DNA from: Massalongia carnosa
Taxonomy: Eukaryota
Assembly: GCA_965645245.1 (NCBI GenBank)
Contig: OZ287072.1
Location: forward strand, 310,001 to 374,000
Reading direction: 5' to 3'
Length of the DNA: 64,000 bases
Below the pieces are notes generated by a model. It searched no databases. It was not told the origin of the DNA and saw only the letters and a list, made by a program, of their open reading frames with translations. Each line of letters starts with the position of its first letter. Position 1 is the first letter of the stretch. The position numbers and the translations under genes were made by a program. Positions 1 to 64,000 of the stretch are shown piece after piece.

Positions 1-331
1 CACTCGGCGGACAGCCACACGCACATCAGCAGAAACTCCCATGTCGCCTGGATCATGATGGTGAAGCTGAAGGTGGAAAACGAGCGAAACATCCTCTGGT
101 TCCGTTAGCAAGCTAGCCGTGCGACACCGACCTCACGGTAGTCACCATGAGTTCTTGATCCTTCCCCATGCGGTGCATGTCCTTTTGGTCATGGCGAGTG
201 GTGCCGTAGCGAAGCTGCGACGAGTTGGAGTCGCCATCTTCGACGACGCCATCGAGCTCGTATTTGGAAGGGATTCGGGTGGTGGATTCCTGAAAAGGGC
301 TCTTTCCGGGCACGTCTGCGGACGACGACAT
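1..331 (-). CDS. APC-family amino acid permease (GABA/choline permease-like), 5' part; the gene runs off the window start
   Basis: ATG at 331. Exon 1 ends ...DQKDMHRMGKDQELM, intron 145-96 (GTGACT...CCAG), exon 2 reads RMFRSFSTFSFTIMIQATWEFLL. The 'D..rmGk.Qel.R.F...S.f.f' pattern is typical of fungal ACT/APC permeases. Confidence 0.75.
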
Positions 332-727
332 GGCAGTCAGTATGATGGAGAGTGGAGAGGAGAGTGTTTGTGGAAAGGAGGACGAGCAGAGAGGAAGAGA
401 CGATGGAACACGCACGGTTGAACCGTGGAGGGGGGGGATCTACCCGAGGAAGGCAGAGAGCGGAATACCAAGAGCCTAGAACGACATCTAAAAACGGTCG
501 TTCCAATACATGATGGACGACGAGCATGAACGATGAACGGCTAGTTGAGTTAAGTGGAGTGGGGGGTCTTTACTGTATCGGTTCGATGCATGCACAGCAG
601 CTTTAGACGAAGAATCGAAGGATATCAAAATTAAGCGCCCCGATCGTCCATGTCATTGGTGCGCCCCACGCTGGTTCGAACCTCGACACACGCGAACCTG
701 GTCCCCTTTCTCTTATCTCGGTTCCCG

Positions 728-780
728 CTGGTTGGGTGGTTGGGTGGTTGGGTGGTTTGGTGGTTTGGTGGTTGGTGGCA
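728..780. repeat. Low-complexity (TGGT/TGGG)n tract
   Basis: ctggttgggtggttgggtggttgggtggtttggtggtttggtggttggtggc. Confidence 0.8.
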
Positions 781-1402
781 ATGGGCATGCGTAGCATCCA
801 TCCGGTGCACGCAAGGGGCGCACCGCGCAACCTGGGGAACCCTCCCAAACCCACCCCGATGAGAGCAGACGCCACATCCCCCCCATTCGAAAAGCCGGTC
901 TCGTTGAGGATTCTATCTATGTACGGAGCACACCCAGTCCATTCGTGGGCTTTCGATGGCGTGCGCGCCGACAACAACGTGAACCGTAAACTAACCACCG
1001 CCTGCGTTTTTGGGGTTACACCACAGAACATCGTAAGCTCCTCGAGTCCTAGCGCGAGTTCACGAAGATTTCAACCACAATCGATTGCCAGTCACAGCCG
1101 CTGTTGGTTGCACGAACGGGCATGAGGGTCGATAGATGGTCGATAGATGGTCGATAACTCGATGTCTTGACACTTGTTGAAAGCGGAAGGTACAAGATGA
1201 AGACGGAAGAGGTTAGGCGGAAGAGGGTGTTTTCTCCCCTCCGGTCTTCAGGGTTAGGGCAATCGTGATGCAATGGGTGATGGATGATGGGTGATGGGTG
1301 ATGAGGGGGCTACTTCCTGAGTATGGCCATCGAAGCATGGACGAGGTACTCTTGTACGTATGGATATGGATACCTATTCGGGGGTTGCTTTCTCGTTGGC
1401 TA

Positions 1403-3570
1403 TCCCTCTCGCTGTCATTCTAGCACCCCCCCCCAAGCTAAACCATTGTTGGTTAGAAAGCGCTAAACCTTAAACTTTTGACCAATCAATGTTATTCCTA
1501 TTCACAAGAAGTTGTACGGAGTATCAGATACCTATTTACTCGTCCCCTATCATATGAATAGCTTCCCAACAGCTGGCTTTCTTACAGCAGGGCCTGATTG
1601 GATTACATCCTCCACAAGCCCATATAGTCTGAGCACCCCTTCGCCTTCTTTTACGCCCATCGACACTTATTTCAGCCAGTGGCTCTCCCTTCCGCTTTGA
1701 AGGTCGTTTTTTCTCGGCGTTACATTGCACACATCTTTTTCTGCCTTCAAGACGAACGTAATGATGAATGGGAGATGGTACTAAAGCATCAATCGTGGTA
1801 TTGATGCTTATCTTTGATGAGCCGGGCCTGATGCCCGCTTGATTTGATATCAGTTCAAGAGCAATCCGACGAAGAAATTCAGAACGAGTAAATTTTATCT
1901 CCTCGGAATCGAAAGAGTTCAGCGAGTAAAGTTTATAGGCATTCAATCCGGCTGCATCTAAAATAAAAATGAACAAAGGCCACCAGTAACGATCCGTTCG
2001 ACGATTGTATGAGTAAATCGCTCGTTGCTGAGCGTTTCCATCCGATCCCCCCATATGAAGATTATATTCTTTGATTGGGGCTGGTATCGGTAATCCTAAG
2101 GGCCGTTGAACCTCTTGATTGAGCAAGGGAATGGAGTGAGCCAGAGTTGATGGGAAATACGATACAATAGGTTGAAGAGAGGTCTCGGGAATTCCATATC
2201 TCTTGTGCGGATTTATATAGTGCATTTCGTACAAGTCCTGAGGAGAATGACCGGTGGTCATGTACTGCACACCATTATTATCCACCCAGCCCATACAAAG
2301 CACCTTATCGTCGACCACCATATGGGCCTGAAGACCCCAGTCTTTTCCTTTTGAAGTGACGTCCCGTATGGCCAACAATTCTTCTGGAAAGCCCGAGCCC
2401 TTTTTAGCAGTTCCACTGGCAGCTATTCCGATTGATCGAAGTGCCTTGAATAATTTCGTACTAGTAAAGAAATTATCACAGAAAAGATGATAATTCAGTG
2501 AGGATGGAAGTTCTTTACATAACTGAATCACTAGCAAAGCACTAGGAGTTAGTTTATCTTTTGGCAAAAATCCCAATTGTCTGACTGTTTTCAATTCACT
2601 TATTCTGCTACTCTTCGAGGCAAACATAAATGACAACAGATAATTATCCTGACAGAGACTGTAGATTTTAAATCCTTTATGGGCACTTTTTGTAGTAATC
2701 TGCAAGGTATGTCGAGAACGGCCCTTGAATAACACCAGCTGTTCATCTATAGATATCATACTTCCTGGTCTGCAATGTTTCAATGAAGTCTTTCGGAAAT
2801 CAGTAGCCAACGGTTCCAGTTTCTTCCACCAATCAGGTCCTTGACCAAGTCCGATAGGCTCAGTCTGTCCATTATTGATTTTCAAAAATCGTTTGATTTG
2901 TTGAAATCGACCAAGCGACATCGCGGACAGAATAGGCATGATAACTGGTTTGTCAGGACGTTGATTCCAATAATCCTCTGTAGCAGGTAGATGATCGAGT
3001 CCCATAAGAATTAATATGCCCAAAAAAACCTCAATTTCCGAGTCAGTAGTGTCAGTCCAAACCCGATGATTGTTCTCCTTCTCCTTTTCCATGTAGTTAT
3101 TTGCCTTGATATTGGTATGATTTGCGATGATACGACAATGCTGCCTTGTTATAAATAACCGAAATAATCCCAAAGGATTTCGAGAATCGTTTTCAACGAG
3201 CGGAACAAAAGGCCTGTTTTCAACCCGAATGGGGGTATATTTTGAGGAAATAGGGGGAAGGTCGATTAAAATATCCCGAACACTTCTTTTGCGATTTATT
3301 TTATGTTGCTTCGCTGAAATGGGAGATTTGTCTGATACACTCGGGATTTCTTCTTCATTGAGCGTCATACTTATAATATCAATTCCGAAGCTAGAAGAAT
3401 AGTAATTTATGTGATTTATTTTGATTGAATGACCGAATAGTATTCTTTGAAAAGTAAACAAACGCGCAAACACTCTAGAGAAAACTAATGTTCTGATGAC
3501 TCATCGGTGCGGAAGCTAGTCCAATATAGATTAGCTTGGGGGGGGGGTGCTAGAATGACAGCGAGAGGGA
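1403..3570 (-). mobile_element. Full-length piggyBac-family DNA transposon (2168 bp) with 39/40-bp TIRs, flanked by TA
   Basis: Left TIR 1403-1441 is TCCCTCTCGCTGTCATTCTAGCA(C9)AAGCTAA. Right TIR 3531-3570 is its reverse complement, differing only by a 10-G run. TA lies at 1401-1402 and 3571-3572. The element encloses an intact transposase ORF. Confidence 0.93.
1536..3368 (-). CDS. piggyBac transposase (DDE_Tnp_1_7 type, DDD triad, C-terminal Cys-rich domain)
   Basis: Uninterrupted ORF, open to 3473, with first ATG at 3368. Motifs: SIDEQLVLFKGR, KGFKIY, FCDNFFTS, YNLHMGGSD, RYWWPLF and C-terminal RCVQC...CGGC...CC..SCW..H. Confidence 0.92.
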   Translation of the reverse strand: MTLNEEEIPSVSDKSPISAKQHKINRKRSVRDILIDLPPISSKYTPIRVENRPFVPLVENDSRNPLGLFRLFITRQHCRIIANHTNIKANNYMEKEKENNHRVWTDTTDSEIEVFLGILILMGLDHLPATEDYWNQRPDKPVIMPILSAMSLGRFQQIKRFLKINNGQTEPIGLGQGPDWWKKLEPLATDFRKTSLKHCRPGSMISIDEQLVLFKGRSRHTLQITTKSAHKGFKIYSLCQDNYLLSFMFASKSSRISELKTVRQLGFLPKDKLTPSALLVIQLCKELPSSLNYHLFCDNFFTSTKLFKALRSIGIAASGTAKKGSGFPEELLAIRDVTSKGKDWGLQAHMVVDDKVLCMGWVDNNGVQYMTTGHSPQDLYEMHYINPHKRYGIPETSLQPIVSYFPSTLAHSIPLLNQEVQRPLGLPIPAPIKEYNLHMGGSDGNAQQRAIYSYNRRTDRYWWPLFIFILDAAGLNAYKLYSLNSFDSEEIKFTRSEFLRRIALELISNQAGIRPGSSKISINTTIDALVPSPIHHYVRLEGRKRCVQCNAEKKRPSKRKGEPLAEISVDGRKRRRRGAQTIWACGGCNPIRPCCKKASCWEAIHMIGDE

Positions 3571-4364
3571 TACTGGAAATGTTTCGAATCATTGGCTAGT
3601 CGACAATTTATTCCTTGACGTACAAGTTAATGTTTTGAACGAACATGCTACTTAGACAGCTATTGGATGAGGCCCAAGCCTTGATGAGTAAGTGGTCCGG
3701 AAGAGTGATTAAACTCCGTTTGCTACTAATCAGATGGTATGCCTTTCGACTCTCGCAAATATCTCCCAGTGTATTTCTTTTCAGATCTCCCAATCAGTCC
3801 GTTTGTGCGTTCGAGTGAATGAGCTCAAGAGATATGAAGTCAAGGTTTCTGCATAGATTCCTTGCTGCATTTCCTTCCTTTATTTACCATTTTTAACCAC
3901 TTGCATCTCATGCCCATCCCGTCTTCACCAACCCCCTCCATTCCTGAACATCTTACTCCGTCATAGCCCTTGCGATTCTCCTAACTTTAAAGCATCCCAA
4001 TCGCTCAAAAACATCTCTTTCATATAGGTAGGTGTTGCCTAACTGATCGAGGCAACACGACAGATACGTAGGATTCCTCTACATATGCTAACTGTGAATA
4101 AGTGTTTCCCGATGGGTTGGGAAAGAGACAGCATTTGTTTCCATACCCAACGTTAAAGGCCCAGACAATAAAAAAACAAGAGATGATCCGTGTAGATCGC
4201 CACGACGCCCCATCATGTCTACAGGAGGAAGAGGAAAGGGGTATGTATGGTTGGCCAACATATTTAACATGCGACAGACAGACAGTCTGATAGATAAACA
4301 CCTTTTCTTAGGGATTCGCCAGATGCCCAGAATCCATTTACGCCAAATCCAAAAGCTGGGTACG

Positions 4365-7300
4365 CTAGACGCCACGGAACTATAGTGCCACCCAAAGCTG
4401 GTTAGCGAATGAACAGATTCTGAAAAGCAAGAAGACTGGGGCTACAACGCTGAAGATGAAAAAGTAACGACTTACCATCCGCACCACCAAAAACCAGGTC
4501 GCACCACAAAACCGAAACGCCGACAACGCGGCCACGCTCCACAGTACGACTGCCATGTAAATCGTACTTCTCTGCGTATCGCTATTCTTCCCTATCTCGA
4601 CGCGCTCCAAGCCAGCGGTACTCAGCACCACGGCTGCCAGAGCGAAATTCATAAACATCCATGCCAGCACGACGGCGCTACGGAAGCCCTTATAGTAGTC
4701 TTCTTGCTTCTCGGCTGGCGTGATGACTTTGACCTCCTTGGGCGCCTTCTCCGCAATCATGCGCATTTCCGTTTCGTACTGCGCGTTAAGGTCGCCGTCA
4801 TCGGTAGGTAGCTGGATGTCAACTTTGCCACCGGGCTTAAGGTTGGCGCTTTCGAGTTTGGGGGCTTTGTCATCGCCTCTAGTACCCCAGGTGATATCGT
4901 GGGTGTTACAGAATGCGTAGACATTGAGGATGTTGATGTAGGTTGGTGTGAGAAGAAGGTATTGAATAAACTGCCATGAAACATTAAGGTTGGCTTCTGA
5001 CCGATGATGTTGGGAGATATAGGACTTACGGAGGTAAACAAATGCCATGGATCGAAAAACAAAAACGAGACGACAAACCATAGGACATAGGTCGATGTAA
5101 GAGATACGATCAGGGTGAAAAAAAGCTGGTTATGAAACAGATCCGAGATGGCGAAATGATGGTCCGCCGTTTCTATCTGTATCGACTTCACAGTGATGAA
5201 GATGGATGCAAAGATCAAGTACACCATGATGCCGACCCAGAAGTAAACCATTGTCATGTAGAACTTGTTAGACCCCTGAGGTCGATTCCCCATGGCTAGG
5301 ACGAAGCATGTCAGTAATGTGGCCAGGTAAAGCCACTCGAAGATAACCCCTAGAGCCCTTCCTGCCGTCCCTAGAAGATTGTCGGCACCCAGCGAAGTGG
5401 TGAGAATGCGGAAGACCAGGAAGAAATTTCCCTACGCCGTATAAGTTTCCTTGAATATAACAAGCTACATACACTTACAATGGCAAACCAAGCGAAGAGC
5501 ATGTTAATGGTTTGATATACAAACTCCACCATGAACATCAACTTCCTCAGGAAACTATGATCCGTTCGATTAATTTGATAGAAATGGGCCAGAGCATAGA
5601 CAGCGGCGAAGAAACTACCGTTTAACCATCGTCTTCGCTGCATGATGAACTCCGCCATAGTATCTGGCACGTCCGTTTCACCTGTGGAGGATTTGACGTA
5701 TTGCAGAATCCATCGACAGTTTCTTTTCGACACAAGCTCGAAGCATAGGATTCGATCTTCCGCCAAATACATATTAGCTGTGAAAATGCCTGCATTGGCA
5801 CCATGCATCTTCTCTCCGGCAAAGTATTTTTCCAGGGGTCCGTTGCCACTCTTGTCATTTTGCAATGCAATAAAACGATAAGCGGAGAATGCTCCGGGCA
5901 GTACGGTGATGAAACCGAACGCAGACTCCAGCGGTTTATCGAGAATGTTGCTCATCTTGTACTCAAAATTTTGCGTAGCGACCAAGGGATTAAGGAGCTT
6001 TTTGCCACCGCTCGTCATGACTTTGATTTCTCCACATGCACCGGCACACATGGGTTCAAGATCAAATGCCTTCCACAAATGGTAAATAGAGTCTTTTCCA
6101 GGTTTCGTCCCTGCGTCAAGGAGTACGCAAATGTTAGGGTCCAAGACTCGTCCAAAGGCTTGGAAAAACCATCGGTGGGAGTTGATTTTCTTCTGGTTCT
6201 TTTCCTTGAGACAAAAGATCAACTGCACCGGGGTCGCTCCCTTTTTCAAACTCACAACCTTTCCCTTGATCTCCAACCCCACCTGTGTCGTATATTCGTA
6301 AATATGTGCAGTCACATCTTTTCCGCTCACCTGTTGTTTGGCAATACCGTCTTGGTAAACCCCCAGACCAGCCAATACCGCCCTTGTCCGTGGATTTATC
6401 TTGGCACGTCCATCGCTAACAATACAGACAACAATTTTTTTCCAAGCTTCTTTACCCCAAGTCTTACTACTGGTCCTAGAGCACATGTGCTCTACGTTCT
6501 TAAAGACACCACCCATTGTTCTCGCAAAGAGAAAATCATCTTCATTGTACATCGTAACCACGATGAAAAGCTCCGTATGTCGTGGCTTCGCGAATAGGCG
6601 CTGCCGAAGCGTAAAGCGCTGGTCGTAAAACTCCGAAGGATCGCAGGTTGCGGCGGAATAACGCATATGAGTAAACTCGTCACGCTCCGGTGGCTCCGCA
6701 TGAGGAACCTGGTTTAACAGTTTGGGAGGTAATGGGCAATCAAGCACGAGGTTTCCATTGAACAGCTGAACTTCTTTGACAGTTTTCCAACGCCTTATCG
6801 GCGCAGGGCTCGGAGTTATTTCTGGTCGTGGCCCATCGTACCGGTCTTCAATATCTGGCTGCAATCGAGGGTTGGGGCCAAAAGCGTTGTGGGGCTGAAG
6901 AATTGGTTGTTCATCATTCTCGTCAAAGTATTCTTGCTGTTCATGCGAAGGGTATTCGCTTAAACTATGTTCATCTTGGGGAGTTGGGTCATAAGGTTGT
7001 GTGTAATACGCATCGTGGTGTTCTTCCGGAGACAGCGTATAATCACGATCCCGATAATTGTAGTCCGGTCCCACCGCCGGATGATGGGCCTCATACTCTT
7101 GATTATGATGGTGGGAACTGTCTATGTTTTCGACAGAATATGTAGGTTGCGCTGCTAGTCGATCGCCTGCTCCAGCCGGACCCATTGGAATCTGTAATGG
7201 GCCTTGTTGCGGTCTGTAAGGCCCATCTTCCAACTGGTATCCGGCGAGTGGGTGGGCTGGGGAACCCCCGTTACGTGGAGGAATCATTGGAGGTAGGATG

Positions 7301-7488
7301 GAGTGGTAATCTTCTTCGTCTGGATGAACACTAGGACTACCTTTATTCAGGAGATATTGTTAGCGGGGTGGTCTTGGATAAGGGTCTTCTGATAGGGTCT
7401 TCTGATATGGCCATCCATATGCACCATGCGGGGGTTCAAATCAAGGGGTTGAATCGATGGGGAATGTACCTAGGCGGTTATATGCCAT
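4365..7488 (-). CDS. Chitin synthase, class I (division 1), multi-exon
   Basis: Exon 1 is ATG GCA TAT AAC CGC CTA G (MAYNRL) at 7488. The main exon has [57 protein letters not shown] and QRRRWLNG. Later exons include [11 protein letters not shown]. The last exon FRGV* stops at 4365. Confidence 0.95.
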
Positions 7489-8097
7489 CGCCACAGACTT
7501 TCACAAGGAAGTTCCTCCAACTTCACGTGAAACTCGAGAAATGTGAAGAACGCCAGGCAGAGTTTCAGAGCCACGGTAAGAACTGAAGGTAAGTAAAAAT
7601 TCCACCACTGAACATACGCAATGAGCTGACCAGTCAGTACTGAGGCGGAGCCCTGTTGAACTCGCCGACCGCGTGGGGTGTTTTTAATCTACAAACTGCT
7701 AACAGTGAAGAGAGTTTGACATAAAGAGGCCTTTCTCCTCAAGTCTCAAGGGTCAAGCAATAGGCACTGGTAAAGAATGGCGTGGGACTGAGTGGAAGAG
7801 GAAGTTGAAATTTACGCCTCACGTTTTGAGTGCTTTACTCATAGGGCCCAGGCTGAAAGCGACAGAGAATGAGCGACCAGGGTCTGGTGGGAGACTCAGA
7901 GTCCGTATAAACATCTAACCAGTCATTTTAGGGGCTCATGCGCAGGGCTTATTGGACACTATCAGCCTGTCAGAGCCTAGCGTCTCACGTGCTTAACCAC
8001 CGATCACGGATCCGGAAGCCAAACTTAACTCAGCCTCAATACGACGCTAGGAATCTTTGGTTCGAAAATAGGTAGGTAGATCCAGCCAGAGTCTCTC

Positions 8098-8734
8098 ATG
8101 GCCGACCAGGACGATGATGCTACCAAGGCTGCTGAGCCGGTGTCGGTGCTCTTTGTCTGCCTTGGAAACATCTGTAACCGCCCTTCTCCAGTCCATCATG
8201 CCATCCACCTTCCTTCCATCCCCCGCTACCCCTCCATACCCGGTTACTAACATCCCTCGTCCAGGCCGCTCCCCTATGGCAGAAGCAGTATTCCGGTCCT
8301 TGACTGTCTCGAACCCGCTTATTGCACATGTCGACTCCGCGGGAACAGGCGCCTACCATACTGGCGATAGCCCAGACCCGCGGACCATGAGCACGCTGGA
8401 GAATAACGGCATCGGAGACTACAAGCACGGAGCACGCCAGATCCGCTCATCTGATTTTGTAGAATTCGACTACGTGTTGACCATGGACGGGGATAATTTG
8501 CGGGACGTGGAGCGGGCGAGGCAGCGGGCGTGGAGGAATGGGGGTCAGGACGGGCAGGGGCAGGGGAAGGGGAGGGTGATGCTCTTTGGGGATTTTGGAG
8601 GGAGAAGGGGCGAGGAGGTGGTGGATCCATATTATGGGGCCCGGAACGGCTTCGATGTGGCATACAAGCAGATGGTGCGGTTTTCGACGGGGTTTGTCAA
8701 GCAGGTTCTTGGAGAGGAGAAAAAGATGTCATGA
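8098..8734 (+). CDS. LTP1: Low-molecular-weight protein tyrosine phosphatase
   Basis: ATG at 8098. The P-loop SVLFVCLGNIC/RSPMAE is split by an intron. Other motifs: DSAGTGAYH, ARQI and VVDPYYG. Confidence 0.92.
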
Positions 8735-9223
8735 CGATCGTGATCCTTGTTAAAATCCATGACATAGAATATAGACGACAGTGGTAAGTATGATGGGCAA
8801 TAAACGGCACTGAGTAGCCGAAAATATCTTCGTTTAAGCCAACTCCCAGAGGTTGCTCCTCAAGGCTTGTGTCGAGTCAGCCATGTGATCGAGACTTATA
8901 CCATAGCGGATGGCCGTAGAGTCAAGGTAGAGGAACAGGGTGGGACTATATTCAGCAATATTATAGATTATCTTGCGCCACGAAACAGTGAAATCAAATG
9001 GGAATTTTGCACTTATCTACTCCCCCCTAATTATCCTTGGAAAATGTCACCTTTAAAGCACCCTTTACCGCCGGTCTTGCCCCACCGCAGCTTCAGTGCT
9101 AAAGACCTCCATCACAAGACAAAAAACCCCTTTGGTCATCGTCATGAATGCTCAATACAAAACCCTCTTTCCTAGGGCTGTACAAAATACGCCCTTCGAC
9201 CAGATTTGATAATCTCAATGAGA

Positions 9224-10657
9224 TCATGCATCCTCATGCCTTAAGATCGGAGAGTCTAGAGTAGGGATGTTGTTTCCCAGCCGAATGCGCCCTTCCCTTT
9301 CGGACCTTCGTGCGTCTAATCGATCTTGCGCCGTAAAACTCCAATGACAGAGCATTCCAGCTATAAATCCTACTGCATCATTTTTGAACGCCAATATCCC
9401 TCCAACGGTGATGAGCATCACAGCCCATCTCCTCTTTCTCTCGGCTTCTGTTAGATTGGTAAGCTTTCTGGAATTGCTGTCTTCTTCTTCGCCCTCGCGG
9501 CTTGCGTCGCCCTCACGGCTTGCGTCCCCCTCGTCGAGCCACTTCAGATCTCTCGCACCCTCGGTATTAAGGCTTTCGCCCACATTGACCAATTCTAAGC
9601 CTGCAGCAATAACCATGATACTGAGAAGACTGTTCGGAAACTCGGCAAATAGGTTCTTCGTAAAGTTTCCTGCGAACAAGCCAAGCACTAGTTTCACAAG
9701 CCCAAGGAAGATGACACTTGCCCCTGAACGGGCTCCGAATCGGTACTGAGCTGCCAATCCCCCACTACCATGGCAGACTGGCATAGCTCCGAACCAACAG
9801 CCCACCAAATTCATCGCCATGACGCTAAGACCCATGGCAGTCGGGGTTGGCGCCTGCACTTTTGGAAGCAGATCTGCAGACAGGAAGGATACCGCGATAA
9901 CCGAGTTAAGCGTGGTAAGTGGAATCTGCCCTAAGCCCGCTTCCAAAGCTCCTCTACGAAAGCTTCCCAGCGAAGGGATTGAAACATGAGGCTTCCAAAT
10001 GCCGAAGCCGAAGGGCGCATCCGTATCGAACCCTTGAGGCAAGGTTTTAATGATTCCGATGAATAGTATAATCAACGCAAACGGTATCCGCGGAAACATG
10101 GGACTTCCCAGCAACGCCAGGAAAGCCAGCAGCACGGCAGCAATCAGAAGGATGTTGCCAACCCAGGAGGCATCCAGCTCGATCTCAACCAACTTGCCGC
10201 CGTAAATGATCAAAGAAAGTCCTGTTCCGGCTTGAATGCCCTTTATAACGGGAATAGGAACCTTGCGGGTAAACCACTGTATGAGTCCCGTGATGCTTAG
10301 AAAGCCGACGACGCCTGCAACAAACAGGCCCGCAGAAGAGACTTCCGCCTTGGTGAACCGTCTAGCTAGCGCAACCGCAGCAATCGCTTTCATCGGCTGC
10401 ACAGGAAGGGGGATCCCGAAGGACAGCCCGGTCAGGATATTCGCCAGACCTGCAAAAACGAGAGTGCTAGACAAGGAGATGTAGCCTTGAGATAAGGCCA
10501 GGAGGATAGGCAACAGCGTTCCAAGATCTCCAACAGATCCAGAGATTTCGGTAAGAGGTTGACTCCGAAAGGTGCGGATATTGTAATGTTGAACGGCCAG
10601 GAAGCTCCGTTTCGCCTGTGCTGCATGCTCCTTGACATTGTAGCCTAGAATAGCCAT
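9224..10657 (-). CDS. Molybdate transporter MOT1-family membrane protein
   Basis: Intronless 477-aa hydrophobic ORF with EISGSVGDLGTLLP, PLPVQPMKAIAAVA and GAMPVCHGSGGLAAQYRFGARSG. Confidence 0.88.
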   Translation of the reverse strand: MAILGYNVKEHAAQAKRSFLAVQHYNIRTFRSQPLTEISGSVGDLGTLLPILLALSQGYISLSSTLVFAGLANILTGLSFGIPLPVQPMKAIAAVALARRFTKAEVSSAGLFVAGVVGFLSITGLIQWFTRKVPIPVIKGIQAGTGLSLIIYGGKLVEIELDASWVGNILLIAAVLLAFLALLGSPMFPRIPFALIILFIGIIKTLPQGFDTDAPFGFGIWKPHVSIPSLGSFRRGALEAGLGQIPLTTLNSVIAVSFLSADLLPKVQAPTPTAMGLSVMAMNLVGCWFGAMPVCHGSGGLAAQYRFGARSGASVIFLGLVKLVLGLFAGNFTKNLFAEFPNSLLSIMVIAAGLELVNVGESLNTEGARDLKWLDEGDASREGDASREGEEEDSNSRKLTNLTEAERKRRWAVMLITVGGILAFKNDAVGFIAGMLCHWSFTAQDRLDARRSEREGRIRLGNNIPTLDSPILRHEDA

Positions 10658-10999
10658 CTTGCGCTTAGGGTATATTAACGGCTTTGGTTAACTCTAGATC
10701 GAAAGCCTCTGAAGAATGATGCTGATGGCCCGGTCTTGTCGCGATAGGGTGTAGGAACGCTTGAAGTTAGGGAAGGACCCCATGATGCGGATCAAGAGTC
10801 GCGGTCACAAACCAGTTCTCTTGCAGGTGTGACAACCCTAAAACAAGGATTTAACCAATCAGCCATTTTTGCTCGACCCCCTGCGCGCATGACGCGTTTA
10901 ACTGATCCGCATCTCGACTTTTAGTTTCGACGCTCCGTCTCATCAAGTAAAATATCATATAATATCTTAACAGCTTGGCTTGACGGGCTGTCTGATATA

Positions 11000-12200
11000 A
11001 TGAGTTTTCCGAGCTCATCTAGATGGCTTACTTCTTCAGGTAAAGTATTCCATCCCCTCGGCGGCATATTCATACCAAAAAATCCTAATACGTGGTCCTG
11101 CTTAGCCGTCTTCCATGGTCCCTCACCCTCTCAATACCCAATTCTCCCTTTCCTCCATCCCTCTGTAATCCATCGTCGATCTATCTTTGAGCGCTTCTTC
11201 GGCCGTAAAAAAAAAGAGCCCAAGAAATTTCTTGACCCGCTATCTCCCGACTACCTGAAACGCAAGCCCCTCGACGCACCCCAAACTATTACCCGCGGCG
11301 ACCTTGCCCCATCCTCAATCATCGACTCCCCATCACCCGACGATGCCGTTTCTTCCTCCTCCACCACACCCACTATCCCCCAAGTCCTGCGTGATCCATC
11401 GATTATGGCCGCCGCTCTCGACCCCAAGCCCTATCTCCGTAAGCGCTGGCAGCGAAAGATGACAATCCGGGACATCCGCAAACGCGGTCGCATGTCCAAA
11501 ACCATTAAGATCGCGCGCTCGGAGCGGGTCTCTTTGACGAAATCCCATATGATCAAGACAAGCATCAAGAAGCTGGGCCCGCTGGCGCGGCAGATCGCCG
11601 GGAAGCCGATCGAGGACGCGATCGTGCAGATGCGCTTCAGCAAGAAGAAAGCGGCTGTCGACGTGAAGAAACTGCTGGAGTACGCGAGGGACGAGGCGAC
11701 GGTGCGGAGGGGGATGGGACTGGGGAATGTAAGGCTTCCCGCACAAGAAAGGGAAGAGCAGGATGGTGCGGCGGCGCGCCAAAAGGCGGTGGTGGTGGAA
11801 GACCGGAAAGGGAAAAAAAGGATAGTCACGGATCGTACGAGCATATACGTAGACGAAGCATGGGTGGGTCGTGGAAAGTACGGCCAGGCACCCGATTTCA
11901 GAGCCAGGGGAAACATGAACATCATGAGGACGCCAGAGACGAGTAAGTTTGTTAACATTCAGCTTTCTTTCACGTTTCGGAGTATAAAAAGCACGCCATG
12001 CTCCGCCTCTCCCTTTTCTTCGATCGTCGCCCACCACTAACGAGAACATGACAATGGTAGGTATTTCAATCGTGCTCAAAGAAGAAGCAACTCGGATCCG
12101 GCAAGCAGACGAGCGGGAGCGAAAACGACAGCGGAAAAAGGTCTGGGTGCCGCTGCCCGATCGCCCGATCACGGCCCAGCGCCAGTATTGCTTGTGGTGA
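11000..12200 (+). CDS. MRPL22: Mitochondrial ribosomal protein uL22m
   Basis: Motifs KTSIKKLGPLARQIAGKPIEDAIVQMRFSKKK and IYVDEAWVGRG. After an intron (about 11943-12060) the last exon ends ...KKVWVPLPDRPITAQRQYCLW* at 12200. Confidence 0.9.
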
Positions 12201-12978
12201 ATTGCTACCCCAACACCCTGTTCGAATCTTCCCAAGAGAAAAATCTGCCTTGTTGTATTAGGGGATTCAGCGCCAAGCTAAGCCGATATTGTTCGTTGCA
12301 GAAGGAAGCTGGGATACCGGGCCCCTCTGGGGGAGGGGGTATATCTTGTATTATGGTTGTATCAGTCAGATGGTACCTCTATACATATTTAGCATCCATC
12401 TAGCAAATGATAGATATTAGAAAATCTGCAGCCAGCTCATACCCTAACACCCAGGAGTGTGGACATGCTCGTCTCTCTTGATTCCTATAGTTTAATTCCC
12501 CCCCACCCCAATGACCAAACGAGGATCAACAGAATGATATAATCTGCATTTCTGACTACCTATTCAAACCCCATTCTCTGAAATCCCCCCGATCCAGGTA
12601 CACCCACTTTGGGATACATAGATAATTAGATAGGTGAGATTTAAAAATAAAGCTGTTTCTGATTCCCAAAAAATTCGAAACCGAAGCAAAAACACGATCT
12701 AGATTGTTACACTAGCCTGAGACATTCTCGCAAAAGGGGAGGAGCTATGTCTTGCTTGCCATGCCCGTGTACCAAATCCACATATTAGAAGCAGCCAGAA
12801 CAAGATACTAGTATTCGACCTCACATGAACTAGCACGAAAAAGCAATAAAAACACTCGAAAGCTTTCGCAAGCGATTAGCATCCTCCCTCCCCATCCCTG
12901 CCAAAACGAAAGCTTGCTGAAAAATTAGCAGGCCATTAAGGTTTCATTCTTAGTTCCGCTTTTCAGATACAGCTGGCT

Positions 12979-14169
12979 TTAATTGGTTGCACAAATGCCT
13001 CTGGTGAGACGAAGGCGCTTGGAAGGTCTGGTTGCAACGGGAGCCGGGATGTCGAACTCGATGGATGGAATCGGGATGTCGCAGCCGGCGATACGCTTCC
13101 TCTCTCGGGTTGACCGATTGAAGATTTGTTCCCGAGCAGGTTCTTCTTCTTTAAATGCCACTTCCTTTTCTTTCTCCTCTTCGGCCTCTACTTTGCGCTT
13201 CTTACCTTGTGCTAGTCGTTTTGGTGCTAATAACACAGAGCGCGAAACTAGGGCCACTGCAGGATTTTGACGGGGAAATGCCATGAGTTCGCGCTTTGGG
13301 TTTGCAGCAATCCTCGTCCGCGTACTGTTAGCGGGTGTCGAGGTTGTGGAGTAGGCAGAGGAAGCAAGCGAGGTCCTATTGCGGAGCTTAGGAGAAGCCA
13401 AGGTATCAACAACCCTAGCGGCAGGAAGTTTGGCTGTAACTGTTGTTTGCTTCTTAAGCATACCGGAGGTGGGGTAGAGATCCGGGTCGATGACGGGGAG
13501 GAACTCCACTCCGGGAAATTCCAACCATTCATTAGCTGTGCCCACATCTTGGATCAAGTCGACGATTTTATAGATATCCGCGAAGGTCTTGCCATCCCCA
13601 AGGTAAGGTACCAAGAATCGTTCACGGCAGGGCCTTTTGGTACCGCTGTCGTTGACGGCGGTGAAGCTGCAGGCCTGACTGTTAGTATCCGCGGCCAGGG
13701 CTTGTGCTCCTCGCGCGATAGCAGCATTCTCAGCGTCCAGCTGCTTCTGCTCTGCAAGCCGGAGCGCCACGCTCCAGCTGGTGACGCCGCCCCACTCCTC
13801 CATGCGCTCGAGCTGCAAGCGTACGCAGTCGGCCTGTAAGCTGAGCCAGCGCTTGTATTTCTGACAGCGGAAGCGGAAGCGCTGATAATGCTTTCTGCAG
13901 TAAACGATAATGCAGGCGTCGTTAATCTGAGTCGTGCAAGCTTTGTTGCGGCCAAAGATGTGGGAGACAACCTTGCGATTGTCGAAGCAATCGCTTCGGC
14001 AAACGGTGACGGCGGTGCATGCTTCGTTAATGGCGCCATCGTCACGGACGGTGGGTTCTTCGGTGGAGATAATTAGGTTTTTCTGAGGGTCCATGGTCCT
14101 TGGTTGTTTGATTCTAGCGGGGAAGAAAAGGAGGGGTTGGATTGGGTTGAGAAGTAGTTTTATATCCAT
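12979..14169 (-). CDS. Fungal ORP1-like protein with a Cys/His-containing conserved domain and a disordered basic C-terminus
   Basis: 396-aa ORF with RKVVSHIFGRNKACT...YCRKHYQRFRFR...W...LR and FPGVEFLP, a motif set recurrent in filamentous ascomycete ORP1-like proteins. The start could be the second ATG (MDPQK). Confidence 0.6.
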   Translation of the reverse strand: MDIKLLLNPIQPLLFFPARIKQPRTMDPQKNLIISTEEPTVRDDGAINEACTAVTVCRSDCFDNRKVVSHIFGRNKACTTQINDACIIVYCRKHYQRFRFRCQKYKRWLSLQADCVRLQLERMEEWGGVTSWSVALRLAEQKQLDAENAAIARGAQALAADTNSQACSFTAVNDSGTKRPCRERFLVPYLGDGKTFADIYKIVDLIQDVGTANEWLEFPGVEFLPVIDPDLYPTSGMLKKQTTVTAKLPAARVVDTLASPKLRNRTSLASSAYSTTSTPANSTRTRIAANPKRELMAFPRQNPAVALVSRSVLLAPKRLAQGKKRKVEAEEEKEKEVAFKEEEPAREQIFNRSTRERKRIAGCDIPIPSIEFDIPAPVATRPSKRLRLTRGICATN

Positions 14170-16015
14170 CAGGTGCGTCAGGTGTTTTACAGACGATCGG
14201 GATGAATAGCTCTAGTAGTGGAGAGTCACTTGCTATTAAAATGCTCTGGTTATGATCAATCATCTAGAAATGAATATTATCAAAGTCATTCAAGTTTTAG
14301 GTCTGATGGAAGAGTGAAGACTTACAATAGGGAACTCGAAAAATGGGTTGATGATTGGTTAACACTGGAGTAGGCCAGTCTCATCTCTCCTTTATATGCA
14401 TTTTACAAGCTCTCAATTTCGCGCCTGGCTTTGAAGGTACGATCTCGAAGGGTAAATAATTTCAAATGTTAACAACAAAGGTTGTATAGTATAGAGCGTG
14501 GACAACATGTAAGAACATACACGTCCTAATTGAGCACTGGGACTATAATATCCCAAAACGAAACAGCATAGTTCAAATCCTAAGCCCTTCATCGCATGTG
14601 ACATCAGCCCAAACTGTGAAGGAAACAAACACGATAAGCCTTTCAAAGGCAAAATCACAGCTACAAGCCAACTTATAGAGAACATGTGAAATAGAAAGTA
14701 TTCCGAGTATGCTTTTCGTACTAGGGAGAGTCAAATTCACACTCTCATGTTCAAGTTACTCCATCGAATGTGCGTGAATACGAAGGACATCCTTAATCCG
14801 GAGGAAGGAAGAGTCTCATTACCCAACCTAGAGACATTGTATGACACGTAAGGCAGCCCAGACGCTTCAGTCTTCGTCGTATGGCATGGAGTAACTTGAT
14901 CCTTTAGGCATCTGAGAGTTCATCATCATTATATCTTTCCCAAATCTAGTCGTTTTCTCTTCTCTTGCAGTCGGACTCAGCCACTTGAGCGCAGATTCAC
15001 CTAATGACTAGTTTCCTATCTGGAATAGGCTGCCTTGATGAAGAATCATGAGGTTGATCCACTTCACATGCTGAGAATGAAACTTAGAAAGCTTTATACG
15101 CCACGAGGACCCAGGGGTATCCCGATAGCAAAATGTAGTTCCTAGGACACTGTTAGAATCTAAGCAGGTCTCGCAAGCTCCATTAACCGATCTCCCGTGT
15201 ATTGATGTGTGCTGTTACCGGACCGAGATTTATACTGATAGTACTCAAGCATCGTAGGTGAAGAGACCAGCATGGGTGGTTAGAAAGCCCAGATGCGGTT
15301 CCTTCCCCTATCATTACTTAAGAGGAAATCATCTGTACCGGAAAGGCTCCCAAGCATCAGGCATGAAATCTGATTCTTGATCAAAACTCTGAGTGGTTCT
15401 TCGATTGTCCTCATGCGGAGTATAATCACGTGATTTGACTAACTACCTAGCTCGAGTCACGTGACTAGGTTACAATTACCCACGCTAGTTCGTTTGGGGA
15501 ACTACATGTGGAAGCTTCCAACTGGTGAACATATTAGAAGATCGTTCATCCGTAAATCTCTTTCCTGACTCTTCTTGTTCTGTTTTGTATGTCAGGATTT
15601 CTATACAGATTCTGTGTTGCTGATTTGTTCTTGTTTTTTCTGAATGCTTTGATGTACTCAAGAGTCGTATACTATGCAAATCAAGTATGCTGCTTTTGGC
15701 TATCTTTATTTGCAACCCGTTACATTACGCCTTGTGAAACTTGGCACTGAGTAAATTTTTCGACCTTTTGCATTGATACAGCTCTAGAGAAGTGATCCAT
15801 CTAGCTATTCTTTCAAAGTCGTCGTACTAGACACTTTTCTTGTGTTCAAGCAAAATACAAGGCTTTGATCAGGACGCTTGATACATCAATCAAACTTGCT
15901 CTCATATATACACAACTTTTCACCGAAGAACTAGCCATCATCGGATTTCCATTGTCACAAAGGAGACATACCGCTGATCATCTTTAACGTCACTCGTACC
16001 GTCATTGATGTATCA

Positions 16016-19000
16016 ATGACTAAGGAACTCCAAAACAATGGTGTGGATATGGGCCTTCCAGGCGGCGTAAAAAGGAGCAATGCTGAACGCACCCAATTCG
16101 TTCAACCAAAACGCGGAGCTATATCAATTATCAAGCCACCCGTTGATTCATTAACAGTATCTCCCTCCAAAAATCCCCTCAACGGTAAGCTTCATATTTC
16201 TGAACCTTTGCCAAAATCCGGGGTAAGTCTGCTCGGTTCTGGTGGTGCAGATTCTACCGCACTACCATCTACTAGCCATTTGTCATTCAATCTACCCAAA
16301 AAAAGTTCATCGGCCATCTCGATGCTTGCATATAAAGGCCCTAACGTCCAAGAACATATTATTCGGCAGGATTTCCAAGTTAAAGAACATGAAAAATCCA
16401 GCCAAGAAGCTAACTCTACCGAATCACGATGGAAACCAGACATTTACATTAACAGTTTTGTCCCTAGAGCTTTTACTGCGATCAATTATTCTTCTGCTGT
16501 TCCCATAGCTAGCATAGGGGTTGAGATAATCGATTTTGCAGAATACACCAAGAATTTTGCGGGCGTGTATTTTATTCCTGATATGAAGGCCCTGGCTTAC
16601 CAACCCACACATAGTGACGGGAGAGTTGGTGCATCCTTCCGATTATTGGACATTGATAATTACACGGATTATTTTATAGATTCTCTTTTTTTGGATCTTG
16701 AAGCGCAAAACTCTAGGATACACTCTCATGATCTATTTGGAGTCCCTCTGATAGTAAACGAAGCTTCTCAATATATATTTACACTACATGTGCCAGGCCT
16801 AAGAGAAGGCACTCCTATCGTGTCTTATGGTGATAAGGTTATGCTGCGGCAGCTACGGCTAGACCCAGTCACAAAGGTTCCAATGTACATGGCACACTGG
16901 ATGTTACCAGGGGGTGGTTATAACCAAGGTACCCCTGCACCTGGATTTACAGGATATCAACTCAATGCTATCGTGATGGCGGTTGATAGGAGTGCCGAGA
17001 ATATTACCTTGCGAGTTAACGGCGTATTACCGGAGCCGTTGGTCTTCAACGTTTGTTTTGGCGTGCAAGTTCGAGACATCCAAAGCATGCAAAGAGCGTT
17101 AATGCGTGTAGACCATGAGCTAGCTCTAGCTCGTTCAACAAGTATCTCATCTAGATCTACCGAACACCATGGTATCAGCATAGCTATGGATACGAATACA
17201 TTCGCGAAGGGAGAAGTCAACAATTGGCTTCGCTGTATGCTTTTTCCTGTTGAAGCAGACGGAATATGGCAAGATACTCCCCCATCCGGAACGTTCAAAC
17301 AAAAGTTTATCGATCAGAGCCTTAATTACGAGCAAAAGGCAAGTAGTGTGTCTTAATCTTGTTCGGCAATATGGCTCTAATAGCATCAGCAGAAAGCAAT
17401 AGACTCCATTCAGTCCAAGAACTATGGCTGCATACCTTTTCTGATCCACGGGCCTCCAGGCACCGGGAAAACGAAGACGATTTGTGAGGCTGTTCGCCAG
17501 TTTTTTGTTGACACAACTTTCCGTGGAGCCGTCCTACTGTGCGCCCCGTCAGATCCTGCAGCTGATACCCTTGCTCTACGCTTGAAAGCGCAGTTTAATC
17601 AAACGGAAATGTTTCGTCTCAATGACTACAAAAGGACCTTTGCCGAGGTACCACAGGAGCTGTTATCATACTGCTACATTGAACGTGGCATATTCAGCCT
17701 TCCCCATTTCCCAACGCTTATGAAATACAAGGTTGTTGTTACCACCTGCTATGCTGCCGATATCCTTGTTCAAGCCCGCATAACCAACCGCGATTTGGTC
17801 TTCCTTGAGACGAACATGAAGAATATCTTAAATCCTTATTTTGCTCAAGATATCTCGCCTGTTTCCTTACATTGGGCAGCACTCTTAGTCGACGAAGCAG
17901 CACAAGCAACAGAGCCAGAACTCCTTATTCCCGTTTCCGTCATAATTCCACCAGCCTCCCACGTCGTCTCCCCTCTATTCGCCATGGCTGGCGACCACCA
18001 TCAGCTTTCTCCTCGAACCTATAACAAAACCACAAGCCTTCATATATCCCTCTTCGAACGACTCTCCGCCCTCCCAGTCTACGCCTCGCACCCTCTCTCG
18101 CGTCAAAATGCGCAAAGAACAACCCTTTTCCGACCCATGTTCCGCCCCGCCTTTGCGAACCTAACGCGCAATTATCGCTCTCACCCCTCCATCCTCGCTA
18201 TGCCCTCCAGACTCTTCTATAATGACACCCTCATCCCCGAAGCTACGGATATCGACTCGCTCCTCGCGTGGAGCGCTTGGCGCGGGCGCCGCTGGCCCCT
18301 TCTTTTTGGCTGCAACGGTGGCATTGACGCCTGCGAAGACGTCCAAGCAGCAGGTGGAGGCGGCTGGTATAACTTGCGTGAAGCCACCAAAGCAATTACG
18401 TACGCTGCGGATGTGCTATCATTGGGCCTTGTCGCGGCGCAGCCAGACATCTGCATCATGGCGCCTTTTGACACGCAGGTGCGCTTGCTGCGGAACATGG
18501 CACGGGCAAGGGGGCTTTTCGGCGTGAACATTGGTCCTGTCGAAGCTTTTCAGGGCCTGGAGAGCCGAATGGTTATTTTTTGTACGACAAGAACCAGGAT
18601 GAGGTTCGTAAACGCCGATACAGCCAGAAACGTGGGGGTTATGAGTGAGCCGAAGAAATTTAACGTCGGTATCACGAGGGCGAGGCAAGGGCTGATTGTC
18701 TTGGGGAACCCATGGGTGTTGGGCGCGGATAGGTGCTGGGCCCAATTCTTGGGATTTTGCTGGCGTAACGGGCTTTGGGAGGGAGAGGGAGAGGGAGAGG
18801 ATTTACACGACCCGATTGAAGGAGAGGAGGGGAGGGTGAATGAGTGGGTTCCTGAAGCCGAATCGGGAGCAGAGGGTGGGCTTCGTGGGATAGAAAAAGC
18901 GCTGGTTTATCGAGACAAAGGTGATGAGGGGGAGGGGTCGAAGGCTGCGCGAAGATTCTTGGGCGAGAGCATTGAGAATAGGATGTGGCGCATGGGATTG

Positions 19001-19039
19001 GAGGCTGAGGCTCAGGTGGTGCATGAAGACGAAGCGTGA
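16016..19039 (+). CDS. SF1 UPF1-like RNA helicase, MOV10/SDE3/Armitage type
   Basis: Two exons joined by a GC-AG intron (17339 to 17389/17392). Motifs: VPGLREGTP, LNYEQ, HGPPGTGKT, CAPSDPAAD, VDEAAQATEPE, GDHHQL, NYRSHP, VEAFQGLE and FNVGITRAR. Confidence 0.88.
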
Positions 19040-20581
19040 GCGGCGCGGATGAACGCTAGCTCCCCAGGAGGCGCGGAAAAGAGAGATTCGTGGAGCCGAG
19101 ATGCGTATCGCTGGATTTCGGAAGGCGAAACAAGAACAAGAGAAAGAGACTGGATCCCGCAAGACCGAGGGCTTGTTTGGGAGAGAATGTGGGAGTAGTG
19201 GTGGGTTTAGGGGGCTTGGATACTCCGTTTCGAGGGCCACCGAGCATGTGTGTTCTTCGCAATTCATTGTTGTAAGCGGAAGGTCGTGTTTAGATACCAC
19301 CAGGATATTTGCACCACTATTTTTGACAAACTATAAACACACAAGTGATTTTTTTTTTTAAAAAAAGAGGTGAACCAACAAGTAAGCTGTTCTCACTATG
19401 TAAAGCGGAAGGATACATGCCTTGCTGAGGCGAATACCTATTTCTTATAAATTTAGCCAGAAGCTCCGTTGTACTTCAACTAGTTTATATAACTAATGTT
19501 TTTCCCAGTTCGCGCTCGAGCGCTGTTCATTAGATCAAGAAACTTCTCATTTTTGAAGTAATTTCCTGCCGCTCTTCGTGACGTAAAGTTCTGCTATTCA
19601 TCATGGAATGACACTCTTGGAGAGAAATAGGACCCAACTGCAAGCTTTTCTGTAAATATATCCTGAATATTCAACTGACGGCATCACAGTTCCTTTGCAC
19701 GTGAATAACCTATTCTGATGGAACCCACCTTACTGGCACATTCACTCTCGTTTATTCCATACCATCACGATTGAAACACCTCTCGAGCATACGGGTTTTC
19801 CCTGAAATAAATGAAGAGTAGATACTGACCACCGCCAATTTTGTATTAATGGAATCACTCTAATTGGCCGTTATCCGATGATAAACTGCGTGAGCGCCAA
19901 AAACTTCAGTGCAAAGTCTTTTATCAAGTTTGCATTGGCGGGCCCTTACCCCAAATATAGGACCTGCCTGGGTTGATTTTATCTCAGTGTGTACGGGTTG
20001 GGTTCGGAGACTCGCTACAGCCTCTCAGTACGGCGAGCTTTGCCAAAGGAGAAAGATGTCTGCGACATTGGCTGTAATGTTGACTCTGGGTCGATTTCCT
20101 GAGAAGCGTGGAGGCTGACGGCAACGGCGAAGGAAGAGAGCTCCACAACGGGGATATTTTTTCCTGATGACGAGAGCGTAAGGTACCAGCATGCGGAGTG
20201 TGTTTTTCCTTATAATCATGCAAGCCATTCAGCGACGTTTCAGAATAGTTCCATGCAGGCGGAAAAAGCTTGATAATCGCTCCTGAGAGACGAAGTCACA
20301 GACTTTTAACCTTATCTTTATATTTCCTCTTGTTCTAGTCCTGAGATACCATAACTGTTGCTCGACCAGACTAATTGAACTCGACTGAGACTGTACATTC
20401 CATCCCGTCAGGTGTATGTCAGTAATTTTTCATTTCCTAAAGTAGCAGTAATGACTTTCTTAAAGGCTAAATGCGCTCCAGCAACTTTGAAATCCCTTTC
20501 GTAAAGCATAATCCTTAGAATTTACCAACGAGTCGTCCAAGTTAGCTATAGTAAACCCTAAGACGAGGCATATCCGTGTTA

Positions 20582-20674
20582 TCCCTCTCGCTGGTGATTT
20601 GGCAACCCTTATCAGGAATAATGATCTTCCGCATACTTTTGAGCGGGTGGTTGCCAAATCACCAGCAAGAGAGA
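20582..20674. mobile_element. 93-bp MITE with 26-bp TIRs and piggyBac-related termini, flanked by TA
   Basis: Left TIR TCCCTCTCGCTGGTGATTTGGCAACC (20582-20607) pairs with GGTTGCCAAATCACCAGCAAGAGAGA (20649-20674) at 24/26. TA lies at 20580-81 and 20675-76. The first 12 bp are identical to the TIR of the element at 1403. Confidence 0.85.
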
Positions 20675-20689
20675 TAACGCGTCGCTCCG

Positions 20690-20886
20690 TCTCTCTCAGC
20701 GTTAAAGAACTCTTTACACTCCGAGCCATCTGTCCGGATCTGCCAGCAGTGCATCCCCTACCCCAGGGCCCCGAATGACAAGGTAGAAGAACCCTGAGTC
20801 CTTGCATGCTTTGAAGAAGGCCTCCTTGCGCTCTCTTGGCTCATCATTAGAAGTTGAAAGTCGTTTGTGCAAACGGCGGCGCCATG
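20690..20886 (-). pseudogene. Degraded 2OG-Fe(II) oxygenase (DIOX_N-like) N-terminal remnant
   Basis: Fragments in shifting frames with stops: MAPPF..., NDEPRERKEAFFKACKDSGFFYLVIRGPGVGDALLAD, KEFF. The AC...GFFY motif is typical of DIOX_N. The MITE lies immediately downstream, and weaker relics may extend to about 19800. Confidence 0.5.
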
Positions 20887-21379
20887 GAGGCGCCGCTGGT
20901 TTTCCGGTGACCTTCCATTTGTCCAGCTCCAGATAAAGTATGCGGGGTTGGAATAAGCGTCGGAGCAAAAGTAGTCTGTAGAACGTTAATCCCCTGGAGA
21001 CAACGTGGCAGCTCCGAGTGCTCCGGGAGCTGATGCATCTTGAAACATGGTTCGGTGTTGATAGCGGCTATTTACGGCCACTACGGTAGGTCGGACTCGA
21101 ACAAGATAAATGCACCAGGTTGGCCCGATGATCATCTGTTGGAAGATTGCTGACAGACATCTCCTCTTGAGCAGGAGTACCACATCACTCTTATTAGACG
21201 GCACGGAGTGCCGTGGTCCCTCGCAAGGGAGAGTTTGTCACGAAAGTGAAGGGCTGATTTGTCGATATCCGGATCGAATATATATGGGTTTCGTAGGACT
21301 CCTATGAATCATTTCCTGATCACCCAGATGGCGATCCGATCTTGAAGATATCTATTTTCTTCTCTATTCATCAAGAATA

Positions 21380-22166
21380 ATGTCGCCCTTCTCATCTCTG
21401 GGATTTTACCTTTCCATTGGACTCACAATACGTTTGGCTATGACAAGTCACATTCCTCGGTCAGAAGACTCACTGAACGCAGATACATCTCTATTAAACA
21501 TTTTTTTGTCGCCGGATCCAGACATTCTGCCATCGCCAATCTCAAGCTCAGATCGAATAGATCAGGGTTTTTCGGTCTCGTCGTTCGATTTAAGCTTCAG
21601 CCAGCCCCCAACCACTGCAGCTGATTCAAGTGGAGAATCGAACGGCTCCGACGAGCCATCAACCGCCGTAACCAAAAACCCCTGCGGAAACGGTCGCACG
21701 AACAGCCGGTTACGAACGCGTGGAGAAACCGCCTGTAAGGCTCCTGAGGTAGACGAAGAAAGTGACCAATCCGCCACGCTTTCAAAGCCAAAAGATAAGA
21801 AACCATGTACGTTTCCGGATTTCCAGGTGCATCTATGCTGTCCCGGCCCGGGGAATAATCTACGTCCATTCGCATTGGGGTCATATTATAATGAAATATA
21901 CTGGTGCGTTCCTTGTAAGTCCTCTTGTGCAGACAAGCTTTTCCCCCTTCCAAATGAGGACTTAACTCTTTTACACGTAGACGTACTAGGTTGTCCATAT
22001 AAGTACAATGTTTGCTGTCAGGATTGGGCGGTAAGTCGCATCCCCCAACCGAGAAGGGTCCTAAACCAAAAAAAGCGAGAAAAACAAACACGAAATTAAC
22101 ACATGTTTGCAGACGTTCGACCAGCAAAGCCCAGGAAAACGATGCATATCTGCCGCAGCAGTTTAG
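21380..22166 (+). CDS. Small secreted Cys-rich protein with a hydrophobin-like C-CC-C-C-CC-C C-terminal domain
   Basis: Hydrophobic N-terminus (MSPFSSLGFYLSIGLTIRLA) and a Ser/Asp-rich linker. Introns 21915-21980 and 22031-22112 (GTAAGT...AG) give a spliced end ...KPCTFPDFQVHLCC...WCVPYVLGCPYKYNVCCQDWATFDQQSPGKRCISAAAV*. Confidence 0.65.
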
Positions 22167-22680
22167 CGTCAATCATGGGAAAAGGGGTCACTGTGGTTCT
22201 TGTTCGGGTGGCTAGTTATCTGGCGCGAAAGAGTACTGAGAAACACAGGGTGCATAATCTACTAAAGGAAATCGATTCAACGGGCGCATCGTTCCCGCAA
22301 GCGGGTGGAACTCTCAAAGTCTCTCGTTCTTCCATTCCTCCTTCTTATTCCTTTCCTTTGCCCCAAGACAAAACCAATCCCCCGGAAGAGAGACTGTCCT
22401 CATCTCCAAAGAGAAATTGACTGGCCTGGCAAGAACGGAGAGTATAATCGATTCAAACAAAGACAAACGTACACTGACGAATAATAAACTCGTGGATCCC
22501 ACCCCGCTTACCATTCCTCCTCCTCTTCTACTTTTACTTCTTCTTCCCCCTTTCAAACCCCTTCCTCAGCAAAAACCAAACCGTCTAAAAAGGGGGACTA
22601 AACTACTTTGAACCAAGCAATTTTCCCCCGAGCAAGAAGGAATCACGGGGGACGGGACTTCTTCAGCAGGGAACAATAAG

Positions 22681-22697
22681 GGGGGGGGGGGGGGGGG
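22681..22697. repeat. Poly-G tract
   Basis: A run of at least 17 G in the low-complexity intergenic region downstream of RRP4. Confidence 0.85.
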
Positions 22698-23244
22698 TTA
22701 GGGGCCCAAAATGGAGCGGGGGGAGGGTTCATTATATCTGTTTCATGTACGCCATTATTGAACCGAATCGGACTGAAAGAAAAAACTCGGGCCAAAACAC
22801 CAAAGGGGGGTTGAGAGAGAGAGGGAGAAGTGTATATATCCAGCTATCTATCTCCGTGGGATACCGGGTTAATAGATATTTGGGGGGAGGGGGGTAAACT
22901 GGGGTTAACTACATACCAATCACCTAGTAGGCAGCAGTTACCCACATCAAGCCCAACAACATTAATTATCTAAATTAACTAAATTAATAAATTATTTCTC
23001 CGACAGCAGCGCTCCTATTCCAGAGCACCGGGAGGGTGGAGGGTTGGAGAGTACGTTAGTTGGGGGAGGGAACTTTGGAATGATTATGAATGGATGAATC
23101 AGACAGAGGGAGGACTGGGATCTAGCATTTATTGTACTATCTATCAAAAAGCTCGCAAGAGTTTCTTATTGGAGGCTCAAATGCCGACCGACCTGACTAA
23201 CCTACCTACTTACCTGCCTGCCTACGCTAAACTTGAGGGACAGA

Positions 23245-24510
23245 CTACCTCGCAGCGACGAGAGCCAGGCGAACCACTCTCCTCCCCCTCTGACCACCGA
23301 GATAATCCCCACTCTCGCCGCGATCGTCCCCGTTCTCGCTATTATCGTCGTCGTCTCCGCCATGCCTTTCTTCCCCGCCATATTCCCCATCGTCCAACCC
23401 CACGCCGGTCTCCCCGCCGCCCATCCCGACCGCGATCTCGTAAGCCCGCGTTACCATTTCCTCGTCGACCCTCACGCCGGCCGCGACCAATGCCCGGACG
23501 CAGCCCGCCAGCCGCGTGATCTCCCGCCGCGTCGCCGGCGGGATGTGGTCGTTGCGGCTCGAGTAGCTGGCGCCGCTGACGGCGTCCTCGAGGCGCGTGA
23601 TGGAGATGTGGTGAGGCTGCTGCAGGGTCGACACGGGGATTTCGGTGGACACGTGCTTGCAGATCCAGATGTAGCCGTTGACGCCGAGAACGACATCGAC
23701 GGGACCCCCCCCACGCGCGGTGTGGACGGTCCAGACCTGCCGTCTCGCCCTGACGACCCCGCCACCACCGCCGGTGCCGCTGACGGCCAGGAACACACCA
23801 TTGCGCAGTTTCCCGTACTTGAGGCTGCGCGTGTGCAGGCTCGCCGCGCCGTCCTGGTAGATGGCCTGCACCTCCGCCACCAGCAGGTCACCCTCGCTGA
23901 AAAAGGAGCGGATGGCTAGCTCATCGGTGGCGGTGCGCTTGCGGAGGATACCGCCGGGAAGGTTAATAGCGCTGAGGGGTAGGTGGGCGAGTAGAGGGGC
24001 GGAGAGGTCGACTTTCCATCGCTTGGGTTGCACCTCGACGATGCGACCGACGACGAGATCACCGATTTCGGGGGTGTAGCGCGCGCGGAGGGGGTGGATG
24101 GACAGGAGCTTGTTGGTTTTTTGGAGGGTGCCGGCTACCGTGGCGCGAATGGCGGTACTACTTGGAGGGGCGAATGTGCCATGGCCTCTATGGTAAGCGG
24201 GTCAGCGAGTTAGCGGGTTCGATGGTTTCGAGAGGGGTATGCGGGATAACGGACACTTGGGTTGGTAGGGTTGAAGCGCGGGTGGGGGTGGGGGTGGGGG
24301 TAGGAGTGACCACCTCATCCATTGTGGGTCCTCGGTGACGGTTTCACCGGGGGTCACGATGGCATTGCCGCCACCAGAAAGCTTTGTCCGCTTCGAGGGT
24401 CTTCCGGCGTCGGGGAGATCAATGTCGCCATCAGAGTCGAAGTTGGAGGGAGAGTCGTCATCGTGGTATGGGTGGGAAGATGGGGCAAGGGGTAAGATTG
24501 TAAACACCAT
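23245..24510 (-). CDS. RRP4: Exosome cap subunit Rrp4
   Basis: Exon 1 ends [16 protein letters not shown] and continues GHGT after the intron. Further motifs: [58 protein letters not shown] and LGVNGYIWI. Confidence 0.95.
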
Positions 24511-25319
24511 GCTTGGATGTCAGCCGCTTGCTCTGTGTTTGTTCCGAGAAAGCGAGAAATTCATTGATAGAGGCCCCTGCAAGCATTACATAATACTCTA
24601 TACATTCTTGTACTAGCGCAGCCATCCGATTTGAGGGGAAGAAGGCTTCAATCAGTATGATCGGCTAGCACCCTTCCTAAGTGGACATTGTGGCTTTGAA
24701 GATAGGCCAATCATGCTGCTGAAAATCAAGGCGCATGCTTCAAAGCGGGTAAGCGCACGGGAGTGACCTGGGCCGATGTATGAGGCCGTGCATGCTGTGT
24801 CAGATGCGGTATAGCGTGCTTTACCTCCTATGCACCATGACTGCACCACGTCTGCCTATCCCAAACATTGTTTTCAGGCACGGGAGTAGCTATTCATTCT
24901 TACGAACATTAATGCACGTTTCTCTTCTCCGCATCTCCGCATCGGCGCGCTCATCTCCCTCTCCTACCCTCTAAACCCTATTAAGATGAGCGATGGAGCT
25001 ATGGCGTTTTCTTCCTCCGTTCATTGGCTATCTGCTGTCCACAACCAGTTAGCCCTATGGAACTGATTCTTTCCGTTGCCAAAGCTCCTCGTCCCTTGCT
25101 CTGCAATTCCCTTTCTCGTTGTTTTCTCGTCATTCTCAAAGAGTCGTCCTTTCTGTATTAAATCATGGGCAAAACGTATATATCCGCCTCCTCTTCCCTT
25201 CTATCCATCGCTTTCGTTTCCTTCGTCTTCCATCCTCGCTTTTCATCCCCCTTCGCACGCTCACTCCACTTGCTCTCTTAGACCTCGGACGTTTATATCA
25301 CACATTTCCCATAGCAAGC

Positions 25320-26525
25320 ATGAGATTCTCAACCACCTTCGCGGCTGCCTTGGCTGTAGGCTTGAGCGTGGCATCCCCAATCGGAGTGGAGAAGCGTCAC
25401 ACCATTTCTACTCCCACGGTCAACGATGGAATTATCCTCAACTACGCGCTGACGTTGGAATACCTGGAGCGGAAATTCTACTGCGAGGCATTGTCAAAGT
25501 TCAGCCACGAAGATTTCAAGAAAGCTGGCTTCGCCGACCCTTTCTACGCTAACCTACAGGAAATCTACTTCGATGAAAAGACCCATGTTTCCTTCCTGTC
25601 TGAAGCATTGACCAAAGCCAAAGTGACTCCAACCGTGGAACTGCAATACGATTTTGGCTTCACCACTGTCAAGAACTTTGTAACTTTAGCCTCGGTGCTT
25701 GAGGGTGTGGGGGTTAGCGCGTATCTCGGTGCCGCTGCTTCGATCGCTAACAAGGATTACCTGACTGCGGCGGGTGCCATCTTGACCATTGAGGCGCGCC
25801 ATACTGCCTACATTCGTTCTGAAATCGCAGAATCTCCGTTCCCAGCTCCGTTTGACACCCCATTAGGCTTTGTGAGTTGGCACATTAACACCATTGCTCA
25901 TTAGCAACTAACACTATAACAGAACGAAGTTTACTCCCTTGCATCTGCCTTCATTGTCGGCGGCAAAAGCCCGGTCACCCTTCCATTCAAGGCTTTCCCC
26001 AAATTAGTCATTCAAGAGAGCCAGTTCTATGAGTAGGTCAATCCGGAAAGATGATTGGAGTCGAGGACTGACAGCCATACAGAGCAGACCAAACCTCTAT
26101 TACATTCACCGGAGCTTACGCTAGCGCCTATGAATTTGATTCCGAGATCACCGAGAAGACGGAAATCTATGCCATCTTCTTCTCCGGCCTACAAAAGGTA
26201 TGTCTTCACCATATCTTAACCCCTTTCCTGTTACATCGCGTATTCTGAACATGATATCCAGTTGGTCGTCAAGGTCAGTGTTTCGAGCAAGAACTATTTG
26301 ATCGAAAAAATTCCCGCCGGCGTTCAAGGCCAGACCTACGTTGTTCTTTCTCGATCAAGCACCAAGTTCAGCGACGAGTTCTACATCGCAGGACCTGCTA
26401 TCATCGAGGTGGGTCGTATGTCTATGTTTCCGCCGAGTTGACGCTAATGACGTATCAATAAGGTTTATCCCAAAGGCAAGGCTCCGTCGACATCTAAAGC
26501 ATATGTGAAGAAGGCTGCTACATGA
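25320..26525 (+). CDS. Secreted ferritin-like domain protein (Rds1-like), multi-exon
   Basis: Signal peptide MRFSTTFAAALAVGLSVASP, then ILNYALTLEYLE, DEKTHV, LEGVGVSAYLGAA and ILTIEARH. Further short exons run to TGA at 26523-26525. Confidence 0.85.
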
Positions 26526-28462
26526 TCATCTCCTATCATTGCTAACGACAGAGGTGGACAAGGGAAAGGCGTAAGCACTTGGAATTTCCTAAAACCGAGG
26601 AGTAGTTCCGGGGGTGTTTTTGGATGCAAGAGAAAATTTCGCGCAAAGGCTTTGCCGCGTTTTGTAATATCTAACGTTACTTTTATTTACTCCGAATAAT
26701 TTTACTACCTATTATCAGCTCTCATTCGTATTTTGTCCCAACCCTTGCAGAGACTCTTACGATTTCGTATCCCATTTACCACCAACCATCATGGATAGAT
26801 ATTCTTCTCTACCTACCTACCTATCTAGGTAAATAGGTATGTATCCCTTAGCTCCATATCCAATCACCAAACTCCCCAACAACCAGAACCAGAGACAGGC
26901 AGCCAGGAGGTGTATGTACCTAGTTAACGTAACCAATAACACACTCCCCAATATAGCTTATTGTCCCCATGACCACCGATCCCTAACGATCCATTTCTTA
27001 CATACCCAGAGAGCTTTAACGATTTTTTGGGAGCGAGAGCGTACCTAGATATCTTTCTTTGTTAAGCGCGAAGGGGGGTTGTTTACTCTCTTTTCTGAGT
27101 TTTTTTGGGATGGGGCAGGTACGGTCTAGATAATGAATGATACGGGAAGGTGGTAGGGAAATCCGGTAGGTCGTGGCCTCAACTTTTTTTTTTTGCTCCT
27201 CCCCTTTTTCGTTTTCGTTCCTTCTTCGCTTCTTTTGTCCTTTTGTCTTTTTCTATACGGAGTATACATTATATATATATCTATTTTTCGTACGTACTTT
27301 GTACTCGAACTCGAACTCGTCGGATCCGGACTACTTGCTGGTACGAAGGAGTGTTCGGGCGAGAATCCGGAGCCGGACCCGAACTCGGACTTTGAATGGA
27401 TAGGAAAGGGGTTATAATTAGTTACATTTCCTTCCAGATGGGTCAAAAGGGGGGGGGAGGGGCGCCTTTCTTCGTTGTCGATTTCTCTCTCTTTTTTTCA
27501 TTTCCATCTTCATGTCTACGAGTATTCGTCTCCAGCTAGGTATCTAGGTCTCTCTCTTTTTTATTTATCTGTGTTGTTGTATCCGCTAAGGAAAAAGTCC
27601 ATACAATACAATACAATACGCTACGTGCTTGTGGGGGGAGGAGGGTTTCCATGGATGAATGAAGGAGATGGTGATTGATTGAATATAAAGTAGATAAAGA
27701 TGTGAGTAGATTTATGTGTAGGGATGTTTATGTATATGTATACAGTGTGTATAAATAAAGGCCCTTCCTGCGGGTTGCAGAAGCCAATCCCAAATTAAAC
27801 CCTTTGCATAAATCCTTGAGGTAGAAGAAAAGGAAGAAGGCAGAAATGGAACGTGAAACCGCTCCATTAAAATTAACAATTCCCTGTTCACATATGCGCT
27901 TTATCGTTTTCTATGAACTCTTAACACCCCCCTCCCCTCCTACCTATCTATGCTGTTCAAAGTACAAACCCAGCCGGGCATTCCCCTCGGCTGGCCAGTA
28001 GATACATACAATTCGCCTTTTCATGTGGACTGATTAACCGCGACTTCTCCCTCTCCCACATGTTCCATGACCGTTTTAAACCCCGCTTTTTAAGGAAGGA
28101 AAGATCCAACCAGAGTCAAGCGGCGACAAGGTGTTAAACAGAGAGGGAGGCAGACAGCCACAGCGGTGTAGCAGAATTCTTTGCGTGTGGAAGTAAAAAA
28201 CCAACCCCCCCCCTTGTTTTGCTAGCATAACGTAGTCGTTAAAAGCCACCCTTGCATAGCCGTCTTGGATTCACGACCTCAGAATTTTATCACCCTCGAT
28301 AGACCCTCGTTTCGAAACCAACTGCCCGCATGAGGGTATTAATCCGCGGGAAAAGGACCGTAAGTACCATGGAATCAAAAACACCCCGCCCCAAAATGCC
28401 ACCAAGGCCGTCGGCGTAAAAGGGAAATGTAATCATCCGGGAAGGAAAACAGACCCCCAGAT

Positions 28463-31400
28463 TTATGCACGCCCAGCAAGTCTCTTCCTCCTCGAAAATA
28501 TCTTGCTAAACCCACTTTCCTCCTTCACATATCGAGGTTTAGGCAAGCTCTTGACCAAGGGAGGGCTAGGAGGCCCCGAGTTTCTCAGAAAATCAGCAAG
28601 TTCACTGATTCCGGTATCATGGTCCCGCTGCCCGCGAGGCTGTATTGCTCGCCGGGGTCCATTCCGCTCGCGATTGATAGGAGCAGGGCAAGCAGGCTGG
28701 ATGGATCTACCTAAATCGACCTTGCTTCCAACCTGGGTGGCCAGATGCGAAGGGGCATCTCGAGGGGTCAATGACAGAAGCTGTGGGTCTCCGTTCTTGG
28801 GCCGGATACTTGAAGGGTTGGATCTGGGCCGTTGAGCTGGTCTAGACGAGGAGGCTTTCGTGGATGAAGGGGAGAAACGATTCTGTCCGAGAGGTTCCCT
28901 TATGCTGGGTCCATCGTTTTCCGTCCGACCGGACTTCGCACCTGGTTTCGGAATCCCTCCAAAGGCTGAAGGGATGATAGGTCTAGGAGGAGGGGTTACA
29001 CTGCGGAGGAAATCAAGCAGACTCTCCTCTTCTCGTCGAGGCTGGGGTGTGATGGCAAGTTCATCGTCTTCCTCGTCATCGGAATCCAAGGGGTAAGGAT
29101 CTTTGTTCCGGCGTTGTTTTCGCGCAGGATGAGGAGGCTCATCTGAACGTGGCGCATTCGTAGCAACGGAGGCTGAAAGATTGGCCCTCACCGTGGACGT
29201 ACTCGTAGCATCGATGAGCGCCGTCGCAGAAGTAGCAGGCGAATACGCCGATTTGGCTGGAGCTGAGCTGTCCTGTGTGCTCGCTGCAGAGCTACTAGCG
29301 TCTCGCGGCGATTTACCTTTCCCGGTGCCGAGGGCTTGAATTTCATCGGAATCCATCGTGGTCCGGAAAGGGGCCACAACCCGTGGGATCCGGTGAATAC
29401 CATCACCTCGATCATGCATAGGTCCTTGCCGAATGAAATCAATCAAATCAGAACTCTGATCGTCGTATGTTGCTCTCGCGCCACGAGGTTCGAGTTTCGA
29501 GGCGGCATTTACAGCTCTAAGGGCCACCGGTAGTTGCGGTTTGGTAATCTTCTTCGAATCAGGCTGATCAGGCGCTGAGCTTGTCTGTAAGACGGATATC
29601 ATATCCTTATTTGGTCGCTTTACTTGTCCTGGGTACTTGACAGCCATTGCTGAAGACCGCGGCTCCAAACCTGGTCGTGACGAGCGAAGGAACTCTGCAA
29701 AATCCGTCGATGTCTCCTTTTTCCCGTTTGCATCCCGCGGGGCTACCAGGCCAGACCTACCGCTTGCTGATACGAACAACCCTTGCTCTGGCTCTTCTAC
29801 CAGCGGGGGGGAAGGGAGAGAACCTGATGCCGAACCGTGGCGCTTTGAGCTCACTTGGGGGTTCGACCGAAGACCGTTAAGGCCTTTGATCACAACGATG
29901 CGACCTTTCCCTGATCGAGCAGATTCAACGTCTCCCAGTTCTCCTTCGCCAGGGGTCTCACTCGCATTTTCCAAGGGTAGGCTGGCTTTCGTTCCCGAGG
30001 GGTTTGTTGACTGCTGGGGTTAGCAAGGAAAAGAAACAGCAGGGTTGAAGGATCATTACCTCCATGTCCCGCATATTCTTCGGAGTGAGCGTGTACTGTA
30101 TAGTTTCGTCGCTCTTGATGAGCTGTTCAAAGCTTCGCTGTTTGTCGAATCTAGGCGATTTAATAGACTGGGTATCGATGGTTGATCCGCTACCTTCGGA
30201 TGATCTCCGCCTTGAAAGTTGCTGCCTATTGCCCTCGGTGGAGTCCCGTCCGATCAGGGTTTTCAGCTTGTGAGAGAGCTGCGAAGTTCCGGATATGGAA
30301 GTATGGGGCCGGCTGCTGCTTGTCGAGTTTCTCGCAAGGTGCCCCAATGCTTCTCGCACGAGCACGGGAGAGGGCGTGATTCGTTGCACCGCTGCTCGTT
30401 CTTTACCTGTGGTATTGACTAAGGGAAGCTCTTTGCGCAGGTCTGAAACTCTACTTCCTCTTGAAGATGACTTTCCCGGCGAGAAATCCGGGGAGTTCTG
30501 AAAATTGGGACTAGGAGAATCGTTGTGGATCGGGTCTAGTGATACGCCAGTCCCAGGCTTCGAAGCATCGTGGCTTGGAGCAAGTGAAGACGAGTCATCC
30601 GAAGTGTCATGAGCCGCTTCCATCAGCTCCCGTAGCGGTGTAAGTGGAGGAGCGCCATGCTCGACTCCACATAGATGGCTAGCCGCCTTGGTTGGGGTTA
30701 ACCGTACTTCAGGACTAGGACTACTCAGTCCCGAATCTTTATAATCTGGATCACTGCGTGGGATCGAAGCAATTCCATATACGAAAGAAGCCTGTTGCTT
30801 GCCACGTCCCGTGTTCCCATTTCCGGGCGCCATCCTGTCCAGAACGCGAAGTTGTTGCCCTTGCGTCGTCGGTAAGCCCGCCCGGGCAACATCGTCCAGC
30901 GAATTCAAACCAACATCCCGCTGTTCCTCACGTCCCCTGACCATTGCATTGCCGTATACTGACGACGGGTAGCGCGCAGGATATTCAGAATCCAGTTTTT
31001 CACTATCATTAGAGTCTGAGACTGTGCCCTCAGCGGTCTTGGTTAATACTGGGTACCCTCCAGGTCTGGCCTCGTAGCTAGCAGAAATTGGGTAATGGGA
31101 AGTCTGTACATGCCCATTACCCTCACCATCATCATCCTTGGGTGAATCCAACGCCTTGACGTGATACGATGGTGCCGCAGCATCGACCCCGCGGATCTTA
31201 CGATTAGATGCCCTGTGCCCAGCCCCGCCCACAGGCTGTGTGATTTCCTGAGGAGGAGTTTTGACATCAACTTCAACGCTCTTTTCCAAATTTTGGTTGC
31301 TGACCTGCGAGACAATAACGCTCTCGGCGATGGTATCTGGCGTAGCGTCGAGCGTGGTCACGTTTCTTGGGCCTTGAGCTCGGTTTTGATTCGGAGAGGG

Positions 31401-32795
31401 GACGATATTATCGCTTTCCCTTGGTGTGAACCATGTCTCCGATAGAGGAGACAGGGAAGACGGTGCCTCTGGGGTGGGTAGGGACGAAGATCTTTGGTGC
31501 CATTTCGATCTTGTGAGCTGCGATCCAGGGTAGGTCGCATGGATGGCCGAATCCGTTCCGGGTAGATTTGTCAACGGCAAGAACACCAGCGGTTGCGAGT
31601 AAACCATCATGCTGCGACGGCGATTTTCGCTGCTCCCCTTGATCACGGTGGCCCGCCCTGATGTTGTTTCCGCCAAGCCAATAACAATTCCACGTGAATG
31701 GTTTTGCCCGTTGTCTGATGGCTCAACCGAAGCACTTGGCTCCTGTTCCTCCTGTAAAACCTCCGCAACCGAAGACCTTTGGATAGGATCCACATCATGA
31801 ATCGGCTCATCCACTTCGCTGACGCTTGGGCTCGCGGACGATGATGCTGTGCGTCTGCGGACCAAGTCCCGAGATAAGGGTCGAGTATGCGACACACTAG
31901 AAGCTCTAACCCGTTTTTTCCACGATCTCCACAAGCGCCCCAAAGTGGTGTTGAACGCTATTTTTTCAATATCGGTGTCTTCCACCACCACGCGCTTACA
32001 GTCTCCCGCATCGGTGGAGAGCTCATCCTCTTGGTGCAATGGTCGGATATCTCTACGGTTGTATGCAGCTTCACCGGCAATCATGAGCGCATGCTCTCCG
32101 ACAAACTCAAGAATGGACGTCAGAAAGATCGCAGCGGCAGGGGAGATGATTCCGAGCTCTCGCGAGAGACGGCGATGATCTTCTGTGGCATCTTCCAAGC
32201 GTTCGCGTTCGATGAACATTTCTTCATCGTCTTCTTCCATGTCCCCTAAGCGGGTGTACACCATGCAACGAAGTCGCGTTCTCCTCCACACCAGGTTTAG
32301 ATCCCATTTTCCTCGCGACTCCTGACCGTTATGAAAAGCCGATAACTCTTCATTGTCTCCGCCCACCAAGAATTCTCGCAATTCGTCGTCAGCACCCAGG
32401 ATGGCTTCCTTTGCTAACCGAGGCTTAAGCACTTCCGATACCGCCGGTCGGAGCGAGATGATCGACGTTGACCGCGCACAGGCCAGAATGCTGAACAGGA
32501 GTTGGTCCAGGAAAGAGTTGACCAGCAACAAGGAGGAGGGCGAGACGACCACAGTGTCGGCATCATTGTGTCCTCCGTTATCTTCGAACCAGCTGTCGAC
32601 TTGGTTCTGGTGATCGCTGAAGACGATCTGGGACGCAGCAGAAGCAGCGATATACGCGGGGTCTGGAGCGACTAAAGGCGGTGATGCCAGCGACGATGAG
32701 GTTGATATTGGCGTTCGATCGCTGGATTGGCTCCGACTTCGTTGCATTGATGATAGCTGTAAGTCCAGGCCCTCCGGTTGCGAAAGCCGCTGCAT
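28463..32795 (-). CDS. Large conserved fungal Ser/Pro-rich protein of unknown function with a histone-fold-like N-terminal region
   Basis: Two long ORFs joined by an intron near 30060-30015 (DME|GTAATG...GCTAACCCCAG). Conserved blocks: PDPAYIAASAASQIV, LVWRRTRLRCMVYTRLGDMEE, AAIFLTSILEFVGE, FEQLIKSDETIQYTLTP and repeated LxDFLR motifs. The start codon is uncertain. Confidence 0.75.
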
Positions 32796-34559
32796 TAAGG
32801 AAAAATAAAGGGGTGGGAATTCGGATGAGATGGTGAAGGCTGTGGGTGGATAAGATGGTGTATCCTGACACCCGAGGGCGGGGTTTTCCGGGGTTGTGAC
32901 TTTCAATGTTCATTTGCGCATCTTATTCAGTGTGGACAATGCCAGCCGAAACTCCGTGTGCGGCGATAAGGCTATCGGGAACCCGACTACGCATGGAGCA
33001 GCGCCTGAGAGGAATCTCCAGTTTATGCCGAATATACGCAGTTCAGCTTGAAGGGGGAGGTGGAAGTCAGTCTCATGAAGCCTACCTGAATGCAGGCTTA
33101 CACAACGGTCACCTTCAGGCTGCCTTGGTGTTTTCTGCGTAATCCGCTGGGTTGTAGAGCACAAACAAAAGCGTCAAAAGGGACGATGCTTTTCGACAAG
33201 GGCGCAAATGGGAGAAAGATTGAAGAACAATGGGGCTTGTCTATGTCATCGATGTTGAGGCGCACACAGTCTCGTATGAGGGGGAGGGGGAGATGGATTT
33301 TCCAATACGCTCGGACATACGGGAAAGACAAGTAATCGGGAGCAGGGTTTGAGTTGAGGAGCTCGAAGCAGCGGAGTAGCCAAGGGGTCAACTGACTGAT
33401 CCAGAAAGGAGAGATTCGAATCCACCGATCAAGAAGGGAAGGAAGCTGGCGATGAAGTCGAATGGAGCCATGGCTGCCGGTTTGGTGCAAGCTTCAAAGT
33501 TTCAGGACGATGCACGGAAGAGGAATGGTTTGGTGACATGCAGTGCCTCCCTTCCCGGCCGCACGCTCGGCTCCTCTTGTCCATGATATTATGGGCATTT
33601 GGACTAGAGTACTCTGTGGTGACTCTGTACCCCGTAGTACGAAGTACTCTGTACGGATTATCGCACAAAACAAGACATGAGTTTTAACCGAAAGGTCTGA
33701 CGGGCCATCCGACTTGCAGCAACTGCCAATGCATGTACAAGGATTAACCCAATGTGCCAATACTCTACTCTGTATATAGGAATGAAGGGGCGCCGGGGGG
33801 CTTTTGGGGGCTGGCTTCATGTCTCGGTCAGGGAAGGAGATGCTCTAGATCATACTCTATAACGTACCTTTCCCCGAAGGTAGGTTGTTAGTCTCGCTCT
33901 TGATTGTTCGAGTTATCGGTTTACAGACTGCTCGGTGCGCTGTGCACCATTCCTTCCTGCCGGACCTGGGCGAACAGGTGGAGAGGAAGGTACTCTAGGT
34001 ACTCTGTGTTATCAAAGCCTTTTATGATCCTTGAGTTCTCATGACTCCTGGGCACGGAGTACCGAATACTCTAAGTGACACTCTACAAAGAAGGCAAGGT
34101 ACAGCGTACTCTGTATTCTGTATGATGTACAGAGTACTCGGTACTCTACATGCCTAAAAGGTAGGATACGACGAATACAGAGTACTCGGTACTTTGAAAC
34201 TACCTAGTCCGTAACTTTACCCCATGTGCCCATATCACACTAGCACTAGCTCTCAAAGGTGATCGTGCGAAGATGGGCGCGGCTCACGCTAATATAACTA
34301 ACGGTAGCTTAAGTCGATCAAACTAGCTACCAGGGTGCTCCATGATTACATATCCATTAGCTGGACCAATTACATCCCTTCTCCTGCTTGGGCTGTTTTC
34401 TGGAAGCTACAGAGTACAGAGTACTCCCTACAGAGTACTCCCTACAGAGTTAAGAGATGGCAGGGTTCTCTTTTATACTCTGTACTTGTAAACGCCACAA
34501 ATTCCGTAACTACCAAGATTATGCAGGGCTATTTTCCAAGATTTGAGAGCTGACCACAG

Positions 34560-34602
34560 ACTCCGCACTCCGCACTCCGCACTCCGCACTCCACACTCCA
34601 CA
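34560..34602. repeat. Heptamer tandem repeat (ACTCCGC/ACTCCAC)n
   Basis: actccgc x4 followed by actccac x2. Confidence 0.85.
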
Positions 34603-35573
34603 CTTTGACCTTTCTTCACTTTTAGACCGAGTTTGTGTCCCTGAATTGTTCTAGCCCTCGCCAATCTCGACTCGGGCTTATGGGCTGAATTGATGCTCCA
34701 TCTCCCACACAGATATATCTTGCTCATCCACAGAACAATCGGACCTCTGATGGTTAATAGTTATGTCAAAGACAACAGACTGATTAGCGACGCTGAATCT
34801 CCAGAATATTGCTTAAAGAATCAAGATGTCACCCGCATTGTTCCCTACCGTAGGCTAAAGGAACGGATAAAATCTCCTAACGTTGACGGATGGTTCCAAC
34901 AAGCCTTCAAATGGAAGCCTGCTGCTTCCTAAGACTCCGCCGATAAACTCAGCTTTGACCGCATGACGTTAAGGGCGTCACCACGCTTTTCCATACGCAC
35001 CGTGATCAGACCTTTAGTGTCCTTAGATAATCCTCCGAGTACCTTTCCATGGAGCCCCAATAACACATGTACGGCCGCATGCTTGGCAACCTCTGTTGTT
35101 TTGTTGCATAAAGCAACAGCTGCTCGGGGGGGTCGGAGCTCCTGCATCCTCAACACAGGATCGGTGGTTTATGATCCATTAAGATCTTCAATGCTATTGT
35201 TGTCTTCCCTATATTTACAGAAAAAATGCTCTTTTATTTGTGTTCTCCTATTTGCCAAAAATCCATTTTACACAAAATGTATAGCCTAAACTAGATCAGC
35301 TATATTCAAACGCATGTAACATGCACGGGAGTATGGATAGACTGATAGAGATCAAAGGAGCAGCATCATGGAAACCCAAACGCCACCATCACATCTGCTC
35401 AAGCATCCCTCAAGCAATGGCAATGCCTACTAAAGTCTGCAAAGGGCAAAACACCATCTTTCGTTGCTTAAGACCTCTACCTATCCGCGCTGTGAAAAGG
35501 CCCTTGAAGACATCCAAGGAAACTCGACTTGGGAACCCGGCCTCATCCATGTCCTCTAGTCGTTGGATTGGCC

Positions 35574-35810
35574 TCATTCTTCCGCGTTTGTTCGCCTATC
35601 GGACCAACAATCAGGAATTTGGGATTGTATGACTTGGATTCGATAACATCTCACACACTTCGTGTCTAATCTGGCGATTCCGTCCACGAGGGCGTCCCAA
35701 CAGCCTTGGGTTAGATTCCCGTGATTACGAGCCCTTGCACAAGGGAAGCGGTTGGTTTTTGGTCCCCAGTGGCCACAGGGGACATGAAAGGTTTCTTCAA
35801 GATAGCACAT
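35574..35810 (-). CDS. Putative small Cys-rich (possibly zinc-binding) fungal protein, 78 aa
   Basis: MCYLEETFHVPCGHWG...PCARA...GCW...KCVRC fits the MC-x-CGH-x-C-x-C-x-CxxC pattern common in small fungal proteins. There is no expression evidence. Confidence 0.4.
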   Translation of the reverse strand: MCYLEETFHVPCGHWGPKTNRFPCARARNHGNLTQGCWDALVDGIARLDTKCVRCYRIQVIQSQIPDCWSDRRTNAEE

Positions 35811-37431
35811 CAACCCCTTAGGATCCATATGAAGGCTTCTAAATTGCTAAGGGGTTGGAACTGGATGTTAGCAGAAGATTTCATTTATCTAAAGGTTTTT
35901 CTACGACTATGGGATCTCTTGGCTGCTGTGTTTCTTTTTCGATGACTAATTGTCGTTCATTGTGGTGTTGGCAAGCTAGCTCGCAAACTCTACCATACAA
36001 TTTGCTGGAATGAAAAGTGTAGCCTCGTCATTTGGAACAATCACTCTGTACATCACCTTTGTCCCCCGCAGGAACACCTTGTCAAGCTCTTCAGTCTTCG
36101 ATCTGTTTGCTTTGTTAGATGGTTTTATTGTTGGCCTGTGCTTTCTCACGTCTTCCCTTTCATGCTTTTGTTCGTCTTCTTTGTTTGCCCGTCTCATCCA
36201 ACGGGGTCTCCTCTTGGGGTAGTAATTAGTCCCGGTTTGAATCTCAGATATGCGGGTAGATATACCTTAATATCCCATGGAAGTTGAGGCGGGTCCGATC
36301 TCTTTCCAACCCATACCGGCTGCGGGCATGGTCTCCGCTGCGTTTTCGTCTGGTGGTAAGGTAATCCAATACTTCATCGCTGGGCAGAGCAGGTAAAGAA
36401 ATACACACAGTCCTCGCCTTATGGAGCAGATCTTAGCCACAGTACTCCAGCGGAAAGGTGCTTTCGCACAAATCCTAAAATGGCTATTTAGACGGTGCTG
36501 AATTCTCTTGAGCAGCAGATTGGTCTAATCTGCAATGCCAACGTTACAGAATAGGGCAGAGTTTTCCTGTACCGCACAAACAGGACCTGCACCAATGAAG
36601 CTGCAGCACCTGGCATCAACAACCTGCCCTTGTCATGATGACTGTTGAGCCTGAAACACGAAACACAAACTTCATTTATTGGTCACGTGAGGGCCTTGGA
36701 TCACGTGAAGGTTGATGGGCAAAGGTATCAAACCGCCAAACGGCAACAAAGCATTTATTAAGATTCAATCCATCTCAAGCCCTGGTCTGCTTAAATAGGT
36801 AGCTGCGTCCCATGTTTAAAAGATTCTTTGTTCAAGTTGGGTGGCACTGGTTATTGTCATCCTCTACGAGAATTGGCAAAGGGGAGGCACGGACCAGTAT
36901 CATCCAACGTCGTGTAGGCTATTCCAAAGGCTCGCTCAAAGTGGAGAGTTGACCCAGGTGGTTTAGGCAACGTCATAGGGCTAGCTTTAAAGTGATATAA
37001 TAAGTAGTCAAACATTACATGCGTAGGCCAGAATCGACAGGAACCGGAGAATGAAAACTTGAAAAACCTTACGGAGTACAGATTTTTTAATTTAGCATGT
37101 AAGAGCATTTAAATAAGATTTTACTAATTCCCATGACTAATCCACCCAAGGCCATTGTCTTGCGAGCCAACCATCATAGAGTAAGTCGATAAAGGATCAA
37201 GCTAGCATTTCCGGTGGCGCGCCAACCATGAGCCGAGGCCTTCGACCTCAAAGAAGACATTCCATATCCTGATCATCAAAGGCATTTAGAGTACTCACTG
37301 ACATTCCAAGAATATCGTTCAAATGCCCCGGGACCGTACTTTATTATTTCGGTTAACAATAAATAACGAGGATGGTATAGTGGATTAGTATGCGCGCTGC
37401 AGGATGATGACCTTCGTGCGACCAAAGCCGA

Positions 37432-37513
37432 GATAAGATATCAGATCTGCGGGATAACTAGCTTACTCCCTTATCGGGGTAACGTTGGGAGCAAGAGGGG
37501 CAAGAAGGATAAG
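37432..37513. promoter_or_regulatory. Cluster of GATA sites (AreA/NIT2-type) upstream of glutamine synthetase
   Basis: GATAAG 37432, GATATC 37437, GATAAC 37453, CTTATC 37470 and GATAAG 37508 fall within about 80 bp, roughly 0.9 kb upstream of the GS ATG. Confidence 0.55.
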
Positions 37514-38384
37514 AAGGGCGAGAAGGGCTGACCCTCGACTGTCTTCGTGGGGCTTCATTGCCCACTCTTTCCCAGCATCATGAGCCAGTGAATCAATCCC
37601 AAGATCGATCGTTCTTCTCGGTTCGCTAACAACTGCAGCACGCAGGACCCAGGAAGGCAGAACCTGCTTCTTCCTCATGCATTATTTTGCAGGACATGTC
37701 CCGTTCCCGCCGCACTTCATCGGTTATGGAGGATTAATGGCATGCGACTCGGTGAAGGGGAACGAGACTCGGTACTCTGTATTCGGTACCGAGTGCTCTA
37801 TGTGTTGTGAGAGGGGTGGGAGGTCTTCAAGAAGATGAGTTAGGGTCGATACCTTCAAAGAGCAGATAATCATGAGGACGATATTTCACAAATTAGAGTA
37901 GGGAATGTAGACCGATCTCTCTTCTGGGAAGACCGCCGAGGGGCCGTAACTCGACTCTCATGATTTTAGGTACAGAGTGCTCTGGGTAGGTATCGTGTAA
38001 ATGGCACATGGTCGTAGCGTGGGCTTAATACCCTTAGAAACAGTTCTCATTCGCAGTGATTATGGCAGGCAAGGAGAACAGAATAGCTGTGCATCAAACG
38101 CCTTCCCGACACCGATGAAATGCTTTCCCCTCTCGGCCTTCCTCGACCCCCGACGCCTTGAGAAAACACAAAACGTAACGCATGCCTTAGCGCGGCCTGA
38201 TCTATTCCTGTGAGCTGCTTAAAACCACTTTCACCTCCCCCCATCTTTTCCCTCTCTTCTTCACAACACCCACCATCTGTTGAATCCGACTCATACCTTA
38301 CTTCCCTAAGCTTTCCTCTACCTCGACATCAACTCCTCTCTGCTGCTTACCACCCAGCAATCACGCTTCGAAAGCTTCGCAGTC

Positions 38385-39950
38385 ATGGTGAGCATACCTT
38401 TGAGAAGCTTTTGCGTGTGTGCGGAAGCTCACCAAGCATGCAGCCCGAATCAACAACTATCTCCAATACGGAGAATGTGAGTCAAGTGACACTACCTTGT
38501 GGAGACTACGATTGAAGCTGACGATTCACATAGCTGCAAAAATTCCTGAAGCTGGATCAGAAGGGTAAGGTCATGGCAGAATACATCTGGATCGATGGAT
38601 TGAACGGTGTTCGTTCAAAAACCAAGGTTTGTCAACCTCCAATTCTTCATCGCTGCCCTGCTCGAAAGTCTTGCCCCGAAGAATTCAGCTTGCGGTTGAG
38701 TGCAGGTGATAATGGGTTTGCGGTGGCGCTTATCCTGCATCCTGATGAGCCACACAACAGCACCTGCCAGGCTAGCGATTCGCTGTCCTTAAACCATGGA
38801 CACATTTCCCGTCGCATATTTGCCAAAAATAGCTAACATTGCCCCACAGACTTTACCCGGCCCTGTCAAGAGCTACGAAGAACTTTCGGAATGGAACTTC
38901 GATGGCTCATCCACTGGTCAAGCTCCAGGAGATAACTCCGACGTCTACATCCGTCCCTGCGTCATCTTTCCTGACCCCTTCCGTGGTGGAGATAATATTC
39001 TTGTTCTGTGTGAGACCTGGGATCCCGATGGAAGCCCAAACAAATTCAACTACCGTCACGAGGCCGCAAGGTTAATGGAAGCGAACGCTAAGCACGAACC
39101 ATGGTTTGGCCTGGAGCAAGAATATACCCTACTTGGCCCTGACGGCTGGCCATATGGCTGGCCCAAGGGTGGGTACCCTGGCCCTCAAGGACCATACTAT
39201 TGTGCTATTGGAACTGGCAAAGTTTATTGCCGAGATATAGTGGAAGCTCACTACAAGGCTTGTCTCTACGCTGGTATTAAGATTGCTGGTATTAACGCTG
39301 AGGTGATGCCTGCTCAATGGGAATTCCAAGTTGGTCCTTGTGAGGGTATTGAACGTATGTGAAAAATCGACGGTAAATAGATAGACTGGATGAGCTAACC
39401 TGACCACAGTGGGTGATCATCTCTGGATGGCTCGATTCTTGCTCCATCGTGTGGCCGAGGAGTTCGGTGTTGTCATTACCTTCGCACCTAAGCCTATCCC
39501 AGGCGACTGGAATGGCGCCGGCCTACACGCAAATGTCTCCACGGCGGAAATGCGCAAAGATGGTGGGATGAAACACATTGAGGCCGCAATCAAGAAGCTC
39601 GAGAAGCGTCACGAGGAGCATATCGCAGTCTACGGAGAGGGCAACCGTGAACGTCTCACTGGTCTACATGAGACAGGTAACATTGACCAGTTCAGCTGGG
39701 GCGTTGCAGACCGTGGCGCAAGCATTCGCATTCCACGACAATGTGCAAAGGACGGCAAAGGGTATTTCGAGGATAGGCGACCTGCTAGTAACGCCGACCC
39801 ATATCAAATTACCGGCATGATGGTGGAGACCGTGAGTACTTCCTTCTGGTGGTCGAGTTGTTGGCTCCCCCTTAATTTTTCGCCGTGTTGCTGACCTAAT
39901 GACTTCAGATTTTCGGTGGCCTACCGGAGGAGGACTTCTCAAAAACATAA
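38385..39950 (+). CDS. GLN1: Glutamine synthetase (type II), multi-exon
   Basis: The first coding exon is ATG only (38385-38387, then GTGAGC). Motifs: [66 protein letters not shown] and [14 protein letters not shown]. The last exon is [13 protein letters not shown]. Confidence 0.97.
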
Positions 39951-41040
39951 ACAAAGCATGAATGGGGAAGGGTTTCGGAAGAGTTCTTCGAAGACACTTT
40001 TCTCGGAAATCTAGCGTTCTGCGATTTCTTTTTCTCCAATTTCGGCGAAGCATGAAGCATGGGTTTACGATACGCATGTTCCTACGATGACAAATATGTG
40101 AACCACTCATCGAGTATGGGGCTTTGACTACGTTAGTAGCAAGCTAGTTAGCTCCAGCTTGATTGATAGTGGCGCTGGCTGGCATGCTTTGCAGAGTATT
40201 TTGTGTAATAGACAAGGATGTTTGCAGACCATGAGCTGTGAAATCCTCGCCTGATGTTCCTCGCTTTCTTACCTCCCCCACCTCTTCCTGTCCCTCCCCC
40301 GTTCCCACCACCTCTTCCTTTTTTCCCTTCCTTTCCCTGCTCTCCAAAACCCCGTGACGACAAAGGGATACCTTCTCTCCAGCACCGGCAGTGCTAGCGT
40401 TGAGTGGGTAGACTTCGTGTATCTACCACAATATTCACTGATATACAAGTTCGCGAGAATCTACCTGATTATGCCGAGGCCGATTTGGGGGCTTGCTCAG
40501 GGCCTTATTTATTATGTATAGATATATCGAGAGAATATTCAGGTGAGATGTGTGATTTGAGTTTTGAAGCGCAGGGGATTATTGTTCATTGAGAAATATT
40601 TTTGGGGTTTTTTAAATCGGCTTTGAATTAATGAAATGATTTCTTGCAGAATCTGGTGAATAATGCTGTGATTAGATGTTTTATATATGAAACTGATTAC
40701 TGCATACATAGTTTGGCTTCCGTTTTGGGTTTAGTTTTTCAAAACCGAGAAGATGATACTGAATCTTTTTTAATTCTCGTTCGAGTACTTACATAGAGGT
40801 GTTGTGAGGGTATAAAGTACGATGAGCAAAGTTTACATGTCACTGTTAGTTTTACAGCCATTGAAAAAAGCCTCAAAGTGTTGACCACGTCTTGTTGTAC
40901 ACTCGTTCCTGTCAAAAACCGTACCCTATTTTTCTCATCTAAGCTTTCATCATAACATTCGCTGGAGTCAGCTTTCCTACAAATCTTTATAATTCTTTCC
41001 AATCCCCTTGTTTTGCTCATCTTCATTTACTTGCATCAAT

Positions 41041-43323
41041 ATGTCAACACCAGCATCGACTCCCCTCCCACCGCCTCTAAAACCTCCCATCAATGCAGCC
41101 CTCACCCCGTCCGCCCCCTCTCCTGCGGCCGCGTCTCTAGCAGCCGGAAACATCCGCTCCGCCCCTTCTCCCGCCTACCTCTCATCTCTATCTTCCAAGG
41201 CTATGCGCTCACCACAAGCAACGCGATCCCCACAGACCACCCGGTCACCGCACCCTAACAAGTCCCCTCGCACTACCAACGCCAGATCACCGTACCTGCA
41301 GAACGCGCTCTCGCAGGTTTTCAGCGGGAGCAACACGCCTAAACTAGGCGTTGGCAGTGTGAGCTCGCCTGCTGCTGCTGGGGCGTTGGGGCTGGGGGGG
41401 ATTGGCATGAACACAGGAATGACGCCGATAGGAACTGGAGTTGAAAGTTCGGGAGCTGTGGAGGGCTCCCTGAATGGGAGTTTGGGGCTACACGCAAGAG
41501 ATCAGGATGAGGAAAGGCGGAGACGGATAGAGGAGATTGTGGCGCTGCTGGGGAGGCGGTGGGGGAGGGTGAGCCAAGAGGGCGTGGAGAGGTGCGCACG
41601 GAGGGTTGGATTGGAGTGGATGTGGGAAGAAGAAGCCGGAGGAAAGAGAACGCTGAGTATTGCCGGCAGCGGTGTGTTAGTTGATGTTGGTTTTTTAGGG
41701 GAGGAGATTGAGGCCGTGGTATTGAGTTTTCCGGCTAGCGGGGAGGGGGTAGGAAAGATGGCTGAAAAGGGAGCGAGGGTCTTGAAGAGGGATTTGAAAA
41801 GCGAAGGGGATGGGTATGTCATGTTGGACGCATTTACGGGGAATCTGGAGAGGTTGGCGAAGATGGATCAGCTGGGTGGCGGTGTGGTAAGCTGTTTTGA
41901 TGCAGTCGAGGGTGTTTATGGGTGCTTGAAACAGGTGTTCGAGTGGGAGGTCGAGAAGTCGAGACAAGGGAAGGGCGGCGGCTACAGCGAGGAAGCGGCG
42001 TTGAGAAGAGAGGTTATGTGCAAAGGCAGCGGAAGACCGCAAATGCACGTTGGTGGACGCGTCGGTTTCGCTTTGCAGTACTGGCAGGAAAGACGACTGG
42101 TGCCGGGGCGAAAGCGGAAGGCAGAGGAGATGGATATTGTCGGTAGGCCCGAAGACGATGAGCTTGACGAACACCCGGACTCGAAGATCTACTCGGCCGT
42201 CATCGAGTGTGAAGCTTTGCCTTCACAACTCTACCCGCCAATCCGTGTATCCCACCAATGGGTATCAGCGCAGATTGAAAAACCACCCTTGCTCAACCCG
42301 AATCCATTTTCCCTGCTCACCGACTCCCCTATCGACTGGCTGGAACCGCCTCCAACTCTCCTTGCTTCTTCGCCCAGCGCCCTACCCAACGGCATCGCTC
42401 TTGATCATAATCCCCTCCTTCCTCCCAAATCCCTCGATATTCGCTTCATCGCTCACTTCGAGCCCCCCGTCATAGTTTCCCTGCAAGCGGCCCTTGATAT
42501 CTACGAAAGCGTTGGCGAGCCGATCGCTCAAGAATCGATTCAGGCCACAACCTACGAATCCTTACTCTTCGCTGACGTGGATCAGACCTCGTCATCACCT
42601 ATACCTTCACCTTCACAGCAGACACCTCGAAACCCCCTCGAAGAACGCTCTCTCGTCAAAATAATAACGTCTTACCCCCCTGCCGGCCCCCCATTACAAA
42701 AGAAGCATAGATGTACTCTCTTTAACCCCCAACAAGCCTACGCCCGAACAATCACCCACATTCCCTTCTCCCACCCCCGGCAGCTCGTCGCCATTCTACC
42801 TATTCTGCGGCAATGGGCGCTGCTAGGCGCCATCTTACGGCGCTGCTTTGCCCCGCCCTTTGCAAACGCCACGTCTCCTAGCAGCAATTCCCACTTCAAC
42901 AGCACCATCTCCGATCTTTCTTCCTCGGGGGACAATGACAACGACCAGAGCGAAGGATTATCCCAAACAAGCACCCCGACAGCATTCTCTACCCTAGACG
43001 AAGAGCTCGACGCCCTTCTCTCCCCCACGCCACCTCCTTCTGAACTTCACCCGCCCCTCGCAATCGACATTTCCCTCTCCCTGAATCCATCTCCGCCACG
43101 GCTGGGTATCCTTTGCGAGCTCCCCACCGGTAGGCTGCGCAATCTGTCTTTTACGATCGGCCTCAATGGTGCTGTGGGGCTGCTCGAGGATGGCGAAGTG
43201 GACGTGGCAGAGGAGGAGAAAAGGGAGACGGAACGCGCGCGGCGGGTGTTGGAGATTGGCGAGTGTGTGGGAATTTTGGCGGCTTGGATGGGGGGCGCCG
43301 GGAGGGAGGAAGAGGGTCTCTGA
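41041..43323 (+). CDS. MED1: Mediator of RNA polymerase II transcription subunit 1
   Basis: Long intronless ORF with GRVSQEGVER, LSIAGSGVLVDV, FTGNLERLAKMD, GRPQMH, YPPIRVS..W and IPFSHPRQLVAILPILRQW. Confidence 0.85.
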   Translation: MSTPASTPLPPPLKPPINAALTPSAPSPAAASLAAGNIRSAPSPAYLSSLSSKAMRSPQATRSPQTTRSPHPNKSPRTTNARSPYLQNALSQVFSGSNTPKLGVGSVSSPAAAGALGLGGIGMNTGMTPIGTGVESSGAVEGSLNGSLGLHARDQDEERRRRIEEIVALLGRRWGRVSQEGVERCARRVGLEWMWEEEAGGKRTLSIAGSGVLVDVGFLGEEIEAVVLSFPASGEGVGKMAEKGARVLKRDLKSEGDGYVMLDAFTGNLERLAKMDQLGGGVVSCFDAVEGVYGCLKQVFEWEVEKSRQGKGGGYSEEAALRREVMCKGSGRPQMHVGGRVGFALQYWQERRLVPGRKRKAEEMDIVGRPEDDELDEHPDSKIYSAVIECEALPSQLYPPIRVSHQWVSAQIEKPPLLNPNPFSLLTDSPIDWLEPPPTLLASSPSALPNGIALDHNPLLPPKSLDIRFIAHFEPPVIVSLQAALDIYESVGEPIAQESIQATTYESLLFADVDQTSSSPIPSPSQQTPRNPLEERSLVKIITSYPPAGPPLQKKHRCTLFNPQQAYARTITHIPFSHPRQLVAILPILRQWALLGAILRRCFAPPFANATSPSSNSHFNSTISDLSSSGDNDNDQSEGLSQTSTPTAFSTLDEELDALLSPTPPPSELHPPLAIDISLSLNPSPPRLGILCELPTGRLRNLSFTIGLNGAVGLLEDGEVDVAEEEKRETERARRVLEIGECVGILAAWMGGAGREEEGL

Positions 43324-45906
43324 GAGATGTACATTTCATTTTTCCGAAGTTTTGACGACTGCTGCTTTGAAAATGTACAGTCGGCCCGGAAAAATGAATG
43401 GACGTGACAGCTAGCGTTTCTTCTATGTCCCTCGTTGTGCGCAGCGGGATGTATAGGAACAATCTTGGCTAAGGATGGATAGGTTTGGCACCAGGGGTGG
43501 GAAACCAGGGAAGGACAATGAGAAAAGGTAAAACGGATAGGGAAGTACTTGGTTATATCATCTACCCCATCCTCCGTCGGCGCGGAGATCGAGCCTAGTT
43601 TTGAGAAATAGGAGGATTCCTGAAATGTTATAATAATAATAATAATGATAATAGGGGAGGGGAGGGGGTGTTTATTGACTTGAAACCGATCTTCTTTTTT
43701 TTCTTCATTTTCTTTCCTCATATGCTTTGCGTTGCGTTGTGCTTAGATTATATACCTAACTATCCTCGGATACGTACCTAGGTAACCTATAACGCTCGGC
43801 CCCGTGCGGATTAGGTTATCGATTGGCCTGCTAGAGGTCAGAAATCTCTACGTGGTGCAGGCCATCAACACCTTCTCGGAGGTGGTCAATATCTGATCAT
43901 CGCCAACGCGGAAGCCCACCTCGGTGGCCGTTTGAATGATCAACGTCTCTACTGATCATTCACCACTTCGAAGGCATACAAAGCCCATTCATTCGGAATG
44001 GCCACTCTTCCATACTTTCATTTATAACGACACCATGATCTGCCCTCGATCACGGCCCGTCTTTTCTTCATTGAACCAAAACGGTTAAAAAGAGAGACGT
44101 TCGTCGAACGTGTGGAGATACACTATCTAGTTCATCAAGTCTGCAGGATTCCTAGCCCTTGAAGATCTGGGTGCAAGCACCGCCGTGGTATAGGAACGTT
44201 TTCGAAACGTTCAATATGGATTTAGAGAGAGGTTTTTACCCTGAGGATCAGCTTTCCACTTCCTGACTGTTGTTTATGTGCATAAATAGCAGTCACAGCG
44301 TTATATCCTTAGAATACATGCGCTTAATCAGTTAATAAGAAGGTTAGCGATTAGAGTACTTATGTATGTTCGTATCTTATCTATTTTGCGTATATATTTT
44401 GTGTATGTATTTTGTTTCAAGGTGTATGTTTAGGTAAAAGGTTCGGTTCGGTTCGGTTCGCGTTTTTTTCGTTTTTTAAAAGCCAATGAGCGAGTGAGAC
44501 TGAATAAATGACGGATGTATGTAGGTAGGTAGGCATCCGTTTCTCCTTTTATTCTCTCCCAACAATTTCAACACTTTCATTTCTCTCTCTCTCTCTTTTT
44601 GCCTGCTAAGTGTAGAGCACTAGTTGACCGGTAATAGTTGGATAGTTGGTCAGTTTGTCAGTTAGGCAGGTAGTAAGGCAGGCAGGTAATCAATCAGCAT
44701 TATTCAAATATATATTTACTTTTTAAATATAAAAAGTTGGGTGGCACTGAGTGGTGTTTGATCTTCCTGATCACTGGTGTTTTTGTGTATGTTTGATATA
44801 TTCCGTACTTTCTCATTCTTCACCCCACTCAGGATATATAGAGATATCCGTTTAGTTCTTCTACGCTAAACCCATCCTCCCCCCTTTTATGGACAGAGAT
44901 GCCCGTCAGAGACAAAGAAGAGCGGCTTCCCAAGAACTCGCACCGGCATGAACCCCTTATCCGTAAACAGCCCGAGCCGTCGGCAGAGAAAGCAGAGAAA
45001 GCTAGAGACGTTGCAGAAGCTATGCATCGAAGACTGGCTGGAATACCGCTGCATAGGGCGATCGGACATTACCTAGGACGCTTTATCCGGCGATATATAT
45101 ATCCTCGGTTCGTGCACCATCAGCTCCACGTTCCAATTCCCGTGGAGGTGCGGCTGCTACGGTCCTGTTGGGGGCCTATCATGGGGCCCTCGAGCTTTCC
45201 TAGGCCCATTAGGATGCCACTTGTTACCTGACATTAGCTGAATTGGCTTTTTGTCGACTTCCATCGGCCTTGCCCGTTGATTCCATCTTCATCCTTTCAG
45301 CCACCATTTCCAGCCTCCGCTTACAGCGTCTTGGCCTTCCCCGATTACGTTCGCTACCACCTTCGACTTAGCCTCTATCGCCTCTATCGTCGCTAAGAAT
45401 AAGTTTCTCAAGGATTTTCTCGGAGACCCACTCAGCTGAGCGTACCCCCACCCCCGGCCGCTCAATCCATCCAGTCTCCCAACAATGCCCACTAGTCAGG
45501 TATTACCCCATTTTCGATTTGGATGAAATCGCAGCGCCTAACACGGCATGAGTGTGGTTTCCTTGCTGCAGGGGCTCCTGCTAGCCTTGCGTTGATAGGT
45601 GGCATGATGACGGCGGGCATGGACTGTTTTGCTGGTGAGTCAGCTGCTTAGTTGTCGCTCTGAGATTGTGTCACACTATCCTCAAGCTGGTAACCGTGGC
45701 CTTCGTGTCTTGTTCCTGTGAGTATCCTCGCTCCTTCTGCAAACATGTGGGCTAGGGGAATGTAGCGCTTTTTAATGCATCAAAACTCATACGACTGACC
45801 AGGTCTCTCGAGACTAATGAGTCTGGTCCTGTGTGCAAAAGCAAGATATCGAGTCCGCTGCTGACCTCACCACCGTTAGTTTCATGCACCATCTTGCCCG
45901 TCCTCT

Positions 45907-47203
45907 TCAATCCACACCCACTTCCTCAACTCCAGCAAAGATAATTCCCTCTCTAATCCAGAACGTCAGCCAGCCCCCGAAATCGTTTTCCCAAACCCTC
46001 ACAGCCTCCTTCACCTCCTCTCTCCAAACCCCACTCATCCACCAATTAACCCATCCTCTCTGCTCCCCCCTCTCCACCACCCCCTGCCTCATTGCCCTTT
46101 CCACCTCAGCCTCCTGTGCGCTGATTCCGAGAGGGAATTTTGGCACGAAGACTCGCTCTATAACTAGCTGTATAGTGACAAACGAATTCCAAGCTGCAGG
46201 CGTGCTTGGCCGCAGCACGTGGTGATTTTCGATAGAGGAAGGGGTAGCGAAAGAAAATGTGGTGGCTATGACAGGGCAGGAAAAGGTATGTTGGAGGGAG
46301 CGAAGGGCGGAGATTAAAGCGTGGTAGGTCTGAATGGAGGGTTTCATACCGACAGGAAGCGGCTCGGAAGATTGTCCGGGGATCTCCGTATCCCGGAGAC
46401 GGTCTTGCCAGTAGAAAGCCGTAAGGTCGGAGAGGATGATGGCGCCAATGGGGCGACCGGCGGAGAAGTGCGCAAAAGGTTGAACAAGGAAGTAATTAGG
46501 CAAGGATGCCAGAGTAGCGAGGAGGGAGGCTGAGGTTTGGGGATGAAAGATGTGCAGGTGGAGTAGCGAGTCGCGAATCAGAGCTGTAAGTTCGGGTTGC
46601 GAAAGAGTTGGTGATGCGGAGAGCGCGAGGCAGGAGGCGATATGAGCGGCTATTACATCCCGAAGGCGCAGAATCGAGATCTTATTCGACAAGTCAAGGA
46701 GAACTACGGCGGCGGACTTGCCGTGCAGGGGGGTTGTGGTGGTAGTGGTAGCAATAGTAGCGGGGAGGAGCGCAAGAGTGATGATCTGGTAGAGCAGCTG
46801 CGTCTTTCCTGCGCAGGCAGAGGTACTCGTCAGCTCCAGCACCGGAAGAGGGAGTTCCCTGACGGAATCATGCTGCTGTGAATTGGGTATTGTCCGGCGG
46901 ATGTGAAATTGCTGATATTGTTGTCCTGCTTGGAATATTTGCAGGAGCCGATCGAGCTGCGGGACAGCGGTTGGGGGTGGGTGGGAGGACGGCGGGAGGT
47001 ATTGCAGGGAGTGGAGGAGCTGGGGGAGCGGGTTAGCTTTTGTGTATATATGTGGGGTTGTGAGGTTATTAAAAAATCTATTCTAAATAGAGAGAGCGGA
47101 ACGGAGGAGAGAGGTATTTATGTAGATAGGGAAAACATACCTCATCCAAACCCTCCTCCTTTATCTCTACCAGGAGATTCCCTCCCAACGTCTCCGCGCT
47201 CAT
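45907..47203 (-). CDS. Rad51 paralogue, XRCC2-like
   Basis: Exon 1 MSAETLGGNLLVEIKEEGLDE|GTATGT at 47203. Exon 2 is open into LELTSTSACAGKTQLL (Walker A), VVLLDL, LHIFHPQTS and IILSDLTAFYWQDR. Confidence 0.75.
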
Positions 47204-47496
47204 TGGATTTGTTTTTTGAAACCTTCCCCCCCGCCGAAAATCTCCAAAAAAAAAAAAGCAACCAGCCTAAGTATGTATCACAACCAATGAATCCCACTCT
47301 TCTAAGGATCCTGTCGTCCAACCCGCTCTCTTTTCCTCTCTCTCAAAACCCAAACTACCAAATCCCACTATCAAAAATCATATCCCAAGCCACGGCCTCT
47401 CTTCCAGCGTACACAACTAGGTAGTCTGGAAGGACGGGGGAAAAAAACTCCCCGAAAAAAAAGAACCCCCACCCTCTTTCCAAACAACTGCAAAAG

Positions 47497-47976
47497 ATGG
47501 CCCCACCACTCGAATCGTTCCCCACGACGCAGCTCGAACACCGGATCCAAACACGACCGACGGGGCGATTGCGTAAAGGCCCCCCGGTCCGACTGGCGGA
47601 GTGCGCCCTGATGGAACTGGTGCAGTATGCGTGCGGGCTTGATGAAAGAAAGGGGGAGGGGGCCGGGGATGGGAATGTGAGGGAAGAAGGGAGAGAGAGG
47701 AAGGGGGCCGGCGCGTCGATGACGATCAGGTGCGAGCCGATTGTGCGATTATTTCGACGGTACGGTATGGGAGGGATTGGGGGGGGAGTTTTTTTTTTTG
47801 GCGGGTTTTATTTATTTTGATGGGGGATTTGTGATTTAATTGGGATGGCTGACGAGTGGTAACAAATAGGTGCGCAGAAGGGGTTTTGGTGGAGACGACT
47901 GGGTGGGAAGGGAAAGGGGGGTAGGTTGCGGGCTTGGGCGACTGGGTATTGGAACCGGGGGGTTTGGGAGGATTGA
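47497..47976 (+). CDS. SOM1: Mitochondrial inner-membrane peptidase accessory subunit Som1
   Basis: MAPP...CALMELVQYAC...CEPIVRLFRR/C...VETTGWE across one intron. TGA at 47974-47976. Confidence 0.8.
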
Positions 47977-48334
47977 AGAGCTTCGGTCGGTGAGAAAAGG
48001 AGCATTAGACACATAGTTATCTGTGCACGTCCGATTATGGATTCACGCGAGATATGTATTCGCAGATGCAACCGTCTACCTATCTAGAAAAGGGCCTTCT
48101 CGGCCCCGTGAGTTGCAGCTGAACCGGTTTCGATCCAAAACAAAAAAATAAAGGGGAAAAACTATGAAGAAAAAGGGCTGCCTGAGGGTATCATAAATGC
48201 AGACAGAGAACACCTTTCCCCAAACTCCGACAAGGCGCTTTCCCATGGTAATAAGATGACGAGTATTTCCCCTTCTAAACATGTGTTGCCCCACCCTCTC
48301 GCTTCCGTAAGATTAAGATCGCAGTTCATTCCCC

Positions 48335-49385
48335 TCAGGGAACTTCTTTGACCGAGCTGTCGCCCCTCGCCGCGTGCGTCGTAGAGCTTTGCCTCCAATA
48401 CCTCTTGTCTGCGTTCACGGCGAAGCTCAGATGCCCTTTCCCCACTGTTTGGTTGCCAAGCTCTTGCTCCTTCAACTTGCCGCTGCGAACCTGATGGTCA
48501 TCACTGAGCTCTAGGCGTGGGTCGGAGTCCTGGCTCACGGCTAACATGGTCTCCCTCCACAGCTGATCTCTCATGGCGCGTACATTTTTCGGCGCAGATC
48601 GGGTCTGTGACGTCGCCTTGCTAATATGGTCTGATCCAGCGCCTAAGAACCTCCTCAACGCCTCCTCCCCTAATCGCCCTTCCTCCGTAAGAAGTTCGCG
48701 CATCTTCCGCGGGTCTTTCTCGCGGTGGGGGATCTCCGGCGTTGCTTTGTAAGTATGAGTGCTCGGGAAAGGCGGGAAATGCCGTGGGATGTAGGGTTTC
48801 GAACAGGCATCTGATATGCCGATCAAGGTTGCGCCTAGAAAAGGCTGTGTTTTGGCTGTTTCTAGTTCTACCTCTAGACCGATCTGCGATCGTGATGGTA
48901 GCACAGGAGGATCAAGATGTGGGATCAGCGATGTCAATGACAGTTGATGCGCATGGAGGCTGTGGAGGAAGTCTTGAGGGATGGGTTGTGTGCGCCGGCA
49001 GGAGAGCATAGATTGGCGCACCGTTGCTAAGAAGTGGGTCATATCTAGCCAGCGTCAGCGCCAGAGCTCCGCTTGCATCTAGCCTCAATACGAGTGAGCC
49101 CATACATTCCTCGACTTCGGCGCGAAAGCTCTCCATCGCAACTGGTTCAGCGGCTTCAAACCCAACGGCGTCCAGCGCCAAGCCGATCGAACGAGTAAGT
49201 AGCGACTGAAGGACTTCCCCATCTTGGCAAGGCGCATCAAATCGCCTGGAACTATTAGAGTCCCAAATAGGTTTGTGGTGTTGCAAAAGGCCCAGATTGC
49301 GCCTTTTAGCTACAGAAGTCTCAAATTCTGCTGTACTTGATGTTCGTTTCGACGAAGGCGGATTTTCGATCGCCATCGGAGCCAT
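48335..49385 (-). CDS. TAF8: TFIID subunit 8 (histone-fold Bromo_TP plus TAF8_C domain)
   Basis: LLTRSIGLALDAVGF...ESFRAEVEE, an intron, then SCRRTQPIPQDF, YIPRHFPPFPSTHTYKATP and EEGRLGEEALRR. Confidence 0.9.
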
Positions 49386-49717
49386 CAAAGGTGAAGGATA
49401 ACGAACAGAGTTGGAAGCATCTGGCCGAGAGCTCCATTTTCATGACATAGTTGTGTAGGGTTCCTATTGTACCTATTGGAGAGGTGGCAGACCAAAACTG
49501 ATTAGATGCACTGTATGAGGTAGGAAAACTTCAACATCAAAGGTGTTTGCGGATTAGTCAGCAAAGTATTCTGCGTCATATAATTTTCACGCCACATACC
49601 TTTTATTTTCAATCAATCACTAACACTGTCACCAGATCATCAGGATCTTCATTCTCTTGTCATCCCATAGGATCTTAACTCTTCTAGTCTGAGCTACATT
49701 GCATAGGTCTTGTCATT

Positions 49718-50712
49718 ATGGCTGAAGTTGTACGTGTCGCTCTCCTCAATCCATACTGTAAATATTTCTCTCACAATCACTAACATTCAGCTTTTTCATG
49801 CCCTAGTCTTCACACAAACAGTCCAAGAGTGTTTCATTTGCAGAAAATGATACTCCAGCAGCGCCCGAACCAACGGGTTCCTCTGAGCCCTCGAAGACCA
49901 CTGAGCAAAAAGTAGATGAAGTTACAGATATGTTCAAAGGTTTAGCGAAGAAGAAAAAAGTCAAAAAGACCGAGAAGAAGTCCTCAAAGGCATCCGAGGC
50001 TACAGATTTTGACGCCAAGTTAGCCGAAGCGGGCGCGGACAAAGGTGGCGAAGAAAAAGTGGAGGAGGAGGAATCTATTGAAGGAGATCTGGAGAAAGGA
50101 ACCGGCATCTGGCACCATGATGCGACCCAAGATTTGAAATACCCTCAGCTGCTCGAGAGATTTTTTCAAATTCTCACTAACAACCATCCGGATCTGATGT
50201 CGAATGGTGTTAAGAGCTACAAGATTCCACCCCCTCAGTGCCTTCGAGAAGGCAATAAGAAAACAATATTTGCCAACATCGCCGAGATATGCAAACGGAT
50301 GAAGCGTAGCGACGAGCACGTAACTAGCTATCTATTTGCCGAACTGGGGACAAGTGGGAGTGTTGACGGATCGAGGCGGCTGGTCATCAAGGGCCGTTTC
50401 CAACAAAAGGTGAATTATCGTCCCAAGGTTTCTTTGATTCCAGCTAACGATACCTCTCAGCAAATTGAAAATGTCCTGCGTAGATACATCGGTACGTATG
50501 AGCGAAACCTGAATAGCTGGTGCACAGTTAACACGATCTCAGTGGAATATGTGACCTGCAAAACCTGCCGTTCGCCCGATACGGAACTTAACAAAGGGGA
50601 GAACCGGCTGTATTTTGTGACATGCAATTCCTGTGGCAGTCGACGTAGCGTCACAGCCATTAAGACTGGGTTCTCGGCACAGATTGGGAAGCGCAAAAGG
50701 CAGCAGGCATAA
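49718..50712 (+). CDS. SUI3: Translation initiation factor eIF2 beta subunit
   Basis: Lys box [36 protein letters not shown] and zinc ribbon CKTC...CNSC. Short first exon MAEV|GTACGT. Confidence 0.96.
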
Positions 50713-51797
50713 GCGAGTTGCTTCGTTTGCACGCAGCAGGCGATCTGGGGAACAGAAGTTGCAATTGAGGCTTCCTAGCTCGATACGGGGCAGGAAAAGG
50801 CAGGGGGCTTAGTGCATTAGTCTTTCCAGGCGGATAACACGCTACATGTACGAACTTTCCGAATTAAAGGAGCAACGGCATGAATTCACTTTTCGGGTTT
50901 TCCGTTGCATGATCAGTTGACATAATCTATCCTCACAAGTTTATCCTACCTTCGTAACTGGTTCCAGCGGTCCTTCGTTGGCATTATTTGGAAATTGGTA
51001 CCGATCACCGAGCCTGATGTTGTACTACTTGACCCGGTTGATCTTTCATGATCTCATGGTCTCATGGTCTCAGTAGAGGTTATTTTTACGATCAGAACCC
51101 AATAGCTTCATGCGACTCAATGCAGGAATCATGTGTTTATATTGCTCTCATAGCATGGAGCAACGAGGGCTACATTACGCCAATAGAGCAACGGCTTTGG
51201 GGAGCAAAGGAGTATTGTGATAGAATTTGGACGTACCTAAGCGCCGAGCCCTAAACAACCGCCAAGAATGATGCCTGAGCCAACCTTCCCAGCTTGTCCA
51301 GCCAATAAATGCTCCCAATGTTCTTTGCCGCGGCTGATGTATAAGCACCTTGTTTACATGTAGTGTAGCATGTAGCGTGCACAGTGTAGAGTACAGAGTA
51401 TCTTGGGTATCTTGTGTTGCTACTGTATGTACGGCAAGGTCTGTAGATAGAACGCAAAAGCCTTTCGCTTTTTATAGACTTCGGAATGAAAGCTACTTTC
51501 TCTTGACTCGGCCGATCAAGTGGAAATTTATACGAGAAGCTCTGCCCTCCCTCTCCTCTCTCTTCTGGTCAACGGTTCGTCAGCTCTCTATTGATTTCCG
51601 ATCTCGGATTTAACATCATCAGTGGATTACTCTGCGGTATTCCGAATAGATACCTATTTTAGCCTTAGTGCGGCCTAACGGTAGATCTTTGGAAGAGAAT
51701 TCCATTCTCTCCAGTTCCATTCCAATATTTGATCTCAAACGCAGTTAAACAGTCAGCGTTGGGAAAGGGGAAAGTTTTTGCGGGTGCTTCGTACGGA

Positions 51798-52512
51798 ATG
51801 TCTGCCCCTCCACCACCAAGCTACGGGCAGAGCAATCCTGCGCAACAAGGCGGATACTATCCCGGTAAGTCTATCGCTCCGCCTTTAAGCAACAGTTAAT
51901 TCAAATGATGGACAGCTCCTCCGGATAATAGGGCATATCCTCCGCCTGGTACGTTGGATTTCGTGTGCCTACATGGATGGCTTTCCATTGATATGTTGTC
52001 TTAAGGTCAAGGGCAATCTTACCCACCCCCTCCAATCTCGCCGGGCTTTGCTCCGCCTCCGCAATCATTTCCACCCCCACCTGCTCAACCATCTCCCACC
52101 GGCCCAAGTGGTTATCCTCCTCCACCACCGCAACAGCAGTATGGCAGCAATGACCGCCGCGCTTCCTATCAGCCTCCACCGCATTCCACACCTTCTTTCC
52201 ACACACCAGAAAAAAACCCGAGCGTATACAGTGAGCCGCCTCCACCTGCAGGGCATGTTGGCGGACATCCAAGCTACAGCCAACCTCCACTCTCGGCAGA
52301 GAAACCTTTGAACACAAATCAGCCCTCGCAGATGCCCGGTGGAGCGCCGGCGGCTGGCCATTTCATAGGCGTTTCGTCAACGCAAGATGACGTGGGAACT
52401 TTCAACGGCGGTAGCTATAGAATAAGTCATAGGGACACCAATACGATTCTCACTCTGCAGCTTGCGGCAGGATGTCCGCTTCACGCGAAACCTGGTACGT
52501 TAAGCTGTGATG

Positions 52513-52544
<32 letters not shown>

Positions 52545-53233
52545 GGTGAATCACGATCCGCCGTGGATAGAAGCTAATGAAATATCAGGGGTTATGATTG
52601 CCATGTCGCCCACCGTCACCCTAAAAGGAGCCGTCAAATTCTCAATGAAAAAGCTAATCGCAGGCGGTGAAATGACATCATCAACCTACACCGGTCCGGG
52701 GGAGCTTCTCCTAGCACCCTCCTACATCGGCGATTTGACCACCTTACGGCTCACAGGTAACGAGAACTGGAACGTCGGAAAAGACGCCTTCATAGCCTGC
52801 ACGCAGGGGATCGAGAAAGACTATAAGAACCAGGGATTCGGCAAAGCTATGTTCTCCGGCGAAGGGCTCTTCGTGTACAAGATTAGTGGTACGGGAATCA
52901 TGTGGATCGGAAGCTTCGGAGCCATCATCCGTAAAGACGTAAGTTTCCTTGCAACTCCACCTTGAGCCGTAATATGTAGAGGGTCCCAAAACGCTAACGT
53001 AAAGGTTTTAGCTACAACCCGAAGAAAAATATATTATTGATAATGGCCATCTCGTGGCGTGGAACTGCAAGTACGTGCTTGAGCGCGTGGCAAGTGGGGG
53101 GATCATTAGCGGAATATCATCCGGGGAAGGCTTGGTGTGCAAGTTTACGGGCCCTGGGACTGTATTCCTGCAAACACGCCAACCCGCAGCATTTGGGCTG
53201 TGGATGCAGGCTCATACAAACAGACCGGCATAG
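51798..53233 (+). CDS. AIM24-domain protein with a Pro-rich N-terminus, multi-exon
   Basis: Motifs [71 protein letters not shown] and [13 protein letters not shown]. Confidence 0.85.
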
Positions 53234-54159
53234 GTGAGTCAGCTCATTTCACGTAGAGCGGGAAATGAGGAGGGTGGAAAGCGTTCCATGACGACGTTTA
53301 TTGCGGTTATGACTGACTTTCGCTTTGCAAAGCTTTCCCCACGAGAATGATAGAAACGGTCGAATATGGGGGCGCGGGGACCCACTTTTTCCTCGGAACT
53401 TTTGTTCTTTGTTCGTTAGTTTCTCGATGGCTCTTTTCTCTTCATCCAAACCCTCATCTCAAAAAAACATGTAATACCACTGTTCGTTCGCTCCTATCCA
53501 ACAACAGTCTCTTACACATCTGTTCCATGTTTTATTCGTCTTCGTTGCCCGAGAAATTCTGATACTGTTTTCCATTCAGAAAGAAACCCTCGAACCGATC
53601 GGCGCCGCTCACGACGTGCAGAACATCCTCCGTCTTCGCGATCAATCCAGTATGCTTTTTCTCTTTCTTCCCAACCCCCCCCCCAAATTTTTTTGGACAT
53701 AAAATTATATTTTCCCGTGCCCGCAAAAAAAAGAAAAAAAAAGGCACCCGAACTGTTGTTCAAGAACCTCTTTTCCCCCCCTTCCCCTCTAAATCCGCTT
53801 CCATTTTTCTTCTCCATTTCTTCCTCTTTGGTCTGTTATGGTAGGTTAGGATAGGGCAAGGCATAACCTGTCCAATTATTTTCTGAAAATTTTTTTTTTC
53901 ACTATATTACGGGATATCGGTATGTCCCACACACACACATGGGGACACGAAAGGCTATGGGTTGGCTAGCAAGCTGCTGGGGTATTTTTTTTTCTTCTTC
54001 TCTTTTTCCTTTTGGTGGGTGTGGTGAGGAGTTCTGAGGTGAGAGAGTTGTTGAGCGGTTGGGGGGTTGGAGGAAAGAGGGGGGGACGGGGAGAGGGGGA
54101 GGAAGGCCGCAGCTGGGCAAGAGGGATGAGGAGGGGCGGGTACATATATATATACACAT

Positions 54160-54164
<5 letters not shown>

Positions 54165-54200
<36 letters not shown>

Positions 54201-54252
54201 CCTTTACGGCCGAGGCGGGATTGAGGGGATGATGATGATGATGATGATGATG
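54165..54252. repeat. Microsatellites (GA)n and (GAT)n
   Basis: A GA dinucleotide run at about 54165-54198 and a GAT triplet run at about 54228-54252. Confidence 0.9.
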
Positions 54253-54543
54253 AAGAGGGTTGATATAATCGGCAAACGACATGTGGGGATCAGGTAGGGA
54301 GATTTTGCCGGCTGGGACAAAGCTGTCATGGCCAGTCTCCGTGATGGTCCAATCATGTACGTATATACGAGTATAGCACTCAGGGGGGCAAAGGGCTTTC
54401 ATTATCATCGTCATTATGCTGCATGCTGCATGTTGAGGCGATAAAGCACAGATTGTCTTTGAGTTAGTTACATGCTATAATAACATGGTCCACTTCGCTC
54501 GCTATCACCCCCGTAACAGTTACCTGTAGCACGCTGGGGATGT

Positions 54544-55387
54544 TCAAATCATTGCCAACCCCCCCACAGCCACCAGGCACTGTCCCGTGATCCAGCGCGA
54601 CCCCTCTTCAGCCAGGAAAGCCGCGATCTGCGCGATGTCGTCGACGGTGCCCGCGCGATGGCCCAGGGGCGTCATGGCCAGCTGGGTGTCGAGGAAGTCC
54701 TGCGGCAGCGTGTCGCCCAGGTTGGTCATGACGGGGCCCGGGTTGAGACAGTTGACGCTGTGGCCAGCCGGGCCCAGCTCGGTCGCCATGCCTCGCGTCA
54801 TGCCCTCCAGCGCTGCTTTGGTGGATGAGTAGGCGACGAGTTTAGCGAAGCCGTTCCAGGACGCAATCGAGCCGATGTTGATAATGCGACCGGGAGCCCG
54901 GAGATGGGGCAGCACGGCCTTGACCATCAGGTAGGGGCCTCGCACATTGAGCTTGTAGACGTCGGCAAAGTCTTCGGCTGTGGTTTCCTCGATGGATTTG
55001 ACGTGGCCGGTCCCGGCGTGGTTGACTAGAATGTCGATATGGTCTCCGAACGCTTGGCGAGTCTCCGCAAGGATTTGGCCAGGCGGTTCTATTTTACACA
55101 GACAAGCTCGGACTTTGATGGCGTCAGACCCATTGCCCAAGGCTTAAATGGTTGAAACCACCTCCTCCGCACGGGTGTCGATGCTCGAAGATGCATAGAT
55201 GATGACGACCTGGTTCCAAGAGTAAGAGATGTCCAAATTCCTGTTCTGCCGTTCAGCAATAAGCAAACTTACCTTCGCACCACGTTTTGCAAGCTCCAAA
55301 GCAATTCCAGCACCAATCCCCTCGCGAAGCCCCTGTCACGATCACAACCTTTCCTTGCAGAGAGAGAGAGGGAGTAGTTAAAGACAT
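54544..55387 (-). pseudogene. Short-chain dehydrogenase/reductase (FabG-like) pseudogene
   Basis: The GKVVIVTGASRG-IG motif is broken by an extra G (CCCC at 55318-55321). There is an in-frame TAA at 55146-55144 (STI*ALG). The rest keeps DILVNHAG, YSSTKAA, NCLNPGPV and WITGQ. Confidence 0.85.
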
Positions 55388-56002
55388 TCTTTTTGAAATA
55401 AGATGGGAAGGGATGTAGTTCGAGGGGGACATGACCATCTTTTAGCTTGTATACCTTTTCCGTCCCGAATGCTTAAGCTCTACCAGTTACGCGTCGACTC
55501 CGCTACAAAACGCCTCCTTGAACGGGTCCGAATCCGCATCGGCAGTAGAATAATGGGCTAGAACATTTGCAGGGTGCCATCTCGTCTTTTGGTATCAATC
55601 CCAATAGGAGGCTGCGCAACGATTGAATGGTACAGACTGATTTCCTAAAAAAAACAATGTAAAAGAATAAAATGTTCAAAGAGTGCTCAGAAAATTGCTG
55701 CAGCACAAGCTCATTCGAATATCATGCCACTTGACACGGCTCGCAAGTGTGAAAGCCCTAGTTCAGATATCGGGGTGTCCCAATCCTATTTTGATTTGTT
55801 CGTCGGGAACCTCAGCTGATGGCTTGCAAGTAGTTGGCCATATCAACGCTGAAAGAGTAAAGAATTGTGGCTATCCATTGGGGGGGATGCTCTGCGCATT
55901 TCAGCTGGCACTCAGTCTACAGGACTGAATGCCGAACACCCATATAACCGAAAATTTAAATATTTTGACCAACCACCTTGATAAATTATCATCAACATCA
56001 TC

Positions 56003-57600
56003 ATGTCTTCCACTTATCAGGAAATTGAGGCTCGAATTCAACTAGCTATTGATCATCTACGAAAAAATCCTACAGCTAAAAGAGCTAAAATTGCGCGTCA
56101 ATTCGACGTGCCTTCGCAGCGACTTCGTTTTCGACTTCAAGGTCATCCCCCCGCATCTGACGTACGAGGACTGCATGGACGTCGATTATCATCTGATCAA
56201 GACTTGGCCTTAGTCTTATATATTCAGCGAATGATCGTATTAGGCCTTCATCCTCGTTTTCGAATGATAGAAGCAGCTGCCAATAAGTTGCTAATGCAGG
56301 GCTGGACTGATTCGACCCCACCACAACCATTGAGTCATGCATGCATGGGCCACACGATGGATGAGTCGTCATTCTGAATTTCAGAAGATTAAACGCAAGC
56401 CTATTGCAGCCGTACGAAAGAATGCGGAGCACCCGGTCGTTTTACGAGCTCATTTTAATCAGTACAGTCAGATAGTGCATGAGCATGGCATATGTGATGA
56501 GGACAAATGGAATTTTGATGAGACGGGCTTTCGATTGGGTCATTACTTTAGCAGATGACAAGCAGAAAAAGGTGTTTTCTAAAGATCCAGACAATCGTGA
56601 AAGTTTGACAGCCATCGAATGTATAAATGGCGCTGGGGGCAGCATTCCTTCATTTCTCATACTCAGTGGATTGATGATTCAAGGTTCATGGGCCGAAAAT
56701 GATTTGAATGATGGAGTCATGCTTTCGACAGCCAAGACTGGTTATTCAAATGACTGGTTATCTATAGAATGGCTGAAGCATTTCGATAAGCACTCCTTAA
56801 AGAGTCAAAAAGGGGCGTATCGACTACTAATGATGGATTTTTATGGGTCGCATCATACTATTGAATTTATTAAGTACTGCAATGAGGCCAAAATGATCCC
56901 CTTCGGCCTGCCACCGACATACGACTCATCTGTTGCAACCATTGGACGTCGTAGTTTTTCAGCCCCTGAAACATTGGCATGCTGAGGCGGTTAAGGATGC
57001 AATGGCCCATGGGGACGAGACGTTTAATAAGGTGGAATTTTTGAATGTTTTCAACTCGTTTCGAAATAAAGCATTCAAAATTTCGACTATAAAATCAGTA
57101 TTGAAGGCCGTGGGCATCATTCCTTTCGATCCGTCCGTTGTCTTCGATAAATTGGGAATAGGGGCCTCGTACATTGAGGCCGATCCTTTGGCTGATATTT
57201 ATGATCAAACACCTGATCATTCGGATAATGATCTTTCGGACCCGCAAACTCCGAAGAATTTGAGTGCTTTGCTTCAAGCTTCGTATGAAATTGAGGCTCA
57301 ATATGCGAAATTCGTCAAAGGCGCTTTAGCATGTGCTCGAGAAAGCGAGCTGTTATCGGATCAATTAGCACTGACTAAAGCAACCGAAAACGCTTGAAAG
57401 GTGAGGGTCAATCAGAGCAATCATTACGTTCAAAAAGGAGGAGTTATTCAGGTGGATCAATGCAGAAGAATGACTTTCGAGCGAAAGGAGGAAGAGGAGC
57501 AATTGGAGTCGGATCGTCAGAATAAGGCTGATCGTCAACAACGAAAGCGATGGAGGCCGATATTTAGGGAGTTGAAACGGAAGATACCATATTATATAGT
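56003..57600 (+). pseudogene. pogo/Fot1 DDE_1 transposase pseudogene
   Basis: HTH_psq-like start (AKIARQFDVPSQRL), WNFDETGF, RESLTAIECI, LLMMDFYGSH and QPLDVVVFQPLK lie in four frame segments. There is a 4-bp CATG duplication near 56340 and a TGA at 57395. The 3' end is split by the nested element and resumes at 60445. Confidence 0.9.
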
Positions 57601-57996
57601 AGGGGTTTTCAGAGTAGAAATTTTCGAGTCTATAAACCATTATTCCCGTTTTCCCGTAAATATTAGTAAGCAAACTAAATCTATATAGGTTTAACTCTAC
57701 CCCTTTTTTTTATAAATACGGGAACACGGGAATAATGGTTTATCGGTCAAAATCGACCGATAAACCATTATCTCATAAACCCGTATCTCATAAATCCTTC
57801 AATCCACTAACCTCATTCATCAGAATTATAAGGTAAATGATCAACGGCATCAACGAATCGTACAATTAAGGTAAGAATACTACTACCTCGTCTTCTTTCG
57901 TAGCTGACCACTGTTCTTGTCAGGGTGTTCTTGTCAGGGCTCAAAATCTAGTTAATAGAAATTCTCAGAATCAGCCCCAACAGTTCTAAAATAAAG

Positions 57997-58962
57997 ATGA
58001 CGTCCACACCCCCTCCTACTCGTATCGTTCGAACTCGCCAGGCTCCCAACATCAGATGGAAAGATGAAGACATTCAGCAGATTGTTCAATGGCTTTGCTT
58101 TCGAGATGGCGATGGAGTCCTTACTCATCTAAACACCTATCAAAAGAGTAATAAAGTGGAGGCATCCAGACGTTTGTTGGAAGAAAATGGATTGGGACTG
58201 CAACGACCGGACATCTCAAAGGAAAAGACGAGGGACAAATTCGGTCAGATGATAAAGACTTTCAAAGAGACGCGGAGTCTGGCCGATACAACTGGATGGG
58301 GAGTGGATCCTACCAATCATGATGTTGTCGCCGACAACACTCGCAGGGAGACAATCAAGGAGGTTATCTTGAAGAAATGCGCATGGTACTATGAATTTGA
58401 AGAGATCATGGGGGATCTACCTACTATTACCCCTCCATTTCTCATAGAGTCCACTCAGCCTGATGTTACTACAGAATTGATGACAGGCGGAAAAGAACTG
58501 AATGATTCAGAAGATGATAACTTCGAGATTGATCTTAAGGATAAGACTACAGATGAAGATAATCAATCCGAAACGGATTTGTTGAAAGAAGGTCCGATGA
58601 AGAAGAAGACGGTTAAACATTTAAAACCTTCTACCCTTAACAAGAAGATGGGATCATCCACTAAACGTCCCTGGAATGTGGACAGCGACAGCGAGACGTC
58701 TCGTCCCAAGCTAAGTAAGCAAAGATCTATAAACAAGTCCGTGGGTGATGCAATGATTGAGGTTCCACTCATGAAATCTAAAGATTTCGAGATTGATCAG
58801 GCTAGACTGCAAAGGAATAATGATCTAGAAATCAAGCAACGAGATCAGCATCATCAGGAGATTATTTTGAAGCATGAAGAATCCATTATCATGGCTAAAA
58901 TGCAACATGAGGAGACCATGCGACGACTACAAATCGAGCTGGAGAAGACGTCCCAGAGATAA
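57997..58962 (+). CDS. Harbinger accessory Myb/SANT-like DNA-binding protein
   Basis: 321-aa ORF inside the TIRs: RWKDED..IVQWL...KTRDKF..MIKTFK...TGWGV...KKCAWYYEFEEIM, followed by an acidic/basic linker and a coiled-coil tail. Confidence 0.8.
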   Translation: MTSTPPPTRIVRTRQAPNIRWKDEDIQQIVQWLCFRDGDGVLTHLNTYQKSNKVEASRRLLEENGLGLQRPDISKEKTRDKFGQMIKTFKETRSLADTTGWGVDPTNHDVVADNTRRETIKEVILKKCAWYYEFEEIMGDLPTITPPFLIESTQPDVTTELMTGGKELNDSEDDNFEIDLKDKTTDEDNQSETDLLKEGPMKKKTVKHLKPSTLNKKMGSSTKRPWNVDSDSETSRPKLSKQRSINKSVGDAMIEVPLMKSKDFEIDQARLQRNNDLEIKQRDQHHQEIILKHEESIIMAKMQHEETMRRLQIELEKTSQR

Positions 58963-59011
58963 GATTTTATTTCATTGATGTCTCAAAGATGAGATGCATC
59001 TTGCTTAATAG

Positions 59012-60268
59012 TCATCTGCCAATATCACTGAGAACTAGATCTTTTACCTGTTCCCTTTTCAAAATGCCCTCCATCATTTGCCTTGTAGCCAAATATTTTA
59101 ATTCTTCATCATGAGCCTCTTCTTCTGATGTCCACCATCCTTCTTCTTCTTCCCATTCATCATGCATGTCCAACAAAACGTTATGCAGTACTACACATGC
59201 AGTAATCCAACGAATGGCGTAGATGTAACCTTTCTTGTTTCTAATTCGAAGTCTCAGCCCGGTTAAACTTTTCCATCTTCCTTTCAAAATTCCAAAGGTG
59301 TGCTCGATGTCAATACGAATTCGAGACAGTCTTCTATTGAACTTTCGAACATTCGCATCTCTGGTATGAGGGGCCTTGTATGGAGTCACCAAATAGCGAG
59401 AATTGGTGTAGGCACTGTCGCCGAGAAGATACTGCCCTTCCGAGAAGTAAAGATGAGGATTTCTATTCAAATCTCCCGCCGCGAAGATTCTCTGATCGTG
59501 CTGAGAGTTTGGCCAACCACTGAGGAAGTAAATGAATCTTTTGTCGGAATCGCATACGGCACATAAATCCAGGGCGTATCTTTTCTTTCGATTAAAGAAT
59601 AATTCGCCGTCATAACGACCTCCAGGTTTGGTACTGAGCACTATATCCGTCCCATCCACCTTTCCTACTACTCCGATAAATCCTGATTCTCGAGTATCAT
59701 TGGCTAAGCTTTCTCTTGTCCTAGCTCTTGCAGTTGGCCATTTGATGAAGCTATTCCTCAACCGACATAAGGCCTCCACCACTCGCTTGGTACAATCGAA
59801 AACGTGTCCCTCGGATACTCCCCAAAAGGTGGCAGTTGAAAGAAACCCGCTTCCGCTACCATCATGACCAAGCTTGTATAAGGCACATTGAAGTTGACTT
59901 TCGACCGGTGCCTGTTGAATATTGGAATTGTTTTGGAAGACCGAATCGGATCGAATTAAATCAACTATTCGTTGAACGGAGATACGACTCATTCGTAAAT
60001 AGCCTCGATATCGATCATCTGAAAGAGTGGGAAGGACTCGAACGGCCCAATTGGACTTGAGAATGGAAGATCTGGAAAAAAGATATCTCTGATCCTTTAA
60101 TCCTTCAGAAAGAATGAGGTATTCCAAAGCGTCATCGGCCTCATTGGAAGAGGTGGCAAGAGTACTACTGGCTAAGAAAAGGTGGTACAGATCTCTTTGT
60201 AAAAGAAGCTTGTTGCTGTATCGAGGCATTTCAGAAGCTTGATAAGATGATGCTTTAGAGAATTTCAT
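59012..60268 (-). CDS. Harbinger DDE transposase (DDE_Tnp_4/HARBI1-like)
   Basis: 418-aa intact ORF with YLRMSR, GKVDGTDI, FFNRKKRYA, GWPNSQHD, YLLGDSAY, FNRRLSRIRIDIEHTFGILKGRW and ACVVLHN. Confidence 0.93.
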   Translation of the reverse strand: MKFSKASSYQASEMPRYSNKLLLQRDLYHLFLASSTLATSSNEADDALEYLILSEGLKDQRYLFSRSSILKSNWAVRVLPTLSDDRYRGYLRMSRISVQRIVDLIRSDSVFQNNSNIQQAPVESQLQCALYKLGHDGSGSGFLSTATFWGVSEGHVFDCTKRVVEALCRLRNSFIKWPTARARTRESLANDTRESGFIGVVGKVDGTDIVLSTKPGGRYDGELFFNRKKRYALDLCAVCDSDKRFIYFLSGWPNSQHDQRIFAAGDLNRNPHLYFSEGQYLLGDSAYTNSRYLVTPYKAPHTRDANVRKFNRRLSRIRIDIEHTFGILKGRWKSLTGLRLRIRNKKGYIYAIRWITACVVLHNVLLDMHDEWEEEEGWWTSEEEAHDEELKYLATRQMMEGILKREQVKDLVLSDIGR

Positions 60269-60669
60269 GATGATTGATTTTTGATGATGATCAGATAAGG
60301 CGATAAGCAGTTTATTAATCTTTTTGAAATTTAAGGTGATAGGGGGACTCAGAGCAAAATGGCAAATACGGGAATAATGGTTTATAGAATAAGAAATAAT
60401 GGTTTATTTATAAAAGTCGAAATTCTACTCTGAAAACCCCTAGTGAATGGCTCGTATGGTTTATCAAAACGTTGATAACCTGATGTTTTTGGGCCTGTAG
60501 GTGAAATAGTGAAATATTCGGTTATATGGGTGTTCGGCACTCAGTCCTGTGGACTGAGTGCCAGCTACGCGGCACGATTGCCACCCTCTATCGAGCTCTA
60601 TCGAGTAGCGTGAGTATGTACAGTCAGGTGGTGTAAGGAACTCAGGGCGGCAGATTAACTAGGTACAGA

Positions 60670-61022
60670 CTCTGTAACCAGCTTTGTACCCGTTCCCGGG
60701 TAGTTACGGGTACGAGTTTTTATACCCGGGTACTGGTATCAATTTTCGAGTATCCGGGTAATACCTAGGTATTACTATAAATAATATATATTAAATTTTC
60801 ATGAAGTTTTCTAAATGTTTCGAAATCTTTGAAAATTTCATGATAAAAATTTTACATTCTTCATTTAAAATATCGTTTATAATCAAAATTTAATATAATA
60901 TGATCATAAGATCACAAATTTTATTACTAAAAATTTGATATTTTTTGATATTTTAGCTATAACTATACTAAGAATAAAAAATTACCCGAATACTACCCGG
61001 GTACGGCGGGTTTATTACAGTG
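60670..61022. mobile_element. Non-autonomous hAT-like MITE relic with an AT-rich core
   Basis: A direct repeat (G)GTACAGA lies at 60662-60669 and 61022-61029. The ends are CTCTGTAA...TTACAGTG. Several subterminal TACCCG/CGGGTA motifs occur at both ends. Confidence 0.65.
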
Positions 61023-61093
61023 GTACAGAGTACTCGTAGATACTAGTTGCCCCTTCCACAGTACAACCTCTGAAGTCTGCGCCTGCTTTGATC

Positions 61094-61925
61094 ATGGAGC
61101 AACCAACTACAGCTTTGATCAAGCGATCACTCCGCAACCTTCGCAGCGTAAATCACAGTTTTCCCCTTCTTTCAAGCAGTGTTCACTGATGATAGTTTAG
61201 GAGCTAGAGTTTCTCGTCGATACCAAAGCCATAACCTCTCAGCAATACTCTGCGATAGTCACTCAACTCTCGTCCCAACGCACCAACACCGACTTGTCAA
61301 ACCCATTGTCTACGCCGGTCCAAAATCCACTTCCTGCCCTGGCTGCTGCTCGACAGAATGAATCCTCATTCAACGAAAAGCAACCTGACTACTTTGCGCC
61401 ACATCCATCCGCTGCGGTTCCTCCTCCTGCATACGCCCCATCCGTTGAACCTCCCATTCTAGCCAGCGCTTCCGCCCTTTACCAATACGTCCCGTCAGAT
61501 ACCGGTGATCTGGCTATTCTTCCAGATGACCGCATTGCGATTACCGAGTTCATGAATGCCGATTGGGCCAAGGGCAGAAACGAAAGAAGCGGCCAATGGG
61601 GAATATTTCCTCGAAGCTACGTCAGAGTTCTAGATGGAAAGAGTGTTTCATCAGCTCCACCGCCCGCGACGCCTACGAGTTATGGTAACATGCCTCTCGA
61701 TGTCAGTCACGGCGGCGGCGCTGGTGCTGGTGGTGCTGGCGAGGGAAACGAGAGCAAGCTCAACCAGACAGGGAAGAAATTTGGGAAGAAGATGGGCAAT
61801 GCTGGTGAGTCACGCAAAACCATTGCTGGGTATTTTTTCGGCTGGTTCTGTTTTCTAATCCAGCCACAGCCATATTCGGAGCTGGAGCTACTATTGGCTC
61901 AAATATCGTCAATGGGATTTTCTAA
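61094..61925 (+). CDS. SH3-domain protein, Lsb1/Pin3 type
   Basis: RSLRNLRS/ELEFL N-terminus, SH3 domain ALYQY...GDL...NADWAKG...GIFPRSYV and C-terminal GKKFGKKMGNA/AIFGAGATIGSNIVNGIF*. Confidence 0.88.
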
Positions 61926-62471
61926 TGGATTCGGGTTATTGGCGCTTAAGGCATTAAAAGGGCTTTCTAGACCTTTGTTTAATGATAAACCCTTTCTTTC
62001 TCTATCCCTTAGGTTGCTCTACATGCGCACATCATGCCTGTCGTCGAGCTTTACCTGCCGTCATTTCTCTGGATGGGTTCACTTTTGTTGAGCAATTCAG
62101 CGCCGAAGGGTATAGCCATTTCATCAAGACCTAATAAACCGAAGCGAGTAGGATTCTTGATTCATTGGGAGCTTTGTAAATTTTCTTTCTAGCTACCCAG
62201 ATAAGCATTCAGTCCTACCTTGCTAGAGTTCAGATCATCTGGATAAATCTCTGTCTATTTTACATTTACAATTGCAATCTATTAGACTGGAAAAGAAATG
62301 TCGGGGATACGTTCGAGTGTACCTTATTCCCGTCATTGGAGTTAACTCCGGGCGAGAAACTTGCATATACATAGCTCCCTGTTTCCCCCGCCCTTTCCTT
62401 ATTTCAAGGCACCTTTGGCGATCCATCCTTACTCTCGTTCTTACTCGTAACATTAACAGAAGATCCTCGCG

Positions 62472-63412
62472 ATGTCGTGGTCTTATAAAAAGGTACTTGT
62501 GGTCGGAGCAACGAGCGGGATCGGAGAAGCGCTCGCTGCCCGTTGCATCGCTGCGGGATCCAATGTTATTGTCTCCGGCAGAAGAAGGGAGAAGCTAGAA
62601 GAGTTCGTACACAAGCATGGCCAAGACAAATCTGAAGCTGCGTCTTTGGACCTTGCTGAGCTTGATAGAATACCTGTATTTGCGGAACAGTCGGTGGCAA
62701 CACGTTTCACATTCATGACATCATGCATGACTAATACCATCCAATAGCATTATCAAAACCCATCCAGATTTGGACTGCATTATTCTGAACTCTGGGATTC
62801 AACGGAAGGTCGATTTCACCATACCTGAAAGCGTGGACATCTCGGCCATTCAGGAAGAGATCAATACCAATTATCTCAGCTATGTGGCTCTCACAAAAGC
62901 TTTCCTGCCATTTTTCCTAAGAAAGCAGGAGCAATCGGCTCTGATCTTGTAACACCATCCTCTTGCTCTAGACTTAATCATTGTGCTGACTTGTCTCTTA
63001 GCACATCCTCCGGATTAGCTTTGGTTCCCCTTTTGAGATGTCCAAACTACTGTGCTACAAAGGCCGCCTTGCACAGTCTTATCCTTGTTCTGCGTGAACA
63101 ATTGAAGGAATCCAGCATCAAGATCATCGAAATATTCCCACCTGCGGTCCAAAGTATGATTTCTCTGGCTGTAACTCGTCAACGATGCGCTAACGCTTCC
63201 CAGCCGAGTTGCATGATGAGAAGCACCAGCCAGACATTAAGAATGGGAGGCAAATTGGGATGCCATTGAATGAGTTTACTGACGAGGCATTTGCTGGCCT
63301 AAAGAAAGGCCTCGAGCAAATCCCCGTGGGTTTATCGAAAGAGTTTTTCGACGCCTTTGAGATTGACAGAAATGACGCATTTCACAGGATGATTAGATCC
63401 ATGACGACTTAG
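62472..63412 (+). CDS. Short-chain dehydrogenase/reductase (DltE-like), multi-exon
   Basis: Motifs VLVVGATSGIG, ILNSGIQR, TSSGLALVP, NYCATKAALH, IEIFPPAVQ/TELH and GMPL.EF, with three short introns. Confidence 0.88.
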
Positions 63413-63633
63413 GGATAGAGGTTGATGACGATTCGTGGCAACGCTTTTGGGGCATGGAGGACACTTTAAGGGATGAGAGAAAACATGAGGACCGTTTTCT
63501 GTGAGTTGGGGGAAAACCGCTTGGGAAATAGGCGAGGGTAAAATTCGTCGTTTGACCCCATGAGTCGGTTGTCTGTGCAGCGCCCTGTGACTCTTTTGAC
63601 TTCACAACGTGCTCTAATTGGCTTGGTACGCGA

Positions 63634-63863
63634 GTGACAAAATTAAATTTACACCGAAACTTTTTCCTCACCACAATCACCGGATTTTCCATCATAAACC
63701 GTAGCGTTTTTTTAGTTAATTTCACGAGTTTTTGAACTTCAATAATTAAATCAATAATCTGCCGTTCTGCCTTCATCATCAATCACTACTTGCAAACTTT
63801 TAGGCATTAAATCACGATGATTATGGTGAGGGGGGAATTTTGGTGTAAATTTAATTTTGTCAC
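63634..63863. mobile_element. MITE-like element of about 230 bp with long imperfect TIRs
   Basis: GTGACAAAATTAAATTTACACC (63634-63655) is perfectly inverted at 63842-63863, and similarity extends to about 50 bp (CCTCACCAYAATCA). The core is AT-rich and no clear TSD is visible. Confidence 0.7.
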
Positions 63864-64000
63864 CTGCAGTGGACGGATACCTGGATTGATCTCGTATCGG
63901 CCTCGCGCGAATAACAGAAATACGGCATACGAGACAGGCATGCATGCAACCTGTAGCGCCAACTCAGACTTGATCTGTGATCATTTCATTCATGATTTCA

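Follow-up and report, generated by a model that had tools for sequence, protein, structure and literature searches.

The four-base TTAA duplication defines piggyBac and is also used in mining for further members, and the cryo-EM model of piggyBac reportedly links the 4-nt stagger with seamless excision. Non-TTAA relatives are represented in Repbase/Dfam by piggyBacA, with a 4-bp ATAT duplication, and by piggyBacX; for neither was any text found in the full-text literature. In the accessible part of PMC5381638, TTAA is taken to be the norm and any other flank to have arisen by mutation, and the first C is presented as a conserved TIR base of piggyBac. According to the available portion of PMC7351741, the T-T-A-A strand that follows the joint in piggyBac stays single-stranded: N440 touches the third base, Y439 helps to shape the pocket of the second base, and Y283 stacks on the fourth base, which pairs back to the first; the spacing of the active sites mandates a 4-bp offset. 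The piggyBac 'group 4' of PMC13461360 (partial text) comprises fungi, land plants and algae and was mined with the filter TTAACC, allowing up to two mismatches, which would presumably let NTATCC ends pass; the available text states no target rule besides TTAA for this group. Nor is a target rule for fungal piggyBacs given in the accessible parts of PMC4455052, PMC9942856, PMC13728883, PMC5751038 and PMC8773270.

Several described systems can be set beside the element reported here. Ti_tr1 of the truffle Tuber indicum (PMC3864998, partial text), a 2,351-bp insertion that carries a PF13843 transposase, shows a 'TA' duplication and was left unclassified in 2013, is comparable by description only: it resembles the present element in its ascomycete host, its PF13843 transposase and its TA flanks without TTAA, but differs in its single copy, 52-bp TIRs, three-exon gene and TA duplication. 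The 'group 4' elements, likewise compared by description only, share the property of being fungal piggyBacs (PMC13461360, partial text). In Paramecium IES excision, PiggyMac cuts with a 4-nt stagger around TA, and one TA is left (PMC3408717, partial text); this piggyBac-derived enzyme also acts at a conserved dinucleotide instead of TTAA, whereas the present element is a mobile transposon with AT apparently repeated inside a fixed TATA. Both junction geometries that fit the present family are known from Spy (no TSD, AAA/TTT) and ISL2EU (2-bp AT TSD), the transposases of which, in contrast, are IS5/PIF-Harbinger-related and not of the PF13843 type (PMC4122938, partial text).

The element and its transposase

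The window, a 64,000-nt stretch of a Massalongia carnosa contig (OZ287072.1, positions 310,001 to 374,000), is fungal and encodes a chitin synthase at 5371-7287; one of the read runs that contain it is labelled as lichen metagenome. The features discussed are listed below in window positions; the host junctions were assigned from the window sequence together with the empty-site comparison of other copies.

1401..1403, plus strand: left host junction TAT, in the best model the T of the TATA target and the duplicated AT
1404..3569, minus strand: full-length piggyBac-superfamily transposon, 2,166 bp, CCC...GGG
1404..1434, plus strand: terminal inverted repeat on the 3' side of the transposase, 31 bp, perfect
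1536..3368, minus strand: transposase ORF, 610 aa, PF13843
1554..1766, minus strand: C-terminal Cys/His-rich domain (H535, H536, C546, C549, C585, C588, C594, C595, C600, H605)
2040..2747, minus strand: catalytic core
2745-2747, 2475-2477 and 2040-2042, minus strand: codons of D208, D298 and D443, respectively
3539..3569, minus strand: terminal inverted repeat on the 5' side of the transposase
3570..3572, plus strand: right host junction ATA, in the best model the duplicated AT and the final A of the TATA target
20580..20676, no strand assigned: MITE of a sister subfamily (91 bp at 20583-20673) with its TAT/.../ATA junction

At the left junction (1398-1414), GGC is followed by the host bases TAT and then by CCCTCTCGCTG; at the right junction (3559-3576), CAGCGAGAGGG is followed by ATA and CTGG. 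TTAA is missing from both element ends. The inverted arms 1401-1434 and 3539-3572 are 100% complementary over 34 nt, and the similarity of the TIRs extends beyond the perfect 31 bp, across a C-run with a one-base difference. Since T at 1403 and A at 3570 are target bases or indistinguishable from target, the element is best drawn as 1404-3569.

The transposase matches PF13843 (DDE_Tnp_1_7; Pfam, E 8.9e-53, residues 64-478); its D208, D298 and D443 align with D268, D346 and D447 of Trichoplusia ni piggyBac, and the ten Cys/His residues between positions 535 and 605 are conserved in the alignment. For the AlphaFold2 model (pLDDT 84.4), the top three Foldseek matches were 6X67_C, 9C0F_C and 9C0F_D, with Tn5 next (fold match to piggyBac 6X67: E 4.8e-23). 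T. ni piggyBac (PDB 6X67/6X68) and piggyBat (PDB 9C0F) were both the best fold matches and the best sequence matches (E 3.4e-17 and 5.6e-15); they have in common with the present element PF13843, the DDD triad, the insertion domain and the C-terminal Cys-rich domain, as well as CCC...GGG ends, a strict palindromic 4-bp target and the residues Y439/N440 (Y435/N436 here, according to the alignment). In contrast to both, the target is TATA instead of TTAA, the net duplication is 2 bp (or 0) instead of 4, the ends are nearly symmetric with a 31-bp perfect TIR, and the identity in the fold alignment is about 20%; the omega-loop equivalent, H220-T221-L222-Q223, carries His-Thr at F280-R281 and no aromatic residue at the Y283 position (Q223).

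On the grounds of PF13843, the DDD triad, the piggyBac fold and the C-terminal Cys-rich domain, the element belongs to the piggyBac superfamily. Its TIRs start with C as in the CCY pattern (CCCTC after TAT; shifted by one base if the adjacent T is counted to the element, see below). It stands outside the canonical TTAA type, with no TTAA among 100 young ends and no aromatic residue at the Y283 position. The initial annotation had described an intact piggyBac-family element without TTAA at its ends, with near-perfect TIRs and an intact transposase bearing the DDD triad and a C-terminal Cys-rich domain; sequence, ORF, Pfam match and DDD alignment confirm this description.

Junctions and empty sites

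In the 52-Mb assembly (25 contigs), the 12-nt end motif has 146 exact copies versus 0 for the reversed control, an abundance that exceeds chance. Alignments longer than 2,000 bp to the element, at 99.3-100% identity, were obtained for 29 of the 30 top transposase loci that were fetched; the family is young and recently multiplied, and the copy in the window is a young, autonomous and probably still mobile member of a large fungal piggyBac branch. The end motifs are common to sister subfamilies (~80% and ~64% protein identity) and to several MITEs. The ends of the two youngest subfamilies (n=100, recovered with a longer TIR pattern) read TAT/CCC in 96 cases and CAT/CCC in two, with one extra C and one irregular end. 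The 146 motif hits are preceded by TA in 136 cases and by CA in three; A is missing at -2 in the remaining seven, of which four lack an element-like continuation, two lack a partner in the fetched DNA and one belongs to an ambiguous pair.

Forty-four elements could be paired (88 ends); outward from CCC, their flanks read T (87), A (87) and T (85), followed by a fourth base that varies (A16/C32/G23/T17). A 2-bp repeat is present in 43/44 pairs and a 4-bp repeat, as would be expected from the ATAT duplication of piggyBacA, in just 1/44. C or G occupies the fourth place in 55/88 ends, compared with 37% of the bases next to TATA within the window (p about 1e-6); this weak flanking preference is no more than suggestive, because the copies are partly non-independent and the background was taken from the window alone. 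One old, internally deleted copy reads TGT/CCC on one side and GGG/ATA on the other. The family-wide non-TTAA junction with a variable outer base, as claimed in the initial annotation, therefore holds true.

Such junctions, which read xTA/T...A/TAy with a free outer base, had been interpreted as a TA duplication around TCCC...GGGA ends or as ATAT overhangs on NTAN targets, either with a very wide target range; a TA duplication was also described for the truffle Ti_tr1 (PMC3864998, partial text). The readings differ in the overlap of the joined flanks that they predict for an empty site: the TA/NTAN models call for 4 bases, an AT duplication in TATA for 2 and unduplicated CCC ends for 0. Among the fetched loci, an empty paralogous repeat copy was present for 8 of the 44 paired elements; the overlap was 2 in seven of them (L040, L041, L044, L051, L053, L054 and L056) and 4 in none of the eight. 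The cleanest case, L044, has the filled sequence GCC TAT/CCC...GGG/ATA GTG, for which the empty counterpart, identical at 100%, reads GCC TATA GTG (30/30 bases match); L076 likewise fits the 2-base overlap if two comparisons are combined. The homologues of L054 and L056 are just 81-92% alike, that of L056 with TATG at its centre, and the homologue of L095 shows a TATG target (25-bp match). L090 is odd, with an overlap of 5 or 3 relative to a homologue of 85-97% similarity; it is an old element, the homologue of which may have lost one AT unit.

The filled site x-TAT/CCC...GGG/ATA-y thus corresponds to an empty site x-TATA-y, with a net gain of CCC...GGG and 2 bp, and the target is TATA, occasionally TATG. 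For the element family, the TA and NTAN models are refuted by the empty paralogues and retain hardly any probability; the variable outer base of the flanks is real, but it does not reflect a TA/NTAN rule. A Tc1/mariner-like TA duplication was rejected as well, a single-TA empty site being found in 0/8 paralogues. Because the empty paralogues show TATA, the target is as narrow as TTAA (201 versus 198 occurrences in the window), and the much wider target range proposed earlier is not supported.

In other samples, 1403 and 3570 are the positions where the contigs of four read runs (X3, X4, X5 and X1) are interrupted or cease to match, i.e. the flanks match up to 1403 and from 3570 on, one base further on each side than the TA/NTAN models predict; this is weak evidence against them because the tool may cut at repeats. 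Read depth over the element was high in all four runs, including X1, which derives from a different individual; there, the flanks of the element lie on separate contigs, in which 317 and 7,357 other letters follow, and a search of the own genome with these two junction flanks gave no match. For the window's own copy, no empty allele was recovered, as the other-sample reads over 900-20850 gave no contig connecting the two flanks; it is the empty paralogues that differ from the empty site predicted in the initial annotation.

The MITE was taken as an independent case of the same junction rule. It is indeed a separate insertion, with TAT/CCC at 20580-20585 and GAG/ATA at 20671-20676, but its TIR, one copy of which carries two C>T changes, matches a sister subfamily and not the element at 1404-3569; it was also found in run X1.

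Proposed joining and excision at TATA

The reading that we favour (probability roughly 0.7) combines canonical CCC/GGG ends with duplication of the two bases AT, since the end motifs match those of animal piggyBacs (PMC10813416, partial text; in register with CCCTC, CCCTT and CCCAT after TAT here) and the pattern of pocket residues fits A-T-A-N. The transposase probably cuts its target differently from piggyBac, because the TATA target gains two bases and there is no four-base TTAA duplication. Within T^AT^A, each terminal 3' G would be linked to A, with the two joints 2 nt apart compared with 4 in piggyBac; a stagger of this size would duplicate AT alone. The strand beside the joint would read G/A-T-A-N, as opposed to G/T-T-A-A in piggyBac: T in the second and A in the third place would be the same in both, with the contacting residues Y439 and N440 kept, whereas the fourth place would be free, with the stacking aromatic residue (Y283) lost. 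This matching of the Y439, N440 and Y283 positions to individual bases is suggested by the sequence comparison. As a 4-bp offset is imposed on piggyBac by the spacing of its active sites (PMC7351741, partial text), the dimer would have to differ here. Excision may proceed via end hairpins as in piggyBac, with a loop of 2 nt or longer, and pairing of the AT overhangs would then restore TATA; a 2-nt loop would do so directly, and a 4-nt loop would give either TATA or, if the centre pairs as it does during IES excision in Paramecium, a remaining TA.

A blunt, duplication-free insertion of TCCC...GGGA ends between TA and TA of TATA, similar to Spy inside AAATTT, would produce filled and empty sequences identical to those of the AT duplication, because TATA is palindromic (filled minus empty equals the element alone if its ends are TCCC...GGGA); among the junctions found, none separates the two models. 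The T beside CCC varies no more than a terminal base would (87/88 ends), DDE elements without TSD have precedent (PMC4122938, partial text), and the TGT/CCC...GGG/ATA copy would be explained without mutation by a TG^TA target. That copy, however, is a single old and internally deleted one, for which mutation or mismatch repair would account under the AT duplication. The blunt model requires both a new terminal base and zero stagger, breaks the register with the animal piggyBac end motifs and would give the conserved N440 equivalent no A that it could read; on the whole, we regard it as unlikely.

It is less probable still that the 4-nt stagger was kept on TATA, with CC...GG ends and a TATC flap toward which the joint mismatch would always be repaired. 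Such a model preserves the 4-bp active-site offset of piggyBac (PMC7351741, partial text) and resembles the 4-nt cut of PiggyMac centred on a dinucleotide (PMC3408717, partial text), but predicts some TATA/CC junctions, none of which was found genome-wide: the search for ends with a first position other than C revealed one (CACA/TCC), which has the wrong form, versus 96 TAT/CCC. The kept 4-nt stagger is therefore disfavoured.

The evidence leans slightly toward a whole fungal piggyBac branch with an altered transpososome, in which TATA would be read via part of the piggyBac single-strand pocket, the joints would lie 2 nt apart or be blunt and free of duplication, and excision would be footprint-free.

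Relatives of the element and significance of the TATA target

A metagenome scan retained 80 related loci (26-46% identity), of which 59 were covered by the TIR search and 21 omitted with the match close to a contig end. Thirty-one loci, corresponding to 27 distinct two-ended insertions, were tallied, and all 27 read TAT/C...G/ATA (first bases CCC in 23, CTC in three and CCA in one). Beyond these, L173 has TAT/CCC at both ends, three loci have TAT at both ends with the first base changed at one, four show a single visible TAT/CCC end, and 20/59 have no TIR or merely unrelated inverted repeats. No TTAA-bounded element occurred among the 59 loci examined; the single 'TTAA-bounded pair' among the 80 was rejected because it sits inside the TIR of L144. 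A search for TTAA-flanked references in viral contigs yielded nothing. The TAT/C...G/ATA junction is clade-wide; for the metagenome relatives, many of which come from one assembly series, it is the junction alone that is established, since they yielded no empty site.

In a FastTree tree (75 rows, 541 columns), a branch with support 100 separates 34 rows (metagenome loci and own genome) from 12 PGBD3-like proteins that had been found with an insect transposase query; this sampling left out T. ni piggyBac, Pokey, PiggyMac and piggyBacA/X. The Y283 position is aromatic in 0/34 clade rows versus 12/12 animal (PGBD3-like) rows, while the Y439 and N440 equivalents are kept in 34/34 clade rows; as to ends and duplications, the comparison covers the clade rows except one own-genome row (L080), and not the 12 PGBD3-like proteins.

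A search of the full-text literature revealed no TATA/AT rule described for piggyBac, the Repbase/Dfam entries being outside this scope. The distinct target-site chemistry proposed in the initial annotation is upheld insofar as the family departs from the TTAA rule, but both the TA/NTAN target and its breadth were wrong, as the empty paralogues show TATA. Because the family is intact and its copies are 99.3-100% identical, the question of its target chemistry is directly testable, and the genome supplies many intact, near-identical young copies for an assay. For use as a tool, the element would offer a set of targets different from that of TTAA, not a broader one. The findings also suggest that some fungal piggyBac annotations given as 'TA-flanked' or 'TTAA-like' have been misread. 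If the branch does have such an altered transpososome, with joints 2 nt apart or blunt, it would represent a seamless transposon chemistry of a second type, whose target is orthogonal to TTAA, and it would provide a natural test of the claim that the spacing of the piggyBac active sites fixes the 4-bp stagger. The presence of a TATA target together with a duplication of 2 bp (or zero) throughout a broad clade would mean that the stagger can change within the piggyBac superfamily, with the Y283 position as the residue that goes along with this change.

Flanks of the window copy and a duplicated empty site

In X1, the sequencing run of another individual, the window flanks 900-1403 and 3570-13680 were located on two different contigs, which ran on past them for 317 and 7,357 unrelated letters; for the window copy, this separation suggests either a deletion or rearrangement in the present assembly (G000) or another large insertion in X1.

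At the G000 locus L053 (locus positions 1236-1299, 3466-3522 and 4175-4293), the empty insertion site recurred as an exact 119-bp copy; the filled site was located approximately 650 bp upstream of this copy.

Closely spaced, minimal and damaged copies

Full elements were paired with a spacing of just 24-38 bp at the loci L005/L006, L107 and L020/L021, and the spacer of the element pair on contig C1 was found again at the extreme start of contig C11. Two further copies were a micro-element and a copy with one altered terminus:

L223 317-348 (G000:C9, ~1,221,016): 32-bp micro-element
L037/L215 (G000:C18, ~1,463,300): full-length copy, one terminus altered

The micro-element consisted of nearly nothing but both termini, with TAT and ATA at its sides; in L037/L215, the terminal motif was gone from one terminus, which continued into another repeat. 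Six young copies (L036, L076, L077, L078, L100, L102) were broken by other insertions of ~0.37-5.9 kb or more, several of which possessed inverted or direct ends of their own.

Nested DNA transposons in the window

A decayed element, which we take to be pogo/Fot1-like, harbored a second transposon:

55903-60566: decayed DDE_1 element, 63-bp TIRs
57600-57622/60420-60442: TIRs of the nested PIF/Harbinger-type element (two genes)
59012-60268: DDE_Tnp_4 transposase of the nested element

Copies with chimeric flanks

L219 (G000:C11, 276.5-279.1 kb): chimeric flanks
L095 (G000:C6, 268.2-270.3 kb): chimeric flanks

In both copies, the flank of each side matched a different TATA site in other repeats; judged from these sequence matches, L219 and L095 may represent rearrangements mediated by the element.
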